Positions 1 through 64,000 are shown, counted from the stretch's first letter. The stretch is 64,000 nucleotides of DNA from a virus (IMGVR_UViG_3300020576_004053:32001-96000), one strand, 5' to 3'. Numbers and translations are program-made. Notes: generated by a model not told the origin, from the sequence alone.

Positions 1-295
1 ACCTATCGTAGGTATACATGAATATACGACGATTGGCAGCAGCAGTCGCAATTTCCGCTAAAAATACCCAGAATACATTAGGTGAAATTTGAATCGCATG
101 AGGATAGGTCATCGCCACAGCAGTTGATTGTTCCATTGGGCGTGCAATTGCCAATGGTAGTGGACCTGCCCATTTGTCTTCGGCGTCCAATCCATTAACA
201 CTTGCCATCAACGAAGACAATGATACCTTAGTAGGATCATATGACCCAGTTGCGGGATGTTCTCCAAATCGTATCTCACGTGCGGTAAAACTCAT
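1..295 (-). CDS. Partial CDS running off the left edge (MSFTAREIRFGEHPATGSYDP...), probable virion/tail-associated protein
   Basis: Manual translation: ATG at 295 preceded by GAGG, open frame to base 1; follows the fibre gene directly. Confidence 0.7.
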   Translation of the reverse strand, partial: MSFTAREIRFGEHPATGSYDPTKVSLSSLMASVNGLDAEDKWAGPLPLAIARPMEQSTAVAMTYPHAIQISPNVFWVFLAEIATAAANRRIFMYTYDR

Positions 296-309
296 ATAAA
301 AATCCTCAT

Positions 310-3300
310 TTATTCAAGCGGTAAAAACATCACAGATGCCGATAGAAATACCGATCCTGTTTGCAAATTTGTAAGCGTGTATGGAATTAAGTTAGATACC
401 GGCTCATCTAACATTGCCCCGAATGGAAATGGTGATAAGGTACCAGTTAATTGGGTCGATGTCGTGATAAAATCTAATATCACACCATGCGATCCGGTCG
501 GTTCAACATTAGTACCACGGGAAACGTCCAAATCACGAGATGTAGTGGTTGAATATAGTCGAATTCGTAATGGTTGATCCGTACGAACTAAATACAACAC
601 AAACCCTGCAGATAAATAGGCCGAACCTGTCTCATGTTGATTCTGTGCCAGTGAAATCGATGACGAAATGGTCGTTAATTGACGAGTAGCTGCCGTAGGC
701 GCAGGACTACCACCACCATTTAATGCATAACTAGCTGTTAAGGCATATGAGGCAGACGTAATCGATCCCAATAACGATTCTGCTACCAACGCATAAGATG
801 CGGTATACGAGGTTAATGCAAGTCCTGCTACCAATGCATAGGAAGCCGAATCTACCAACGACATAGACGGTGAAATATACGTGCCACCATCCGCCCACGA
901 CGTTCCACTAATATATGACGCAGTTGGTGACGATCCTCCCCCACCACCACTACCACCATTTAGTGCATAGCTAGCCGTTAACGCATATGACGCAGACGTA
1001 GCAGATGATATTGATCCTAATAGAGTTTGTGCCACCAATGCATAAGATGCAGTTCCTTCGATATCCCCTAAATACGATCCAGTATTAATCTGAGCCGATG
1101 ATGATACAATGCCAGTAGGAACACCTGTTAATCCGCCATAGGATACCTGTGCCGACGCTGAAATTATACCAACAGGGATATTAGAAAGTCCTACATACGA
1201 TATTTGCGTGGATGATGATACTAATCCAGTCGGAACATTCGTAATACCTGTATAGGATATTTGTGATGACGCAGATACTAAAGTTGGTACGGCACCGATA
1301 TTAGTAAACGCCACATATGACGCAGATGTGGCTGTAGTAGCAGTCGTTGTAGTATTCGCATATGAAGCCGTTGCTGGTATAAACGTAATACTCGTTGCAG
1401 CAGATGCCGATGTCGCATTGTTAGCCGTACCTGCATTCAAGGCATATGACGCCGATCCTTGAATATTCCCTAAGAATGACCCTGTATTGATTTGTACCGA
1501 TGATGATACTAATCCAGTCGGTACATTTGTAATGCCTGTGAACGATATTTGTGCAGAGGATGATACAATACCTACTGGAACATTTGTAATCCCCGTATAC
1601 GTGATCTGCGCAGACGATGTGACAATACCAACGGGTACGTTCGTAATACCTGTGTACGATATCTGATTAGATGCAGATACCAACGTTGGTTTGTTATCTA
1701 TATTGACAAATGTAACATATGATGCCGTCGTTGCAGCCGTCGCAGTGTTTGCATTAACTGCATGGGAGGCACTAACCGGTATAAACGTAATACTCGTTGC
1801 CGCTGAAGCCGTCGTCGCAGTGTTTGCAGTACCAGCATTCAACGCATAGGATGCAGACCCTTGAATATCCCCTAAGAATGATCCTGTATTAATCTGCACC
1901 GACGATGATACTAATCCGGTCGGCACATTGGTAATACCTACAAACGATATTTGGGTAGACGATGAGACAATGCCTACCGGAATATTCGTAATACCCGTGT
2001 ACGATATCTGACTAGATGCAGATACCAACGTTGGCTTATTACCAACCCCCGTAAACTGCACATATGAGGCCGTATCTGCAATTGCGACTACACCCGCATT
2101 TGTTAATGCATATGATGCCGTGATTGCAAAAATAGTAGTATCAGCATTAACCGCATGAGACGCACTAACCGGTGTAAATGTAATGCTCGTTGCGGCAGAT
2201 GCGGTGGTCGCAGTATTGGCGGTACCGGCATTTAACGCATACGAAGCCGACCCTTGAATATCCCCTAAGAATGATCCCGTATTAATCTGCACTGATGATG
2301 ACACAATGCCAATAGGTACGTTCGTAATACCCGTATACGAGATTTGCGTAGACGATGATACTAATCCAGTTGGTAATGAGGATACTGAATTTAATGCATA
2401 CGATGCGGTGGTTGCATATGATGCGGTTGCGGGTGTAAATGTAATGCTCGTTGCAGCAGACGCTGATGTCGCAGTGTTAGCGGTACCCGCATTCAACGCA
2501 TACGATGCAGAACCTTGAATATTTCCTAAGAATGATCCCGTATTAATCTGAACCGAAGATGAGACAATCCCAACCGGAACACCCGTAATGCCCGTATAAG
2601 ATATTTGTGCAGATGCTGATACTAATGTTGGCTTATTGACTACATCGCTATATGTGACATAGGATGCCGTAGCTGCATTTGCAACTGCACCGGCACTTGT
2701 AAGAGCATATGACGCCGTTATTGCCGTATTTGATTGTTCCGCAGTTAACGCATATGACGCTGTAATAGAAACGGACGCAGATGCTACTGTCCATGTAGAT
2801 GCTTGTGCAGAACTACTAATAATTCCGGTTGGAATATTAGATACATTGGGGTAACTAATTTGTGTTGAACTACTAACTAATCCACTAGGTAATTGGGTAG
2901 AACTTGATACGATGCCAATTGGAATATTCGATAGCGATGGATAGCTAACTTGTGTAGAACTGCTAACCAATCCTGTTGGTAATTGTGCAGAACTACTAAT
3001 AATTCCAGTTGGAATATTAGATACACTTGGATAGCTGATTTGCGCAGAACTGCTAACCAATCCCGCTGGCAATGCGGTTGAATTTAACGCATACGAGGAT
3101 GTGGCCGCATAGGATGCTGACGTGGCAGTACCCACTGACGCCGATACAAATCCTTTCGTACCAACATACTGATAAAAGGTAATTTTCGGAGGCATATTGG
3201 CGGGTACGCTTGAATAAAACGATACCACACCACTTTCAGTATCGACAAGCCAATCACCTGATCCGAATGGAATAGATGCGTCAACACTATTTTTTAATGC

Positions 3301-3618
3301 GTAGTTGTAGCTTCCATTTCCAAAATTGAATGGAATCGCATCTCGTAAACTATCATGTTGGAATGCATTAGTCGTACCGGCAACTGCGGTTAACGTCAGA
3401 TCGGCAACATATTTAACTACACCAATAACATGCCCACTCCCAGTAAAGGCGGCAGATTGTGTTGGAATTAAATCAGAATCTGTCCAAATTTGGGATGTGA
3501 GAATAGTTGGTGGTGCATTATATGGTTCTTCGAAGAAATCTCGACTTGATGTAGTCTGGGATTTTCCTAGTAATTTTTTGAACAATAATAATGCTTGTTG
3601 TGCAGTAGTTAGCGCCAT
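310..3618 (-). CDS. Repeat-rich tail fibre/whisker-like structural protein (1102 aa)
   Basis: Many ~19-aa repeats (ISYTGITNVPxG[IL]VSSSxQ) and SASYA motifs between non-repetitive termini; downstream of tube gene. Confidence 0.7.
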   Translation of the reverse strand: MALTTAQQALLLFKKLLGKSQTTSSRDFFEEPYNAPPTILTSQIWTDSDLIPTQSAAFTGSGHVIGVVKYVADLTLTAVAGTTNAFQHDSLRDAIPFNFGNGSYNYALKNSVDASIPFGSGDWLVDTESGVVSFYSSVPANMPPKITFYQYVGTKGFVSASVGTATSASYAATSSYALNSTALPAGLVSSSAQISYPSVSNIPTGIISSSAQLPTGLVSSSTQVSYPSLSNIPIGIVSSSTQLPSGLVSSSTQISYPNVSNIPTGIISSSAQASTWTVASASVSITASYALTAEQSNTAITASYALTSAGAVANAATASYVTYSDVVNKPTLVSASAQISYTGITGVPVGIVSSSVQINTGSFLGNIQGSASYALNAGTANTATSASAATSITFTPATASYATTASYALNSVSSLPTGLVSSSTQISYTGITNVPIGIVSSSVQINTGSFLGDIQGSASYALNAGTANTATTASAATSITFTPVSASHAVNADTTIFAITASYALTNAGVVAIADTASYVQFTGVGNKPTLVSASSQISYTGITNIPVGIVSSSTQISFVGITNVPTGLVSSSVQINTGSFLGDIQGSASYALNAGTANTATTASAATSITFIPVSASHAVNANTATAATTASYVTFVNIDNKPTLVSASNQISYTGITNVPVGIVTSSAQITYTGITNVPVGIVSSSAQISFTGITNVPTGLVSSSVQINTGSFLGNIQGSASYALNAGTANNATSASAATSITFIPATASYANTTTTATTATSASYVAFTNIGAVPTLVSASSQISYTGITNVPTGLVSSSTQISYVGLSNIPVGIISASAQVSYGGLTGVPTGIVSSSAQINTGSYLGDIEGTASYALVAQTLLGSISSATSASYALTASYALNGGSGGGGGSSPTASYISGTSWADGGTYISPSMSLVDSASYALVAGLALTSYTASYALVAESLLGSITSASYALTASYALNGGGSPAPTAATRQLTTISSSISLAQNQHETGSAYLSAGFVLYLVRTDQPLRIRLYSTTTSRDLDVSRGTNVEPTGSHGVILDFITTSTQLTGTLSPFPFGAMLDEPVSNLIPYTLTNLQTGSVFLSASVMFLPLE

Positions 3619-3619
3619 A

Positions 3620-6600
3620 TCATGTTATTGTTATACTGGTAAACGTACGAGTGCTGCCAGTTGGTAATCCTACTCGTACGAACAATACTCCGGTCAACGC
3701 CACTGATCCAAACGTAATACGTTTCAATGTGGTAGTACTGCTACCAATAACCAAGGCAGGATCACCATTATTGGTCGGGTTACCGGTACCACCATATGCC
3801 GTTGCTCCATCCACCCATCCTGCAGTAGGAGTTGACCCAGACACTTGCACATATACCCACATTGAACTCGTTGTTTGAATAGCTCCAAAATTAGTAGCTC
3901 CATTGAATGTAACTGATATTGCACTTACTGCATTAACAGATTGACTAATCGTATACCATCGCACATTACCAAATGTATCAGGAGTTAATGCCGTATAATT
4001 TGGACCCGCAATTGGATAATTGTTAACATACGTACGTGCCGGTGGATATTGATATATACCGTTGATCATCTGCAATTCTTTATTAGTATCCAGTGACCGA
4101 GATGCAAATAAAGACCACGGACCACCAGTACCTGACGGTGCAGATCCAATAGCTGGATATTGACCGATGCCAGAATATACACGCGTTTCTGTACTGACCG
4201 TATCTACACGAATTAATCTAGACGTACCCAATGATGCAGTGACCGTAGAAGTATGCACGACACCTTGAGAGTTATATGTGTTTCCTGAGAACGACGCCGT
4301 TTCTTGATATTGGTTTGTTAAAATGACAACCGGAATACTTGCCGATACAAACGCACCTGAAATTGGAGCGGATGCCGGTAATGATTGGTTGACGGTTGAT
4401 GCTACCGTAGAACTGGCTGCGTTTATACGAGTGCTATTATAAAACCGACTTACCGCATTTGATCCGGTAAATGTCGCAGTAATAATATCACCTGTCGCTA
4501 AGCTTGGTACACCACTAATATATCGACCTGTATAGGTTGATGCGGATACAGACATGCTTACAGCGGTGGGTGTACGTGGATTATCGATATAGAACGTGTA
4601 TAATGGAGTCGACCCGCCTGTGCTATGAATTAGACGTGTTGTATGCGCCCCTAACGACAATGCAGAAGTAGGCGCAGTGCGTGCGATAAATCCTTTCCAG
4701 AATCCCTGTTGTCCGAATGTTCCCGCATATGGATCAGCATCTTGTGAAATAATCAAGTTACCAAACGTACCAGTATCAGATGCCGTCGTCATAATGCGAG
4801 TTGATGTCGATGACACACCACCATCAAATTCGGCACTTAATGATCCAGCATCCCCATCAGTTGATAGTGTTGTAGATGAACCCGATGTTGCAATTGCCAC
4901 AGTCCAACTTGCGGTTGGTAATGATGACGTAATAGCTGTAGTACGAGAAATACCAGTAGATTCTTCTAGCGCCGTATAAACATTTGGGATAGATAATGTA
5001 CGCGTGCTCAATAACGGGGGTTTTGCCGGTGCAAGTTTTCCTAGAATATCTTCAATTTTATCAAACGCATCTTCAAGTTTATCATTAGTAGCAATACCAG
5101 ATACATTACCAGCTACCCCACCATATACACCATCTGCTGGTAGTCCAATATACACAAGACCACCACTGATATATGATGCGGTATATGATGTCGTTGCAAA
5201 AGATGCTGACACATTCGTCAACGCATTAATCTGAACAGAACTTGACAATATGCCAGTCGGTAGCGTTCCACCACCATTCAATGCATACGACGCAGTTTCT
5301 GCATATGACGCGGAAGTAGCGACAGATGCCGTTGCTACCGTCCATGCAGAAGCTTGTGCCGAGCTACTAACTAATCCAGTTGGTCTATTTGCCACATTGG
5401 TATATGTGACATAGGACGCAGTAGCAATTGTTGTTGGCTGATTTGCAATAGCCGTATAGTCAATCTGCGACGATGCGCTTACTAATGTTGGTTTCCCAGT
5501 TACATTAGTATATGCCACCGCATTAGCTAATGATGCAGTTGCTACCGTCCATGCAGAGGCTTGTGCAGAACTACTGACAATACCCGTTGGAATATTTGTG
5601 ATGCCAGTATAACTAACTTGTGCAGAACTAGATACCAACCCAACAGGTTTTCCCGTTACGTTGGTATATGCTACTGCATTTGCTAACGAGGCAGTTGCTA
5701 CGGTCCATGCAGAGGCTTGTGCAGAACTTGACACAATGCCAATCGGAATATTAGATATACCAATATAGCTAATCTGCGACGATGCACTTACTAAATTTGC
5801 AGGAACATTCACAAGTCCGATAAACGATACTTGTGTGGAACTTGATACCAATCCTACCGGTACACCCGTTACGCCTGTGAATATGATCTGAGATGACCCA
5901 GATACTAATGTCGGTGCATTGTTAACATTTGCAAACGTCACATATGATGCCGTTGCAATTGTCGTTGGTTGATTTGTAATAGCCGTATAATCAATTTGCG
6001 CGGACGCAGATATTAGAGTCGGCTTTCCAGTTATATTGATATAGGCAACTGCATTTGCTAATGAGGCAGTTGCTACAGTCCATGATACCGCTTGTGTGGA
6101 ACTGCTTACAATGCCTACTGGAATATTTGTAACTCCGGTATAGCTAATCTGCGCCGATGAGGATACCACGGTAGGCTTGTTATCAATATCTACCCAGTCT
6201 ACATATGATGCAGACGTAGCCGTTCCGTCTAACGTTCCAGCAAATGATCCAGTATTAATTTGTACAGAACTCGACACTAAGCCCGTGGGCAGCGTCGTTG
6301 AGTTTAGCGCATATGACGCGGTATCTGCATATGAAGCCGATGCGACCAACAGAATTTGGGCCGAGCTAGATAATAATCCAACTGGAATATCAGCGACGTT
6401 ATACCATAATACACGTTCGGTGTATGACGATGACTCAATAGATCCTAATGAATTAAGCGCATAGGACGCAGTTCCTGCATATGACGCAGATCGTGCATTG
6501 ATGGCAAAACTACCATACGACGGGATAGAAACATTTACCGTACCGGATACAGGAGTATTGGGTACAATGACATTTACACCACCCGAAACCGATGCGGCAG

Positions 6601-6661
6601 TATTAACGACTGTAAGATTTACACCAGTACCGACCGTTGAGCCGGTGATTTGAATGATCAC
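3620..6661 (-). CDS. Repeat-rich tail fibre-like structural protein (1013 aa)
   Basis: Same repeat family in the N-terminal half (YTNVTGKPT/LVSSSAQ); beta-rich C-terminal half. Confidence 0.7.
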   Translation of the reverse strand: MIIQITGSTVGTGVNLTVVNTAASVSGGVNVIVPNTPVSGTVNVSIPSYGSFAINARSASYAGTASYALNSLGSIESSSYTERVLWYNVADIPVGLLSSSAQILLVASASYADTASYALNSTTLPTGLVSSSVQINTGSFAGTLDGTATSASYVDWVDIDNKPTVVSSSAQISYTGVTNIPVGIVSSSTQAVSWTVATASLANAVAYINITGKPTLISASAQIDYTAITNQPTTIATASYVTFANVNNAPTLVSGSSQIIFTGVTGVPVGLVSSSTQVSFIGLVNVPANLVSASSQISYIGISNIPIGIVSSSAQASAWTVATASLANAVAYTNVTGKPVGLVSSSAQVSYTGITNIPTGIVSSSAQASAWTVATASLANAVAYTNVTGKPTLVSASSQIDYTAIANQPTTIATASYVTYTNVANRPTGLVSSSAQASAWTVATASVATSASYAETASYALNGGGTLPTGILSSSVQINALTNVSASFATTSYTASYISGGLVYIGLPADGVYGGVAGNVSGIATNDKLEDAFDKIEDILGKLAPAKPPLLSTRTLSIPNVYTALEESTGISRTTAITSSLPTASWTVAIATSGSSTTLSTDGDAGSLSAEFDGGVSSTSTRIMTTASDTGTFGNLIISQDADPYAGTFGQQGFWKGFIARTAPTSALSLGAHTTRLIHSTGGSTPLYTFYIDNPRTPTAVSMSVSASTYTGRYISGVPSLATGDIITATFTGSNAVSRFYNSTRINAASSTVASTVNQSLPASAPISGAFVSASIPVVILTNQYQETASFSGNTYNSQGVVHTSTVTASLGTSRLIRVDTVSTETRVYSGIGQYPAIGSAPSGTGGPWSLFASRSLDTNKELQMINGIYQYPPARTYVNNYPIAGPNYTALTPDTFGNVRWYTISQSVNAVSAISVTFNGATNFGAIQTTSSMWVYVQVSGSTPTAGWVDGATAYGGTGNPTNNGDPALVIGSSTTTLKRITFGSVALTGVLFVRVGLPTGSTRTFTSITIT

Positions 6662-7017
6662 GGCTGTGTAATTCCAAGTTCAACGGATACTTTACCTTGC
6701 ATAATTCGTAAAGTTTCGGGAGGATTTACCCCATAATTCGTAGAAATTACGTCATAAATGTACTTTTTGTTATCCAGCAGCCACGTTGTTTGTGCTGATA
6801 AATACATGGAGATAGAACCTGATACCGCATTATCGATACTCATTGTAAAGAACAAATATGGGGTGGGATCTGTAATCTTTTCTTTGATCGATCCCGTAAA
6901 CGCCCAATTAGTAATGTCTATCGGTACGTCATTGTCATCCTTGATTACAAACGGTAAATCATACGTTTGATTTTGAAGGATGCATAAATTGTATTCATTA
7001 TTTAATTCACATGACAT
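6658..7017 (-). CDS. Small beta-sandwich tail/fibre-attachment-type protein (119 aa)
   Basis: Pattern 'I.Q..T...F...D....PIDIT.W.F...IK...G.I...LSA.T..L....Y.YD....RI.QG.V.V'; overlaps next gene (ATGA-type). Confidence 0.55.
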   Translation of the reverse strand: MSCELNNEYNLCILQNQTYDLPFVIKDDNDVPIDITNWAFTGSIKEKITDPTPYLFFTMSIDNAVSGSISMYLSAQTTWLLDNKKYIYDVISTNYGVNPPETLRIMQGKVSVELGITQP

Positions 7018-7045
7018 GCACAGTCTCAGTCAAGGCGTCCATCTA

Positions 7046-7053
7046 TATAAATA
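7046..7053 (-). promoter_or_regulatory. Putative late promoter TATTTATA
   Basis: Recurring intergenic motif; 14-nt context identical to 13790-13803. Confidence 0.7.
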
Positions 7054-7056
7054 TCA

Positions 7057-7956
7057 CTAGGTGTGACTATTGATGTATTTTTCCAATTGTTCTATAACCC
7101 ATTCCGGTCGAGTGAGAATATCCGTCTCCCAGAAGATTAATAGCCGGATATTGTTGTCCATACACCACTGTGCTTTTTTGACATCGTTGGAGATATTGGT
7201 ATGTTGTGAATCGAATTTAGGTATTGCATGCTTGGTCGCTGGATTACAATGCCAAAAATTACCATGAACTTCAACGATTATATTACTTTCCGGTAGATAG
7301 AAATCGTAGAAGGCTTTAATGGATTTCACATAAAATTGACGAGTGTATGTAATGGATGCCGAATCTAATAACGCAGCAAGGGTATCTTCTAATTTAGACG
7401 AAATACTCCAAGTGTTGTTGGTCATTCGTCTAAGCATATGCTGTCGTTGCCGTTCTTGCAATTCCGGATCTGACCATGCTTTGATAATACCTTCCCGAGA
7501 CTTCCGCTTATGCTCTTCCGATTTAGGTCTTCCGGTCATGTAATCAGATATTTTCTTAGAGCGTTCAACATTTTCAGAATTTTTCTTAGCAGCAGATTGT
7601 AATCGGATATCGGTATCGATGGACAAACCTTCTGCCCAAACAACCCGTTTTCCTGATTCATAACCATCTTTTGCTATCTTAGATATTTTGTGTTTAGTTT
7701 CATTTGAATGCGTTTTTCCTTGCATAGGATTAGAAGTGCGAGAATTGTGACCTGCTACGTATTCCATAAATTTAGTCGGCATTTCAGTTCGCCATTTAAC
7801 ACGTTCACCACACCCGCATTTGCACGTTGGCCAGACGCCATTCAAATAATATTCTACATAAAACTCAGATGAATGAATTTTATGTACACGACTCACATGT
7901 TTCCTAAGATAGTCATATGACTCAACTTCTTTACTACATCTCTGACAAATAAACAT
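7057..7956 (-). mobile_element. Free-standing homing endonuclease gene: C2H2 Zn finger, CKCGCG, NUMOD3-like motifs, Vsr/DUF559-like nuclease
   Basis: CQRC..HVSRVH, NPMQGKTHSNETKHKIS, YDFY...EVHGNFWH...DVKK...LLIFWE; AT-rich; inserted after tube gene. Confidence 0.8.
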
Positions 7957-7972
7957 TTTCCACCCTTATAAA

Positions 7973-8020
7973 AAGTTGGTCCGAACCACGTGAACACATA
8001 TACGTAGTACGGACCAACTT
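7973..8020 (-). terminator. Stem-loop after the tube gene with a promoter-like TATGTGT in its loop
   Basis: AAGTTGGTCCG (7973-7983) / CGGACCAACTT (8010-8020) perfect 11-bp inverted repeat plus inner pairing; T-run follows on minus strand. Confidence 0.65.
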
Positions 8021-8046
8021 GAAAATACAGATTTCTGGTTGGAAAA

Positions 8047-8538
8047 TCAATAATTTAGTATACACATATCCGGCTGAATGGTGAGACTGATTTCTGCAAT
8101 ATCGTCAGTTCCCCAATCCACGTCACCAAAATTCAATTCGGTGATGATACAGCCCTTCAATAGCCATTCTTCTACCTTGTCACCAACGGGACCAGCCATA
8201 TTCAAAATAATGTCTTTCTTATAGAAATCCGCATATCCATCACGACCGGTCACTGATTCGTGGTGCAATCGGAACCATTCCATTGCGGCCTGTGCACCGG
8301 ATGGCGCAATCGGATCATACAATGTCAACTGAATCGGGGACCACTTCGTCTTACCCTTTACATAACGGGATAAGTTAATGTGCGGAAGCTCTTTCGCTTC
8401 TTGTGTAGCGGTAGGGCGACTAGCCTTACGAATGAGATATGACGGAATTCCATCGATATACATTACAAAACGGTTCTTTGTTTTTGGTTCAAATGCACTC
8501 CAAAACATCTCATTTTCTGCAATAATATTTACTGCCAT
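8047..8538 (-). CDS. gp19: Tail tube protein (T4 gp19-like)
   Basis: EPKTKNRF, GKTKWSPIQLTLYD, YKKDIIL...GPVG..VEEWLLKG; directly after sheath. Confidence 0.92.
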   Translation of the reverse strand: MAVNIIAENEMFWSAFEPKTKNRFVMYIDGIPSYLIRKASRPTATQEAKELPHINLSRYVKGKTKWSPIQLTLYDPIAPSGAQAAMEWFRLHHESVTGRDGYADFYKKDIILNMAGPVGDKVEEWLLKGCIITELNFGDVDWGTDDIAEISLTIQPDMCILNY

Positions 8539-8598
8539 AGTGTTATCCTAAGTGTGGAGCAAATATGATAGCCCCGATGTGATTTACCGACATCTACA

Positions 8599-8606
8599 AA
8601 TACATA
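8599..8606 (-). promoter_or_regulatory. Putative late promoter TATGTATT (tube gene)
   Basis: GTGATATGTAT variant of the motif. Confidence 0.6.
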
Positions 8607-8609
8607 TCA

Positions 8610-8664
8610 CTAACGTCAAAAATCCACTTAATCATATTTCTATTAAGTGGATTTTTGACGTTAG
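8610..8664. repeat. Perfect 23-bp inverted repeat (9-nt loop) between sheath and tube genes; terminator or processing hairpin
   Basis: CTAACGTCAAAAATCCACTTAAT (8610-8632) / ATTAAGTGGATTTTTGACGTTAG (8642-8664). Confidence 0.85.
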
Positions 8665-8675
8665 CGAGTTACCGT

Positions 8676-11018
8676 TTATTCGTCGAACGACGCCCCAGTG
8701 CTCATGATGTTGAAGTCAAGCTGGATGAATTCTGCCGTACGGGCGGGCTTCAACCAAATCTGACCAACCAATACGTTACGGTCAATTAAGTCCGGTGTAT
8801 TGTTTGTTTCGTCCATCACGACCTTGAAGGCATACAAGCCCGCACGTTCCTGAACATTGGACAGATATGGATTTGCAATGGATAAGAATCGATTGCGCGT
8901 TGCTTCCACATTCTGTTCGAACACCAAGTAACGTGCCGTTGAGGCAAGGAACTTCTTCACTTCGATCAACAAACGACGCACGTTAATGCGATCCAATGCG
9001 GACGGAAGCTGCTGAAGCGTCTTCTGACCCCACACGGTAATACCCTGCGCCGGGAAGAGCGCAATCGGATTTACACGACTATCATACAAGTCATCACGGT
9101 TGCTCTGATCTAGACGCGTACGTACCTGCAAGGCCGCACTAATGCCACCACGATTTAGACCGGCTGGTGCCCACCATGGAGCCGCTACACGGTCATTAAA
9201 TGCATAGACACCGCACATAACGACTGAGGGTGGTACCCAAATGTTCTTATTCGTGTTGTTATCGCGAATCTTTACCCATGGGTGATATGTTGCCGCATAG
9301 TTCGTATCCAAGTCAGACACCGCATTTACTGCAGAGTCGACCGTTGCGCCCAATACGTCACCGTCAAGAATATAGAAACAATCACCACGGGATTCGCACA
9401 TCTCAATTGCCTGTGTGACAATGTATGAATGCTGCGAATATACCACTCCCGGTAGGATGAGCAAATTGATATCCCATGCGTCAGGATTTGCCAATGCGTC
9501 AATAGCCTGTTTATACGCAATGGAGCCATCGCGATTGCTGTTAGACAAATCGAAGCCCATGGTATTCGTAGACGTAATATCGGAACCCGTATAACGAACC
9601 GCTGCTGGATTCTGACCATCAAATCCACCTTGGAACGGTACGGAGAAGCGACGGATAGATACTGCCGTTGCGGGCGTAGTATCGATGATATCTGCCGCTG
9701 CAATAGACGTTAACAAATCAAATCCAGCATCAGCTACACCACTTGCATCAATACCCACCTTCGTGGCAGAACCGGATGGTAACGGCTTGAGATATGACAA
9801 ATTCGTTTCTGACGTGAAATCAAATCCGAAATGTGTCTTACTATTAGCAACTGATACGGTTGCACCAGTTGGCGTATAGTATCGCGTAGTCACATATGAT
9901 GGTGCAGGAACATTTGCTGAATTAACCGGTGGTGACAACGGCGCAAATCCATATGGTAATGTTTCAATCGGTACAGAATCCGCACCATCTGCCATGTCAA
10001 CATACACATAGCGAGAATTATTCGGATAGTCACCGTCCAAATAGATATCGGCGTTTGCATCGATGATAGTACGCGATGTACCAATACGACGTGCAATATA
10101 ATTTGGAGATTCTGGATCTAACGTTAAATTATCAAACTGTTCCAAAATGGACTGCTTTGCATCCGTATCAGTCAATCGACGAATTAAAACAGAGAACGTG
10201 CCATACGTGTCTGCGAGTGTAGCGGGTCGAATAGATGCAATGGTGACCTTAATATCTTCATTCGCCGCATTACCATCAGATAATGTGTAGAACTTAAAGA
10301 GATTAAACTTGCCACCAGAAATTGTCTGCGAACGAATCCATGGAGTACTTGCGTTGGTATACGTTCCCCACACGGAACCGGAGAAATTCAATTCACCGGC
10401 TGCATCGGCCAATGAAACAGATCCAGAACCTGCTAATGCACCTGACACCGCACTTGCAGCCAATGGGAAATCGGCATATACATATGCGTCATGTTTGGTG
10501 AGTGGGCTAGTACCCAATACCTTTGCAAAATACACGGCAGATTCGGGATCAATAGACATAGATGTAAATGTCGTAGATCCATTGGTGCCGGAAATGGTTA
10601 AATTGAATACCGTGGGTTTACCCGTCGCCGTAAACGACGATGGATGCAATGTTACACCAGTACGACTCGGATGTAACACACCCAACGTACGAAGACCGGT
10701 GGTACTGCCGGATAGAGAGAGGATTAGCGAATTGTTGACCGTAGCATCATATCCACCCAATCCTAATACACGTACGATTGTCGCACGACTTGCTTCACCA
10801 AGATATTCATTTACTGCATACGGTGTATAGAAATCAGAAGAAGTCGATCCGAACGTGCGCTGGAAATCTTCTAAGGAATCTACAATTACCGGACGGAACG
10901 CCGGACCTTTTACAAATGGACCAACGAATGCCGCACCAATTTCCGCAATACCCTGAGGAAGATAGGACAAATCGTTTTCATTCGTAAATACACCGGGGCT
11001 GATCATTCTTTCTGCCAT
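8676..11018 (-). CDS. gp18: Tail sheath protein (T4 gp18-like)
   Basis: SPGVFTNENDLS, WWAPAGLNRG, VNPI...GQKTL...ALDRINVRRL, FEQN, KPARTAEFI. Confidence 0.96.
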   Translation of the reverse strand: MAERMISPGVFTNENDLSYLPQGIAEIGAAFVGPFVKGPAFRPVIVDSLEDFQRTFGSTSSDFYTPYAVNEYLGEASRATIVRVLGLGGYDATVNNSLILSLSGSTTGLRTLGVLHPSRTGVTLHPSSFTATGKPTVFNLTISGTNGSTTFTSMSIDPESAVYFAKVLGTSPLTKHDAYVYADFPLAASAVSGALAGSGSVSLADAAGELNFSGSVWGTYTNASTPWIRSQTISGGKFNLFKFYTLSDGNAANEDIKVTIASIRPATLADTYGTFSVLIRRLTDTDAKQSILEQFDNLTLDPESPNYIARRIGTSRTIIDANADIYLDGDYPNNSRYVYVDMADGADSVPIETLPYGFAPLSPPVNSANVPAPSYVTTRYYTPTGATVSVANSKTHFGFDFTSETNLSYLKPLPSGSATKVGIDASGVADAGFDLLTSIAAADIIDTTPATAVSIRRFSVPFQGGFDGQNPAAVRYTGSDITSTNTMGFDLSNSNRDGSIAYKQAIDALANPDAWDINLLILPGVVYSQHSYIVTQAIEMCESRGDCFYILDGDVLGATVDSAVNAVSDLDTNYAATYHPWVKIRDNNTNKNIWVPPSVVMCGVYAFNDRVAAPWWAPAGLNRGGISAALQVRTRLDQSNRDDLYDSRVNPIALFPAQGITVWGQKTLQQLPSALDRINVRRLLIEVKKFLASTARYLVFEQNVEATRNRFLSIANPYLSNVQERAGLYAFKVVMDETNNTPDLIDRNVLVGQIWLKPARTAEFIQLDFNIMSTGASFDE

Positions 11019-11039
11019 ATACTACTCTCCTGTGGTCCC

Positions 11040-11282
11040 TTAATCGGGAATAAATTCTCCGGTCTGTAAATTTACTTGACCAGTTGATCCATATGCTTCT
11101 TGCAGTGTAATAACCATAGCATTCCGGTGTTGTTCTAATTCTCGCATCTTTACCGAAATTCCATCCATTTCATCAATAATCATAAGTTTCTGAAATTGAA
11201 GCTCTCCATATCGCTTCGTAATTTCGTCAAACGTAGATTGTAACTCACGCAACGCTTCTAAATGATTCTCAGTAACTTTCAT
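11040..11282 (-). CDS. Small coiled-coil hypothetical protein (80 aa)
   Basis: Helical heptad pattern, C-terminal YGSTGQVNLQTGEF; promoter motifs upstream. Confidence 0.7.
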   Translation of the reverse strand: MKVTENHLEALRELQSTFDEITKRYGELQFQKLMIIDEMDGISVKMRELEQHRNAMVITLQEAYGSTGQVNLQTGEFIPD

Positions 11283-11341
11283 TGGTCGAATCTCTCAAAC
11301 TGTTGATAAATAGAGTATAACTTCACCAAACATCAAATTAA

Positions 11342-11349
11342 CATACATA
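11342..11349 (-). promoter_or_regulatory. Putative late promoter TATGTATG (a second box TATTTATC at 11305-11312)
   Basis: GTGATATGTAT variant upstream of the 80-aa gene and sheath. Confidence 0.55.
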
Positions 11350-11358
11350 TCACGAATA

Positions 11359-12150
11359 TTACTTTTCGTCCAATTCTTCTTGTGTAACCACCGTTTCTAC
11401 CATGGTCACCAATTTTTTTGCCGTATACGATTTAAGTGTAGTTTGACTCAATTTACCATTTTGCACAACTCTTTCTGGCAACAAATATGCCTCAACAGTC
11501 ATATTAAATTTGGTACGAACTACACGATCTTGCGATGGCGGTAAATCCGTTTCAGATGGAAATTCATCAATGGAAATACGGAATTTGAAATTATTCCGAT
11601 TTCCCCAATATTCAAAGTTTTCAATTTGAATCTGCTGAATCAGTTCATCCATCTGGGCCTGATATTCCGTCCACAAATATACCTCGTATCGTAACTGTAC
11701 GTAATCCGGAATCATTACCTGCTGCATAGCTCTGGATGGTCGTACGTTATTCTTCAATGCAAATAAATCGTAGGTATTCCGAGGATTCCATCGATTTTCT
11801 AATGCCGTGTACATATATTTGTTATTCGGATTCATGGGTTTACTTGGTCGCACGTTCAATCGACGCATGAGAATAAGTGGTGCTTGTAATTTTCCACTCT
11901 GATCTCTAATCACACCTTCACGTCGAATTTGTGCCCAACGTTCCCCGGCTCCCGGTAATACTGGTACAATACGAATCTCACCATTTTCGACAACGGTTGG
12001 CTTGATAGTATCCTTTAAATAGTTGATCAAAATACCATTGATCTTTTCTAAAGTAATCTTAACCGCAGGTTTATCAGTTGACTCTATTTTGTTGTCATAT
12101 CCACGATTTGACTGACCTACTGGGATATCCTTATCATCGGGTTCATTCAT
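11359..12150 (-). CDS. gp15: Tail terminator/sheath stabiliser (gp15-like)
   Basis: VPV...ERW...LQAPLI...PDYVQLRYEVYLWTEY..QMDELIQQI; located between neck and sheath genes. Confidence 0.7.
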   Translation of the reverse strand: MNEPDDKDIPVGQSNRGYDNKIESTDKPAVKITLEKINGILINYLKDTIKPTVVENGEIRIVPVLPGAGERWAQIRREGVIRDQSGKLQAPLILMRRLNVRPSKPMNPNNKYMYTALENRWNPRNTYDLFALKNNVRPSRAMQQVMIPDYVQLRYEVYLWTEYQAQMDELIQQIQIENFEYWGNRNNFKFRISIDEFPSETDLPPSQDRVVRTKFNMTVEAYLLPERVVQNGKLSQTTLKSYTAKKLVTMVETVVTQEELDEK

Positions 12151-12599
12151 ACTCGGGGTCGCTCAAGCTGAAGGTTCGTAGTACGCGTTAAATGTGTACT
12201 ACATACGATGGAATGATTATATCCAGTTTGGCCAGCATATAACTGTACTTCATTGGTATTGTCAATTTCATAATAGTCGTTGTGAAAATCTATGATATCA
12301 CCAGTTTCGGGATATATATTGCGAAGATCACATTCTGTACGAAGAAACGATACCTCTAATGTCTGTTGTACATCGACAGTAGATAGTGCAGCAATAGTCT
12401 GCGTTTCATCTCGTTTAATCAGTGCAGGAATTAATACGCCAACATACCATATTTTGTTTATACTTTCACCGTAGCTATTTACTTCCGTTAATTCTTGATG
12501 CATTTTATACAGCACTACCGAAGTATCTACAACGACGTTAACTAACTCTTTGTTGATTTTGAGAATTGTTGCGTAATCCTTATAGTTCGCAAATCTCAT
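12147..12599 (-). CDS. gp14: Neck/head-closure protein (gp14-like); start refined to MRFANY
   Basis: NSYGES, YPETGDIIDF..DYYEI; follows gp13-like gene. Confidence 0.65.
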   Translation of the reverse strand: MRFANYKDYATILKINKELVNVVVDTSVVLYKMHQELTEVNSYGESINKIWYVGVLIPALIKRDETQTIAALSTVDVQQTLEVSFLRTECDLRNIYPETGDIIDFHNDYYEIDNTNEVQLYAGQTGYNHSIVCSTHLTRTTNLQLERPRV

Positions 12600-12603
12600 G
12601 ACA

Positions 12604-13767
12604 TTATCCAATATAGATGAGGGTTGGAACATGTTTCAATAGTTCCATAGAATTTGCTTCATTTTCCTTTGACATTTCCAATTGTTTTGCACGACCGGTC
12701 AATGCCAACGTTTCACGCAACTGCTCCCACAATTTATCCTTCTCTTGTGCAGCCTCTTGTTTTAACTCAGCACCGTCGAGAGTTACTTCAGAATTAGGAA
12801 TTGGAATGGTGGCATATTTGATACGCACCGCACCCAACGTCTCCTTACTCAACGCCAACGCATATCGCCAAATCCACCGCTTACCAACGTCATTAATATT
12901 CGAATACATGATGGTGGTATATGGTACGTTTGAATAATCGCTTGCAATACCTTTCACCGTACTAATAGCTGCTGCAGATTTATCACGCTTTACATTGTAT
13001 TCAATCGTAAATGATGAGAACGTAGTTCCATCAGGAATAGGATAAATTCGAATTTTGTTGTTTGCAATTTCAAAGCTATACTGACTTCGACGCACGGTAT
13101 CGGTAAACTCAATTGCCTGTGTACGTAACAGCGTTTCATATACCGGAGTTAACAAATATTGAGTTTCAACCGCATATCCACCCCATCCGAATGCACCTAA
13201 CATATTGGATACGCCCATGCCACCCGCTGCAAATGGATCAAAAATTCTAGAAATGGCTGGTGGTGGAGAATGGAATACCCGACGTATTTCTATTTTATTA
13301 CCGCTTTCTAAGCGTGCTTCGATGTAATCTTTTAAATCATAAGCATTTACACTTGCCGTTACAGGAATTACCGCCCGCTTATAATCGACATTACCACCCG
13401 AACCGGCTTCCGTGCCATATTGTGTCGATAATTCTACTGCCATCGCTAACGGATTACCAACGACCAATGTCTGTGATACCGATGATCCGGTCGTAATTCC
13501 TTGAAGCGTAATCATATTGTCTCGCATATTAAACTCGTTAATTTGCGCACTATATTCTATTACAGCTTCTTCGAAACAGGCATAAAACATCTTATCAGTT
13601 AATTCGACCTGCATAACAGGATAACCTAACCGAAGTGCTGCCCACTCGGCAAAACGTGGTGCTTCTTCAGAAAATTCTTCATCGTCATCGAAAATTCCTT
13701 GCGGAGTTAATCCCGATGGGTCTGATCCACTTCCCGGCCAAAATACTGGTTCATACTGAATGGTCAT
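12604..13767 (-). CDS. gp13: Neck protein (gp13-like head-tail adaptor)
   Basis: LRLGYPVMQVELTD, WIWRYALALSKETLGAVR.KY..IPIP..EVTLDG.EL. Confidence 0.88.
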   Translation of the reverse strand: MTIQYEPVFWPGSGSDPSGLTPQGIFDDDEEFSEEAPRFAEWAALRLGYPVMQVELTDKMFYACFEEAVIEYSAQINEFNMRDNMITLQGITTGSSVSQTLVVGNPLAMAVELSTQYGTEAGSGGNVDYKRAVIPVTASVNAYDLKDYIEARLESGNKIEIRRVFHSPPPAISRIFDPFAAGGMGVSNMLGAFGWGGYAVETQYLLTPVYETLLRTQAIEFTDTVRRSQYSFEIANNKIRIYPIPDGTTFSSFTIEYNVKRDKSAAAISTVKGIASDYSNVPYTTIMYSNINDVGKRWIWRYALALSKETLGAVRIKYATIPIPNSEVTLDGAELKQEAAQEKDKLWEQLRETLALTGRAKQLEMSKENEANSMELLKHVPTLIYIG

Positions 13768-13795
13768 AAAGCGATGCTCAAAAAGAGTTCATCTA

Positions 13796-13803
13796 TATAA
13801 ATA
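13796..13803 (-). promoter_or_regulatory. Putative late promoter TATTTATA (neck genes)
   Basis: Just after the MCP terminator, ~30 nt before the gp13 start. Confidence 0.7.
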
Positions 13804-13825
13804 GGCCAAAGACAGATCAACATCA

Positions 13826-13866
13826 AAAACAAATGGGAGTAGTGACATAATCACTACTCCCATTTT
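13826..13866 (-). terminator. Rho-independent terminator after major capsid gene
   Basis: 15-bp perfect stem AAATGGGAGTAGTGA/TCACTACTCCCATTT followed by a T-rich tract on minus strand. Confidence 0.85.
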
Positions 13867-13889
13867 ACTTCTCATTCTACATCAATTGC

Positions 13890-15461
13890 TTAGACAGGAA
13901 CGCCATGGCAAATGATCTTCGCGTAGAATTCAGGACGCACCATCTTCTTCGCATAACGCGTTAGAACACCACGACGTGGCGTGAAGTTCTGCGGGTCAAG
14001 CACAAGCGGGGTCATGATTAATGGAACGTATGGAGCATACACAGCACCAGTTTCCAAGAAACTATTTCCACGGAAGCCCATCAACATCACATTACCTGCG
14101 AAGTATGGGTTCTTGTAGATCGTGAAGCGGCTCTGGAAGGAACCAACTGCAGACACACCTGACGCAAATTCGCTCTGATTGCCGTCCGTCTTCGCGGCAA
14201 AGCCGGGAATGGATTCGATAATCGTTGCAAGCTGCGGAGATACAACTGCGAAGTTAGCACCACCACGAAGCGTTAACTGATGAATCTTGTTAGACGTACG
14301 CTGCATGACCTGACCAAGCGTCTGGTACCATGTCATGTTCGTCCATGCCTGACCAGCTAATGTCGCATCGGCTGCGAAACCGGTACCGTTCCAAATCGTA
14401 CCAATATTTGCTGACCAGTAATCCGTCGTCTGAGCATTGACAAGAAGCATATCTAGCAATTCAAGATCAATTTCAAGCGAGATATACTGGCTTAACATTG
14501 CTGTCAATTCAGCTTCTGCATCAATTGAGTGATATGCATTCAAGTCCTGCGCAAGTTCCGGCGTCCAAACGGCCTTCAACTTACGGGTTTCCGCAACAAT
14601 AGGTACGGATGAAAGTTCAAGGTTGATTTCCGGAATGTTTAGATCAACACCCGTTGGCGGAATGGAAGAACCAACTACGTCTTCGAAGTCACCACGGCTC
14701 TCATCCGTAGGCTGCACAGAGTAGGTAACCTTGGCCACCGTTGCGGAACCGGACGCGCCGACCACTACGAATACCACGGAATCCTGCGCTGCATTCAACT
14801 TCGTATACTGCGGGTAGTACACCGTCCAACCAGATCCAGACGGTTCAAAAGAACGGATTGCAGTCTTATCTGCAGCCGGTAGGCTGGAGAACGGAACCGT
14901 AACCGTAGTCAAACCGGTCGGAGAGATTGCAAAATCAACAGATGCCGTTGGTGCCGGTGCATTTGCGAAAATTGCTGCAAATGACGCCGTAACTTCATTG
15001 ATGGTATATGCAAACTGACCCGCGCCGTACAAACCACCAGCCGGTGCTGCAGATGACGTGGTGTCACCATACAACGACTGACCGATTAAACGAGGTGCAC
15101 GGTTAGAACCGTACTTGAATTCCATGTAGAAGATAAGTCCAGATGGAAGATTCATAGGCTGCACGGATAGATATTCCTTTGCAGAAATTTCACCGAACAC
15201 CTTACGCACTAGGGGAAGTGCAACACCTGACCACTGTTCGGCATTCGTTGCCGTACCAGTGCGAGATGCTTCCGTGACTAGCTGGAATGCCTGATTTTCA
15301 AGCATTAGAGCCATGTTGCCACGTTCTGTTTCATTTTTTAGCCCTTCTAACAGACCAGTCTTCTGCCACTTCGATGCCAAGCCACGAATGTGACGAAGCA
15401 TTTCATCATTTGGACGAGAAGATTCTGCTAGGAGCTTAGTTAAATCGAAAGTACCAGCCAT
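13890..15461 (-). CDS. gp23: Major capsid protein (T4 gp23-like)
   Basis: VQPMNLPSGLIFY, AETRKLKAVWTPELAQDLNAYHSIDAEAEL, YAPYVPL, FTPRRGVLTRY. Confidence 0.97.
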   Translation of the reverse strand: MAGTFDLTKLLAESSRPNDEMLRHIRGLASKWQKTGLLEGLKNETERGNMALMLENQAFQLVTEASRTGTATNAEQWSGVALPLVRKVFGEISAKEYLSVQPMNLPSGLIFYMEFKYGSNRAPRLIGQSLYGDTTSSAAPAGGLYGAGQFAYTINEVTASFAAIFANAPAPTASVDFAISPTGLTTVTVPFSSLPAADKTAIRSFEPSGSGWTVYYPQYTKLNAAQDSVVFVVVGASGSATVAKVTYSVQPTDESRGDFEDVVGSSIPPTGVDLNIPEINLELSSVPIVAETRKLKAVWTPELAQDLNAYHSIDAEAELTAMLSQYISLEIDLELLDMLLVNAQTTDYWSANIGTIWNGTGFAADATLAGQAWTNMTWYQTLGQVMQRTSNKIHQLTLRGGANFAVVSPQLATIIESIPGFAAKTDGNQSEFASGVSAVGSFQSRFTIYKNPYFAGNVMLMGFRGNSFLETGAVYAPYVPLIMTPLVLDPQNFTPRRGVLTRYAKKMVRPEFYAKIICHGVPV

Positions 15462-15480
15462 TGAGATATACTCCTAAAAA

Positions 15481-16782
15481 TTATAGAATTTTGGTAATGC
15501 CAGCCAACTTCTGCATACGACTACGGAACTGTTCATCAGCCGCCTGAGCATCCGCCGTAGCTGCTTCATTGATAGATTTCGTAGAACGGGTTGGACGTGA
15601 TGCCAAGCCTTCCTTGATCGACGTAGCAGTCTGTTTACGTGCTGCAGACTTACCACCAGTCTTACCTAAAAATGATTCTGCTAACGTCATATACACCAAC
15701 TTCACTTCACGTAGAGTTTTTGCTTTATCAAACGTCTCTACCACACGCATTTTCTTCGATGCGTCGAGTTCAAAGCCACGGAACAACTTATTCGTATACA
15801 ACAGCTTTGAATTGAGAATATTCAATTCATTTAGCTTGTCCTTCAGATACACCACTACATCGCGGTGTTCACGAAGCCGTGCTTTTAGCTCTACGTTTTC
15901 GGCAGCAATCTTTTTGGATTCTTCCCAAGGCTTCTTGGATTCAGCTTCCTCTGCTTCCACTTCACGCAGAATTTCTTCGATATCAAGTGCTTCTAGCATT
16001 TCGTGTTCGGCTTCTTCTTGTCCTGCCTTTACTTCCTTTCCACCATTTACGCCATCAACTGCCTTTTGCGCACTACCGTCTTTTCCTTCACCATTCTTAA
16101 ACGTTGAATCGGTTTCAATCGTCTCACCAATTCCATGCGCAAACTTCGCGGACTGAGGGTGCTTACCAGCCATAGGATCGTCATATCCTTCCATAGGCTG
16201 ATCGTCCATCGGAGCGTCTAGCGGTGGTTCTGATGCACCCAATGAATCGCCGCCGCCCATCACATCAGCTTCAAGCTGCTGGATAATTGCTTCAAGGTCC
16301 AATTCATCAACGTCACCATCCATATCACCGTCCATACCGCCACCCATACCATCCATTTCCCCGCCACCAAATGCCGGTGCACCATCATTTTCAGGCGCAA
16401 CCTGCATATCTACGCCGCCCATGTTGTCGTCATCGTCAAACGGTAGATCGGTTTCGTTCACAGCCTTTGGCTTTGAATTTGGACCGTCTAAATCCTTAAC
16501 TTCGATACCCTTATTTTCGATATCGGACGAATCATGTGCTGCCTTCGATGGATCTTTTGGAGCCGGATCTTTCACCGTTACACCCGCACCACCGATTTCT
16601 GAAGAGTCGAGGGTGTTCTGTTCACCCAACGATTCAATTTCTGTACGAAGCTTTGCAGATAGCGCACTTGCCAACTGTGGGCGAAACGCTTCTTCAAGCT
16701 GTGCTCGTGCATTCGCAATTGCCGTTTCCTGAATCATATTAGCATCAGCAATTGCTTCACGTAGCAACTTGTCTCTCATCAT
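15481..16782 (-). CDS. gp22: Prohead core scaffold protein (gp22-like)
   Basis: Acidic low-complexity middle, coiled coil with LNELNILNSKLLYTNKLF, C-terminal RMQKLAGI; directly upstream of MCP; many [IL]xE sites. Confidence 0.8.
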   Translation of the reverse strand: MMRDKLLREAIADANMIQETAIANARAQLEEAFRPQLASALSAKLRTEIESLGEQNTLDSSEIGGAGVTVKDPAPKDPSKAAHDSSDIENKGIEVKDLDGPNSKPKAVNETDLPFDDDDNMGGVDMQVAPENDGAPAFGGGEMDGMGGGMDGDMDGDVDELDLEAIIQQLEADVMGGGDSLGASEPPLDAPMDDQPMEGYDDPMAGKHPQSAKFAHGIGETIETDSTFKNGEGKDGSAQKAVDGVNGGKEVKAGQEEAEHEMLEALDIEEILREVEAEEAESKKPWEESKKIAAENVELKARLREHRDVVVYLKDKLNELNILNSKLLYTNKLFRGFELDASKKMRVVETFDKAKTLREVKLVYMTLAESFLGKTGGKSAARKQTATSIKEGLASRPTRSTKSINEAATADAQAADEQFRSRMQKLAGITKIL

Positions 16783-16898
16783 TGCACATCTCCTATAAAC
16801 AAAAAGAAAAGGCTATTCGAAGCCTCTATCACGAAAATTCACTCGTGAACACAGGACATCTTATAGCCTTCAAAAAGATGTATTAAAAGTGTTGTGCC
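16783..16898 (-). promoter_or_regulatory. Structured 5' leader of scaffold/capsid genes (pseudoknot or attenuator-like)
   Basis: Stem ACATCTT/AAGATGT (16856-62/16875-81); its loop is complementary to 16809-16816; hairpins CACGA/TCGTG and AGGCT/AGCCT plus T-tract. Confidence 0.5.
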
Positions 16899-16906
16899 AA
16901 TAAATA
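16899..16906 (-). promoter_or_regulatory. Putative late promoter TATTTATT (scaffold/MCP)
   Basis: Motif precedes the structured leader. Confidence 0.65.
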
Positions 16907-16937
16907 GCGTTGGATATTTCTAAACAACAATTTTCTA

Positions 16938-17222
16938 CTAAAAATTATTATGATTTTTAGAATACCACTGTTGTTTTCTCTCATCGCGTCTTTTTTGACG
17001 TTGCGACTCTTCTCGTTTAAACCGTCGCGTCTTTGCAGGAGACTTGTAAAATTCGCGGCGACTTACTTCTTGAAGAATTCCACTCTTCTTTACAAGTTTC
17101 TTAAATTCAGTGAGTGCAGAATCTACATCATCACGATGTTTTTTATCGGAAGTAAACTTTACTGACACTTCAATACCGCGCACCTTTGATGCACCAGTTT
17201 GTTTGTTCTTATGTCCTGACAT
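16938..17222 (-). CDS. rpsU: Phage-encoded ribosomal protein bS21
   Basis: V.V...DVDSALTEFKKLVKKSGILQEVSRREFYKSPAKTRRFKR matches the bS21 signature (AL..FK......G...E...R.FY.KP...R). Confidence 0.9.
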   Translation of the reverse strand: MSGHKNKQTGASKVRGIEVSVKFTSDKKHRDDVDSALTEFKKLVKKSGILQEVSRREFYKSPAKTRRFKREESQRQKRRDERKQQWYSKNHNNF

Positions 17223-17233
17223 ATTATCCGTAT

Positions 17234-17584
17234 TTATCCTATTTCATTATTTGGAGGAAGGACCACGGGAGATGGTGGTAATGGATCAGTACGTATTTCA
17301 CGGACATCAGTAGATGTAGTAACTGCCGGTAGTGGCCCCTTTCTAAACCATGCCATATTTTCTAACCACAATTTTACCAACCATGTCGGGCTAGATAATA
17401 CAACCGTAGTCGCATACACAACTAAGAATGCATCTAATAATGGTTCACTTAATACCCACCGCTGTACACTTACCAACGTAATCCAAAACATGAAAAAAAT
17501 GTTAAATGACCATAGAAATAATTGAGATAGATCTATGTCATCTCCCTTGGTAAAAACTAATCTATAAATAAAGTTCTTCATCAT
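17234..17584 (-). CDS. Small two-TM membrane protein (holin-like candidate)
   Basis: Two hydrophobic segments and a Pro-rich hydrophilic tail. Confidence 0.55.
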   Translation of the reverse strand: MMKNFIYRLVFTKGDDIDLSQLFLWSFNIFFMFWITLVSVQRWVLSEPLLDAFLVVYATTVVLSSPTWLVKLWLENMAWFRKGPLPAVTTSTDVREIRTDPLPPSPVVLPPNNEIG

Positions 17585-17593
17585 ACGTCTCGG

Positions 17594-18262
17594 TTAACGA
17601 ACTAATTTCCACACCGCTTCAATTTTCTTTGTTGCAGGTAATGCCGCAAACCGAGATGCTATATTAGAATCTTTTTGTAACAAATATTTGTATACTACTT
17701 TGATGGCACGCACCGTCAATTCATCCTTTGGAGATAACTCTTGGGTAGCCGGTGGTGCAGTTGGTGATGGTTCCATCGTAGTTTCCGGTGGCAATGCATC
17801 GTCTACTTCACCAATCTTTTTGAATGAATCTTGAATTGGCGCTTGACCGGGATCACGCGTAGCCGCTGCTGGATCAATAGGTTCAGCAGGAGCTTGCCCA
17901 TTCTGTATTTCGAAATACCGATTAAGGATGTGTCCCATATCGTCATATAACGCCGACATACGCTGTTCTAGCATATCCGCTTCATTGGCATGTTTTGCAA
18001 ACTCAGACGTAAATTTCTTGAGTTCAGACATGTTACGCTTTAACGTGTGTGCATCAAACCAATCATCGGCTTCATTAGTTACGGTAGTTTCCGCCAACTC
18101 TGCAATCTGAGATAAGCGTTCTGCTAATTCCCGCATGGACTGTGTTCGGCGTAACGCAGCCCCATATTCATTGTATTTGGCAATCTGCTCAATCACATTT
18201 TCCACGGTCTGTTGTGGTGCGGCTGGTGCAGACTGCTGACGCCCGAAATTAAAAGATGGCAT
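17594..18262 (-). CDS. Hypothetical head-region protein (222 aa)
   Basis: DWFD..T.KRNM.EL...EQRM.ALYDDMGHILNRYFEI helical domain; GGAG RBS and promoter motif. Confidence 0.75.
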   Translation of the reverse strand: MPSFNFGRQQSAPAAPQQTVENVIEQIAKYNEYGAALRRTQSMRELAERLSQIAELAETTVTNEADDWFDAHTLKRNMSELKKFTSEFAKHANEADMLEQRMSALYDDMGHILNRYFEIQNGQAPAEPIDPAAATRDPGQAPIQDSFKKIGEVDDALPPETTMEPSPTAPPATQELSPKDELTVRAIKVVYKYLLQKDSNIASRFAALPATKKIEAVWKLVR

Positions 18263-18292
18263 GCATATACTCCAAATAGTTCATAGTATTCT

Positions 18293-18300
18293 TATAAATA
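18293..18300 (-). promoter_or_regulatory. Putative late promoter TATTTATA (unit containing bS21)
   Basis: Intergenic motif ~30 nt before the start at 18262. Confidence 0.7.
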
Positions 18301-18313
18301 GGCACTACTACGC

Positions 18314-18916
18314 TTAATACTGATTATTTGTCAATTCAGAAAAGAATGCACTAAATAATCCATTCAATCGATCTTCACGGGCAGCGTTTAAACTGTTCTG
18401 TACGTTCTCATACAAAAATGCCCCATGGGTTGATGGATTTGACACAATATCGAAGCAAATGAGATTAAAATCCTCATCAACCGCTACCGTGCTCTCGTCC
18501 ATGTTAACGACCGATCCCATCCCACGACTTGAAATTCCTAATTGGATACCATTCTTCATCAGTTCCTTTACAATATTACCAGATGGAGTTGATAGAATTT
18601 CTAGGGTACCCACCAGATCATCACCTTCCCAATGCATTTCGGTAATGTTATGACTTACGTTGCGAAGATTAACGACTGAATCCGAGGGATGGTCCAGTTC
18701 TCCCATCGCTCGGCGTCCTTTTACAAATTCTTCCAAATATTTCGCAGCTTCACGCTCTAAAATAGGACGTGGATAGATACGACCATTCTGATTTTTTGCG
18801 TCTGCCCGCTGAAGGATTGCTTTGATTTGAACGGTTCCATTTCCTTTTCGAATGGCTTCGTTCACATACGTGCGATCATATGACAGCGGGATATATTCTT
18901 GGATTAGTTTACCCAT
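18314..18916 (-). CDS. gp21: Prohead maturation protease (gp21-like)
   Basis: NQNGRIYP, GELDHP, SH.IT, GISSRGMGS, FDIVSNPSTHGA. Confidence 0.96.
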   Translation of the reverse strand: MGKLIQEYIPLSYDRTYVNEAIRKGNGTVQIKAILQRADAKNQNGRIYPRPILEREAAKYLEEFVKGRRAMGELDHPSDSVVNLRNVSHNITEMHWEGDDLVGTLEILSTPSGNIVKELMKNGIQLGISSRGMGSVVNMDESTVAVDEDFNLICFDIVSNPSTHGAFLYENVQNSLNAAREDRLNGLFSAFFSELTNNQY

Positions 18917-18917
18917 C

Positions 18918-19868
18918 TTATGTTCTCGTGTTTCTGTAATTTTTGCCAGTTTTCAAATAATTGAACCGAAGAGTATGGTCATTATCTACGTCTACTTTAT
19001 ATGACCATCCCTTAGCGACCCATGGTAATGCAATTTTTTCAAGAGCACGAATATTATCAAACGATTTTTTCATATCATCATTCGATGGAAATGGAAAAAT
19101 GTCGGTTGCTCGCGTTCCCTTGGGTGCCTCTTTCTGAAACTGTTGTAATTTTGCATCGGTAGCAGCCGTACTATGTGCAAATCCTTGCAATGCCAACACC
19201 TTCTTATTGTGCATAGCTTCAGATGGAATAGTGGTCTGCTCATCCGGATCGGTAAAATACTTTGACAATAATCCAGAATCATATGACGCTTCCATATCCA
19301 TCAATTCAATGTGATCCGGAGAATCATCTGATGCAGGATCATAATAGTCATCCGGTACATCGATGTCTCTATCCCATGCCTGTGGATCATATTTCATGTA
19401 ATTCGAATCGGGTGCGGGTTTTGTTAATGGATTACCGTCTTGATCCGTATCCGGTGCATGCGAATCATATGACCGCTTGCTATAATCCGTTCGCTGTTTA
19501 GGTGGACGGGATACCGGTACAGATGGCTTGGGCTTTGAAATAATAGGCTTTGCGGGCGTAGGTTCTGGTGCCGGTTTTTGCGCAGCCGCTGGTTTAGGCT
19601 TTACTGACGACGGAGTAGTATCGGGTCGTGTATATGCCGGTTTCTGGGCTGGCTTCTGTGCAGACGCTGGTTTCTGTGCACTTGCCGGTATAGGCTTCCA
19701 CGTGCCCAATTCTCGCTTGTGAGTGGCCACGTGCGCACCGGTCTTCGGATCAATATATCCCGCCGTATTATTCTTGAAGTCCACCAACCCCATAGAACGA
19801 GCCTGAGCGGCAGAACTGCTCACCGCTTCCAAAATCCACGATGGAATCAAATCAATTAGTCGCATCAT
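18918..19868 (-). CDS. Pro/Lys-rich hypothetical protein, probable internal head protein
   Basis: N-terminal MRLIDL...ILE|A, AQARSMGL..GYIDP motif, ASAQKP repeats. Confidence 0.65.
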   Translation of the reverse strand: MMRLIDLIPSWILEAVSSSAAQARSMGLVDFKNNTAGYIDPKTGAHVATHKRELGTWKPIPASAQKPASAQKPAQKPAYTRPDTTPSSVKPKPAAAQKPAPEPTPAKPIISKPKPSVPVSRPPKQRTDYSKRSYDSHAPDTDQDGNPLTKPAPDSNYMKYDPQAWDRDIDVPDDYYDPASDDSPDHIELMDMEASYDSGLLSKYFTDPDEQTTIPSEAMHNKKVLALQGFAHSTAATDAKLQQFQKEAPKGTRATDIFPFPSNDDMKKSFDNIRALEKIALPWVAKGWSYKVDVDNDHTLRFNYLKTGKNYRNTRT

Positions 19869-20317
19869 CCACGTAGCTCCCGAAGACAGTTTCGAATTTC
19901 TTCCAATTTAGCTTCCATCTTACCAATGTGTTTAGCGGTGCGCTTCCATAATTTGTCGTGAGGAGTTTTAGTCTCAGTCTTCAATCGGGTCGCCATACGA
20001 ACTGCTCTATGCATCTCATTGATCTGACGCGTAATTTCTTGAATCGTCGTACCAATTTTCTGCACTTCATTTCGGAGTGGATCGGATTTGAATGCATGAT
20101 ATCTAGTAGCCGCCTCTTCTACCACATCATCGGTGTTCAACGGGTCAGTTGATTCACCAAATGGTAATACTTCATGATCTACTTTTTTATCCCCCACCGG
20201 CTTCCGCTTACCGAATGCATAGGGTGTTTGATATCCGGCTACTGCACCAGTCGCTGAAATTTCTTCCAACTCATCTTCGATCATTTCTCTGACGATTTTT
20301 CTAAATTTGTCATTCAT
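19865..20317 (-). CDS. Hypothetical head-region protein (150 aa)
   Basis: IVREMIEDELEEISATGAVAGYQTPYAF N-terminus, helical C-terminus; ATGA overlaps. Confidence 0.75.
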   Translation of the reverse strand: MNDKFRKIVREMIEDELEEISATGAVAGYQTPYAFGKRKPVGDKKVDHEVLPFGESTDPLNTDDVVEEAATRYHAFKSDPLRNEVQKIGTTIQEITRQINEMHRAVRMATRLKTETKTPHDKLWKRTAKHIGKMEAKLEEIRNCLRELRG

Positions 20318-21195
20318 ACCGTCATCTCTTTGATAATTTCATATGCCAACATAAGAGCAACCATATGAGAATCTTGGATCGTCTTTTCTTTGGCAATAAT
20401 ATCTAACTGAGCCGACACTTCATTAAGCTTAATCTGCGTAATTTTATTCGTGCATGATGTGCCTAATTTTCGAAGAGTTTCTTGAATGACCGGAATTTCT
20501 TTCGAAATATGAGTGCGTAATGTGCCCATGGTCGTAGTATTATTGATATACTCACGTAACAAGGTTTTCTGATTATCATTCAACGTGCCATACTTCTTGT
20601 TGAATTTTTCAATAAGCACCTTATACGTCAACATACGTAGATCTTCTGACTGCTTAGTAAATTCGGAAATCATATTTGACGTTTCCTTCATTACTTGTTT
20701 CGTCTTGTACTTACCAGATAGATGCTCTACTAACGTAAATCGGGCGTTTGCAATGTCACGAATATTGATCACAGAATCTATAGTATTCTGTGATATTTCG
20801 GTCGCAAACGTCTTATAGATAGAGGCATTAATCGTATAATTGGGATCTCGTGATGAGAGAAATTCTTTCAACGGATAGTGTGTTTTGATTTCCTTAATCA
20901 ACTCATATTTTTCTCGTAGCAATTTCTTTTCATCTAACTTTTTACGCTGCTCACAGACCATATTGATATAGGTCATCGCACGAGATTCTACCAAGGGCTT
21001 ATTGCCAAAGAACGCATGATACAATTGCAATTCTTTGCCCAGTTCCGTAGATGCGTTAAATCGCTTCTGCATGATTTGCATGGCCGGGGAATCTGATTTC
21101 CCTGCCAATGTATCTGCAGTGATTTGACGAACTAATAATTCAAACAATAGTCCGCAATTCTTGATTTTGTTGTTCGTAATATTCCGTTGCTTCAT
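20314..21195 (-). CDS. Hypothetical helical head-assembly-region protein (293 aa); start refined to MKQRN
   Basis: KIKNCGLLFELLVRQIT; GGAG RBS before 21195; a promoter box only 4 nt from the upstream ATG at 21255 argues against that start. Confidence 0.75.
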   Translation of the reverse strand: MKQRNITNNKIKNCGLLFELLVRQITADTLAGKSDSPAMQIMQKRFNASTELGKELQLYHAFFGNKPLVESRAMTYINMVCEQRKKLDEKKLLREKYELIKEIKTHYPLKEFLSSRDPNYTINASIYKTFATEISQNTIDSVINIRDIANARFTLVEHLSGKYKTKQVMKETSNMISEFTKQSEDLRMLTYKVLIEKFNKKYGTLNDNQKTLLREYINNTTTMGTLRTHISKEIPVIQETLRKLGTSCTNKITQIKLNEVSAQLDIIAKEKTIQDSHMVALMLAYEIIKEMTV

Positions 21196-21258
21196 GCGAC
21201 ACTCCGTGAGTCGTCGAGTATTATATAGAAAAACCCGATATTCATTTCTCACCATCTG

Positions 21259-21266
21259 TATAAATA
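21259..21266 (-). promoter_or_regulatory. Putative late promoter TATTTATA
   Basis: Intergenic motif after portal stop; TATTTATACAGATG resembles the 7046 and 13796 contexts. Confidence 0.7.
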
Positions 21267-21276
21267 TTCAAAAATA

Positions 21277-23241
21277 TCATATATCTTCTGTTTTTGGTAA
21301 TATATTTCGTTCATCTAAAAATGTGCCGTTATCATTGAATAAATCGTTTTGTTCCGTTAAGAGTTCTGACCGAGAATCGATTTTTGTTAATCGATCCAAC
21401 ATATGGCGTACTTCCATGGATAACCCTGTACGGGGTGCGGGCTTACGTTTTTGAGCAACATGAAGGGCTTTATACCGTTCCTTAAACCCTAACGGATCAC
21501 GACCTCGCACATGACTATCTTGTGCGTACTGAGGGTTCTTAGGGGGCTGTCCTCGCGTTTCTTCTTCATCATCATCCACCTCTTCCTCTTGAATGCCCAA
21601 ATCTTCGGCAGTAGGTAGATCATCGATAGACTGTGGTGATACTCCTGCCCCACCCGTACTAGGCGCACTACCGGGGGGAACTTCAGGTGCACCACCCATG
21701 CCATCAGCCGGATTTCCACCCGCTGCCTGTTGACGCTGCATATTTTCTTCTGGCGTACGATCTTGTGGAAATCCGAATTTCATGGGGTCAGACAGACCTT
21801 GTTCAATTTGACCCAAACGATATGCTCGCTTCGTATCCAATACAATCTTCTGACGTTCTTCGTCGAATTCTGCTTTCGGCATATCAAAAATATTTTCATA
21901 CATCCAATCACTGCTAAACATCTTGGCTTGTTGCATTTGGGTCACCAACGCAATCTTCTGCTGCCATAGATTGATTTTTTCTTGTTCGTAGATTGTGGAT
22001 GGATTTGTCAAGGATAGGCTAAATCCTACTAAATCTGCATCCGTGAATCCCTGTGCGTATAAATGGACAATACCAATCTTCGTCAATTCAGAGATAATGA
22101 TACGCTGAATACGTTCGACCGTACGAGCAAATCGAACGTCTTCTGCCGCCAGCGTAGCCTTTCCATTGACGTTTTCATCATATCCCAAGAACGCTTTTGG
22201 AATCTTCAATGCTGCCATCATCTTGTTACGCAGATATTCAATGTCCTCAATCGGATTGAATTCCATGCCCTGCAGATTTTCGATGCTCGTACCAGAATCA
22301 CTTCCACGAACCGGGAGGTAGAAATCTTCCATCAAATTCTGCATATTCCATCGTAAGTTGTAATCCCCGGTCGTTTGATCGATATATGGGACTTTCTTCG
22401 TACGATCCATTAATTTCTGGATAAACGTATCGACTTCATTGGGTGGAATATTACCAATGTCAATCTTAAAGACACGCTTTTCCGGTGCGCGCATAATACG
22501 ATGGATCATCATGGCGTCTTCCATGAGAATCAACTGTCTGAAAATACGACGTGCCGATTCAATTTCGGATTTGCCATATGGTAAGAAATTCGTATCCGAT
22601 AACATACGAAAGTGTGCGATTTCATAGTTATCGAACTTTTGTTTAAACCCGTTAGTACCCAACGTTTCAAAATAGACGTAGTACGGATTATCGATGTCGG
22701 AGCCTTCTACTCGCACCGTATCATAATGCGATAACGGCATTACGTTGTGGATGCCATACTCTGGCGATATTTCCAAAAACAAAAAGAAATCTCCGTATTT
22801 ACAGAGATTACGAGTCCACGGCCATAAGTTGAATTCAATATTCAGAATATCATAATACAAGTTGTGTAACACATCTTTGATATGCTGATTTTCAGTATTG
22901 ATGGTTAGGATATCACCATATTCATTTTTGACAGTACTTTCATCGGCGTAAATGTCCAATGCCGATGCAATAATAGGATCTTGATCCATGGTATCATAAT
23001 CACGGAATAACATAAGGCGTTGTGCTTGAAACGCCATATTCGATCCGTACTGCGAATTATAGTGTGACGCATAGCCGGTACCAGAATGAATGCGAGAATA
23101 TCGATCTCGCATTGCATTGGACATTGTACTTTGAATATTATCGGTGTCGGCAACGCGAAGCTTTTTACCTCCGACGTTACGAACGATAACATTCGTACTG
23201 AACAGTTTTTTTAATCGTGCATATAAAGACGTATCTGACAT
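21277..23241 (-). CDS. gp20: Portal protein (gp20-like)
   Basis: ALDIYADE, LMEDAMMIHRIMRAPEKRVFKIDIGN, EDFYLPVRG..SGT.I..L.G, ALKIPKAFL. Confidence 0.96.
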   Translation of the reverse strand: MSDTSLYARLKKLFSTNVIVRNVGGKKLRVADTDNIQSTMSNAMRDRYSRIHSGTGYASHYNSQYGSNMAFQAQRLMLFRDYDTMDQDPIIASALDIYADESTVKNEYGDILTINTENQHIKDVLHNLYYDILNIEFNLWPWTRNLCKYGDFFLFLEISPEYGIHNVMPLSHYDTVRVEGSDIDNPYYVYFETLGTNGFKQKFDNYEIAHFRMLSDTNFLPYGKSEIESARRIFRQLILMEDAMMIHRIMRAPEKRVFKIDIGNIPPNEVDTFIQKLMDRTKKVPYIDQTTGDYNLRWNMQNLMEDFYLPVRGSDSGTSIENLQGMEFNPIEDIEYLRNKMMAALKIPKAFLGYDENVNGKATLAAEDVRFARTVERIQRIIISELTKIGIVHLYAQGFTDADLVGFSLSLTNPSTIYEQEKINLWQQKIALVTQMQQAKMFSSDWMYENIFDMPKAEFDEERQKIVLDTKRAYRLGQIEQGLSDPMKFGFPQDRTPEENMQRQQAAGGNPADGMGGAPEVPPGSAPSTGGAGVSPQSIDDLPTAEDLGIQEEEVDDDEEETRGQPPKNPQYAQDSHVRGRDPLGFKERYKALHVAQKRKPAPRTGLSMEVRHMLDRLTKIDSRSELLTEQNDLFNDNGTFLDERNILPKTEDI

Positions 23242-23244
23242 AGA

Positions 23245-23637
23245 TTACACTAAATTATGAAGGAAAATTCTTCGCTCGTGTACGGTTTTCGTAAACGATG
23301 GTTCAAACGCATGCCCCAGTTCAATCAACTTTCGTAATGGGCATTCACACCAAATAGTATTAATAGATTCATCAGGATTTAGTTCTTTTCGCGCAATCCA
23401 GCGATGATGACCGTCTAAGATATATCCTGTCTCTGAAACGATTAATGGAATAGACAAGGCATCTTGTTTTTCTTTTAACGCTTCGACCTTGCTACGATTT
23501 ACGTGTTGTTGGATAGGCTTTAGCTTAATTATCGGCAATCTACGTAATGCGGCATTAATCCCATTTTCACGTAGGAAATTTACAAACTCATCCAGTTTAC
23601 CGGACGGAATCTGTGGTAACTTATGCCGTGGCAGCAC
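23245..23637 (-). CDS. ParB/Srx-like domain protein
   Basis: PR..LPQI, LKPIQ, PLIVS..GYILDGHHRW. Confidence 0.8.
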   Translation of the reverse strand: MLPRHKLPQIPSGKLDEFVNFLRENGINAALRRLPIIKLKPIQQHVNRSKVEALKEKQDALSIPLIVSETGYILDGHHRWIARKELNPDESINTIWCECPLRKLIELGHAFEPSFTKTVHERRIFLHNLV

Positions 23638-24268
23638 TGACGGCTCCTAACTGTGGAATGCGTATTGCGTCAATTTTGATCTGTTTCTTATTGTAGGGCG
23701 CTTTCAAGGATTCAATTGCCGCAATATCACTCTTATTGTAATCGAAATATTGAATTTCTTTATACCCAGTCTTGATTTTCTTCTCTACGAATTTACGCTT
23801 CTTCTGACCAGCAGATGAACCAAAGGGTACGATTTTTACACCGTTATCAATTCCCATTCCCTTCAAATATTTTGCGACTTCTACCGCTTGGGTACGTGCC
23901 GTAAATACGATAAAATCCCCGCCAAACTGCAGAACTTTATGAATGAGTGCTTTGTAGGCTTTTTGCTTTGCCTCGGGGATTTGATTTTTTTCAGCGTGTA
24001 GAATGTTCGGATCAAAGTTTAAGATGATTAGACGCCCTAAATTCTGGTCACCCTCTTCTTCCTCTCCATCCTTTACCCGCACGAGTTTACCGTCGACTGT
24101 ACGCGCCATTACCACACGAGTATCCGGATCAATCCACCCACCAAATCCACCATATACTAGTCCCAATGCCTTTGCCTGTTCACCGGGACTCTGACCGGCT
24201 TCTAATAATAGCTGCTTGGTAATGACACGATTGATATACCGATCTATCTTATTCATATGCAATCTCAA
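23621..24268 (-). CDS. Degenerate HAD-fold protein with N-terminal head-targeting-like module (likely start 24256)
   Basis: HAD-like motifs LNFDPNIL, VFTAR, K, YFDY..SD; N-terminal LLLE|A..EQAKALGL..GGWIDP. Confidence 0.6.
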   Translation of the reverse strand: MRLHMNKIDRYINRVITKQLLLEAGQSPGEQAKALGLVYGGFGGWIDPDTRVVMARTVDGKLVRVKDGEEEEGDQNLGRLIILNFDPNILHAEKNQIPEAKQKAYKALIHKVLQFGGDFIVFTARTQAVEVAKYLKGMGIDNGVKIVPFGSSAGQKKRKFVEKKIKTGYKEIQYFDYNKSDIAAIESLKAPYNKKQIKIDAIRIPQLGAVSAATA

Positions 24269-24274
24269 TATTTG

Positions 24275-25936
24275 TTAGGATAACAACCATCGCAAATCTT
24301 CAATATTCGTATTTCCCTGCGGTGTTTGCACACCTAATGGCATAATATATGGATCAACCGGTTTGTTGACATTTGAGTATACCGCTTCATAGTCACCCGC
24401 TCGCTTAATCCCATCCAGTGCCACACGAGTTAAGCCGTTTGCCCGTTCATGCAACACCATCGATGTATCACGCACCCATAATCCTATACATAGCGACATA
24501 ACCAAGTCATCGTTATATCCGCCCATTGCCTGTGCCTTATTTCCGTCCCAAATAAACACTCGCAGTTCCTGAATCGTGCGAATAGAGTTGATTTTGATCG
24601 CTTCATTGGCATTTAGCTGGATTTCTCTCATATAGGTCTGTAATTTATCAATCATTACCGGACGGGTTTTCGTGGACGTTGTAAATCCTATCACCGCTTT
24701 TTGTTCACGACCACGATATCGATTGGAATAATTACGCTGCATATCTACCACACGAATATCTTGTTGCATGTAGAAAATATTATTGTACGACCGATCTACT
24801 AACCGCTGCAACACTGCAAATCCATGGTTGGCATTTTCGACCACCAACAACGCGTCATTATATTGTACCGCCACCACCTTCAATAAATCTGCATAGGTGG
24901 TAGTATCGACCTTACCCTTGTACTCTGCGACCTGTTCTAGATCATCTACGTCAATGACATGGAATGCCGAATAGTCAGTTCCATCTCCACGGGCCACGTC
25001 AGCAACAACAATATAGCGATGCCCTTGATACGGTCGTTTCCACACCCATAGATTATTGTCAAACCCTTCCTTAAATTCAGGTTCCGTGGTTTCAGCGGCA
25101 TACAATTCAATAATCTCAGCATCGATAACCGTATTACCAGATCCAATAAAATCGGCGTCATATTCTTGCTTAGCGGCGCGTTCGCCCTGAATCTTGCCCA
25201 TTTGATCACGCCATGCCTGATCACGTTCTGGGTGTACCCGCCAGTCCAACTTGATCGGATGGAATGCAAAATTTCTAGTGACGCCACCATCTGCGTGAAT
25301 TTCGTCCTTTTCACCACGAATTGCCTTCTCCCACGTTTGATGGAAGAAATTACCTACACCATTCGGGGTACTAATCAAAATCGCATTACCACCCGTTGCC
25401 AACGTTGGTAATGCGGCAATCCAAATAGAATCTACGTTCTTAATGAATGCAGCTTCGTCTAAGATCAATAGCGACAGAGCTTCAGAACGACCTGCATCTT
25501 CTGATGCCGTAGATGCTTTAATAGCCGACCCATTCGCAAATTTCAATCCAAGCTTATGCGCTTCGACACATTCTAAACGTAACCATACCGGGAGATTGTC
25601 AAATGCATACTTAACTTTGGTAATAAGATTCTTGGCGGTTTCTTGCTTCGTTGCAATGACCAATACGTTCTTATCGCCATGGAACACCATCAACCACAGC
25701 GCATAACAAGCCGCTGCGGTTGAAATACCAATCTGGCGTCCTTTGAGAATGATGTTGAAATTAAACTGCTCAAAATCACTAATCGCTTCATCTTGATAGG
25801 GATACAAATCAAACAAGATTTTGCCACGAATTGGATGTTGAATGTAACAATATGTCTTAATGAAATATTGTGGACTCTTCAAACACTTCATGTACTCTTT
25901 TTCAATTAAAGCTTTATAATTTAGCGGTTCGGCCAT
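24275..25936 (-). CDS. terL: Terminase large subunit (gp17-like); start refined to MAEPLNY
   Basis: LYPYQ, KGRQIGIST, LILDEAAF, ISTPNG, DVARG.G.DYS, GYNDDLVM. Confidence 0.96.
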   Translation of the reverse strand: MAEPLNYKALIEKEYMKCLKSPQYFIKTYCYIQHPIRGKILFDLYPYQDEAISDFEQFNFNIILKGRQIGISTAAACYALWLMVFHGDKNVLVIATKQETAKNLITKVKYAFDNLPVWLRLECVEAHKLGLKFANGSAIKASTASEDAGRSEALSLLILDEAAFIKNVDSIWIAALPTLATGGNAILISTPNGVGNFFHQTWEKAIRGEKDEIHADGGVTRNFAFHPIKLDWRVHPERDQAWRDQMGKIQGERAAKQEYDADFIGSGNTVIDAEIIELYAAETTEPEFKEGFDNNLWVWKRPYQGHRYIVVADVARGDGTDYSAFHVIDVDDLEQVAEYKGKVDTTTYADLLKVVAVQYNDALLVVENANHGFAVLQRLVDRSYNNIFYMQQDIRVVDMQRNYSNRYRGREQKAVIGFTTSTKTRPVMIDKLQTYMREIQLNANEAIKINSIRTIQELRVFIWDGNKAQAMGGYNDDLVMSLCIGLWVRDTSMVLHERANGLTRVALDGIKRAGDYEAVYSNVNKPVDPYIMPLGVQTPQGNTNIEDLRWLLS

Positions 25937-25949
25937 TAAATGTCTCAAA

Positions 25950-26603
25950 TCATTTCATTACAGCAATTGCCGCAATGGTTCCCCCAACTGCCCCTATCAA
26001 AAAGGATGTTACCCTATTTGGTGCCGGTATTACCCATAACAACTTGGTAGGTTTTGGTGGAGTCGGTACTTCTAGAAGTCGTTTTTGAAGCGAGTCTGCT
26101 TTTTCGGAAATGCTCTTTAAATTGTCTTCCAGATTAGCAATTTTTACTTCTCGGTTCACCACAATCTCTTCTGTGACTGCTACCACTACACGCAACGAAT
26201 CCGCATTATGGCGATATCCTTCAGACAAATCCCACAACTCTTGGTACGAAGTATCTGCACCCAATGCCTTCAAACTATCCCGCGTAATGTCTAATTTCTG
26301 TTGCGTAAGATCAATTTTACTCTTAAGTTTTTCACTTTTGACTACCAACACTTCCTTGGTACTATCCAATTTAGCGTTTATACGTTGCATCTCTTTCATC
26401 TTTGCCTGAGCGAGTTCTAGTTCCTGCGAAGCCGCCTCAGCAGTTTTCTTCCATGTAGCCACTTCATTAATATAAGTATCAGGTGATGGTGTCTGACCCT
26501 TCCCTATCCAAAACATTACTGTCGCCAATACGAGCATGACCAACAACATCGTCGGATTGAACTTCAGATTGTTTTTCAGTGCCTTCAGTAACTCCCAATT
26601 CAT
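25950..26603 (-). CDS. Membrane-anchored coiled-coil protein (spanin-like candidate)
   Basis: N-terminal TM, long coiled coil, Pro hinge, C-terminal hydrophobic segment; AGGAGGAG RBS. Confidence 0.6.
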   Translation of the reverse strand: MNWELLKALKNNLKFNPTMLLVMLVLATVMFWIGKGQTPSPDTYINEVATWKKTAEAASQELELAQAKMKEMQRINAKLDSTKEVLVVKSEKLKSKIDLTQQKLDITRDSLKALGADTSYQELWDLSEGYRHNADSLRVVVAVTEEIVVNREVKIANLEDNLKSISEKADSLQKRLLEVPTPPKPTKLLWVIPAPNRVTSFLIGAVGGTIAAIAVMK

Positions 26604-27192
26604 TTAACTCCTCCTGAGCGATTGCCTCTAAGCGGGCAACCAAGATATCGGCGTCTTTGATGATATCTTCAAACAATGGCTCAAATACTGATCTCGGGGC
26701 TAATTGTTCATATCGCCCGTCTTCATATACGGCAGTTGGTGGTGAAAAATTATCAATGTATTCTCTATACTCCACCAATTTATCACGAAGAAACGCTTTT
26801 TCATTCTCACGAACCATACGCTTTTCAAAAGCGTCATACGTTCCATCTAACCGCATCTGTCCTTCGAAATCAATATTGCAATTATAGCACATGTTTCGAA
26901 GATAGTAGAACTTTCTATCAAACCGATGGTTCATAGGTTTAGAACATTTAGGGCACCACCATGGCATTCGTGCTCCGCTGAGTGATGTAATAGACCGCTT
27001 AATGCCTCCCCGCATTTCCCACCATTTACCATCTTCCTCCCACCGCTCCCCTTCGATCCGCTCGATTTTCGGAGAAATGGCCATACTCACCTGAATAACA
27101 TTCGACCATTTCTCCAGTTTATGCGCAACGTTATTACGCAATTCTTCTATCGCTGCTTCTGCCTTTGCACTTTTTGGCTTATATTCAGACAT
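26479..27192 (-). CDS. Zn-finger hypothetical protein (237 aa)
   Basis: EGERWEEDGKWW, CPKC...CYNC; GAGG RBS. Confidence 0.75.
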   Translation of the reverse strand: MSEYKPKSAKAEAAIEELRNNVAHKLEKWSNVIQVSMAISPKIERIEGERWEEDGKWWEMRGGIKRSITSLSGARMPWWCPKCSKPMNHRFDRKFYYLRNMCYNCNIDFEGQMRLDGTYDAFEKRMVRENEKAFLRDKLVEYREYIDNFSPPTAVYEDGRYEQLAPRSVFEPLFEDIIKDADILVARLEAIAQEELNELGVTEGTEKQSEVQSDDVVGHARIGDSNVLDREGSDTIT

Positions 27193-27212
27193 ACAACCTC
27201 AAATATTGTAGA

Positions 27213-28043
27213 TTAACTTTCCCATGTAACGGTAACAAATCCCATAGATCCACTGCCACCGGGACCAGATGTATTAGTAGACGTTTGAAATGACCCACCA
27301 CCACCACCGGCACCAAATCCTGTCGCGTTTGAACCGGTTATAGATCCACCAAATCCTAACGACGTATCATTTCCACCGACACCACCGCCACCAAATATAC
27401 CAGAACCACCAGTACCACCGGCTTTACCGTTAATGGAATTCAATGATGATGTGAAATAAAATCCACCAACACTATTGATAATAACCATCCCACCACGCCC
27501 AGATGGCCACGCGCCAGTACTACCACCACCCCCACCACCACCAAGCGCATAATACATGTAAATGGTGTTATCAAACCACACACTGGCGGAAAATAGTGGT
27601 AAATTCAATCCATTTGTGCCGGGATCACCACCAACACCATAACTACTAAACGTAGGTAACATTGAGATCGGTGTAGAAGCACCACCATTACTATTAGCAA
27701 TAACGGTTCCACCAAATCCACCACTTGCGAATAAATATGATCCGAACGATGTGTGTCCTCCGTGTTTCCCATCAAGACCACTGACATTTGACGGACCACC
27801 CCCACCACCAGATCCAATTAATACAGCAATTTGTTGACCAGATACCACCGGTAATGGAAAATTCACAATCATACCACCCGCACCCCCACCACCCCCACCA
27901 GCGGTACTTTTTCCACTAGCACCACCACCTCCACCACCGCATAATGTTACCATTACCAGTGATACGTTCGCCGGTACTTGGAATACACTTGATGATAGAA
28001 ATGTAGCAGATTTAATTGAATCGCCAGAATTATACCGAGGCAT
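27213..28043 (-). CDS. Glycine-rich-domain protein, adhesin/fibre tip candidate
   Basis: F.VP..V..V.VTL.GGGGGG, repeated GGGG runs, C-terminal GG.GS.G.V.V.W. Confidence 0.7.
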   Translation of the reverse strand: MPRYNSGDSIKSATFLSSSVFQVPANVSLVMVTLCGGGGGGASGKSTAGGGGGGAGGMIVNFPLPVVSGQQIAVLIGSGGGGGPSNVSGLDGKHGGHTSFGSYLFASGGFGGTVIANSNGGASTPISMLPTFSSYGVGGDPGTNGLNLPLFSASVWFDNTIYMYYALGGGGGGGSTGAWPSGRGGMVIINSVGGFYFTSSLNSINGKAGGTGGSGIFGGGGVGGNDTSLGFGGSITGSNATGFGAGGGGGSFQTSTNTSGPGGSGSMGFVTVTWES

Positions 28044-28046
28044 ATA

Positions 28047-28358
28047 TTACTCCGTATATCCCCACACCACAACACTCACATTGGAAATGTTGCTGCGTGC
28101 AAAAATACTTTCACTGTTATAGGGTGTTAAACCGGTTCGTTCAATCGATGCTCCTGCTGCTAGTGGCGCATCAAATTCAATATAATCTTGAAGTGATGGA
28201 CTACCAGATCCAGAGCCAATTAATGCTAACCGAATATTAGCTGGAAATGATGATTGATTGCAAAAATTTACCGTCACCGTTGCGCGAGATTGTGTCGGTG
28301 CGGAATATACGATATAATCGGTTGATGCGCTGATTAACCTAGCTGCCAAACGTGGCAT
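28047..28358 (-). CDS. Small beta-sandwich fibre-associated protein (103 aa)
   Basis: VY..P...A.V.VN.CN......IRLA....DYIE.D..L....ERTG; GGAGAG RBS and promoter motif. Confidence 0.7.
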   Translation of the reverse strand: MPRLAARLISASTDYIVYSAPTQSRATVTVNFCNQSSFPANIRLALIGSGSGSPSLQDYIEFDAPLAAGASIERTGLTPYNSESIFARSNISNVSVVVWGYTE

Positions 28359-28377
28359 AGTTACTCTCCGTGTTGCT

Positions 28378-28385
28378 TATACATA
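28378..28385 (-). promoter_or_regulatory. Putative late promoter TATGTATA
   Basis: In the 28-nt gap after the giant fibre gene. Confidence 0.6.
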
Positions 28386-28386
28386 G

Positions 28387-31300
28387 TTACAAATTGCTAA
28401 TATAGAATCCAAATGGACCAAATGCGATGTAATTGGCGATAACCTGTTTCATATCCGTGAATCCACCCGATACTTGTAATTTTGAGGAGGGATCATTAAT
28501 GGATACGCGACCCTGAATAGTCAATTGACCACCAGTAAACTGCATATAAGTAGATACCGATGATGTAGTTGCTGTACCGACACGGAAATTACCCAATCCA
28601 TCTGCATAGAAGCCCATACCGTTAGCTATACTATTTGCATTACCAAGTGCCAACAAACCATTTTGTGCAGAATCTAATACGATATTTCCACCGAATAGAC
28701 GGAATACATTGGCACGAATATTTAGGGTCTGCCCACCGAATGATAGGAAATTACCGGTCTGATTTTGTGGGGTCGTATAATCAACATTACTTCCGCTACC
28801 GATGAAGATCTGACCTGCATAATTTGCGTAGAATCCTTCCACTTGTGTAGACGGATTAAACGCCAACGGTGCAGGTTTACCAATGGCAATGAACGAGGTA
28901 TTGACTAAGAGTTGTTGTCCAGATACTGATGATGATAGATAGAAATCGCGAGATTTTACTATAAATGCACCACCGACCGTATATTGCAAGAAATCCGATC
29001 CAGTAGCATCCGTACCTACTCGGAAATTACCACCACCATCAGCATAAAATCCTTGCTTATTATTAAGTGTAATTAGTGAAGGATTATCACCTATTTTAAT
29101 CGCGTTTGCCACACCAGCAGATCCAGACACACCAATGATCTGCATACCACCAGCAAGCAAACTCATACGAGACGTACGAATATCCAATCCAACCGTTGGT
29201 GAATATCGTACATAGTCGTTCAATGACGACGTAGTAGCACCCACACGGAAATTTCCACCACCATCTACGTAGAATCCGGTACCAGATACAAATGATATGA
29301 TGCCGGGATTTGTACCTAATCTAATAACGTTTGTTGTTGCAGACGTAGGATCAGAAATTAATACCAGTCCACTAGAAGATACGATCATGCGCACCGTCTG
29401 CATTTGCAATCCTACAGACGGTGAATAACGGATGTAATCGCTGGCACTACCCGTTGTTGCCCCGACTCTGAACTGACCGGCACCGTCAGCATAGAATCCA
29501 TCGCCATTGGCCAATGTTATATTGGCAGGAGTTGCACCTAATTTAAGGACGTTCGCAGAAGCTACAGATGGATCTGATATCAGATTCAATCCACCGGCAA
29601 TGATACTTATACGCGTTGTATATACGTCCAATCCGACCGATGGAGAGTACCGTAAATAATCCACCGTACTACCAGTATTTGCACCCACTCGGAAATTACC
29701 AGCACCATCCACATATAGTCCAGTACCAGACGCAAACGACATGGTAGCAGGAGACGTACCAACCTTGATGTAGTTATTAACCGGAGTAGCATTTTCAGAT
29801 ACAATCTGCATGCCACTAGCAGTAATAAACACTCGGGTCGTACGAATATCCAATCCACCAGACACCGGAATGAATCGAATGAAATCTTGTACAGATCCAG
29901 ACGTATATCCGGCTCTCCAATTACCATCCCCATCCGCATAGAATCCGGTACCAGAGGTTAACGTCATCGTGCTTACGGATGGACCGACCTTGATCACATT
30001 CGCCACACCAACATTTTGATCGGATGTCAACTGAATACCACCAGCGACAATATTCATTCGTTTCGTTTGAATATCTAGACCAACGGACGGCAGGAATCTT
30101 ACATAATCCTGTGTACTCTGAGACGAGAATCCAACACGGAAATTACCATCACCATCCGCATAGAGTCCGGTTCCAGACAATAATGTGATAGTAGATTGAT
30201 TGTTTCCAATTTTCAATACGTTTGCAGCCGAATTGAGATTATCCGATGTTAATCGCAACGAACCTGCGACGACATTCAATCTCTGTGTCTGTACATCAAG
30301 TCCACCGCTGTTTGGAATATAACGAATATAATCTTGGGTTGTACCCGACGTATATCCTACACGGAAATTACCATCCCCATCCGCATAGAACCCTGTACCG
30401 GATAGTAGTGTAATGTTAAGTGGTGTTTGACCCAATTTAATGACGTTTGCAACAGCAATTGATGGATCTGAATTGATATACAGTCCACCCGCCAAAATAG
30501 TGGCACGAGTGGTCTGGATGGCCAATCCAGCAGCAGGAGAGTATCGTAGATAATCTGACATAGATGCGGTTTCAGCACCCACTCGGAAATTACCAGCCCC
30601 ATCCATGTACACGCCGGTACCAGATACGAACGACATGGTTGCAGGAGACGTACCTACCTTGATGAAGTTTAATACAGCAGCACCGGGATTAGATGAGATG
30701 TGCATACCACTTGCAGTGATATTGATTCGATTTGCTTGAATATCAAGTCCACCGGAGGATGGAATGAATCGAATATAATCCTGAAGTGTTCCCGACGTAT
30801 AACCTGCACGGAAATTGCCATCACCATCAGCATAAAAACCGGTACCAGAGATCAATGTCATGGTCGACGGAGTGGTACCAATTTTGATGACGTTTGCTGC
30901 ACCGAAGGTGCCAGACACACCGATGATTTGCATACCACCAGCTAGCAAACTCATACGAGTAGTATAGATATCTAATCCAACAGACGGTGAATATCTCAGA
31001 TAATCTACGAAACTACCAGTATTTGCACCCACTCGGAAATTACCAGCACCATCCATGTAAACACCTGTACCAGATGCGAACGACATGGTCGCTGGTGAGG
31101 TACCGATCTTAATGAAGTTCAGTACCGGTGCACCGGGGTTGGACGAGATATGCATACCGCTTGCCGTAATATTGATACGGTTTGCTTGAATATCCAATCC
31201 ACCCGACGCGGGTATGAAACGAATAAAGTCTTGTAGTGTTCCGGATGTATATCCTGCACGGAAATTGCCATTACCATCAGCATAAAAACCGGTGCCGGAT

Positions 31301-34300
31301 AGAATGGTCATGGTAGAAGGTGTCGTACCAATCTTGATGACGTTAGCGGCACCAAACGTACCAGATACACCAATAATCTGCATACCACCAGCCAAAAGAC
31401 CGATACGAGTGGTAACAATATCTAAACCAATTGCAGGAGAATATCGAATGAAATCGGATACTGAACCGGTGGTTGCGCCAACGCGTATTTGACCAGCACC
31501 ATCAGCATAGAAACCGGTACCAGACACGAATGAGATATTTCCGGGAGAGGTTCCTATTTTTACAAAGTTGTTAGTCAATACTGCCGTATCAGATGCAATA
31601 TGCAATCCGCTAGCAGAAATATTCACCCGCGATGTTTGTAGATCCAGTCCACCAGATGCTGGAATAAAGCGCAGATAATCTTGAGTTGACGCAGAGGTGT
31701 AACCGACGCGGAAGTTACCGGCACCATCAGCATAGAAACCGGTACCAGATAGCAACGTCATTGTGGTTGGTGTAGTACCTACCTTGATGACGTTTGCTAC
31801 TCCCACCGATGGATCGGACAACAACTGCATACCACCAGCGATAATATTCATACGAGTCGTATAAACATCCAACCCAACTGATGGAGAGTATCGTAAGTAA
31901 TCGGACGTACTACCCGTGTTTGCACCCACTCGGAAATTACCAGCACCATCCATGTAAACACCTGTACCAGATGCGAACGACATGGTCGCTGGTGAGGTAC
32001 CGATCTTAATGAAGTTCAGTACCGGTGCACCGGGGTTGGACGAGATATGCATACCACTTGCAGTGATATTGATTCGATTTGCTTGAATATCAAGTCCACC
32101 AGACGCCGGTATGAAACGAATGAAATCTTGAATCGTTCCAGAGGTATATCCCATTCTGATATTACCACCACCATCAGCATAGAAACCAGTACCAGATATC
32201 AACGTCATGGTGGACGGTGTAGTACCGATCTTAATGGTATTTGCAATCCCAGTAGAACCAGACACACCGATAATAGAGATACCACCAGCCAATAAATTGA
32301 TGCTAGACGCAATAACTTCCAATCCACTTGTTTTGCTGTATCGAATATAATCTGCGCCACTACCGGTTGAGGCATTACCTACGCGGAAATTACTATCTCC
32401 GTCCATATACACACCAGCACCACTGGTTAATGTAATGGCCGTTGGGTTTGAACCGATCTTGATAACATTCGCAGATGGTGTAGTTGGATCAGATAGCAAC
32501 TGCATACCACCCGCAGTAATATTCATGCGAGATGTTATGATATCCGTTCCATTAGACGGGCTAAATCTGAAATAATCTGTAGTTGTTCCAACTCGGAAAT
32601 TACCGTCACCATCTACATAAAATCCAGTATTTGCAGCAAATGTAATGGCAGTTGGAGAATTACCAACTTTGATTGTATTAGCAGACGCTATAGATGGATC
32701 GGACAACAACTGCATACCACCAGCCGTAATATTCATACGCTTCGTAAGAATATCCAAACCAACCGATGGTGAATATCGTACATAATCAGACAATGACGCA
32801 GTATTTTCACCGACACGGAAGTTACCAGCCCCATCCATGTACACACCGGTACCAGATACGAACGAAATTAAACTCGGAGATCCACCAACTTTGATGTAGT
32901 TATTAGCCGCAACGGTTCCTTCTGATACGATATTCATACCAGAAGCCGTAATAAACACTCGGGTCGTCTGAATATCAAGTCCACCAGACGCCGGTATGAA
33001 ACGAATGAAATCTTGAATCGTTCCAGAGGTATATCCCACACGGAAGTTACCCGCGCCATCGGCATAAAATCCTGTTCCGGAAATCAATGTCATGGTGGAC
33101 GGTGTGGTGCCTATCTTGATGAAATTACCAACACCTACCGTACCAGATACACCAGATAGTTGAATTCCACCGGCTATTAATGCAATACGAGACGTTTGTA
33201 GATCTAACCCAGTAGACGGACCATATCGTAAGAAATCTACACCACTCCCAGTTGTTGCTTGACCAACTCGTAGATTTCCACCACCATCTACATAGAATCC
33301 AGCACCATTTGTAAATGAAATGGCGGTAGGATTTGGACCAACTTTAATGGCGTTAGAAGTACCAATAGTGGTATCGGACAACAACTGCATACCACCAGCC
33401 GTAATATTCATACGCTTCGTAAGAATATCCAAACCGACCGAAGGTGAATATCTCAGATAGTCAGATAGCGATGCGGTTTCAGATCCAACGCGGAAATTAC
33501 CAGCACCATCAGCATAGAAACCGGTACCAGACACGAATGACATAGTCGCTGGTGACGTACCGATCTTAATGAAATTACTTGCAGGTACCGTACCTTCGGA
33601 CGCGATGTGCATACCGCTAGCAGTGATATTAATACGTGTTGTTTGAATATCCAATCCACCAGACATCGGAATGAATCGTAGATAATCTCGCAACAACGTT
33701 GACCCCGATGTATATCCCACACGGAAATTGCCATCCCCATCCGCATAAAACCCTGTTCCTGATATTAACGTTGAATTTGCAGCATTTGTGCCCAATTTAA
33801 TAACATTTAACGATCCAGACGCCGGATGTCCCAAGAGATACATCCCACCAACGTCCATGTTAAATTGGTATGAGGCAATACGTACCTGAGACGGTGACAC
33901 ATAGATATATGATCCAGATGGTGTACCGGCTCTGAATGTACCTCCACCATTCATGTACACACCAGATCCCGATGTTTCACTTAATACACCACCTAACATC
34001 ATGACGTTATTAGCGGCTGATGACGTAGCCGCTAATAGGAATCCAGATGCTGAAAGATATAATAGCTTAGAACGAACAACAAATGCGCCATTCGCCAATC
34101 CAACCATTTCAGAATATGGATCGTTTACATTTCCTGTATATGATGCAGAATTTGCAATTCGGAATTGACCGACCGCATTAATAAGCACCGGCCAATCATT
34201 CTGTGCCTTATTGTAAAAACCCATTGACGACGTTTCTAAATACAATCCGTTAATGAGTTTTGACGCATCTGCTACTTGTGGTCGCTGAATACGATTAAAT

Positions 34301-37300
34301 GCATCAAGAATAGATGCAGTTGTAATAGCTAATGCCGATGAGCCAGAGATGGACTGAATCTGTGCAGCAAGAGACGCAGAATACGCTGCTGCCTGTTGTG
34401 CTAATGAAGCAGAATTAGAAATATCAATAATTGCCAACGATGCAGACGCAGAAAACAGATTGGTCGTTGACTGTGCTAATGAAGCTGATGTTGCTACTGC
34501 AAATGCGGCTAGTGATGCAGAACCGGCTGATGCTTGTTGTGACAACGACGCGGAATAGCTTAGATCTTGGGCAACTAAGGATGCCGATGCGATAGAAATG
34601 CGAGACGCCAATGAAGCAGAATTGGAGATATCAATTGCCGCCAATGATGCTGATGCAGCAAACAAATTAGTCGTAGACTGTGCTAATGACGAAGATGTAG
34701 CTATCGCAAATGCCGCCAACGATGCAGAACCAGCAGATGCTTGTTGAGACAATGAGGCAGAATAGCTCAAATCCTGAGCAACTAAGGATGCCGACGCAAC
34801 AGAAATACGCTGTGCCAATGAAGCCGACGTAGATACATCATATAATGCCAATGAGGCAGAATATAGACTTGCTTGCTGTGACAATGATGCCGAATTCGAA
34901 ATATCAATTGCAGCCAAGGACGCAGATGCAGTGAATAAATTCGTCGTTGACTGTGCCAACGATGCCGATGTAGACACAGCAAATGCCGCAAGAGACGCCG
35001 ATCCTACTGATGCCTGTTGTGATAGTGATGCAGAATAGCTTATATCCTGCGCAATTAATGATGCGGATACCGCAGAAATGCGTGCAGCAAGAGACGATGT
35101 AATAGAGATCGCATATGCTGCTAGCGATGCTGAATTCAACGATGCTTGCTGTGCCAACGATGCAGAATTAGAAATATCGATAATTGCTAGCGATGCAGAT
35201 GCGGCATAGAAATTGTTCGTTGTTTGTGCAAGCGATGCAGAGGTAGATACCGCTAGAGCCGCTAATGATGCTGAAGTCAGTGCCGCTTGTTGTGCTAAGG
35301 ACGAAGAATAACTTACGTCTTGAGCAACCAATGATGCCGATGCTAGCGAAATACGCTGTGCTAATGATGCCGATGTAGCAATATCATACGCCGCCAACGA
35401 GGCAGAGTATGCTGATGCCTGTTGTGATAACGACGCAGAATTAGAAACTGCATCGGCAATAATAGAGGCCGACGCAATAAACAATATATATTGCTGATAT
35501 GCTAAGGATGCGGAATACGCTACTGCCTGAGCCGCTAATGACGCCGAATAAACTGACGCCTGTTGTGCAGCCGATGCAGATACCGCAACGTCGGCAATTA
35601 CCAACGATGCCGATGTTGCCGCGATGGTTTGAGACAATGACGCAGTTATAGATACTGCATATGCCGCTAATGACGCCGAATTTAACGACGCTTGCTGTGC
35701 TAACGAGGCAGATAACGATGCAGTATTAAATGCTTGAACACTACTTGATACCAATATCAGTTGTTGTGCCAATGATGCCGATGTCGCAACTGCATGTGCC
35801 GCCAATGATGCTGAATAAATTGACGCCTGTTGTGCTAGTGATGCGGAATATGATACCTGCTGCGCCAATAATATTGACGCAGAATAGTTCAAATTGAATG
35901 ATGAGCTAACCAATGCCGCCGTTGCGGTTTCAATAGAATATGCTTGATCGAATCCAGAGCCAGAGATAAGATCCAGCACATTAAACCACGTGCTACCTCC
36001 CCCCACTTGTACAGCGAAGGTTCCACTTACCACCACATCAAAGTTAGATCCAGAATAGCTACCAACCAGTTTATCACCAAGTGAAAAAATGCTACCTGAT
36101 GCGTCGGTATTTCCCAAATAGAATGGAGTATCGATGTTACCGGGATTGCCGCCGCCCGCATAAATAGCACCACCAGACGTTGGACTATTAGATGTAATAG
36201 TTAACCCAGATCCACTTGCTCCAACAGTCAGCGTTCCATCAATACGACTATCACCGCCCTTCAAAATCGTATTACCACCATCTATATACAATGGCGCACT
36301 TTCAATAGTAACGGGTACCATATTACTATTGACATCGAACAACTCAGCCTTAAACACCACTCGTTCGAATCGTCGTCCGGTTATTGGAGTAATGATTCGA
36401 ATTTCGTCTGGATTAAACCCCGTTTCTCGCGCAGATTTGAGCGTGATATCGGAAATATACCAATCACCACTATATACGACGAAATACAACTTAGCGGTGC
36501 CATCGCGTATGCCGACTACATTTTTGGTCGAATCTAAGAAGAATTGTTGTGTTTTACCAGCCGGGATAACATATGACGCAATTTTAGTACCTAATGGATT
36601 TTGCGATGCTGATGGAAACGCAGTACCAAATACATACACATCCATCCGAGCTTCAACCGTCGAATCCTGTTTAGTACCGTATAAAGATGCGCCAAATGTA
36701 TATTCCAATCCCTTGAAAAATGATAACTCTGGGATACTGCCAATATATGCCTGTGCAACCGATGATGCTGACGCAAATGCACCGGTCGGTTGACTGATAT
36801 ACATTGAGTCCAGTAACACATCGGCGTTATAGCTAGCCGTGACACCAGTTGTAAGACCATATTGCACCCCACCAGTAACAGTACCAGCCGTCCAGTATGA
36901 ATCGATGACAGATTGACTAGTAATCAATCCCATTCGAATCGACTGATCCCCTGTGACGGAGGATTGCGTCATCAATAAATCCGTCTCTTCTAATGAAACA
37001 TCGGTTAGAAGCTGATAATTTCCCGGCTGATCGACGCTGCGTATATACAGTTTGGCCCGTGCAATATCACCGGAAAACGTCTGTAATTTTGCAATATGCA
37101 CATTTGCAAAGGATCGGACTAAATTCGTTGAAATAAATGATGGGCTTGCCAAATACCGAACTGTATAGGATGGCAGCGTCACGTTCGCCAAATATCCACC
37201 CGTACTTGCGGTAGGGATTGTATTGAGCGTGATAGTGGACGTATTGATAACATCGGTAATGGATGCCGTGAATGGAGCGCCATTTAGTGTGGTCATAAAC

Positions 37301-37908
37301 GGCGCGTCGACCATATCACGATTGAAGGACGCACCGGACAATACCACGGTGGCGCTTCGACCAATTAACGTTGCCGTACCGCTCGTCTGATCAACGATGC
37401 TACCAGTTACCGCATCTCGGTAAGGTGCCAATAGCTCAACGGGAGTAATTACCGGTTGCGCATATAACCGTATAGGCGTCGTGTTAGCCTTATACGGATT
37501 AATTTGGATTTTGGTAGACCATTTTACGTTATATGCACCCTTAAACTCTTTGGGTGGCACATTGCCCTGTTCATCAGTTTTAAGCTGACCTAAAATGGTT
37601 ACGGTTGCCAGCCCCGGTGCGGTATCCTTATATACTTCAATTGACACCAGCCGAGCCAATCCTTCCGTGTAATTACGAATAGGTTGACTAAATACTACAT
37701 TACCAGCGGAATCTACGATTTCAACGAGTACATCGGTATCTGCTACCAACTCGGTTGAACCGTTTATAAGGAACGCATTTTTACCACTCGTCAATACGTC
37801 GGGGACTTGTGACAGTCGAAAGTATCGCGAGGTAGGGGCCGTATCTACTATCCAAACTCTATATTTTTCTAAATTTAGCGGAAATACTGATTTCTGTAGC
37901 TTTGGCAT
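28387..37908 (-). CDS. Giant tail fibre/baseplate appendage protein (3173 aa)
   Basis: N-terminal globular beta region, 11-residue SASLA repeat stalk, about 25 repeats of ~74 aa (GFYADGxGNFRVG). Confidence 0.8.
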   Translation of the reverse strand: MPKLQKSVFPLNLEKYRVWIVDTAPTSRYFRLSQVPDVLTSGKNAFLINGSTELVADTDVLVEIVDSAGNVVFSQPIRNYTEGLARLVSIEVYKDTAPGLATVTILGQLKTDEQGNVPPKEFKGAYNVKWSTKIQINPYKANTTPIRLYAQPVITPVELLAPYRDAVTGSIVDQTSGTATLIGRSATVVLSGASFNRDMVDAPFMTTLNGAPFTASITDVINTSTITLNTIPTASTGGYLANVTLPSYTVRYLASPSFISTNLVRSFANVHIAKLQTFSGDIARAKLYIRSVDQPGNYQLLTDVSLEETDLLMTQSSVTGDQSIRMGLITSQSVIDSYWTAGTVTGGVQYGLTTGVTASYNADVLLDSMYISQPTGAFASASSVAQAYIGSIPELSFFKGLEYTFGASLYGTKQDSTVEARMDVYVFGTAFPSASQNPLGTKIASYVIPAGKTQQFFLDSTKNVVGIRDGTAKLYFVVYSGDWYISDITLKSARETGFNPDEIRIITPITGRRFERVVFKAELFDVNSNMVPVTIESAPLYIDGGNTILKGGDSRIDGTLTVGASGSGLTITSNSPTSGGAIYAGGGNPGNIDTPFYLGNTDASGSIFSLGDKLVGSYSGSNFDVVVSGTFAVQVGGGSTWFNVLDLISGSGFDQAYSIETATAALVSSSFNLNYSASILLAQQVSYSASLAQQASIYSASLAAHAVATSASLAQQLILVSSSVQAFNTASLSASLAQQASLNSASLAAYAVSITASLSQTIAATSASLVIADVAVSASAAQQASVYSASLAAQAVAYSASLAYQQYILFIASASIIADAVSNSASLSQQASAYSASLAAYDIATSASLAQRISLASASLVAQDVSYSSSLAQQAALTSASLAALAVSTSASLAQTTNNFYAASASLAIIDISNSASLAQQASLNSASLAAYAISITSSLAARISAVSASLIAQDISYSASLSQQASVGSASLAAFAVSTSASLAQSTTNLFTASASLAAIDISNSASLSQQASLYSASLALYDVSTSASLAQRISVASASLVAQDLSYSASLSQQASAGSASLAAFAIATSSSLAQSTTNLFAASASLAAIDISNSASLASRISIASASLVAQDLSYSASLSQQASAGSASLAAFAVATSASLAQSTTNLFSASASLAIIDISNSASLAQQAAAYSASLAAQIQSISGSSALAITTASILDAFNRIQRPQVADASKLINGLYLETSSMGFYNKAQNDWPVLINAVGQFRIANSASYTGNVNDPYSEMVGLANGAFVVRSKLLYLSASGFLLAATSSAANNVMMLGGVLSETSGSGVYMNGGGTFRAGTPSGSYIYVSPSQVRIASYQFNMDVGGMYLLGHPASGSLNVIKLGTNAANSTLISGTGFYADGDGNFRVGYTSGSTLLRDYLRFIPMSGGLDIQTTRINITASGMHIASEGTVPASNFIKIGTSPATMSFVSGTGFYADGAGNFRVGSETASLSDYLRYSPSVGLDILTKRMNITAGGMQLLSDTTIGTSNAIKVGPNPTAISFTNGAGFYVDGGGNLRVGQATTGSGVDFLRYGPSTGLDLQTSRIALIAGGIQLSGVSGTVGVGNFIKIGTTPSTMTLISGTGFYADGAGNFRVGYTSGTIQDFIRFIPASGGLDIQTTRVFITASGMNIVSEGTVAANNYIKVGGSPSLISFVSGTGVYMDGAGNFRVGENTASLSDYVRYSPSVGLDILTKRMNITAGGMQLLSDPSIASANTIKVGNSPTAITFAANTGFYVDGDGNFRVGTTTDYFRFSPSNGTDIITSRMNITAGGMQLLSDPTTPSANVIKIGSNPTAITLTSGAGVYMDGDSNFRVGNASTGSGADYIRYSKTSGLEVIASSINLLAGGISIIGVSGSTGIANTIKIGTTPSTMTLISGTGFYADGGGNIRMGYTSGTIQDFIRFIPASGGLDIQANRINITASGMHISSNPGAPVLNFIKIGTSPATMSFASGTGVYMDGAGNFRVGANTGSTSDYLRYSPSVGLDVYTTRMNIIAGGMQLLSDPSVGVANVIKVGTTPTTMTLLSGTGFYADGAGNFRVGYTSASTQDYLRFIPASGGLDLQTSRVNISASGLHIASDTAVLTNNFVKIGTSPGNISFVSGTGFYADGAGQIRVGATTGSVSDFIRYSPAIGLDIVTTRIGLLAGGMQIIGVSGTFGAANVIKIGTTPSTMTILSGTGFYADGNGNFRAGYTSGTLQDFIRFIPASGGLDIQANRINITASGMHISSNPGAPVLNFIKIGTSPATMSFASGTGVYMDGAGNFRVGANTGSFVDYLRYSPSVGLDIYTTRMSLLAGGMQIIGVSGTFGAANVIKIGTTPSTMTLISGTGFYADGDGNFRAGYTSGTLQDYIRFIPSSGGLDIQANRINITASGMHISSNPGAAVLNFIKVGTSPATMSFVSGTGVYMDGAGNFRVGAETASMSDYLRYSPAAGLAIQTTRATILAGGLYINSDPSIAVANVIKLGQTPLNITLLSGTGFYADGDGNFRVGYTSGTTQDYIRYIPNSGGLDVQTQRLNVVAGSLRLTSDNLNSAANVLKIGNNQSTITLLSGTGLYADGDGNFRVGFSSQSTQDYVRFLPSVGLDIQTKRMNIVAGGIQLTSDQNVGVANVIKVGPSVSTMTLTSGTGFYADGDGNWRAGYTSGSVQDFIRFIPVSGGLDIRTTRVFITASGMQIVSENATPVNNYIKVGTSPATMSFASGTGLYVDGAGNFRVGANTGSTVDYLRYSPSVGLDVYTTRISIIAGGLNLISDPSVASANVLKLGATPANITLANGDGFYADGAGQFRVGATTGSASDYIRYSPSVGLQMQTVRMIVSSSGLVLISDPTSATTNVIRLGTNPGIISFVSGTGFYVDGGGNFRVGATTSSLNDYVRYSPTVGLDIRTSRMSLLAGGMQIIGVSGSAGVANAIKIGDNPSLITLNNKQGFYADGGGNFRVGTDATGSDFLQYTVGGAFIVKSRDFYLSSSVSGQQLLVNTSFIAIGKPAPLAFNPSTQVEGFYANYAGQIFIGSGSNVDYTTPQNQTGNFLSFGGQTLNIRANVFRLFGGNIVLDSAQNGLLALGNANSIANGMGFYADGLGNFRVGTATTSSVSTYMQFTGGQLTIQGRVSINDPSSKLQVSGGFTDMKQVIANYIAFGPFGFYISNL
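31022..31158. repeat. 137-nt exact direct repeat, copy 1 (copy 2 at 31919-32055) inside giant fibre gene
   Basis: Base-by-base identity, offset 897 nt (in frame). Confidence 0.85.
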
Positions 37909-37930
37909 TAAGATCCCTGTTAAACCTCAC

Positions 37931-37938
37931 TATAAATA
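37931..37938 (-). promoter_or_regulatory. Putative late promoter TATTTATA (giant fibre gene)
   Basis: Immediately after terminator hairpin. Confidence 0.7.
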
Positions 37939-37971
37939 TTGAGTAGGGGCATAAATAATACCCCTACTCAA
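37939..37971 (-). terminator. Hairpin after the SbcC-type gene, adjacent to the promoter box of the giant fibre gene
   Basis: TTGAGTAGGGG / CCCCTACTCAA 11-bp perfect inverted repeat. Confidence 0.75.
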
Positions 37972-37989
37972 CATTCAGTTCCTTTTGGC

Positions 37990-40698
37990 CTAATCTACAT
38001 AAATAGTACTATATCTATCGTCTCGTTTGATCTCTAGAATCGAATCCGTCACATCTCGTAGGCTGTCTAAGTGACTAATAATCAACAGGAAATCAAATTG
38101 AGTTTTGAGGAAGGAAAACAGCATATGCAACGAACTGCGGTTGTCGGTATCCAGCGCACCAAATCCCTCGTCAATGATAAGGAAATTGCTCTTAGGTAAT
38201 AGTGACACCCGCATAAGTGCCACACGAATGGCCAAACTGCTAATGAATTTTTCCATCCCAGATGCCAATTCCAACGGCCATACTTGATCTTCTGCATATA
38301 CAATTCGACCGTTGATATTTTTACCATCCACATCCAATAGAACGGCAAAGTCAACCAATTGTGAGAGGATATTATTCACATCAGTTTCCAACACCGGTAC
38401 CACCTCAGCCACCAACTGGTATGGTATTCCGTCTCGACATACCGCCGCCAAATACAATTCGTAGGCCATATGTTCAAATGCCAGCAATTTGGCCTTATTG
38501 ATCTTTTCCAGAATCGTATGTCGTTTGGACTCTAATACCGCCAACGATGACGTTTTAGACACCAACAGTGCATTGAGTGATGAATTTTCTGCACTATATT
38601 TAGACCGCAGCGTTTTTATCTCAACAATTTGATCCCCTATCCGTGCGTTAGTGAGAATGTCTGCCTCTTGCGTATGCTGCGTTGCAATATCGGCATCGAT
38701 GCTCACAATAGTATCGGCACAGCGTTCAATCTTTCGCTGCATGTCCAATACGTCATTTTTCATTACCTGAATCGCCTGTTCGGCATCTCGTACCACTTTG
38801 AGCTTTGTCGTTTCCGATTCTGCGATTTTCGTCTTTAATTTCTCCACCGCAAGAACTTGTTGAGATAACAATGTACGTGTATCAGTTAACATGGTCTGCT
38901 GTGCGGGTACATCCTTCAATGATTCTACCACCGCTTCCGCCTCAGCACATTCCGCGATAGCAGCTTGTAATTTATCCGTGACCTCTGGTAATCGTTCTTT
39001 CGACGCCATGGCTTTCTTTACAAACTCGTTATTACAACAGTACTTACAATTCGGATCATATTCATGCTTATCCAATACCTTGATCGTATCGGTGATGATC
39101 CGTAACTGTTCCGTAAGCGTTTTAACGGTATGTGCTAATTCCGTATGTGCTTTAATTGCATCAGTTCGAAGTGCACCACGTTGAGTAATGGCATCTTCAT
39201 TCGCTTCTATCCAGTCTTCATTCTTCTGAACTGCAGCAACGCCACGCTCCAACCGCTCCTTGGATAACGTAATAGCATCATCAAGATCAATAAGTTGCTG
39301 ACCAACTTGCGGACCCTTATCAATGAGTTGCTGTTTGGCGACAATGTCGGCTTGTAGCTTCTTAATAGCCTGTTTTTGTGCGTCTCGCTGTGCTTCTAGC
39401 TGCGGGATAGAATATGCACTAACCGTGATAGGAATTTTCTGCTCATACAACACCTGTAATTCGTCATTCAATCGATCATATTCAGATGTATTTAATGTCA
39501 CTTGGGCAGTCGTCTCAGCAATACATTGAGAGGTTTCATCCAGCTTTGCCTGAAGCTCTACCAATTCGTCGGTGAAATCTTCATTCTTGAATTGCTTTAA
39601 GGATGCCATTACTTCCTTAGATGCATCTTTAGCGGCATCATGAAGTCGATCAAAAATTTGCAACCCCATAAACTGACTGAGCACATCCTTTCGATCTGAC
39701 TGTCCACGGTCAATGAACAAGCTATTTTTGTCTTGTACTGAGAATGCAGTCAATAAGAAATCGTCAAAATCTCCCACATATTGACGGATATACTCGTTGG
39801 TAACACGACGTTCTTCACCGTTTAAACTGGTTTTGACACCCTTATCAGTTGACCAAAAGTCCACATCGATCTTGACCTCACCCTTCTTATTTCGTTTACC
39901 GGTGCGCTGTACGGTATATTCCACATCCCCAATCATGAATACGAACTCGCAGAAACATGAATCCTTTCTGGTATTCATGATATTCACGGCACGAATCGTC
40001 CGAGGGGTTTTGTCATAGAGCGCAAAACAAATAGCGTCTGGGATGCTACTTTTTCCTGATGCGTTGGGAGCAAACAATCCCACCGATCCTTGAAGCGTAT
40101 CGAAATTAATCCAATTCCCCTCACCATAGGTAAACAGATTATCAAACTTCAACGTCTTGGGAATCCAGACGATACGTTTAGCGGCGTCGTCTAGAGGTAG
40201 CGTCGAATTGATCTCTTTATTGATTTCCACCACTTTATCAATAAGATCTTGTTGAATATCAGGTTTTGCATTTTTGACATAATCTACTAATAGTTTATTT
40301 TGATAATTGACATCATTGACATCTAACAAATCAGATGTGTGGACATTTGCATTATTGAATCGTGAATTGAGCGGTCGAGTAATTGAACATTCAATGATAT
40401 TATGCTTTGCCTTTAACGTCGCCACATACTGCTTAATTTCACTTTCGTCCAAACCGCCAGTAAATAAACGAAGACGCACATTTCGTGGAAGGTTTGACGT
40501 ATCTGGGATTTCTTTCCCTGATATTTTGATGGTATAAAGACCATAATCATTCTCCAATTCATGAAATTTAAACGACCGTGATGCGACATCCCATTCACAA
40601 TATCCATGGCCTTTAACATTCTCACCATGATTTTGTTGGATAAGGGAACCGGCGTAAACTACGATAGGTTTTATGCGTTTAATGCGAATCTTTCCCAT
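37990..40698 (-). CDS. C-terminal part of split SbcD-SbcC (gp47-gp46, Mre11-Rad50) fusion: end of nuclease domain plus SMC-type ATPase
   Basis: YAGSLIQQNHGE; Walker A APNASGKSS; Zn-hook CKYC; signature ASGMEK; Walker B LIIDEGFGALD; ISH; own RBS (AGGGA). Confidence 0.9.
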   Translation of the reverse strand: MGKIRIKRIKPIVVYAGSLIQQNHGENVKGHGYCEWDVASRSFKFHELENDYGLYTIKISGKEIPDTSNLPRNVRLRLFTGGLDESEIKQYVATLKAKHNIIECSITRPLNSRFNNANVHTSDLLDVNDVNYQNKLLVDYVKNAKPDIQQDLIDKVVEINKEINSTLPLDDAAKRIVWIPKTLKFDNLFTYGEGNWINFDTLQGSVGLFAPNASGKSSIPDAICFALYDKTPRTIRAVNIMNTRKDSCFCEFVFMIGDVEYTVQRTGKRNKKGEVKIDVDFWSTDKGVKTSLNGEERRVTNEYIRQYVGDFDDFLLTAFSVQDKNSLFIDRGQSDRKDVLSQFMGLQIFDRLHDAAKDASKEVMASLKQFKNEDFTDELVELQAKLDETSQCIAETTAQVTLNTSEYDRLNDELQVLYEQKIPITVSAYSIPQLEAQRDAQKQAIKKLQADIVAKQQLIDKGPQVGQQLIDLDDAITLSKERLERGVAAVQKNEDWIEANEDAITQRGALRTDAIKAHTELAHTVKTLTEQLRIITDTIKVLDKHEYDPNCKYCCNNEFVKKAMASKERLPEVTDKLQAAIAECAEAEAVVESLKDVPAQQTMLTDTRTLLSQQVLAVEKLKTKIAESETTKLKVVRDAEQAIQVMKNDVLDMQRKIERCADTIVSIDADIATQHTQEADILTNARIGDQIVEIKTLRSKYSAENSSLNALLVSKTSSLAVLESKRHTILEKINKAKLLAFEHMAYELYLAAVCRDGIPYQLVAEVVPVLETDVNNILSQLVDFAVLLDVDGKNINGRIVYAEDQVWPLELASGMEKFISSLAIRVALMRVSLLPKSNFLIIDEGFGALDTDNRSSLHMLFSFLKTQFDFLLIISHLDSLRDVTDSILEIKRDDRYSTIYVD

Positions 40699-41507
40699 TT
40701 GTCCCTATTCTTCATAAAGTTAACACGAGGTACGTGATTATTAATACTACAATAATTTACAAGAGATTCTGTTTTGGCTAGCATTTCCTGCTCGTCTGCT
40801 ACCCACCCCTTTACCTCTTCTAAAATTGTGTTCGTGGTAGTGATAATATAAAAATCTGGTACATATCTACGGGTTTTAGAATTTAACTCGTATGGTATTA
40901 CGATACCATGTTTTTTAGTCCACGTCAATACAGTATCATCAGCGTCTAATTGTTGCATACGTTCCAACTCAAAAGACGACTGATAAAACTCATCGACAGA
41001 AGATTTGTTAGAGGTGTATTTACCTCTAATATAATTTCTATACCCACCACCAAATTCTGAACTTTGTGCTCGTAATGCGCTAGATATCGAAGATTTTTCT
41101 ATAGATTGAGGTGAATTTATAGGATAGAATCCGTGTATATCTTTATACTTTTCTCTCGCAGCTATATGCTTCTTCATTCTATCAGGATTTTCCCACGATT
41201 TTTTCACGGCAATCTTTTTCTTTCTGCATATATCTGTCGATTGAGATTTCCCTAATAATACATGGTTACCATAATTTGGATTACCATCTCCTTTAAACTT
41301 GGCAGCAAAATGTTTTTTGGCACATTCATATGAACAACATATTCTTGGTCGAGACGCACATTGCTCTATTTCAGATGAACATACTACACATAATGTTATA
41401 GTTCTTTTCCGTTGACCTAATGTAGAACACGTACGAGAACAATACTTTGACGCCATTCGGTATGTATTATACTCCAACGTACACACATTGCAAATTTTTT
41501 TAAGCAT
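40671..41507 (-). mobile_element. Homing endonuclease gene (Cys Zn-finger repeats plus TnsA-like PD-(D/E)XK nuclease) inserted in the SbcD-SbcC gene; start refined to MLKKIC
   Basis: CxxC..YCSRTC repeats, SSFEL, RRYVPDFYI..EEVKG; AT-rich; GGAGA RBS and TATGTATA box upstream. Confidence 0.82.
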
Positions 41508-41533
41508 ATGATCTCCATAAAGATACTTATGCT

Positions 41534-41541
41534 TATACATA
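41534..41541 (-). promoter_or_regulatory. Putative late promoter TATGTATA of the inserted endonuclease gene
   Basis: GTGATATGTATA between SbcD-N stop and endonuclease RBS. Confidence 0.6.
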
Positions 41542-41554
41542 TCACCCAAGCACA

Positions 41555-42247
41555 CTATTTCACTCGCCACCCATCGGTTTCATACTTATGAAGATCGCTT
41601 TCATCGATTTCTAATTCTTCCGTAGAATACGACTGTAAAGTAGACATTTTGTGAATGTCCCCAAGCATGACCATATCGAACCCATCGAACATGGACAGTT
41701 CATGGTGCCGACTGGTAATCGTAAATCCGGCATCGGTTGTTGCCGAATAAATGGGACCATGGAACAGGGCCAGTTTTGGACTGCGAGTACAATCATCTGC
41801 AGACGGCCAATGTTGCTCACCATCAAGCAATGAATACACCGCTACATCCATCTGCCCAATCTGGTAGACGCCACTATCTTTCAAATAATGCAACCGTGGC
41901 AATTCTAATGCTTCGATGATCGGTGTTAACGCATCCAATCGACTAGCATTCTTTTCTAGAAAATCATGGTTACCGGCGATTACAAAGGTGTGGGCACGCT
42001 CTGACAATTTAAGAAACAGCGATGACACCAACCGAATCATTTCGGGTGATACATCTGTCTTAGTGTGAACAATATCACCTGCCACAATGATAATATCATC
42101 ATCCGTTAAATGCGCCAACTCGGCATACAACCGTTCAAATTGTGCCGCATATTCCTCTTGGCGTCGAAACAGACGAATGTGAATATCGGCTAAATGAAAG
42201 ATACGACGAATATTCGTATCTTCTAAAAAAACTTTTTGTACATTCAT
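41555..42247 (-). CDS. N-terminal part of split SbcD/Mre11-like metallophosphoesterase
   Basis: Motifs HLADIH, AGDIVH, AGNHD, LFHG, LGDIH. Confidence 0.92.
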   Translation of the reverse strand: MNVQKVFLEDTNIRRIFHLADIHIRLFRRQEEYAAQFERLYAELAHLTDDDIIIVAGDIVHTKTDVSPEMIRLVSSLFLKLSERAHTFVIAGNHDFLEKNASRLDALTPIIEALELPRLHYLKDSGVYQIGQMDVAVYSLLDGEQHWPSADDCTRSPKLALFHGPIYSATTDAGFTITSRHHELSMFDGFDMVMLGDIHKMSTLQSYSTEELEIDESDLHKYETDGWRVK

Positions 42248-43146
42248 ATAGTTTGTAATTTCAATGTTAAGGCATCTGAATATGATAGCGCCGATGCAGA
42301 TTGAACCAATTCTCGCATATGAGCAAATCCAATCTCTGACGGATCATGGCCATCTAATTTTACGTGAAATACTGGTATAGATTGTTTCAGCAGTTTCAAT
42401 GCAATATTAGCAGTCTTTCGTAAGGCATCGTCATCTAACGCGATGTAAACGGGTACTTGCTCTGCCAACAATCTATTATACAGTGCCGGTGACACAATAC
42501 TGCCAATGAGGGGAATAGCATTCCATCTCGTAGCAATTGCATCAAAAAACCCTTCAACGAGTATGACGGGATGGTTCCAGTTAATGAACAGTTCAAACCC
42601 AATGATATTTTTAGACGCTTCTGGATTTAGGTATTTAAGCCACGAACTATCCGTGTAATCTCGACCGGTAAAATAATTCAGCACACCCGCTGCATCGTAG
42701 CTAGGGAGAATGATCCGATTGGCAAATTGACCCGCTGCACAATATCCAATATTGTATCTCACCATGTCGCCTTCGGTGATTCCACGATTTAATGCATATC
42801 GTTTCGCACGTCGCCCCATCAGGGATGATGCGGACCATAATGGTTGCCATTCATCTGGTAATACCACTGGAGGAGCTATCTCAATGGTAGGAGATAGCTC
42901 AGCCGGTTTAATCAATGCACGAACCTCTTGATGCAGCGACTGTGGGACATTCAGTCGTCGTAACAAGGACATAATACTACGACCGGCTACCCCACATACC
43001 CAACAGTGCCATTGGCCGGTATGCACATTCACGGCCAATTTGGGTTTGTAATGGTGACAGAATTTACAGGTGTAGTAGTATTCTGAAGATCGGGTTCGTT
43101 TATGTGGTCCTAAAACGGAATCCAAAATGTAAACAAGATCGGTCAT
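42244..43146 (-). CDS. DNA primase (Zn finger plus TOPRIM)
   Basis: CKFCHH..KL...WHCWVC, RGI, KYLN, LVEGFFDA, ALDDDA, DPSE. Confidence 0.9.
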   Translation of the reverse strand: MTDLVYILDSVLGPHKRTRSSEYYYTCKFCHHYKPKLAVNVHTGQWHCWVCGVAGRSIMSLLRRLNVPQSLHQEVRALIKPAELSPTIEIAPPVVLPDEWQPLWSASSLMGRRAKRYALNRGITEGDMVRYNIGYCAAGQFANRIILPSYDAAGVLNYFTGRDYTDSSWLKYLNPEASKNIIGFELFINWNHPVILVEGFFDAIATRWNAIPLIGSIVSPALYNRLLAEQVPVYIALDDDALRKTANIALKLLKQSIPVFHVKLDGHDPSEIGFAHMRELVQSASALSYSDALTLKLQTI

Positions 43147-43174
43147 ATAGGCACAATCTAATTAGTTGAAGCCT

Positions 43175-43672
43175 CTACCGCAATCCTCTCGCCAATCGAA
43201 CGCTGACATCCTGCTTCAGGTGCGGAGGTAACTTATCCAACCACGCCAACAACTCCACGAAATCGGATTCAATCAACGATCCCTTAATAGTGTTGGCAAA
43301 TTTTGAAATGACTTGTAAATTTTGTCGAGTCGATGGACCACCCTTTGAAATTGGATGGATGTGATCAAATACCATTGAATCCACCGTCAAGGTACGGCCC
43401 GTATATTTACATGCCGTGCCGTAGGCAGCATATGCCATTTCACGCAATTCTTCAACCGTAATGGTGCAGGGGACTCCCTGTTTTTTTGAGCGAGCTTCCA
43501 TTGTGGTTCGAATGGATGTGAGACGACGCATAATTCGTCCTGCTCGCATAGCTGCGGTGCGTTTGTGATATGGCATCATCTTTACTTCAAATTTCTTATG
43601 CCATACCGATGGTTCTCGACGTTTTACCGTCTTAGCACTTTTTTTAACGGCTCTTTTTCTACGCTTTCTCAT
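43175..43672 (-). CDS. HNH endonuclease; start refined to MRKRRK
   Basis: CKYTG...DHIHPISKGG....NLQ.IS..AN..KG. Confidence 0.85.
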   Translation of the reverse strand: MRKRRKRAVKKSAKTVKRREPSVWHKKFEVKMMPYHKRTAAMRAGRIMRRLTSIRTTMEARSKKQGVPCTITVEELREMAYAAYGTACKYTGRTLTVDSMVFDHIHPISKGGPSTRQNLQVISKFANTIKGSLIESDFVELLAWLDKLPPHLKQDVSVRLARGLR

Positions 43673-43689
43673 ATAATTTCCATTGAACA

Positions 43690-43717
43690 CAAAAACCGCC
43701 ACTAAAGACGGTTTTTG
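43690..43717 (-). terminator. Rho-independent terminator ending the baseplate transcript
   Basis: CAAAAACCG...CGGTTTTTG inverted repeat with A/T tails. Confidence 0.7.
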
Positions 43718-43749
43718 TTAGAATATCAATTGTTAATTGACAATTGGGA

Positions 43750-44049
43750 TTAACCCTGACCCTGACCGGGGTTGTAATATTTCTTAGATGGACCCCATTG
43801 ATTGAAGGTCGCACCCAATTCAACCGGAGAAAAGCCGTCCGGAATCATAATGGTACGCACCTCTTCATCATAATAATTCAACGATCTAGGTGTCCACTTC
43901 GTTGGGTCGCCAATTTTCTGCTGAGTCGTAAATCCTTCTTGAAACGTATTAGTGATATCCACATAATTTACCGCCAGATTTGGAATCTGCTTGGATAACA
44001 CCGGACGTGGCTTGTTGGAATTGTTAAACCGTTCTAACATATCAGACAT
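43750..44049 (-). CDS. Hypothetical protein (99 aa)
   Basis: GGAGA RBS; fills the space between baseplate gene and terminator. Confidence 0.7.
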   Translation of the reverse strand: MSDMLERFNNSNKPRPVLSKQIPNLAVNYVDITNTFQEGFTTQQKIGDPTKWTPRSLNYYDEEVRTIMIPDGFSPVELGATFNQWGPSKKYYNPGQGQG

Positions 44050-44062
44050 AATACTTCTCCAA

Positions 44063-44896
44063 TTATATGTCCCATCGTACTATAATAGTTTGTTGGGTAT
44101 CTGTTGCCCGCTTCAATGAATTTGGAAATTTTGCAACTGCCACCATTTCACCGGCATCATTAAATAACCCAACGGATGTCATGTAAGGAGTCAACGTTCC
44201 ACTAACGAATTGATCCAAAATGACACGCGTCCCTGCTCTGCGAATAGACGGATTGATTGAATAGTTAAATTCATTTGGTTCCATCGTACACACAACCTGA
44301 TGTTCATAAATAGTATGGGTCGCATCAAACTCTACATCCACCTGTGATCCCGTTGTAAAAAATACTCCTCGGGCCGACACCACTGATGCCGTAAACGGGG
44401 CTGCACACTGACCCAAAACAATTATACCTAACCCATAAAATACATTACCAATCACACCAGTGGGTTCATCACTCGACACGATCCGACCATGTCCGTCATC
44501 GTATAAACTAGCCGTAGAGGATACACTCGTCAATCGCACAGAAGACGGACGAATCCCCTCCCCATACGCTAATTGCGATATATTCACCACATAAAATTGA
44601 GAACCGGTAGGCGAAAACCCCAATACCTGTGCTGACGCAGTTGTTGGGGTTATCGTTGTGTTATAGAACAAATGCTGGATTGATAAATACAGTGTGTGTT
44701 CATATAACCCATCTACATTTTGTGGTTCATTATCCGGCGTCCATATCCAATTTGACGAAACAGAGGAAGGATCTGTTGCTATATCAATACTTAGCTTTTC
44801 AGGATTACTTCCCCCTAAAAACGTATACGCGTAGTCTTGCGTCTTATGCGTAACAAATGGTCGAATTAAATAATTGTCACCAGTAAGTTGCTTCAT
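44063..44896 (-). CDS. Baseplate/tail structural protein, paralog of 45760..46824
   Basis: DDG.G, GNVFY..G, EFNYS.NPS, YMTSVGLFND.GE.VAVAKF....KR...IVRWD. Confidence 0.7.
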   Translation of the reverse strand: MKQLTGDNYLIRPFVTHKTQDYAYTFLGGSNPEKLSIDIATDPSSVSSNWIWTPDNEPQNVDGLYEHTLYLSIQHLFYNTTITPTTASAQVLGFSPTGSQFYVVNISQLAYGEGIRPSSVRLTSVSSTASLYDDGHGRIVSSDEPTGVIGNVFYGLGIIVLGQCAAPFTASVVSARGVFFTTGSQVDVEFDATHTIYEHQVVCTMEPNEFNYSINPSIRRAGTRVILDQFVSGTLTPYMTSVGLFNDAGEMVAVAKFPNSLKRATDTQQTIIVRWDI

Positions 44897-45714
44897 GATA
44901 ACCGTGATAATAAAATGGAAGGATCTTTTTTCATTTCACTTTCCCACACTCTGATCACCTTATAACCATGGTCACTGGCAAATGTTGATTTTTTATCATC
45001 ATTATCTTTAGTAGACTCTACATTAGCATGATATTTCTTGACACCGGGGCCACCATGCCAATAATCTCCATCAGCTTCTAGTAACACATTGGTTCCTGTA
45101 ATATGAAAATCGTACGAATAACATGTGCCATCACGAGATAAAAAAAATTGATAAATGAATTCAATATTATTTGAATTTAGTACAGACGCTATAGATAATT
45201 CAAATTTATTTAATTTACGTTTGTCAAAAATTTTTTTAATTGCTTCTGGCGTATGAGTTTTACCTTGCATTGGATTTACATAATTAGGTAACTGTGCTCT
45301 AGCAAATGCTAAATTGGACATCTTACGTTTGGTTTCATTCGTATGTGGTACGCCGGGATGATTAAATTTTGCCTTCTTTGAATTTAATATTTGATCAGGT
45401 GTAAACTTATAACCCAATCCTCTTCCCGGTTTACCAGTCATAAATTCACGTCTCCACGCAGAATCACATTCACGGGAACAAAATGACCGTTCTTTTTTCT
45501 GACATTTGTATCTACGAGCAATTCCTACATTACAGTGATAACATCTTTCATATCCAAATTCTACAAAATCTTCAAAATACGTATCCACATAATCATAAAA
45601 TTTCATGGCATGTGTACGCAAATGATTAGTTAGGCTCTTTACTATAACGAATTTTTCACATATTCTACAAGTGATCGCAATTTGATTATTTTCAGTTTTC
45701 ATAAAATTTGACAT
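44893..45714 (-). mobile_element. Free-standing homing endonuclease gene (Zn finger, NUMOD3-like, Vsr/DUF559-like); start 45714 or 45702
   Basis: CRIC..HLRTH, FCSREC, NPMQGKTHT, YDF...EADGDYWH...DDKK...VIRVWE; AT-rich; same family as 7057..7956. Confidence 0.8.
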
Positions 45715-45749
45715 TGACGTTAGATATACATAGTCCAATCTAACGTCAA
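45714..45749 (-). promoter_or_regulatory. 12-bp hairpin with TATGTATA box in the loop, upstream of homing endonuclease
   Basis: TTGACGTTAGAT (45714-25) / ATCTAACGTCAA (45738-49); stem reaches the ATG at 45714. Confidence 0.7.
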
Positions 45750-45759
45750 AAATCAGTTC

Positions 45760-46824
45760 TCAAAAATCAAGTCTTGCGGTCACATTGACTTCAGAAGAGA
45801 ACGATTTCGGTACAGGCTGGCTCAACTTGGCCACTGCCACACATTCGTTATTGTCATTGAACAGACCAATTGTCGTTACATACACACGAGGATCTTGAAT
45901 AAAATCATTGCTAATCAATGTACCATTTGACGAATCATAGAATGATGGATTGTTGGAATAGTTAAACTCTTTATTACGCAATCGCACAAAATAATGCGTA
46001 CTTGAGATGGTTTCTGCAGAACGTGCTTGGAAATCGCCGCCAAGTTTGATAGCATAGTATAAACCGGCGTGGTTATATTCAGTAGCCAGCGTTCCGGTAT
46101 TTGGCGCAAAGGGAGTCTTACCACCCACATTCGTTAAAATGGTTGCGTTCGCCATTCCAATAACACTCTTAATGGCGTTTGGATTGAGCACAATGATGCC
46201 AAGGCCGGGATAGACCAAGCCAAACCCACCAAATGCCGATGAAGTCGTTGCTGCCACTGTAAGGCCCGCAGAACCCGATAGTGAGCCAGATACAACGTTA
46301 TACACCGCCCCTGACCGACCATAGGTTTGGCCGAGGGTCTGACCGCTGTCGTCAACGAATGTGAATTTACCCGATGAACCGGATAACGTCAGCATCCAAT
46401 TACCGGGATCAAGCGTTTCACGTAATCGGGCACGGGCAACATTGATCACATAAATCTGATCCGAATTATACCCACCGTCAAACGTAAACTGCGAATCTTC
46501 CGGTTCTAGCAATAAATTACGATATTGCTGATAGGTAGCTAAGGTAGATAACGTAGCAGAATCGTCTACGGTCAAATTTTTGTTTCCACCCCCAGCAGAA
46601 TGGCCATACGCCACCGCAAACTGTACTTCTGCCGATGAATTGGAGTTTGCATCTAGGTTATAGACATTCCAATAATACTGCCCGCTGGTCGACGACGCCG
46701 CCTGAGAGCTTGCGGTATAAAACGCAGTCAAACTTCCGGTGTCACCAGTCCAGATTCCTGTGGTCACCTCTGTAGGATTTGCACTTACAATGTCGTCAGC
46801 GGCAAAACGTTTAAATGTACTCAT
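45760..46824 (-). CDS. Baseplate/tail structural protein (354 aa)
   Basis: QFAVAYGH..G, YQQYRNLLL, EFNYSNNPS, YVTTIGLFNDNNECVAVAKLSQP..K. Confidence 0.7.
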   Translation of the reverse strand: MSTFKRFAADDIVSANPTEVTTGIWTGDTGSLTAFYTASSQAASSTSGQYYWNVYNLDANSNSSAEVQFAVAYGHSAGGGNKNLTVDDSATLSTLATYQQYRNLLLEPEDSQFTFDGGYNSDQIYVINVARARLRETLDPGNWMLTLSGSSGKFTFVDDSGQTLGQTYGRSGAVYNVVSGSLSGSAGLTVAATTSSAFGGFGLVYPGLGIIVLNPNAIKSVIGMANATILTNVGGKTPFAPNTGTLATEYNHAGLYYAIKLGGDFQARSAETISSTHYFVRLRNKEFNYSNNPSFYDSSNGTLISNDFIQDPRVYVTTIGLFNDNNECVAVAKLSQPVPKSFSSEVNVTARLDF

Positions 46825-46840
46825 TGATTATAATCCTATG

Positions 46841-47476
46841 TTATACAGAGGGTTTTGGATTTACTGTTACAGGAATTGTAATAACAGCACCCGTCTGGTT
46901 TCCGATAATTGCAAGGGTAGTTGTTACAGTGGCCGGAACATCTTTTGGAGTTAGTGAAAATTCCATTCCTCTGGACACTACGGCATTTGCAGATTGTGCA
47001 TCGCCAATAAACGATGGGGTAGTCGCAGATGAATTTGCCGCTAAACCCGTACCCACCAGAACTGCCGCCGATGAATCGTACAATATAGCGGTATATCCTT
47101 GACCCGCCCCATTAAATCCAAGGGTGGTAGTTGGGCGAACGGGGAATGAATTGGTTTGTCCTGCCGTAAGAATGATCGACGGAAATCCGATTGAGATAAT
47201 AGGAATTTCCTTGGTACCACGTGGCAGTGTGACTAGCTTGTATCGCAAAACTTGAGTTTCATCTGGTGAGGCTTCTACTAATGGCATATTTTCAATAATA
47301 CTGCCGTAGAATGCACTGCCCAATGGATGATCGGTGCGCCACAACGTGTAATCAATTTCGTCGTCACCGACCGCAAACTGTGTAATGTTTAGACCGGCAC
47401 CTTTAGCCAATAGCTCTCGACCCTTTTTGGTCAAGATCGCATCGACTGTGATTGTACTGTTTGAAAGATATCCCAT
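46841..47476 (-). CDS. Baseplate/tail structural protein (211 aa)
   Basis: MGYL....ITVDAILTKKGRELLA...ITQFAVGDDEIDY; promoter motif upstream. Confidence 0.7.
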   Translation of the reverse strand: MGYLSNSTITVDAILTKKGRELLAKGAGLNITQFAVGDDEIDYTLWRTDHPLGSAFYGSIIENMPLVEASPDETQVLRYKLVTLPRGTKEIPIISIGFPSIILTAGQTNSFPVRPTTTLGFNGAGQGYTAILYDSSAAVLVGTGLAANSSATTPSFIGDAQSANAVVSRGMEFSLTPKDVPATVTTTLAIIGNQTGAVITIPVTVNPKPSV

Positions 47477-47509
47477 GTGTGTTTACCTATTGCATAGTGT
47501 CAGCATAAC

Positions 47510-47517
47510 CATAAATA
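47510..47517 (-). promoter_or_regulatory. Putative late promoter TATTTATG
   Basis: Intergenic motif after the GIY-YIG gene. Confidence 0.65.
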
Positions 47518-47530
47518 GCTTGCTTTGTTA

Positions 47531-48157
47531 TTATTGAACATGCTTCCATGATCGTCCATTTAATATAGCAGAAATCGTCGAAATACAGATCTTTACACCA
47601 GTTTTAGAAACCTCATCGGCTATACACTTTACCGCCACCCCTCTCAATCGCATATCTTTAATACGTTTAACCAAATCTACGGTCAATTTGGAATTTGATG
47701 CGGCGTCTCCACACTTAATTCTCTGTAGTTTTCTAGCACATTGTATTTTCAGTTTAGCGGATTCGGTGTGAGTTTTTCCATAAAAATGGTTATTACTCCC
47801 GGCATGGGTTTCAGACATACGTTTTTTGGTAGTGTCTGAAAATTTCAACCCAAATGTAGGAGATTTAACATTCACAGAAACATTATAACATTCAGAAGAT
47901 CCAACCCATGAAATTAAAATTTCATGTTCTATATTAAGCATATCTACTCGATTTACACATTCCTTTATAATAGTAAATACAAATGCCGATGGACCATATA
48001 AATTCCACGCAGACTGTAAATGTGGTGTATGATGTATATTTCTGTTCAATCTAGATTTATGCACAGCCCATCTACGATTTATATCGACCGACGATCCTAT
48101 ATAAAATTTATTATTATGCACATTTTCTATAACATATATTCCCATCAATTTTGCCAT
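47531..48157 (-). mobile_element. GIY-YIG homing endonuclease gene with NUMOD3-like motifs
   Basis: GIYVIEN..NNKFYIGSS....RRW..H, YN, NHFYGKTHTE; AT-rich. Confidence 0.9.
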
Positions 48158-48161
48158 ACTA

Positions 48162-51100
48162 TTATTCTACCGAGAGAATTGGACCTGAATTGTTGTTGAC
48201 CGGTTGAATTGGAGCACCGGGATCATTTACCACCAAAATATCACCCGCAGACGGTAATATCTCAACCACGGGATTGCCATCCGGAGTAGTATCATCAGTT
48301 TGTTTACAGCCTAGCCACTGGTGACGAATAATGCCAAGTCGATAATCGCGTGTAAATTTATAGTGCGTGGGAAGATACCCGACCACACCTGTATACGCAG
48401 ATCCCGTCGACACTATTGATACCGTGCCACCAATGGTTACTACCTTCTTAATTACCTGCCGCTCTTCTGTTACATATTGCATACTCTTCCAATTATCGGT
48501 GTCATATGCAGGAGAAATCAAACTGGTAAATACCGACGCGTTTGTAGTGCACACCCATTCGATAATGTTACCATTCGTATTAGCCGCCAGCACATAATCA
48601 TCGCGTGAATATGCCGATCCAGTTGCCCACGTCCCTCTATCAGTAAGACTAGATTCTTTACGTCGTACTTGTACATATGCCGTTTGCGCAATATGTCCTC
48701 TTGGATGCGTAAAATACGTATACGCCTCAATGTTATCAAAATTAGTTGAGGGGTAAATCATATTCGTCAATGCAGTACCGGTTGGTAATGCCTGTAGTGC
48801 TAATTCTTTCGCATGATCTAGAATATCACCAATGCTCACTGCATTTAAATTCTGGCTTGCTAGTAATGCGTTTTTATACTGAGTATATTGATTACCAGTA
48901 AGCTGACTCGTAGCCGTGACATTGAACCGTTCTAATAACGCTTGGCGGATTGCAATTTTATTGGTGAAATCATTGAATATTGCAATATTAGATGACGGTA
49001 ACACTACATCCTGTAGCTCCAACGCAGGAGATGCATATTGATTATACGTCATAACCGGTTGTAATACATCACTCGTATCTAACGTAGATCGGTAATTAGT
49101 ATACGACGCTATTGGTAATAATACATCAGAGGTATCAATGATAGTCGTCTTATCAGCATATGTTGCCACGGGCGCAATAATCTCAGATGTATCTAAGATG
49201 CCGGTCTGCTGATTAAATGACCCCAACGGCTCTACCATATCCCGAATTACGGCAGAATCTAAGTTCACACTCTGATTTATATACTTTCCATATCGTCCAG
49301 CGTACATCTTCATTGGACGTAATGGTGCCTTCGACCGTTCTAAAATATGCGGTTCATGTACAATGCCACCCAACAGTTTAGCCCGAACAGGTAACAATTT
49401 ACGTGCTTGTTTAAACAGTGGATCTAATAGATTCTTAACAAAGTCAATGAAGCTCGTAGTGTTATACGAGTATGCATACGATGTCCAGTAGATATCAGAC
49501 AGCGCAAACAAATCGGCATACTGGGACGTGAATTGATCAGCCGGATCACCAATGAGATTTTGTAAATCGATATTACCAATGGATCGAATGATATTATCAT
49601 TAATCGCATCGGTTAGTGAGAAATAAAACCCTACCGTATTGATTGCCTTCGGACGATTATCTTTATCTCGTAAGCTGACAATACTTTGCTTACGACTTAA
49701 CACCGGTACTTGCGCAGACGAACTTGCAAACGTCATGTACTTCAATACAGGCGGATCAGCAATCACCACCTTGTTAGTTGTAAACTGCGAACCACCGGCA
49801 TTAGGTGCAAATCGCTGCACTTCTCTAGTATTAACCGTCATATTATACGGGAATGCCGATACTGCTGCGAATCCAACTACCGGAATTGTTTGTACGATAG
49901 CTATTGGATTCGTTGTAATATAAGGAGTTTCATTTGGTAGTGACGATGTAACCGCTAAATTTGACGGAGTATTGAACGATAATCGCGTATACAAATAATC
50001 TCGCGCAGATGTCGACGTATTTCCATTATACATACCCGCATATCTAACGTGTAGATCGAATGTAGCAGAGGTAATCAATTCACCCCACGCTCGCACCTCA
50101 TCAATCTGACCGGACCAATCAGTGTATCCAAAAAATGATCCACTGCCACCAAGATATACAGTAGACGGGGTAGACCACTGAATAGCACCGGATGCCGCCA
50201 TCGTAACCGATTCATCGATCAAATCGTCTTGGTATGCCTTCTTAACGGCTAATGTGACACCAGTTGCATCATTACGAAGCATTGCCGTGTAAAAATCACC
50301 GCTGAACATCTCTAAGTATGAACTGGATACGACCGTAGCGTTTGACGAATTCTTAAGTTCTATACGCGCAAATGATCCGGTTAATGGAGTCATTACCACC
50401 GCCCATCTATTATTATGGGCGTTCAACAATACACTAGACGACGTTTGCGTTGTAGCAAATCGTACCTCTAATGTTTGCGGTGTCATAGAGCCAGTATACC
50501 ACGGTACCGCTACATATGATCCGGTATTGAATACTAATGAATTGGTCTGTTCTTCAAAAATTTCATATGAGCCGGTTAGATATGAAAAACCGGGAGTAGT
50601 GGCTTCACGAATCTGTAGCGTAGTCGGTAAAATGCCATATACATTACTCAATCCTCGTAACGCAGCTTTCGTACCCTTAGCCTTCATTAAGAAGATGTGA
50701 TTATGTAAAAATCGCTTCCAAGTTTCCGTTGCCGCTTCTCTATATACGGTAGGACTTACTACACCCACTTCACCAATCGTGTAGTCTACCAGATTCTTGA
50801 TTGCATACTGATTTGGAAGATCCACACCAAAAGAATCTGCCACATTCCATACCACATCTTGTGACATACCCTCTGTAGCACTATTGGATCGATCATACAT
50901 CAAACTCATCTGCTTAATGTATTGCTTAACTAAATCTACTTGATGTCCAACCATGTCCATGAATTTCAAGAACTCGGTTGAATTGCTGTCTTCACGCAAG
51001 TATTCAGGGAGATTATTCGCCAATCGATCCTGATTATATCGATCATATTCCCGTGCAATGGCCACCTGATCGGCAAACCATGATGCGGCAGATGCAACCG

Positions 51101-52616
51101 TTACATTTGTAGTACCAGTCTTCGGCCACGTCGCATCGGCATTATAGTACAACAAATCTTGATAATCGTTGGTGGTCAACGACGATGAATACGGGGTATC
51201 GGACGAATAATACAGGAATCGTTCATACCCATCAAATGATCGTAAGGTATCTAATCGCTGCGCTGCAATATTTTCTAGCGCAGTATATACGTTCGATCCC
51301 GTGATATGGGCAGATCCCGTTCCTGCTAATGATGCGGAATGTAATACGAGAATATCAGTTAGATTCTCAATAGTTGACATCTTTTGACGGAACGCATTCA
51401 ATCGCTCTTCTGCAGAACTGAAGAACACAAAGTTGCGATAATCTGAATAGTCAACATTCAACTCTGATGAATTTACATCAAAGGTAAACCATTCTTCCAA
51501 TACAGGATCAGACGGCATTATAATATCAAACAAACTAGATGAAAATAGGTTTTCACTAGTTACATTGGATATGCTATGGCCGGATCGACCTGTTACATCA
51601 ATGTTTTTATTTGGTGGACGCAAATACAATAACGTGGGTGCATCTGGAATAAATACAGTATGTACCCGATCAATAACAGTCGGTGTTATTTCTCTGGATA
51701 TCCACAATGTTTTCTTTTCAACTACATCTTCTGGTAGCGGACGATACAATTTTGCTAACACAGTAGCATTCGTTGCATCAGCCGGATCATATTTCCAATT
51801 GGTAATCACTGCCTGATAGTCATTACCAAAATTCAACATCGTTTTTAACGCACGATCTTCGTCATAGAACGATGCAACCTTTGACCCAATTTTATTTCGC
51901 AAATCTGCAATGATGCTATTCTTTGCTGGAATAGGAATGGGTACGCAAAATAACGACGTTGGAATTGATTCGGTGCGACCTTCTAGTAATGTTTTAGCAG
52001 GAAATACATTTACACGAACATTGATAGTCGCATCTTGATTTGCCGGTAATGCCCGCACACGAATATTGATCGTGATGTTAGAATTGGTGACCGGAGGAGT
52101 TGTAGGGGTTGGTGGAATCGGCGCAGTTGGATCAATTGGCGGATGTACCAACACAACCGGTTCATTTGTTCTATGACCGAATGGAATACATTTAAATCCA
52201 CGTCCGTCTACCCCATCACCAAATGGATACATCCCGTTCGGCGTATATACACCCCACTCGGTAGCCAAAAACACCCCAACAAATTCTGGACCGTCTGTGA
52301 TATCAAAATCACGAATACTTGGCTGTAATAACAACGTCATCGTATCCTTTGCAGCCGGATCGACTAGATAAATAAACCCGTTTCCGCCCAAGAATGGCAC
52401 ACCATTTTTTGGATCACCACTGCTACCAATATTACCATATGCAGAATCTAACGCCAACGATTGCATCAATGCCACCCGTTCTGGTGTCAATTGAATAAAA
52501 CGTGCCGCTAACGCAGGATCACTTTTCGCGAAATTAAACAACAGATCGCGAGTAGACTGCGGTAAATTTACGTAATCGGGATATCCGGAAACTTGAGAAG
52601 GAACTAGCGTGGCCAT
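48162..52616 (-). CDS. Large baseplate wedge protein with LamG-like insert (1484 aa)
   Basis: KAKGTKAALR motif, F.DMVGH..D, GQIDEVRAW LamG-like segment; baseplate cluster. Confidence 0.7.
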   Translation of the reverse strand: MATLVPSQVSGYPDYVNLPQSTRDLLFNFAKSDPALAARFIQLTPERVALMQSLALDSAYGNIGSSGDPKNGVPFLGGNGFIYLVDPAAKDTMTLLLQPSIRDFDITDGPEFVGVFLATEWGVYTPNGMYPFGDGVDGRGFKCIPFGHRTNEPVVLVHPPIDPTAPIPPTPTTPPVTNSNITINIRVRALPANQDATINVRVNVFPAKTLLEGRTESIPTSLFCVPIPIPAKNSIIADLRNKIGSKVASFYDEDRALKTMLNFGNDYQAVITNWKYDPADATNATVLAKLYRPLPEDVVEKKTLWISREITPTVIDRVHTVFIPDAPTLLYLRPPNKNIDVTGRSGHSISNVTSENLFSSSLFDIIMPSDPVLEEWFTFDVNSSELNVDYSDYRNFVFFSSAEERLNAFRQKMSTIENLTDILVLHSASLAGTGSAHITGSNVYTALENIAAQRLDTLRSFDGYERFLYYSSDTPYSSSLTTNDYQDLLYYNADATWPKTGTTNVTVASAASWFADQVAIAREYDRYNQDRLANNLPEYLREDSNSTEFLKFMDMVGHQVDLVKQYIKQMSLMYDRSNSATEGMSQDVVWNVADSFGVDLPNQYAIKNLVDYTIGEVGVVSPTVYREAATETWKRFLHNHIFLMKAKGTKAALRGLSNVYGILPTTLQIREATTPGFSYLTGSYEIFEEQTNSLVFNTGSYVAVPWYTGSMTPQTLEVRFATTQTSSSVLLNAHNNRWAVVMTPLTGSFARIELKNSSNATVVSSSYLEMFSGDFYTAMLRNDATGVTLAVKKAYQDDLIDESVTMAASGAIQWSTPSTVYLGGSGSFFGYTDWSGQIDEVRAWGELITSATFDLHVRYAGMYNGNTSTSARDYLYTRLSFNTPSNLAVTSSLPNETPYITTNPIAIVQTIPVVGFAAVSAFPYNMTVNTREVQRFAPNAGGSQFTTNKVVIADPPVLKYMTFASSSAQVPVLSRKQSIVSLRDKDNRPKAINTVGFYFSLTDAINDNIIRSIGNIDLQNLIGDPADQFTSQYADLFALSDIYWTSYAYSYNTTSFIDFVKNLLDPLFKQARKLLPVRAKLLGGIVHEPHILERSKAPLRPMKMYAGRYGKYINQSVNLDSAVIRDMVEPLGSFNQQTGILDTSEIIAPVATYADKTTIIDTSDVLLPIASYTNYRSTLDTSDVLQPVMTYNQYASPALELQDVVLPSSNIAIFNDFTNKIAIRQALLERFNVTATSQLTGNQYTQYKNALLASQNLNAVSIGDILDHAKELALQALPTGTALTNMIYPSTNFDNIEAYTYFTHPRGHIAQTAYVQVRRKESSLTDRGTWATGSAYSRDDYVLAANTNGNIIEWVCTTNASVFTSLISPAYDTDNWKSMQYVTEERQVIKKVVTIGGTVSIVSTGSAYTGVVGYLPTHYKFTRDYRLGIIRHQWLGCKQTDDTTPDGNPVVEILPSAGDILVVNDPGAPIQPVNNNSGPILSVE

Positions 52617-53143
52617 TCGGTTTCTTCAGAAATGTTTTTAACGCGAATTTTTATCACAATGTTATCAGGCACAAACGACCAGTGAGTATGAGATTCGGTA
52701 GGTGGGCGCTCTGTGGGTGGTACGGTAGGACGTTCATTTTGAGTAGATACATACACCGGACCATTCACCCCAAGCACCTTCCCAGTAAAGAATATCACAT
52801 CCTGCACTTGTAATTTTCGTGCAATGATGAGGTTCTTAATGCCACCATTGTTCACTGAACAGGTATACTGTACGGTTTGTTGTGGAGCAATGACAATTTT
52901 TGATGGCATGTTTGTCTGTAAATACGATGGAATACTCGGCACCAATTCAATACTATGTTGAATAGCATTATTCTTGATAGCGATGCCATAGGTAGCAGTA
53001 TATGGAGTGCCAATGACATACGTAATATCAAACCGTTGTGCGCTCGTAGTCATCGTATATACATCGGTAAATTTTGATGCGCGAAAGGATCGTTCTGGAT
53101 CTCGCCATGGAATCAATACGGCTCGTGACGGTTCAAGTGCCAT
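52604..53143 (-). CDS. Hypothetical Ig-like structural protein (179 aa)
   Basis: beta-rich IKNN..., IVIAPQQT pattern, Pro linker. Confidence 0.6.
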   Translation of the reverse strand: MALEPSRAVLIPWRDPERSFRASKFTDVYTMTTSAQRFDITYVIGTPYTATYGIAIKNNAIQHSIELVPSIPSYLQTNMPSKIVIAPQQTVQYTCSVNNGGIKNLIIARKLQVQDVIFFTGKVLGVNGPVYVSTQNERPTVPPTERPPTESHTHWSFVPDNIVIKIRVKNISEETEWPR

Positions 53144-53145
53144 GA

Positions 53146-54504
53146 TTATACGCTAACCGATGGAGAATTTAATGTTACTACTGCCGTAATAGAGTTGAGT
53201 CCTTCTTGAAATTTATCAACTTCCACCACATCAAAACTTACCACCACCGATTTAGTAGTACCCGCCTTCAGTGCAAATGTCTGCGGAGTAAATACCACAC
53301 CCGCAACAGTTTTAATGGCAACCGTAGCGTCTACTGTTGATGATACATTTTTGAACAACAGCGTTTCCGGTTGAATTTGCATCATAGTAGACTTGTAATA
53401 CTCACGCTCAATCAATCGCGACGATACTTGAACAACATTATTGAGGTTGACCGGTGGCAGTGGTTGCGTCGGCGTCGTCGGAGTTGTAGGCGTAGTCGGA
53501 GTTGTAGGCGTCGTTGGTACCGTTGGTGTCGTTGGTACTGTCGGCGTCGTTGGATCGGGTGGACGGGGGATCTGGGGCGGCTGTGGCTGTGTCGGTGTTG
53601 GAGCCGCTGGTGGCATCTGAAACACGTCTACTGGTAAATCGCGCAATACTACGCCAGATGGTGAAAATTCGTTCAATCCACCAGTCAACGTACCATTGAT
53701 ATATTGCGCCACTACGTTTGGATAGTTCACGCCATCTACCCATACTACTCCACCCGACGTGGTACGAATAATTGTAGGAGTGATACCCGTCAATTTTTGC
53801 CACTGTGCCACGGTACCATTAGGATTGTCGGTATTCTGCAGAATTTCAGCATCCGTAAACACATACGAATTCGACAATCTAGGCAAATACTGTACGGATG
53901 GAACTTTAATGCGAGGATTGGTTTGTACTGGTAGTGGAGTAGTTGCCCCATTAGTCGACCCACCAGTATTACCGGGAGGTGTAGATGGTGTAGGCATATT
54001 CACTACCACCGGCACATCCTGTTGGTATACGTCGTTCGGCAATTGTCGTAGAAACACCCCTGCAGGAGCCGATTCGGACAATCCACCGGTATATTCACCG
54101 CTAATGTATTTTGCAATAACGTCGGGCCACTGTGGCAATACCCACACCGCGCCGCCAGAGGTTGTACGAATCAACACCGCATTTGGTGGTACATTACTTT
54201 GTGTGGCAATTTGACGCAACTCATCATCAGAATATACGTATGCATTCGGTGCACGTGGTATAAACGGCACATCCGGTAGCAAAATTAAATTAGCTTGCGG
54301 ATTATCCGGCAATAGACGAAGAAACACACCTCCCGGTGCTGCCTCTTCACCCGTTAACTGACCGCTCTGATACAGAGCAATAACATCCGGTCGAGTTGAA
54401 GATACCCAAACTGCCCCACCAGAAGTCGTACGAATCAGCACATAATCTGGTGGTATGTTATTTTGTTGGGCGACTTGTTGTAAATATGCGTCAGTGTATG
54501 CCAT
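53146..54504 (-). CDS. Triple-repeat protein with PT linker and C-terminal Ig-like domain
   Basis: Three IRTTSGGxVWV repeats, (PTT)n linker, VFTPQTFALKAG..KSVVVSF. Confidence 0.75.
   Translation of the reverse strand: MAYTDAYLQQVAQQNNIPPDYVLIRTTSGGAVWVSSTRPDVIALYQSGQLTGEEAAPGGVFLRLLPDNPQANLILLPDVPFIPRAPNAYVYSDDELRQIATQSNVPPNAVLIRTTSGGAVWVLPQWPDVIAKYISGEYTGGLSESAPAGVFLRQLPNDVYQQDVPVVVNMPTPSTPPGNTGGSTNGATTPLPVQTNPRIKVPSVQYLPRLSNSYVFTDAEILQNTDNPNGTVAQWQKLTGITPTIIRTTSGGVVWVDGVNYPNVVAQYINGTLTGGLNEFSPSGVVLRDLPVDVFQMPPAAPTPTQPQPPQIPRPPDPTTPTVPTTPTVPTTPTTPTTPTTPTTPTQPLPPVNLNNVVQVSSRLIEREYYKSTMMQIQPETLLFKNVSSTVDATVAIKTVAGVVFTPQTFALKAGTTKSVVVSFDVVEVDKFQEGLNSITAVVTLNSPSVSV
53465..53553. repeat. Degenerate 9-nt tandem repeat encoding a (PTT/PTV)n linker
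   Basis: PTTPTVPTTPTVPTTPTTPTTPTTPTTPTQP in the ORF translation. Confidence 0.85.
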
Positions 54505-55325
54505 TATATTAGTTCAAAATGAGGGTCAATTTCACCAGCCGTTGTCATCTCAGCAATAATTTCTGTCAATGCGGCAATGACATAATTCTCTATTTCCGGT
54601 TGCTGAACATACAAATTCAACGTATCATCTGCCATTTTATCCAAAGCTCTAGCATATGCCCGATCAACCAGTATATTATAAATAGATTGCAATTCTACTT
54701 CTCTATCGGCATATCGCACTTTAGACATGGTAGGTTCGATGTGACGATCTAATTGTGTACGAAATGCCGACCACGTTAAAATTTCATCCGGCTCAGCATC
54801 CAGCGATTTATTGAAGGTCTGAGACAGTAATGCATTGGCATAAAATTTGGGTACAGACGGGGTTACAAATTCATAGATATCTTTGATAACCTGACCAGTT
54901 GCCTTAACCGGTCGAATTCTAACTTCCAGCCGATCCGTAGAAATATCCGAAATATACAGCTTGTACCCATCTTCAGACCCAACCTCATCTCTGAAGAAGT
55001 TTGCAACAATGGCATATCGCCCCGGTTGAATAGCCATCCGATTTAAGATGTCTACCATGTCCAAATTCAACAGTTCCTGTGGTCCCGGTTGATCAATGTA
55101 GGTAGTTAGACTGAGTGCGGGATCGGTAGGAGCTAAATTCATATGCCCAGAAATAGTACCATCACCGTTGTATATCCAGATTTCTACAATATCATTACCC
55201 GTGGTACCAAATAATACTTGCTTGGTACCAACTTGCATAATATTCAAGTCCAGTTTCGATAATCGCTCTGGACGTTGAAAATGCGTACTGATCAGTTTGT
55301 CTGGAAAATTAAGCTGGTTCGGCAT
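54504..55325 (-). CDS. Hypothetical baseplate-cluster protein; start refined to MPNQL
   Basis: FG....D.VE..IY, G.Y....NFFR, LYI.DIS.DR.EVRI. Confidence 0.7.
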   Translation of the reverse strand: MPNQLNFPDKLISTHFQRPERLSKLDLNIMQVGTKQVLFGTTGNDIVEIWIYNGDGTISGHMNLAPTDPALSLTTYIDQPGPQELLNLDMVDILNRMAIQPGRYAIVANFFRDEVGSEDGYKLYISDISTDRLEVRIRPVKATGQVIKDIYEFVTPSVPKFYANALLSQTFNKSLDAEPDEILTWSAFRTQLDRHIEPTMSKVRYADREVELQSIYNILVDRAYARALDKMADDTLNLYVQQPEIENYVIAALTEIIAEMTTAGEIDPHFELI

Positions 55326-55635
55326 TATCACTCACCCCAAAGGATCGAAATTCCGTGTCAATCACACGCAAAAAATCTGATCGATTAATGACCCGAGCCG
55401 TGGTGGCAATCGGAAACACCAATTCACTTTTGGCGTTCAAATCTACCAACAAATAGTCTCCCAAATCTCGCGTGACGACAGGAACTGAATATACCTGTGG
55501 AGTAGCAGACATTGGATCAAATCGATCATCCGGATCAAATTTGATAGAATCTTCTAAATACGCATCTGTAAATACTTCCGTTGGATGACGGATTTGTGAA
55601 ACGGCATCTAACGGTAGACCTTCAAAATTAGCCAT
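55309..55635 (-). CDS. Hypothetical protein (108 aa)
   Basis: Tight packing with neighbours; C-terminal VIDTEF. Confidence 0.7.
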   Translation of the reverse strand: MANFEGLPLDAVSQIRHPTEVFTDAYLEDSIKFDPDDRFDPMSATPQVYSVPVVTRDLGDYLLVDLNAKSELVFPIATTARVINRSDFLRVIDTEFRSFGVSDNAEPA

Positions 55636-55636
55636 A

Positions 55637-56593
55637 TTACTTCACCGAGAAAATGAAGTTGTTGTCAATAACTCGTTCATTACCCGACTCAACAATTTTA
55701 AATGCTAACCGATAAAATCTACGAGGACTCATATTATCAAGTCTGAATTGGCAATATGACCCAGACGGTCCTTGATGAATCGCTGTATATGGACTGAACG
55801 GAATAACGGCAAATCCAGTAGCATCATCGATAACACTGAAATATGACGATGATGGTAGATATAGGTTATTGGCAAATGGATTTAGGTAATTTGCAAATGT
55901 TTTTAACGGATATTTTTCTCGTACCGTTAAATCTACCGTGACCAATTCATTTTGACTATACGTCGTTTGTAATGAATGTGGAAACACATGCAACGTTTTA
56001 TTCAAGCTGGATGACAGTGATCCCGTCGCATAGACTTGATCGGTCCATCGCACTTCTAATATCGGCGCATAGATGGTATGGGTATTCTTAGAGAACACCT
56101 TAATGATGCCCTTGTTGTTGATATCCGACTCACTGGCCGATGGGAATTGTAATAGTAGCCCAGACGCTGAACCGGTCATAACTAAACTAGTCACATCAAG
56201 CTGCAGATCTGTCCATGGTTCAGGTGTCGTGAATGACGACGTTGGGCTAAATGAGGCCGATAAATCCGTCCACACTACTCCATTAGGGAGTTGATACAAG
56301 TCCTGATAGAAATACCCCGTACCTTCAGTCCACGAGCCGGTATACGCACACACCTCTATCTGCTGATCTAATTGGATGCGCTGTGCCAATGCGGTTTGTA
56401 AACGAAGGATGCACTCACCCCCGCTCGCTATCAATGATCGGACAGTTGCAAAATCAAACGCAATTATACTACGAATTGAATCTGCGCCATCTTCAGCCTT
56501 TCCGATTTCTAATATTTCATCGATGCCCGTATTTCGCGTTGGAAATTCACTGTATACGGATGCATCTTTTGTTGGAAGAAATTGACGAATCAT
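55637..56593 (-). CDS. Baseplate-associated protein with DNRLRE-like N-terminal domain
   Basis: P.KDASVY...P..NTG.DEILEI, RS.I.FD, SW.EGTG, FS.NTHTIY.P.LEV.W. Confidence 0.65.
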   Translation of the reverse strand: MIRQFLPTKDASVYSEFPTRNTGIDEILEIGKAEDGADSIRSIIAFDFATVRSLIASGGECILRLQTALAQRIQLDQQIEVCAYTGSWTEGTGYFYQDLYQLPNGVVWTDLSASFSPTSSFTTPEPWTDLQLDVTSLVMTGSASGLLLQFPSASESDINNKGIIKVFSKNTHTIYAPILEVRWTDQVYATGSLSSSLNKTLHVFPHSLQTTYSQNELVTVDLTVREKYPLKTFANYLNPFANNLYLPSSSYFSVIDDATGFAVIPFSPYTAIHQGPSGSYCQFRLDNMSPRRFYRLAFKIVESGNERVIDNNFIFSVK

Positions 56594-58524
56594 TGTTTTG
56601 CATTCCCCACAATATCACGCTCTGGATATTTCAAGAAGAAAATACAAGGATCTAATGACGGATATACTACGCCATTTTCAGTGGCGGAATCGATGTCATA
56701 TAGATATTCTTCATAATCCAATCCGTGCAAATGTCTGTATTTGTTAACAATTTTTAACGACGTAACAGATTGCACTCCATCAACAGACGCCAATTCTAGA
56801 TACACATCATTTAGAATGATCGGCTGGTTAATTTGCCATCTATCAATGTCAAAAAATTGCTTGATGGAATCAATACAACGCGCCAACACTTCATTCATAT
56901 TCACATTTTTGAAGCAGATCACGGTAAATTCTACACCAATATTTACCGGGAAGGCGTCTAAAATACGCACTTCATCAGTTAACAATCTATACTGATCTAT
57001 ATACGTTCGTAAGTTTTTCTTTACTTCAGAGTTGAGACGCGTCAATTTTTTACGCTGATCAAATCCTAGTACATACAAATTAACTACGTTAGATCCAACG
57101 TTATCAATGACAAATTCACCATTGATGGGAGCTTGAGCATTGGTGTTACGTAGGATGCCATTAATCTGGTCATCCAGCGTCACAAATGCCTTAGCCACTC
57201 CACCAAACTTAGGCGGCATGGAATATGCACGCACAATGTAATCCTGTACATTCACCGCACGATTTTGTGAATTGAAGTATGCCAATGCATTTTGACGTAT
57301 TTCTTCAATAGAATCTCGCCCCTGACCACCGGTAGCGGGTGCAGGATTATTCACGGCTAACGATGCTACAACGTCGTCATACAACGCACGTTCTGTCGCG
57401 GCAAACGCATCTCTAGAATTTAAGGGTTCAATCGTATCAATTTTGGTGATGCTGTTGGACGGCACATTTGATTCTATACCACCACCCACTACGTAGGTTA
57501 TGGTCAATTCAGTATTCGATGGAGACAGTCCATATGAACGAGATGACAAGAAATCGGAGGGATCTAATGTAGTTGATGCTGAATTTGAATAGTATTCAGA
57601 GTTGGCAATTTTGGAGGGATCAAGATTTACCGTCGAATCTGTATCGTCCAATAAACCCGATCCGAAATGCAATTCTAGTAAAAATGCATCATTATATCGA
57701 GTGACAAAACGACGGGGTGTACGTTTGATACGGATCGTATATGCGGGTGGAACACCTTCACCAGCTACGACTGTCGCAGACGTATTCTCACGAGCATCAA
57801 ACACCACATCCTGTGCCAAATAATCTACTTCATACCATGTATTTCCACTAGTATCCGTTACCGATAGCACACCTAGCACATTGTCATCCGGCAACCGAAC
57901 CTTTGAAAATTTCTGTGGGTCGCCAAATGTAATCGTATAGGTTTTGATCTCTCCTGCGATGACCTGTACTTCTTTCTTAATCAAATACATCAATGGCTTA
58001 CTATTACCATCCACTGCATATACCGTAATCTCTCGGTTCGTCGGATCGGCAAAATCTACCAGATCTGCCGTTCGAAATGCAATTCCACCGTAATTTGGTG
58101 CCGTGACTATTGCATTGGGCGATACTTTGATAAAATATTGTTCGTCTGGTGCAAAATTACCAATCAGACTTTTTGCGGGACATAACTGATAAATGTCACA
58201 AATGGTAGATGCCGCCGTACTCGGCTTAGGCTTGTATCCAAACGCTTGAGAAATCGCAAGAATGTTATCTTCTTCTTGCGCATAAATCATTAAATTTTCT
58301 TTGAATTGCGTATCAATGTAATATCCCAGTACGTCTCCCAAATATGCCGCCATTTCAATGAACATCATTCCCGGCGATGCTTCATTAAAATCGGTATATG
58401 AATTTGGGAAATACACTTTTGCGTAATCAATAAAACTTTGCTTCCATTGCGGGAAGATTTTATTGAGATATTTGATATCGCGATTCACAGGAATGAATGA
58501 ACGATCTAATCTACGAATAGCCAT
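56590..58524 (-). CDS. gp6: Baseplate wedge protein (gp6-like)
   Basis: YFP..YTDFNEASPGMMFIEMAAY.GD.L.YY.D, GYKPK, FG.G, ATGG...DSIEEIR, QNRAV..DY. Confidence 0.92.
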   Translation of the reverse strand: MAIRRLDRSFIPVNRDIKYLNKIFPQWKQSFIDYAKVYFPNSYTDFNEASPGMMFIEMAAYLGDVLGYYIDTQFKENLMIYAQEEDNILAISQAFGYKPKPSTAASTICDIYQLCPAKSLIGNFAPDEQYFIKVSPNAIVTAPNYGGIAFRTADLVDFADPTNREITVYAVDGNSKPLMYLIKKEVQVIAGEIKTYTITFGDPQKFSKVRLPDDNVLGVLSVTDTSGNTWYEVDYLAQDVVFDARENTSATVVAGEGVPPAYTIRIKRTPRRFVTRYNDAFLLELHFGSGLLDDTDSTVNLDPSKIANSEYYSNSASTTLDPSDFLSSRSYGLSPSNTELTITYVVGGGIESNVPSNSITKIDTIEPLNSRDAFAATERALYDDVVASLAVNNPAPATGGQGRDSIEEIRQNALAYFNSQNRAVNVQDYIVRAYSMPPKFGGVAKAFVTLDDQINGILRNTNAQAPINGEFVIDNVGSNVVNLYVLGFDQRKKLTRLNSEVKKNLRTYIDQYRLLTDEVRILDAFPVNIGVEFTVICFKNVNMNEVLARCIDSIKQFFDIDRWQINQPIILNDVYLELASVDGVQSVTSLKIVNKYRHLHGLDYEEYLYDIDSATENGVVYPSLDPCIFFLKYPERDIVGNAKQ

Positions 58525-58898
58525 TAGTATACCAAAACAATAGAGTCTGTTATGCCTTCATTTGTCGATAGCCGAAATACAATCTTTACAAATACTTTAT
58601 TGACATCTTGCTGCAATGTCGTCGTAACTGAATCAACAATAATGAACGGCATCCATTCACGCACTGCAGATGCAATTGCAGCACGCACATCTGCCTGAGT
58701 ATTGTCAGTTTGTGCCTCAAACAATAAAGAGTGAACGTCGCATCCAAACGTCGGTTGCATCATCCGTTCACCCTTTTTCGTTAACAATAGATTCGTCAGG
58801 TTAGATCGCATTTGCTCCATAACCTGCGTAGTTGAGTTAAAATACCCACCATATCCTTTTTCTAATGGGAGAACTAATCCAAGAGTTTTAGTAGCCAT
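58524..58898 (-). CDS. gp25: Baseplate wedge subunit (gp25-like)
   Basis: NL.NLLLTKKGER.M.PTFGC....LFE....W.P. Confidence 0.93.
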   Translation of the reverse strand: MATKTLGLVLPLEKGYGGYFNSTTQVMEQMRSNLTNLLLTKKGERMMQPTFGCDVHSLLFEAQTDNTQADVRAAIASAVREWMPFIIVDSVTTTLQQDVNKVFVKIVFRLSTNEGITDSIVLVY

Positions 58899-59346
58899 TG
58901 TTGCGGAAATTCGGTGCCAACGAGTTCACCGTCTTTAAATCTTGAGAGTAATTCTTGTTCATTGCTCTAATGATGAAATCCGGCACCGCTTCAGGTGGAA
59001 TAGGAATTTGATTACCGCTTTCCGTCAATGCCTTGGTTGGAATATTAAGGTTCTCCCGACCCGCTGCACCATGACTAGCACGGAAGTTTTGTGCAATCTC
59101 GTTACGCGTTATTGGCATGGTAGGATACGGTTCATACCCAGACGTACTTTCCATCAATGTTCTACGCTTATGAGAATTGTCTACAACATCGATGTCATCC
59201 GGTTCCATGGTTACATGGGATTCCATGATAATACCCGCCAAAGACTCTTTAATGAGTTTTGGTAGAATAGTTGGCAATACTCGCTTCATTTCTTTTCGTA
59301 CAATTGCTTCAACTAAACGTACTAGTTGATCATTTTTATTAGACAT
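58888..59346 (-). CDS. Hypothetical protein (152 aa) with several [IL]xE sites
   Basis: GAGGA RBS; IVRKE, LIKES, IMES, LMES, LTES; C-terminal AMNKNYS. Confidence 0.7.
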   Translation of the reverse strand: MSNKNDQLVRLVEAIVRKEMKRVLPTILPKLIKESLAGIIMESHVTMEPDDIDVVDNSHKRRTLMESTSGYEPYPTMPITRNEIAQNFRASHGAAGRENLNIPTKALTESGNQIPIPPEAVPDFIIRAMNKNYSQDLKTVNSLAPNFRNNGY

Positions 59347-59355
59347 GAACAGTCC

Positions 59356-60705
59356 TCATTTTTTAATGTATCCCACTGAACTATTAAACGATGCAAATTT
59401 ACCAGTCGCCACATCAACCTTTAACTTAGTCAATGCCTGAATAACTTTTGGAGATAATACCCCCGGTCCCATCGATGTAATTACGTGGGACGCCGCATTC
59501 GTTAAATGTGCATCGATAAACGCTTCTAGAAACTTTGCCAACGTAGCTCCTGCCGGAATTGGCTCAGTTTCATCTGACCGCATACCTACATATACTTTCG
59601 GTGAAATAAACGAATGCCGACTTCCAGCCGTCGATTCTACAAACCCCTTTGTATCAAAAATGGTATTACGACCGACCTTATACAACATATCACGCCCAAT
59701 AGTTACCTTAGTATCTCGTTCGATCTTAGATACGTAGTCTCGACCGGCGTCTACCGTGAAATCTACTACCGTTGTCCAGTGAATACCTTTCTTAGAAAAT
59801 CCAAAAATCTTATCGGTCTTAGTATTTACTACGAACCGATCCGTGTTTATAATTATCTGGTTTTTATCAAGTTTGGCAGGAAATTCATCAATTGACGCGC
59901 CATGGACCGAATTTCCTTTCGTCGCATAGGTTAATGGGACGATTTGGTCTTCAGTTAGATAGATCGATGACTTGTCTTCATTGATATCCTCTTTAACCAA
60001 CCCATATCTAGACGGACACGATCTAGGAGCCGACGCCCATGGCCCCACTCGTAGTAGTAAATTGGCCGCTTGGTCCTTTACAGACGATTTGAAGGTAGAT
60101 TTAGGTTCATTGGTCCATGCCGCCCCTAGTCGTATTGATGAGCCGGAACGACCTTCAAAAATGACATCCCCCTCATCGTGCCGTAACCGATATACACTTT
60201 CTTGATCGACGAAATACGATCCCAATCGATTGGCCGGATCGGACGCACCTACCTTTGTCGGATTGGACACAGACTGTTTAAACGACTGCGCCCGTGTAGA
60301 ATCATCCACGGGCGACTGTAATTCCGCCTCAATTCCAACCATCGGATGGGACGTTACCCGATTAGAGGTATTTATTTTGTGAGTATAATACGTTCTGTTT
60401 AACGACGGTATGATATGCACAATCTCATTGATCATCGGATATTCAGAATAATTTGTTTCCAATGGGAACGCCCAGTGTAATTGGGCATCATTCCGGTATG
60501 ACTGATGTTTCAATGCTCGGTATTTAATCACACCGATATTATAACCATCGACGCTATATTCTGGGTGGGAATCATTAACAATGACATCCAGTACCACCGC
60601 TTCTATAATCTGGTCCGTCTCAACTCTAGGACCAAGTACATCGGTAGGGCTGAATGGATTATGGGCACTCAATGGATTAATGATCCGTCGCCCATTATTT
60701 CCCAT
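59356..60705 (-). CDS. Baseplate hub/central spike-like protein (gp5-like OB-fold and beta-helix)
   Basis: A.V.DVI...H, P.INE.V, EGDVIFEGRSGSSIRLG, QI.I.TDR, 8-aa IGRD/VGRN repeats; upstream of gp25. Confidence 0.65.
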   Translation of the reverse strand: MGNNGRRIINPLSAHNPFSPTDVLGPRVETDQIIEAVVLDVIVNDSHPEYSVDGYNIGVIKYRALKHQSYRNDAQLHWAFPLETNYSEYPMINEIVHIIPSLNRTYYTHKINTSNRVTSHPMVGIEAELQSPVDDSTRAQSFKQSVSNPTKVGASDPANRLGSYFVDQESVYRLRHDEGDVIFEGRSGSSIRLGAAWTNEPKSTFKSSVKDQAANLLLRVGPWASAPRSCPSRYGLVKEDINEDKSSIYLTEDQIVPLTYATKGNSVHGASIDEFPAKLDKNQIIINTDRFVVNTKTDKIFGFSKKGIHWTTVVDFTVDAGRDYVSKIERDTKVTIGRDMLYKVGRNTIFDTKGFVESTAGSRHSFISPKVYVGMRSDETEPIPAGATLAKFLEAFIDAHLTNAASHVITSMGPGVLSPKVIQALTKLKVDVATGKFASFNSSVGYIKK

Positions 60706-61093
60706 CGGTCTTCTCCACTAATCTAGCCGGTTGCACGGATTCAATCTCCACCAACCCAGATTCTAAGTCAACCATAGCCGCCTTTAGCAGTGCCTGACGT
60801 TCTGCAGCACTAAGAATCTCGCTCACATCCCCAGAACCACCGGCAGATTCCGCTGCAATAATTCGCTGAACCACCGTCGCAATTTTAAGCAAGTGTTCGT
60901 CATTTCTACCAAGTACATCCAGATATTCTTTAAGCACTGGCGCAAGCATGACTGCGGTGTCTAGATCACAAATCATTTTACGGATTTGATCAATGACATC
61001 GGTTAAAATTGCCCGTCTGCTCTGTGAATGTGAATACACATCCTTCAATAGACCGGATAGATCTTTATCGTCAAATATTTTAGTGTCTTTCAT
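60695..61093 (-). CDS. Helical hypothetical protein (132 aa); terminase small subunit is possible but unsupported
   Basis: All-alpha pattern, P.LKEYLDV..RNDE.L.K.A..VQR; promoter motif upstream. Confidence 0.6.
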   Translation of the reverse strand: MKDTKIFDDKDLSGLLKDVYSHSQSRRAILTDVIDQIRKMICDLDTAVMLAPVLKEYLDVLGRNDEHLLKIATVVQRIIAAESAGGSGDVSEILSAAERQALLKAAMVDLESGLVEIESVQPARLVEKTDGK

Positions 61094-61110
61094 AGAATAT
61101 ACCCCATTCT

Positions 61111-61118
61111 AATAAATA
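61111..61118 (-). promoter_or_regulatory. Putative late promoter TATTTATT (baseplate unit)
   Basis: Intergenic motif right after the sigma factor gene. Confidence 0.65.
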
Positions 61119-61128
61119 GGACTATACC

Positions 61129-61851
61129 CTATTTTGTACGATGTCCTACCGTACCATATTCCATAAATTCTTCATATTGGTATGCAGTGATATCTCGCAT
61201 CTTATTCACCACCCTCGTGATATACGACGTTTTGCAATTCGTTATCTCTCGGATCATGATATATAATGCCTTTTTATTGAAGTTTTCGATCCCATTGGCA
61301 TTCTTCATTAGCTCTACTACCGCCATGGCAATCTCGGCATCCCGCTGTTTTTTAAAGATACGGTTGACATTTTTCTGCCAATAATCGATTAACAGCGCCA
61401 CGAATTCAACCACATCATCACCACGTCGTTCATCCGGAGCTTCCAATGACAACATCTCTTCTATCGACACGTTAGACGAATCACAATCATATAGCGAAAT
61501 AGATCGCTTCTGTTGCGTATATGCGTTGTTATTGTGTAGGATGAGATAATTTTTGGCGATGACAGAAAAATATGAAAATGCTTTACCTTTATCCTGTGTG
61601 TATTTTGATAAATTGATAGCTAAGTACGAAATAACTTGTCGCTTTGTCTCTTCAAAGGATTGGGTCTGCTGTAAATATGGAAACTTAAAACGATTGATGA
61701 CGTTCTCAGCCAGCTTATTCAGCGGATATTGGATATGATCAATGTAGATCTTCTCACGTTCTACGGAATCAAACGACTCATTATATGCGATAATTGCTTT
61801 CTGGGTCTGCTCAGTAAAATATACTTTGTTGTTCGGTTCAGTTGTTGTCAT
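61129..61851 (-). CDS. Phage late sigma factor (gp55-like); start refined to MTTTEP
   Basis: YF....AI..YN, KLAEN.I..FKF.Y, KY..DKGKAFSYFSVIAKNYLI (region 2-like); GAGGA RBS. Confidence 0.72.
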   Translation of the reverse strand: MTTTEPNNKVYFTEQTQKAIIAYNESFDSVEREKIYIDHIQYPLNKLAENVINRFKFPYLQQTQSFEETKRQVISYLAINLSKYTQDKGKAFSYFSVIAKNYLILHNNNAYTQQKRSISLYDCDSSNVSIEEMLSLEAPDERRGDDVVEFVALLIDYWQKNVNRIFKKQRDAEIAMAVVELMKNANGIENFNKKALYIMIREITNCKTSYITRVVNKMRDITAYQYEEFMEYGTVGHRTK

Positions 61852-62128
61852 TATCTTCCTCAGTAAAAAATGCATTTAACGAATCTACTATCGCCAACAT
61901 CGTCTTAAACACTCCTCCTACTTCATCAGTAGCTTCAAATGCACCACGTAAATCGATTGCCCGCATACTCGCAACCGCAACAACAATCTTTTCATTAATA
62001 GCAGATAACATGTTGTCACGATCATATATCATCTTTTCCATTATTTCGTTTTTACGCAATAGATTGAAAATGATGAACCCAAATAATAGATACGATAGAA
62101 TTAGAATAACAGATAGTAGTATTATCAT
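61838..62128 (-). CDS. Small protein with N-terminal TM; start refined to MIILLS
   Basis: TM followed by NLLRKNE, ID.RG.FE..DEVG..F; ATGA overlap with glycosyltransferase. Confidence 0.7.
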   Translation of the reverse strand: MIILLSVILILSYLLFGFIIFNLLRKNEIMEKMIYDRDNMLSAINEKIVVAVASMRAIDLRGAFEATDEVGGVFKTMLAIVDSLNAFFTEEDNDNN

Positions 62129-62868
62129 AATGTACTCATAGATGAATAGGATTGATTCTGTGCTCGCTGACGGACGAAGGTCTTCTGATGCCACAATGCA
62201 TATTCAAGTTCTGGTGGCAACACGCCTAAATTTTTGTATCCTGTCAATTGTTCATGCACAGCTTTTGACCACACGATGGCCGGATCTGCTTTATATAAAC
62301 GCACCTGATAATCTGGCCACGCTACGACCGGATCACGAATGACTATCTCAGAATCTGTTTCCGATTGTATCAACCCATAATTTACCCACAAGGCAACTTG
62401 ATCCATCGGCACCGGTTTATGATGCACGGACGAAATTTCTGGAAATGACGTAACGCTACAGCCCCATTCCTTCACATACCATAGCGGTAGTTCATCAATC
62501 AGATTGACGCGAGGAATGGCATATGCGTCGTAGTCAGGATTAGCATCGATCAAATCTTTGAAATAACAAAACAGATCCAATGAAATCGCCTCGTCAGCAT
62601 CTAAATTCAAAATCCATGGGGCCGACGCCAGTGATGACATATACGTTTTATGTGCACCAAAATTCCCATTTACGGCATGGGAAAATACATGTATTTTATC
62701 ACGATGCTTGTTAAATGCGTCTAATATACTAGGATGATCCGAGTGATCATCTACTACAATAATTTCAGATTCAAATGGTGCCGCCTCTGTGATGGCAACC
62801 AAATTATCCAGCAATGAAGGAATATATTCTACTTCATTGTGAGTGCCTACAATAACCGATACCTGCAT
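62125..62868 (-). CDS. Glycosyltransferase family 2
   Basis: VSVIV.THNE, EIIVVDD.S, WILNLDADE, PDYQ.RL, VHE. Confidence 0.9.
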   Translation of the reverse strand: MQVSVIVGTHNEVEYIPSLLDNLVAITEAAPFESEIIVVDDHSDHPSILDAFNKHRDKIHVFSHAVNGNFGAHKTYMSSLASAPWILNLDADEAISLDLFCYFKDLIDANPDYDAYAIPRVNLIDELPLWYVKEWGCSVTSFPEISSVHHKPVPMDQVALWVNYGLIQSETDSEIVIRDPVVAWPDYQVRLYKADPAIVWSKAVHEQLTGYKNLGVLPPELEYALWHQKTFVRQRAQNQSYSSMSTL

Positions 62869-62870
62869 AG

Positions 62871-63788
62871 TTACTCTCCGATATTAATACCATACCGTTT
62901 ACGAAAGTTCAGTTCGTCCTCTGTCAATTGAGGTTCTTCTGGTGGTGGCTGAACTACGTCTGTTGGAGTATCAATCGCTTCTACAACAGGTAGGATCAGA
63001 TCTTCCGGTAATGGCGCTTCTGGTAATATATCCCGATTTATAGGGGTATTGATAGAGGTGTCGCGTAATGAATTATATGCAATCAATAGTGTTATCGATA
63101 GCGGATCAAATACTAATACGATAGACAGGATAAACCATCGCACAATAGTATCTAACGGTACGCCTAACATGTCTGCTACATAATAAAATGTACCGATTTT
63201 GGATGACGTGGAAATGGAGGATTTCAGGCGAGTTGCTTCAAACTGCAAACTATCATACGTAGTAGACACTGCCATAAGCTGAGATTGTAGCTTATCTACT
63301 TGCGTATTTTGTTGCTGCACAGTTTTCTGCTGTGTAATGAATCCAGACTTTCCCACCATCCCATCCAATCGATTTTCCTGTTGACGGAGCAATGCGGTTG
63401 ATTGGACTAACTGAGTGCTCAAACGATCTTTCGATGACAGCAATGATTGTTGTTGCGAGGAAATAGCTGCAATCTGCGCTTCAGTCGAGGTTATTCCTGA
63501 TGCAGATGCGGCATATGCAGATGACAGATACCCATATACGCCCACGCTCGTAATGCTCATCAGCACAATCGATGCTATGACATAGTATATACGTAACAGT
63601 TTGCTAATATGTTGCCACCGTCTATATAAAAACGAAACAACGACGAGCTTTCCAACTTCTAAAGCCGTCGCCATAATCATTGCCGATATAGTCGCACCCG
63701 TAAATAACTGACCTATTCCAGTTATTGAAAAATAACCAGCGCATGATGCAATTAGTAACGCAGTGAACAATACAATATATACAAACAT
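62871..63788 (-). CDS. Multi-TM membrane protein with coiled coil (305 aa)
   Basis: A.YFS..G...LF, LE.GKL, ITS.G.YGYLS, IV.VFDPL. Confidence 0.8.
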   Translation of the reverse strand: MFVYIVLFTALLIASCAGYFSITGIGQLFTGATISAMIMATALEVGKLVVVSFLYRRWQHISKLLRIYYVIASIVLMSITSVGVYGYLSSAYAASASGITSTEAQIAAISSQQQSLLSSKDRLSTQLVQSTALLRQQENRLDGMVGKSGFITQQKTVQQQNTQVDKLQSQLMAVSTTYDSLQFEATRLKSSISTSSKIGTFYYVADMLGVPLDTIVRWFILSIVLVFDPLSITLLIAYNSLRDTSINTPINRDILPEAPLPEDLILPVVEAIDTPTDVVQPPPEEPQLTEDELNFRKRYGINIGE

Positions 63789-63803
63789 GTGTTATCCTAA
63801 AAG

Positions 63804-63829
63804 AAACAGGGGATTTTCATCCCCTGTTT
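63804..63829 (-). terminator. Rho-independent terminator hairpin
   Basis: AAACAGGGGAT / ATCCCCTGTTT 11-bp stem, T-rich tail on minus strand. Confidence 0.8.
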
Positions 63830-63870
63830 GTTTATAAGTCAAGAAGAAACCTTTGAAGGATCACCCCCGG

Positions 63871-63963
63871 TTAGGCAGCAAAAGGTTCTGGTTGACTATT
63901 AGAAGACGTTGGTTCGTCACATTGAGAACAGATTAACAGATTACAAAATGCACAACACGCCAT
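63871..63963 (-). CDS. Candidate 30-aa Cys-rich microprotein MACCAFCNLLICSQCDEPTSSNSQPEPFAA
   Basis: Manual translation; GGAG 7 nt upstream of ATG; terminator downstream. Confidence 0.4.
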   Translation of the reverse strand: MACCAFCNLLICSQCDEPTSSNSQPEPFAA

Positions 63964-64000
63964 TGTACGCTCCGGTTAAAGTAAATCCCTACCCAAATAA

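Follow-up and report, generated by a model that had tools for sequence, protein, structure and literature searches.

The topoisomerase gene of phage T4 (gp39/gp60) is split at the site of a mobile endonuclease (mobA), and gene 60 is a known case of translational bypass. Charged, tail-like extensions of gp39/gp60 were noted by Crona et al. (Nucleic Acids Res 2011, PMC3045599), who predicted that such tails might be general. Their experimental system is NrdA of phage Aeh1, for which assembly tails derived from the inserted element were demonstrated; these tails are unnecessary for the binding of the two fragments to each other (PMC3045599). Aeh1 NrdA is one experimentally studied case in which peptides acquired with a homing endonuclease were shown to offset the splitting of an essential gene. 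A related arrangement is that of the fractured genes, i.e., phage replication or repair genes halved around an endonuclease gene (Dassa et al., Nucleic Acids Res 2009, PMC2677866).

The locus considered here resembles the Aeh1 arrangement NrdA-a/mobE/NrdA-b, in that a free-standing gene of the homing endonuclease type divides the coding sequence of an essential enzyme into independently translatable halves. The break lies close to the active site, between neighboring beta-strands, and the endonuclease ORF runs into the beginning of the downstream half. The interrupted gene encodes a single-chain Mre11-Rad50 (SbcD-SbcC) protein. The analyzed stretch of viral DNA, 64,000 nt in length (below, the window), contains the following features:

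42244–43146, minus strand: DnaG-type primase gene (Pfam DNAG_N and Zn_ribbon_DnaG; PHROG 47, E = 3.8e-37)
41555–42247, minus strand: N-half (230 aa and a TAG stop), with the N-terminal part of the Mre11/SbcD nuclease domain (Pfam Metallophos, E = 8.6e-15; PHROG 100)
41558–41623, minus strand: tail, N-half residues 209–230 (TEELEIDESDLHKYETDGWRVK), first part of the module (linker comparison, consensus, and charge)
41508–41554, minus strand: non-coding spacer of 47 nt, from the N-half stop to the endonuclease start (ORF reading)
40671–41507, minus strand: free-standing endonuclease gene, 278 aa (Pfam, PHROG endonuclease families, and alignment)
40669–40698, minus strand: head, C-half residues 1–10 (MGKIRIKRIK), second part of the module (ORF reading and comparison)
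40174–40698, minus strand: C-half residues 1–175, the rest of the Mre11 domain (PIVVYAGSLIQQNHGE strand, motif VI region), capping domain, and linker helices (alignment)
37990–40173, minus strand: Rad50/SbcC ATPase, coiled coil, and CxxC hook (CKYC) (Pfam AAA_23 and SMC_N; PHROG 77)

The break lies between motif V (GDIH) and YAGS, and all elements named in a preliminary description of the locus are confirmed at its coordinates (37990–42247), on the minus strand. The N-half ORF ends with ...LGDIHKMSTLQSYSTEELEIDESDLHKYETDGWRVK-TAG, and the C-half ORF (40698–37990, minus strand, 902 aa) starts with MGKIRIKRIKPIVVYAGS, preceded by AGGGA; this start overlaps the final 28 nt of the endonuclease ORF. 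The three ORFs are in three different frames (offsets 740 and 1549 nt). The spacer carries GGAGAT 3 nt upstream of the endonuclease ATG. A hairpin pairing this ribosome-binding site with the AUG is possible, its folding being no better than that of shuffled sequence. Since the primase stop and the N-half start share 4 nt, the two genes may belong to one operon and be translationally coupled. The same gene order, primase followed by nuclease, was observed in the related locus L001 and in Microcystis phage Mel-JY01.

The N-half contains phosphoesterase motifs I–V (ADIH 20–23, GDIVH 57–61, GNHD 92–95, H163, and GDIH 196–199), with D21, H23, D58, H61, N93, H94, H163, D197, and H199 invariant across 44 homologues. 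The YAGSLIQQNHGE region, following motifs I–V, is situated in the C-half, and the nuclease motifs are thus divided over two ORFs; as judged by the alignment with homologues, the two halves retain every catalytic motif. The fold, a Mre11 nuclease with its capping domain, was assessed in an intact relative rather than in the window's own protein (P0030:1-406, AlphaFold2, mean pLDDT 92.5). The top Foldseek matches of this model are Mre11/SbcD structures (3tho_B, E = 1.3e-14; 4hd0; 6s6v; 1ii7; probability 1.00 each). The C-half is similar to Rad50/SbcC (Pfam AAA_23, E = 2.5e-12; SMC_N, E = 7e-12; PHROG 77, E = 6.4e-51), and its sequence includes GLFAPNASGKSS, CKYC, and LIIDEGFGALD, i.e., the Walker A N-lobe, the hook, and the signature/Walker B C-lobe. 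A complete Rad50/SbcC ATPase thus follows within the C-half, and what is interrupted is the gene of a single-chain Mre11-Rad50 fusion. For annotation, the short N-half and the C-half, an "AAA domain protein," belong together as one Mre11-Rad50 enzyme. The complete ATPase was absent from the finding as worded in the preliminary description.

The occupant of the gap appears, by its sequence, to be a PD-(D/E)XK homing-type endonuclease, presumably active and mobile. Its start (MLKKICNVC, after GGAGAT) is backed by the alignment with the homologue from L001. In the N-terminal part, Cys-rich zinc-ribbon-like repeats and a NUMOD3-like GDGNPNYG motif can be read, and the homologue from L087 has a weak Pfam match to NUMOD3. 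The C-terminal part is a TnsA-like PD-(D/E)XK nuclease domain (…RRYVPDF…LEEVKGW), whose catalytic PD…E-x-K residues (PDF…EEVKG) are kept in the alignment. The Pfam score for Tn7_TnsA-like_N is 23.7 bits in the window protein, below the cut-off of 26.5, and 27.2 bits, above the cut-off, in the L001 homologue. The GC content of the endonuclease gene is 0.33–0.37 vs. 0.42–0.46 in the flanks, and the family is found sporadically at one conserved site, being present in the window allele, L001, and L087, and absent from sister genes.

The gene is normally uninterrupted and about 1050 aa long, as in 72 of the 80 best IMG/VR loci and the majority of the 150 best cluster representatives. The closest uninterrupted genes, e.g., P0005 with 61% identity in the N-half, have an 18-aa hairpin linker at the break site and neither tail nor head. 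The comparison retrieved the tail (consensus E..V.E..L..Y...GW.I, acidic) and the head (KxRxKR..KP, basic) in about 20 other split alleles of the Mre11-Rad50 gene, and the cargo between the halves is variable. Apart from L001 and L087, with an endonuclease of the same family as in the window, it includes a LAGLIDADG endonuclease in L096 (Pfam, E = 3.7e-11) and a 312-aa ORF of no known kind in L024, L057, L067, and L076. Other loci have no ORF between the halves, which are separated by a spacer (69 nt in L005, where the halves share a frame, 173 nt in L085, and 16 nt in L097) or have overlapping stop and start codons (L089, L091). Finally, in five intact genes the tail and the head are joined by a short loop. 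The peptides, proposed at first as a mini docking domain, form a conserved two-part module that is restricted neither to this phage nor to this endonuclease. Pre-existence of the peptides as a loop is not seen in the closest intact genes, with their linker only, but has a counterpart in the five fused ones.

In the model of the fused P0030:1-406 (AlphaFold2), the module region comprises strand 199–206, helix 207–215, strand 219–221, a loop, and strand 230–237 running into the native strand. The segment equivalent to the tail is predicted as strand-helix-strand (block pLDDT 82–95), the equivalent of the head as a strand continuing into the native one, and the split point of the split alleles maps to the loop of this predicted mini-domain.

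On the host-gene tree, constructed with the linker columns left out, the split alleles do not form one clade. Well-supported branches force at least eight changes, and a single split clade is rejected by the AU test (log-likelihood difference 844.6, p = 2.65e-9). The window allele is a sister of the intact P0005, and L005 of the intact L007, both with support of 100; the fused P0091 is a sister of the split P0016/L089, and the tail and head of L089 add up to the length of the P0091 insert. The module is present in one and absent from the other of sister genes whose flanks are otherwise nearest relatives, and this distribution needs repeated gain, loss, or exchange.

Conservation of the tail involves more than charge. 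Among 19 split alleles, G is conserved in 18, W in 17, Y in 16, and each of two E positions in 14; the hydrophobic and aromatic positions are L/V at −8, Y at −5, the G-W anchor, and position +2 (I/V/L). Of the 19 alleles, 16 have a 21-residue tail core with a net acidic charge, and all nine tabulated heads are net basic; for the window allele the charges are −6 and +5, in line with the acidic tail and basic head described at first. Judging from the sequences compared, the charge pattern across relatives exceeds chance. Besides the common acid/base pattern, on which the assumed pairing was based, the hydrophobic and aromatic positions are conserved as well. In L097 the tail, like the head, is basic, so that there is no charge complementarity. 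Alleles sharing the tail/head motif are only 36–54% identical in the N-half. In the L024 group, dN/dS is 0.06–0.34 for the tail vs. 0.04–0.10 for the core, at saturated dS. Every genuine split at this site, among the alleles compared, has the module; the sole candidate for an exception, L093, was rejected, being an in-frame TAG.

Modeling of the N-half together with the C-half, suggested by the preliminary description, yielded a complex with the tail and the head in the interface. Its ipSAE was 0.92 in all three runs, with 0.00 for the best control, the mark being attained in 58 of 80 solved complexes as compared with 2 of 110 mismatched pairs, and it should be read with possible model memory of solved single-chain Mre11 structures and our own supplied alignments in mind. 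The runs agreed in at least 87% of contacts, with partner pLDDT of at least 74. The predicted interface comprises N-half residues 205–217, 219, 222, and 225–230, i.e., the tail, and all of C-half residues 1–20, i.e., the head region; within the helix, it is the conserved residues L219 and Y222 that touch the partner. The highest-confidence contacts are those of the core strands (N-half 191–195 with C-half 11–15, and N-half 15–18 with C-half 33–36), and hence the peptides may add to the assembly rather than create it. In the models, the core interface might by itself be enough. The idea that the peptides let the gene tolerate the insertion is supported by their place in the predicted interface, but their contribution is perhaps additive.

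Taken together, sequence comparison and modeling best support re-association of two polypeptides without RNA or protein splicing, aided by the peptides at the break, as was proposed originally: the peptides are conserved whatever the cargo, their pairing is predicted in the fused form, and they belong to the predicted interface. We consider it probable that two separately translated chains re-form the Mre11 fold non-covalently, with the tail and the head as a clasp. One operon would give rise to the Mre11-Rad50 nuclease as two polypeptides translated apart, the N-half (230 aa) providing catalytic motifs I–V, and the C-half (902 aa) the last core strands, the capping domain, and Rad50. The break would fall in the hairpin that connects motif V to the YAGS strand, each end bearing half of the conserved two-part module, with the tail folding as strand, helix, and short strand, and the head as a strand. 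Direct pairing of the tail and head strands, in a putative register, would lengthen the native hairpin into a small inter-chain strand-helix-strand/strand clasp, with a hydrophobic face (L212, I214, L219, Y222, and W227 against I4 and I6) and acid-base pairs on the opposite face. The module would be a property of the recombining allele type and not of this phage lineage, and the gap between its parts may offer selfish or accessory genes a site where they can settle safely.

An unlikely alternative is that the enzyme does consist of two polypeptides, but the tail and the head are a dispensable scar of earlier insertions, the assembly depending entirely on the Mre11 core interface. The confident core contacts and the failure of charge complementarity in L097 are consistent with a scar, as are the 2–4 times faster evolution of the tail compared with the core and the association of the Aeh1 NrdA fragments without their tails (PMC3045599). 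On the other hand, a scar would hardly be conserved over alleles so diverged in the N-half, with or without an endonuclease, nor would it show tail dN/dS below 1, conserved positions coinciding with predicted contact residues, or the lack of module-free splits.

We regard it as quite improbable that the module is simply an inserted mini-domain of some Mre11-Rad50 alleles that serves an independent purpose (e.g., DNA or partner contact), whose loop tolerates breaks and gene insertions and for which docking is a by-product. The five intact genes with the module fused and, in prediction, confidently folded, as well as split and fused forms that are tree sisters with junction peptides of equal length, could be understood in this way. 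However, the carriers of the module are mostly split (about 20 vs. five fused), it is found in all splits at the break site, and it comes and goes between sisters with otherwise closest flanks.

Restoration of a continuous protein by intron RNA splicing, split-intein trans-splicing, or ribosomal bypass or frameshifting is highly improbable, even though phage replication and repair genes often host endonuclease-bearing introns and split inteins (PMC2677866) and the halves in L005 share one frame. No introns or other RNA families were detected in 40300–42000 (Rfam cmscan, E up to 1), and no Pfam match to an intein domain in either half. A group I or II intron carrying the endonuclease ORF was rejected, with no ribozyme core in Rfam and 47 nt of non-coding sequence; a split intein, or fractured gene, was rejected as well, since the tail (about 22 aa) and the head (about 9 aa) are far below split-intein size and the fused alleles keep them inside the mature protein. 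The gaps of 800–900 nt contain complete genes, and the halves in the window are in different frames. These searches and the frame offsets agree with the preliminary reading of three frames, about 47 non-coding nucleotides, no intein, and no group I core motifs. Real inteins, at another site, are detected by Pfam in relatives P0035 and P0102 (Intein_splicing and LAGLIDADG), with Intein_splicing scoring below the Pfam cut-off.

That the gene is a decaying pseudogene whose function comes from elsewhere is barely credible: the contig is about 79% complete, leaving room for a second copy, but only a single copy was found in its 143 kb, all catalytic and ATPase motifs are preserved, each ORF is full-length and has a start signal of its own, and the split state is maintained by purifying selection in many lineages.

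Returning to the two-piece enzyme held by a clasp, an extension that we put forward only tentatively is that the tail and the head are a portable protein splint, a small two-part clasp domain passed, along with the break, from one phage Mre11-Rad50 allele to another. If so, any gene, be it from one of three endonuclease families or accessory, could occupy an essential coding sequence at no cost, and the splint would be a non-splicing functional counterpart of the split intein, perhaps transferable as a natural split-protein tag. The two peptides may also be of use in split-protein engineering, as a natural docking pair of small size, and the locus illustrates how selfish genes can settle in catalytic domains without splicing.

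The catalytic motifs, the fold, and the ATPase partner are those of T4 gp47/gp46 and bacterial SbcD/SbcC (Mre11/Rad50). Unlike these, this phage group normally has Mre11 and Rad50 as one polypeptide of about 1050 aa, and the window gene is such a fusion, divided anew at another point, within the nuclease domain. Compared with T4 gene 60, there is no sign of translational bypass, and no conserved tail/head motif has been described for gp39/gp60. As in the fractured genes, the endonuclease has been lost at some loci and the association of the parts is thought to be charge-driven (PMC2677866), but here there is no Hint/intein domain, the peptides are of about 22 and 9 aa, and the halves would stay unligated.

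The preliminary description cited the Aeh1 system without mention of the NrdA tails. With Aeh1, the locus shares separate translation of the halves, oppositely charged terminal extensions absent from intact (here, the closest intact) homologues, and apparently no RNA or protein splicing. It differs in the gene, Mre11-Rad50 instead of NrdA, in the endonuclease, PD-(D/E)XK instead of HNH, and in the charge polarity, which is reversed, the tail being acidic and the head basic. In contrast to both Aeh1 and the closest intact genes, the peptides also exist fused in five intact genes, and these fused forms reveal the predicted folding of the two peptides. The Aeh1 tails come from a single phage, dimerise heterodimers, and are backed by biochemistry, whereas here a motif common to about 20 split alleles, with varied cargo or none, is predicted from sequences and models to form a small folded unit across the break. 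A second gene family appears to have come to the same solution, this time through a module that is conserved, recurs, and accompanies three unrelated kinds of cargo or none at all. The principle has already been published for Aeh1 NrdA; Mre11-Rad50 is a new and much more widespread case.

The gene interrupted in the window encodes Mre11 and Rad50 (SbcD and SbcC) as a single-chain fusion, a point absent from the preliminary description, and is broken between the GDIH of motif V and the YAGS strand. The anatomy proposed there, with an N-half, a spacer, an endonuclease, and a C-half and three different frames for the three ORFs, is borne out:

43146–42244, minus strand: DnaG-type primase gene, first in order within 43146–37990
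42247–41555, minus strand: N-half, 230-aa ORF with Mre11/SbcD phosphoesterase motifs I–V (Pfam Metallophos, E = 8.6e-15; PHROG 100)
47 nt, minus strand: spacer from the N-half to the endonuclease ORF
41507–40671, minus strand: endonuclease ORF
40698–37990, minus strand: C-half, 902-aa ORF starting MGKIRIKRIKPIVVYAGSLIQQNHGE

The C-half begins within the endonuclease ORF, with a 28-nt overlap, and past a capping-like region it contains a complete Rad50/SbcC ATPase (AAA_23, SMC_N; PHROG 77, E = 6e-51). No GenBank phage matched the region in a Megablast search. Predicted promoters and terminators were not enriched over shuffled sequence, no coding-strand terminator separates the three ORFs, and the RNA at the endonuclease start (101 nt; z = -0.24) and at the C-half start (z = +0.32) folds no better than shuffles. 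A possible hairpin at 41505–41537 (minus strand) pairs the GGAGAU ribosome-binding site of the endonuclease with its AUG, recalling the translational repression described for mobE. The GC content of about 0.35 at 40100–40550, in the capping/linker region of the C-half, equals the low value of the endonuclease ORF; a co-conversion tract was considered for this stretch, but none is visible, the intact gene P0005 being closest on both sides of the break by windowed protein identity. Directly after the nuclease gene lies a repeat-rich ORF of 3173 aa (28387–37908, minus strand), fiber-like by eye, and a large ORF follows the nuclease gene in locus L005 as well. An HNH endonuclease ORF (43175–43702, minus strand; Pfam HNH; PHROG 1035 "endonuclease VII", E = 3.8e-16) directly upstream of the primase is a putative second selfish nuclease in the replication module.

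An intact second copy of the gene, an alternative named in the preliminary description, was not found in the 143-kb IMG/VR contig containing the window (completeness ~79%), and neither was a further copy of the endonuclease. Neither half matches an intein domain in Pfam, and the three frames likewise agree with the earlier view that this is not an intein. An Rfam scan for an intron stayed empty even at E = 1, in line with the earlier remark that no group I core motifs are seen. Function of the gene as two polypeptides without splicing is very likely. Elsewhere in the group, three N-halves of 545–559 aa (P0035, P0102, P0129) and a 1372-aa protein (P0029) carry an insert of ~310 aa near motif III that matches Pfam Intein_splicing, with scores below the Pfam cut-off, and LAGLIDADG_3; P0035 and P0102 combine this intein-like insert with the tail-type split.

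Mre11 and Rad50 joined in one polypeptide of ~1050–1200 aa are the norm in Microcystis phage Mel-JY01 (L002), L003, and most of the loci L006–L084, unlike T4 gp47/gp46 and bacterial SbcD/SbcC. Mel-JY01 has a single 1066-aa gene after the primase, annotated in GenBank merely as "AAA domain containing protein". One ORF of ~1050 aa, in some cases cut by the contig end, was found in 72 of the 80 best IMG/VR loci (of at least 586 relatives), and the same holds for most of the best 150 representatives out of 3168 matches in a library of 1.8 billion proteins. In intact genes, GDIH and Y-x-G-S are 10–21 residues apart, and 18 in the closest relatives, e.g., P0005 (linker GDIHSPQTLQLYDAANVKPIVTYCGS; N-half identity to the window 61%). 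Compared with a P0005-type hairpin, the window has ~21 extra residues ending the N-half (…EELEIDESDLHKYETDGWRVK), i.e., the tail, and ~8 opening the C-half (MGKIRIKR…), i.e., the head. The nearest intact genes therefore lack the peptides as a pre-existing loop, the origin that the preliminary description had proposed to look for.

A split at the same point occurs in eight further IMG/VR or GenBank loci (L001, L005, L024, L057, L067, L076, L078, L079) and in 12 library representatives (P0011, P0013, P0016, P0035, P0059, P0089, P0102, P0108, P0109, P0116, P0129, P0138). All have a tail of the same kind, with the consensus x-E-x-x-x-[IV]-x-E-x-x-[LV]-x-x-Y-x-x-x-G-W-x-[ILV], and wherever the downstream gene was seen it opens with a similar head, [KR]-[IVY]-[KR]-[IVL]-K-[RK]…[KW]-P. 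Among 19 tails, the glycine is conserved in 18, the tryptophan in 17, the tyrosine in 16, and two glutamate positions in 14 each. Net charge is negative for the tail core in 16/19 alleles, the tail of L097 being a basic exception, and positive for all nine tabulated heads. In the L024 group, dN/dS is 0.06–0.34 for the tail and 0.04–0.10 for the core, values that are rough because dS is saturated. A search for the peptides at other split genes had also been proposed; across this phage's genome and every locus retrieved, all 16 C-terminal matches to the tail motif are Mre11 N-halves. A candidate split without tail and head, in a 235-kb metagenome contig (L093:3001–6261), was rejected, as it has an in-frame TAG inside a linker of normal length (…GDIHLQQTLK-TAG-IIMISYSGS), which suggests that this large phage recodes or reassigns a stop codon, or that the allele is a nonsense mutant.

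The cargo at the split differs between alleles. The window shares its endonuclease family with two other loci: LR756508 (L001), an uncultured 484-kb phage with a 30% identical homologue at exactly the same site, and L087. The N-terminal two thirds of the endonuclease in the window hold Cys-rich zinc-ribbon-like repeats and a NUMOD3-like GDGNPNYG motif. A TnsA-like PD-(D/E)XK domain makes up the C-terminal third; it retains the PDF…EEVKG residues and scores 23.7 bits in Pfam, just below the cut-off of 26.5, a homologue reaching 27.2 bits. A search of solved structures with this protein gave no match. GC content is 0.33–0.37 over the ORF vs. 0.42–0.46 in the flanks. At the L096 junction, a LAGLIDADG endonuclease (5150–5854; Pfam LAGLIDADG_3, E = 3.7e-11) is flanked by a tail and head of the same type, and hence at least two unrelated endonuclease families use the site. 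In L024 (5638–6597), L076 (5668–6603), and their relatives, the endonuclease is replaced by an ORF of 312–320 aa with no Pfam or PHROG family, grouped in the ESM Atlas with viral hypothetical proteins; in one neighboring cluster, 45% of the members carry Glyco_transf_9, a weak lead toward a glycosyltransferase-9-like protein. Finally, some junctions are empty, with spacers of 69 nt (L005), 173 nt (L085), and 16 nt (L097) or with overlapping stop and start codons (L089, L091). Since the cargo varies or is absent, conservation of the tail cannot be a side effect of the expression signals of one endonuclease.

In a maximum-likelihood tree of 68 genes, computed with linker and insert columns removed, split alleles are scattered, and well-supported branches force at least eight changes. 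Both the window's gene and L005 have intact sisters with support 100, namely P0005 (short linker) and L007, respectively. When the seven split genes are forced into one group, the log-likelihood drops by 844.6 units (AU p = 2.65e-9; full-length rows only). On either side of the break, P0005 also remains the most identical gene. Repeated gain, loss, or exchange has thus affected the module and the break but not their flanks, a pattern that homing or recombination between allele types would produce.

Five intact genes of 1085–1100 aa (P0030, P0037, P0084, P0086, P0091) contain both peptides in one chain, a short variable loop connecting tail to head. The AlphaFold2 model of P0030:1–406 (mean pLDDT 92.5) has solved Mre11/SbcD structures as its best structural matches. 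Its insert is predicted to form a strand (199–206), a helix (207–215), a strand (219–221), a loop (222–229), and a strand (230–237) that continues into the native strand 239–242, with block pLDDT of 82–95 over 201–240; the break of split alleles falls in the predicted loop. The fused P0091 is sister to the split P0016/L089, and the combined tail and head of L089 have exactly the length of the P0091 insert; therefore split and fused states may be only one small indel apart. The tree data are compatible with either form coming first.

The N-half was modeled with C-half residues 1–175, with our own alignment supplied for each. ipSAE was 0.92 in 3/3 runs and 0.00 in the best of three controls, the mark used being reached by 58/80 solved complexes and 2/110 mismatched pairs; this pass supports binding of the halves, but may stem from likeness to known folds, because Mre11 structures were solved as single chains. 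Contact agreement between runs was at least 87%, and partner pLDDT at least 74. The most confident predicted contacts (N-half/C-half 191–195/11–15, 203–204/13–14, 15–18/33–36) rebuild the core Mre11 sheet, and the interface also takes in the whole tail (205–217, 219, 222, 225–230) and the whole head (1–20). The pairing of tail and head strands envisaged in the preliminary description is inferred from the contacts 203/14 and 204/13, which would place an antiparallel ribbon between the chains, with L212 and I214 facing I4 and I6, and E211, E213, and D215 facing K7, R5, and K3. Within the tail helix of the model, only L219 and Y222, both conserved positions, touch the partner. Tail and head probably act as an intermolecular clasp contributing to assembly.

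The principle of this arrangement has been published for phage Aeh1, in which nrdA is split by insertion of mobE; the C- and N-terminal tails arrived with the insertion, carry opposite charges, and are essential for activity, and the authors suggested that such tails may counteract fragmentation more generally (PMC3045599). The other known arrangement, fractured genes with split inteins (PMC2677866), differs in its defining intein features, which the split gene here lacks. In full-text literature searches, no description of a split Mre11-Rad50 from a phage turned up. Compared with Aeh1, the gene and the endonuclease family are new, and above all the population picture, i.e., one conserved clasp module in many lineages, with changing cargo and fused derivatives.
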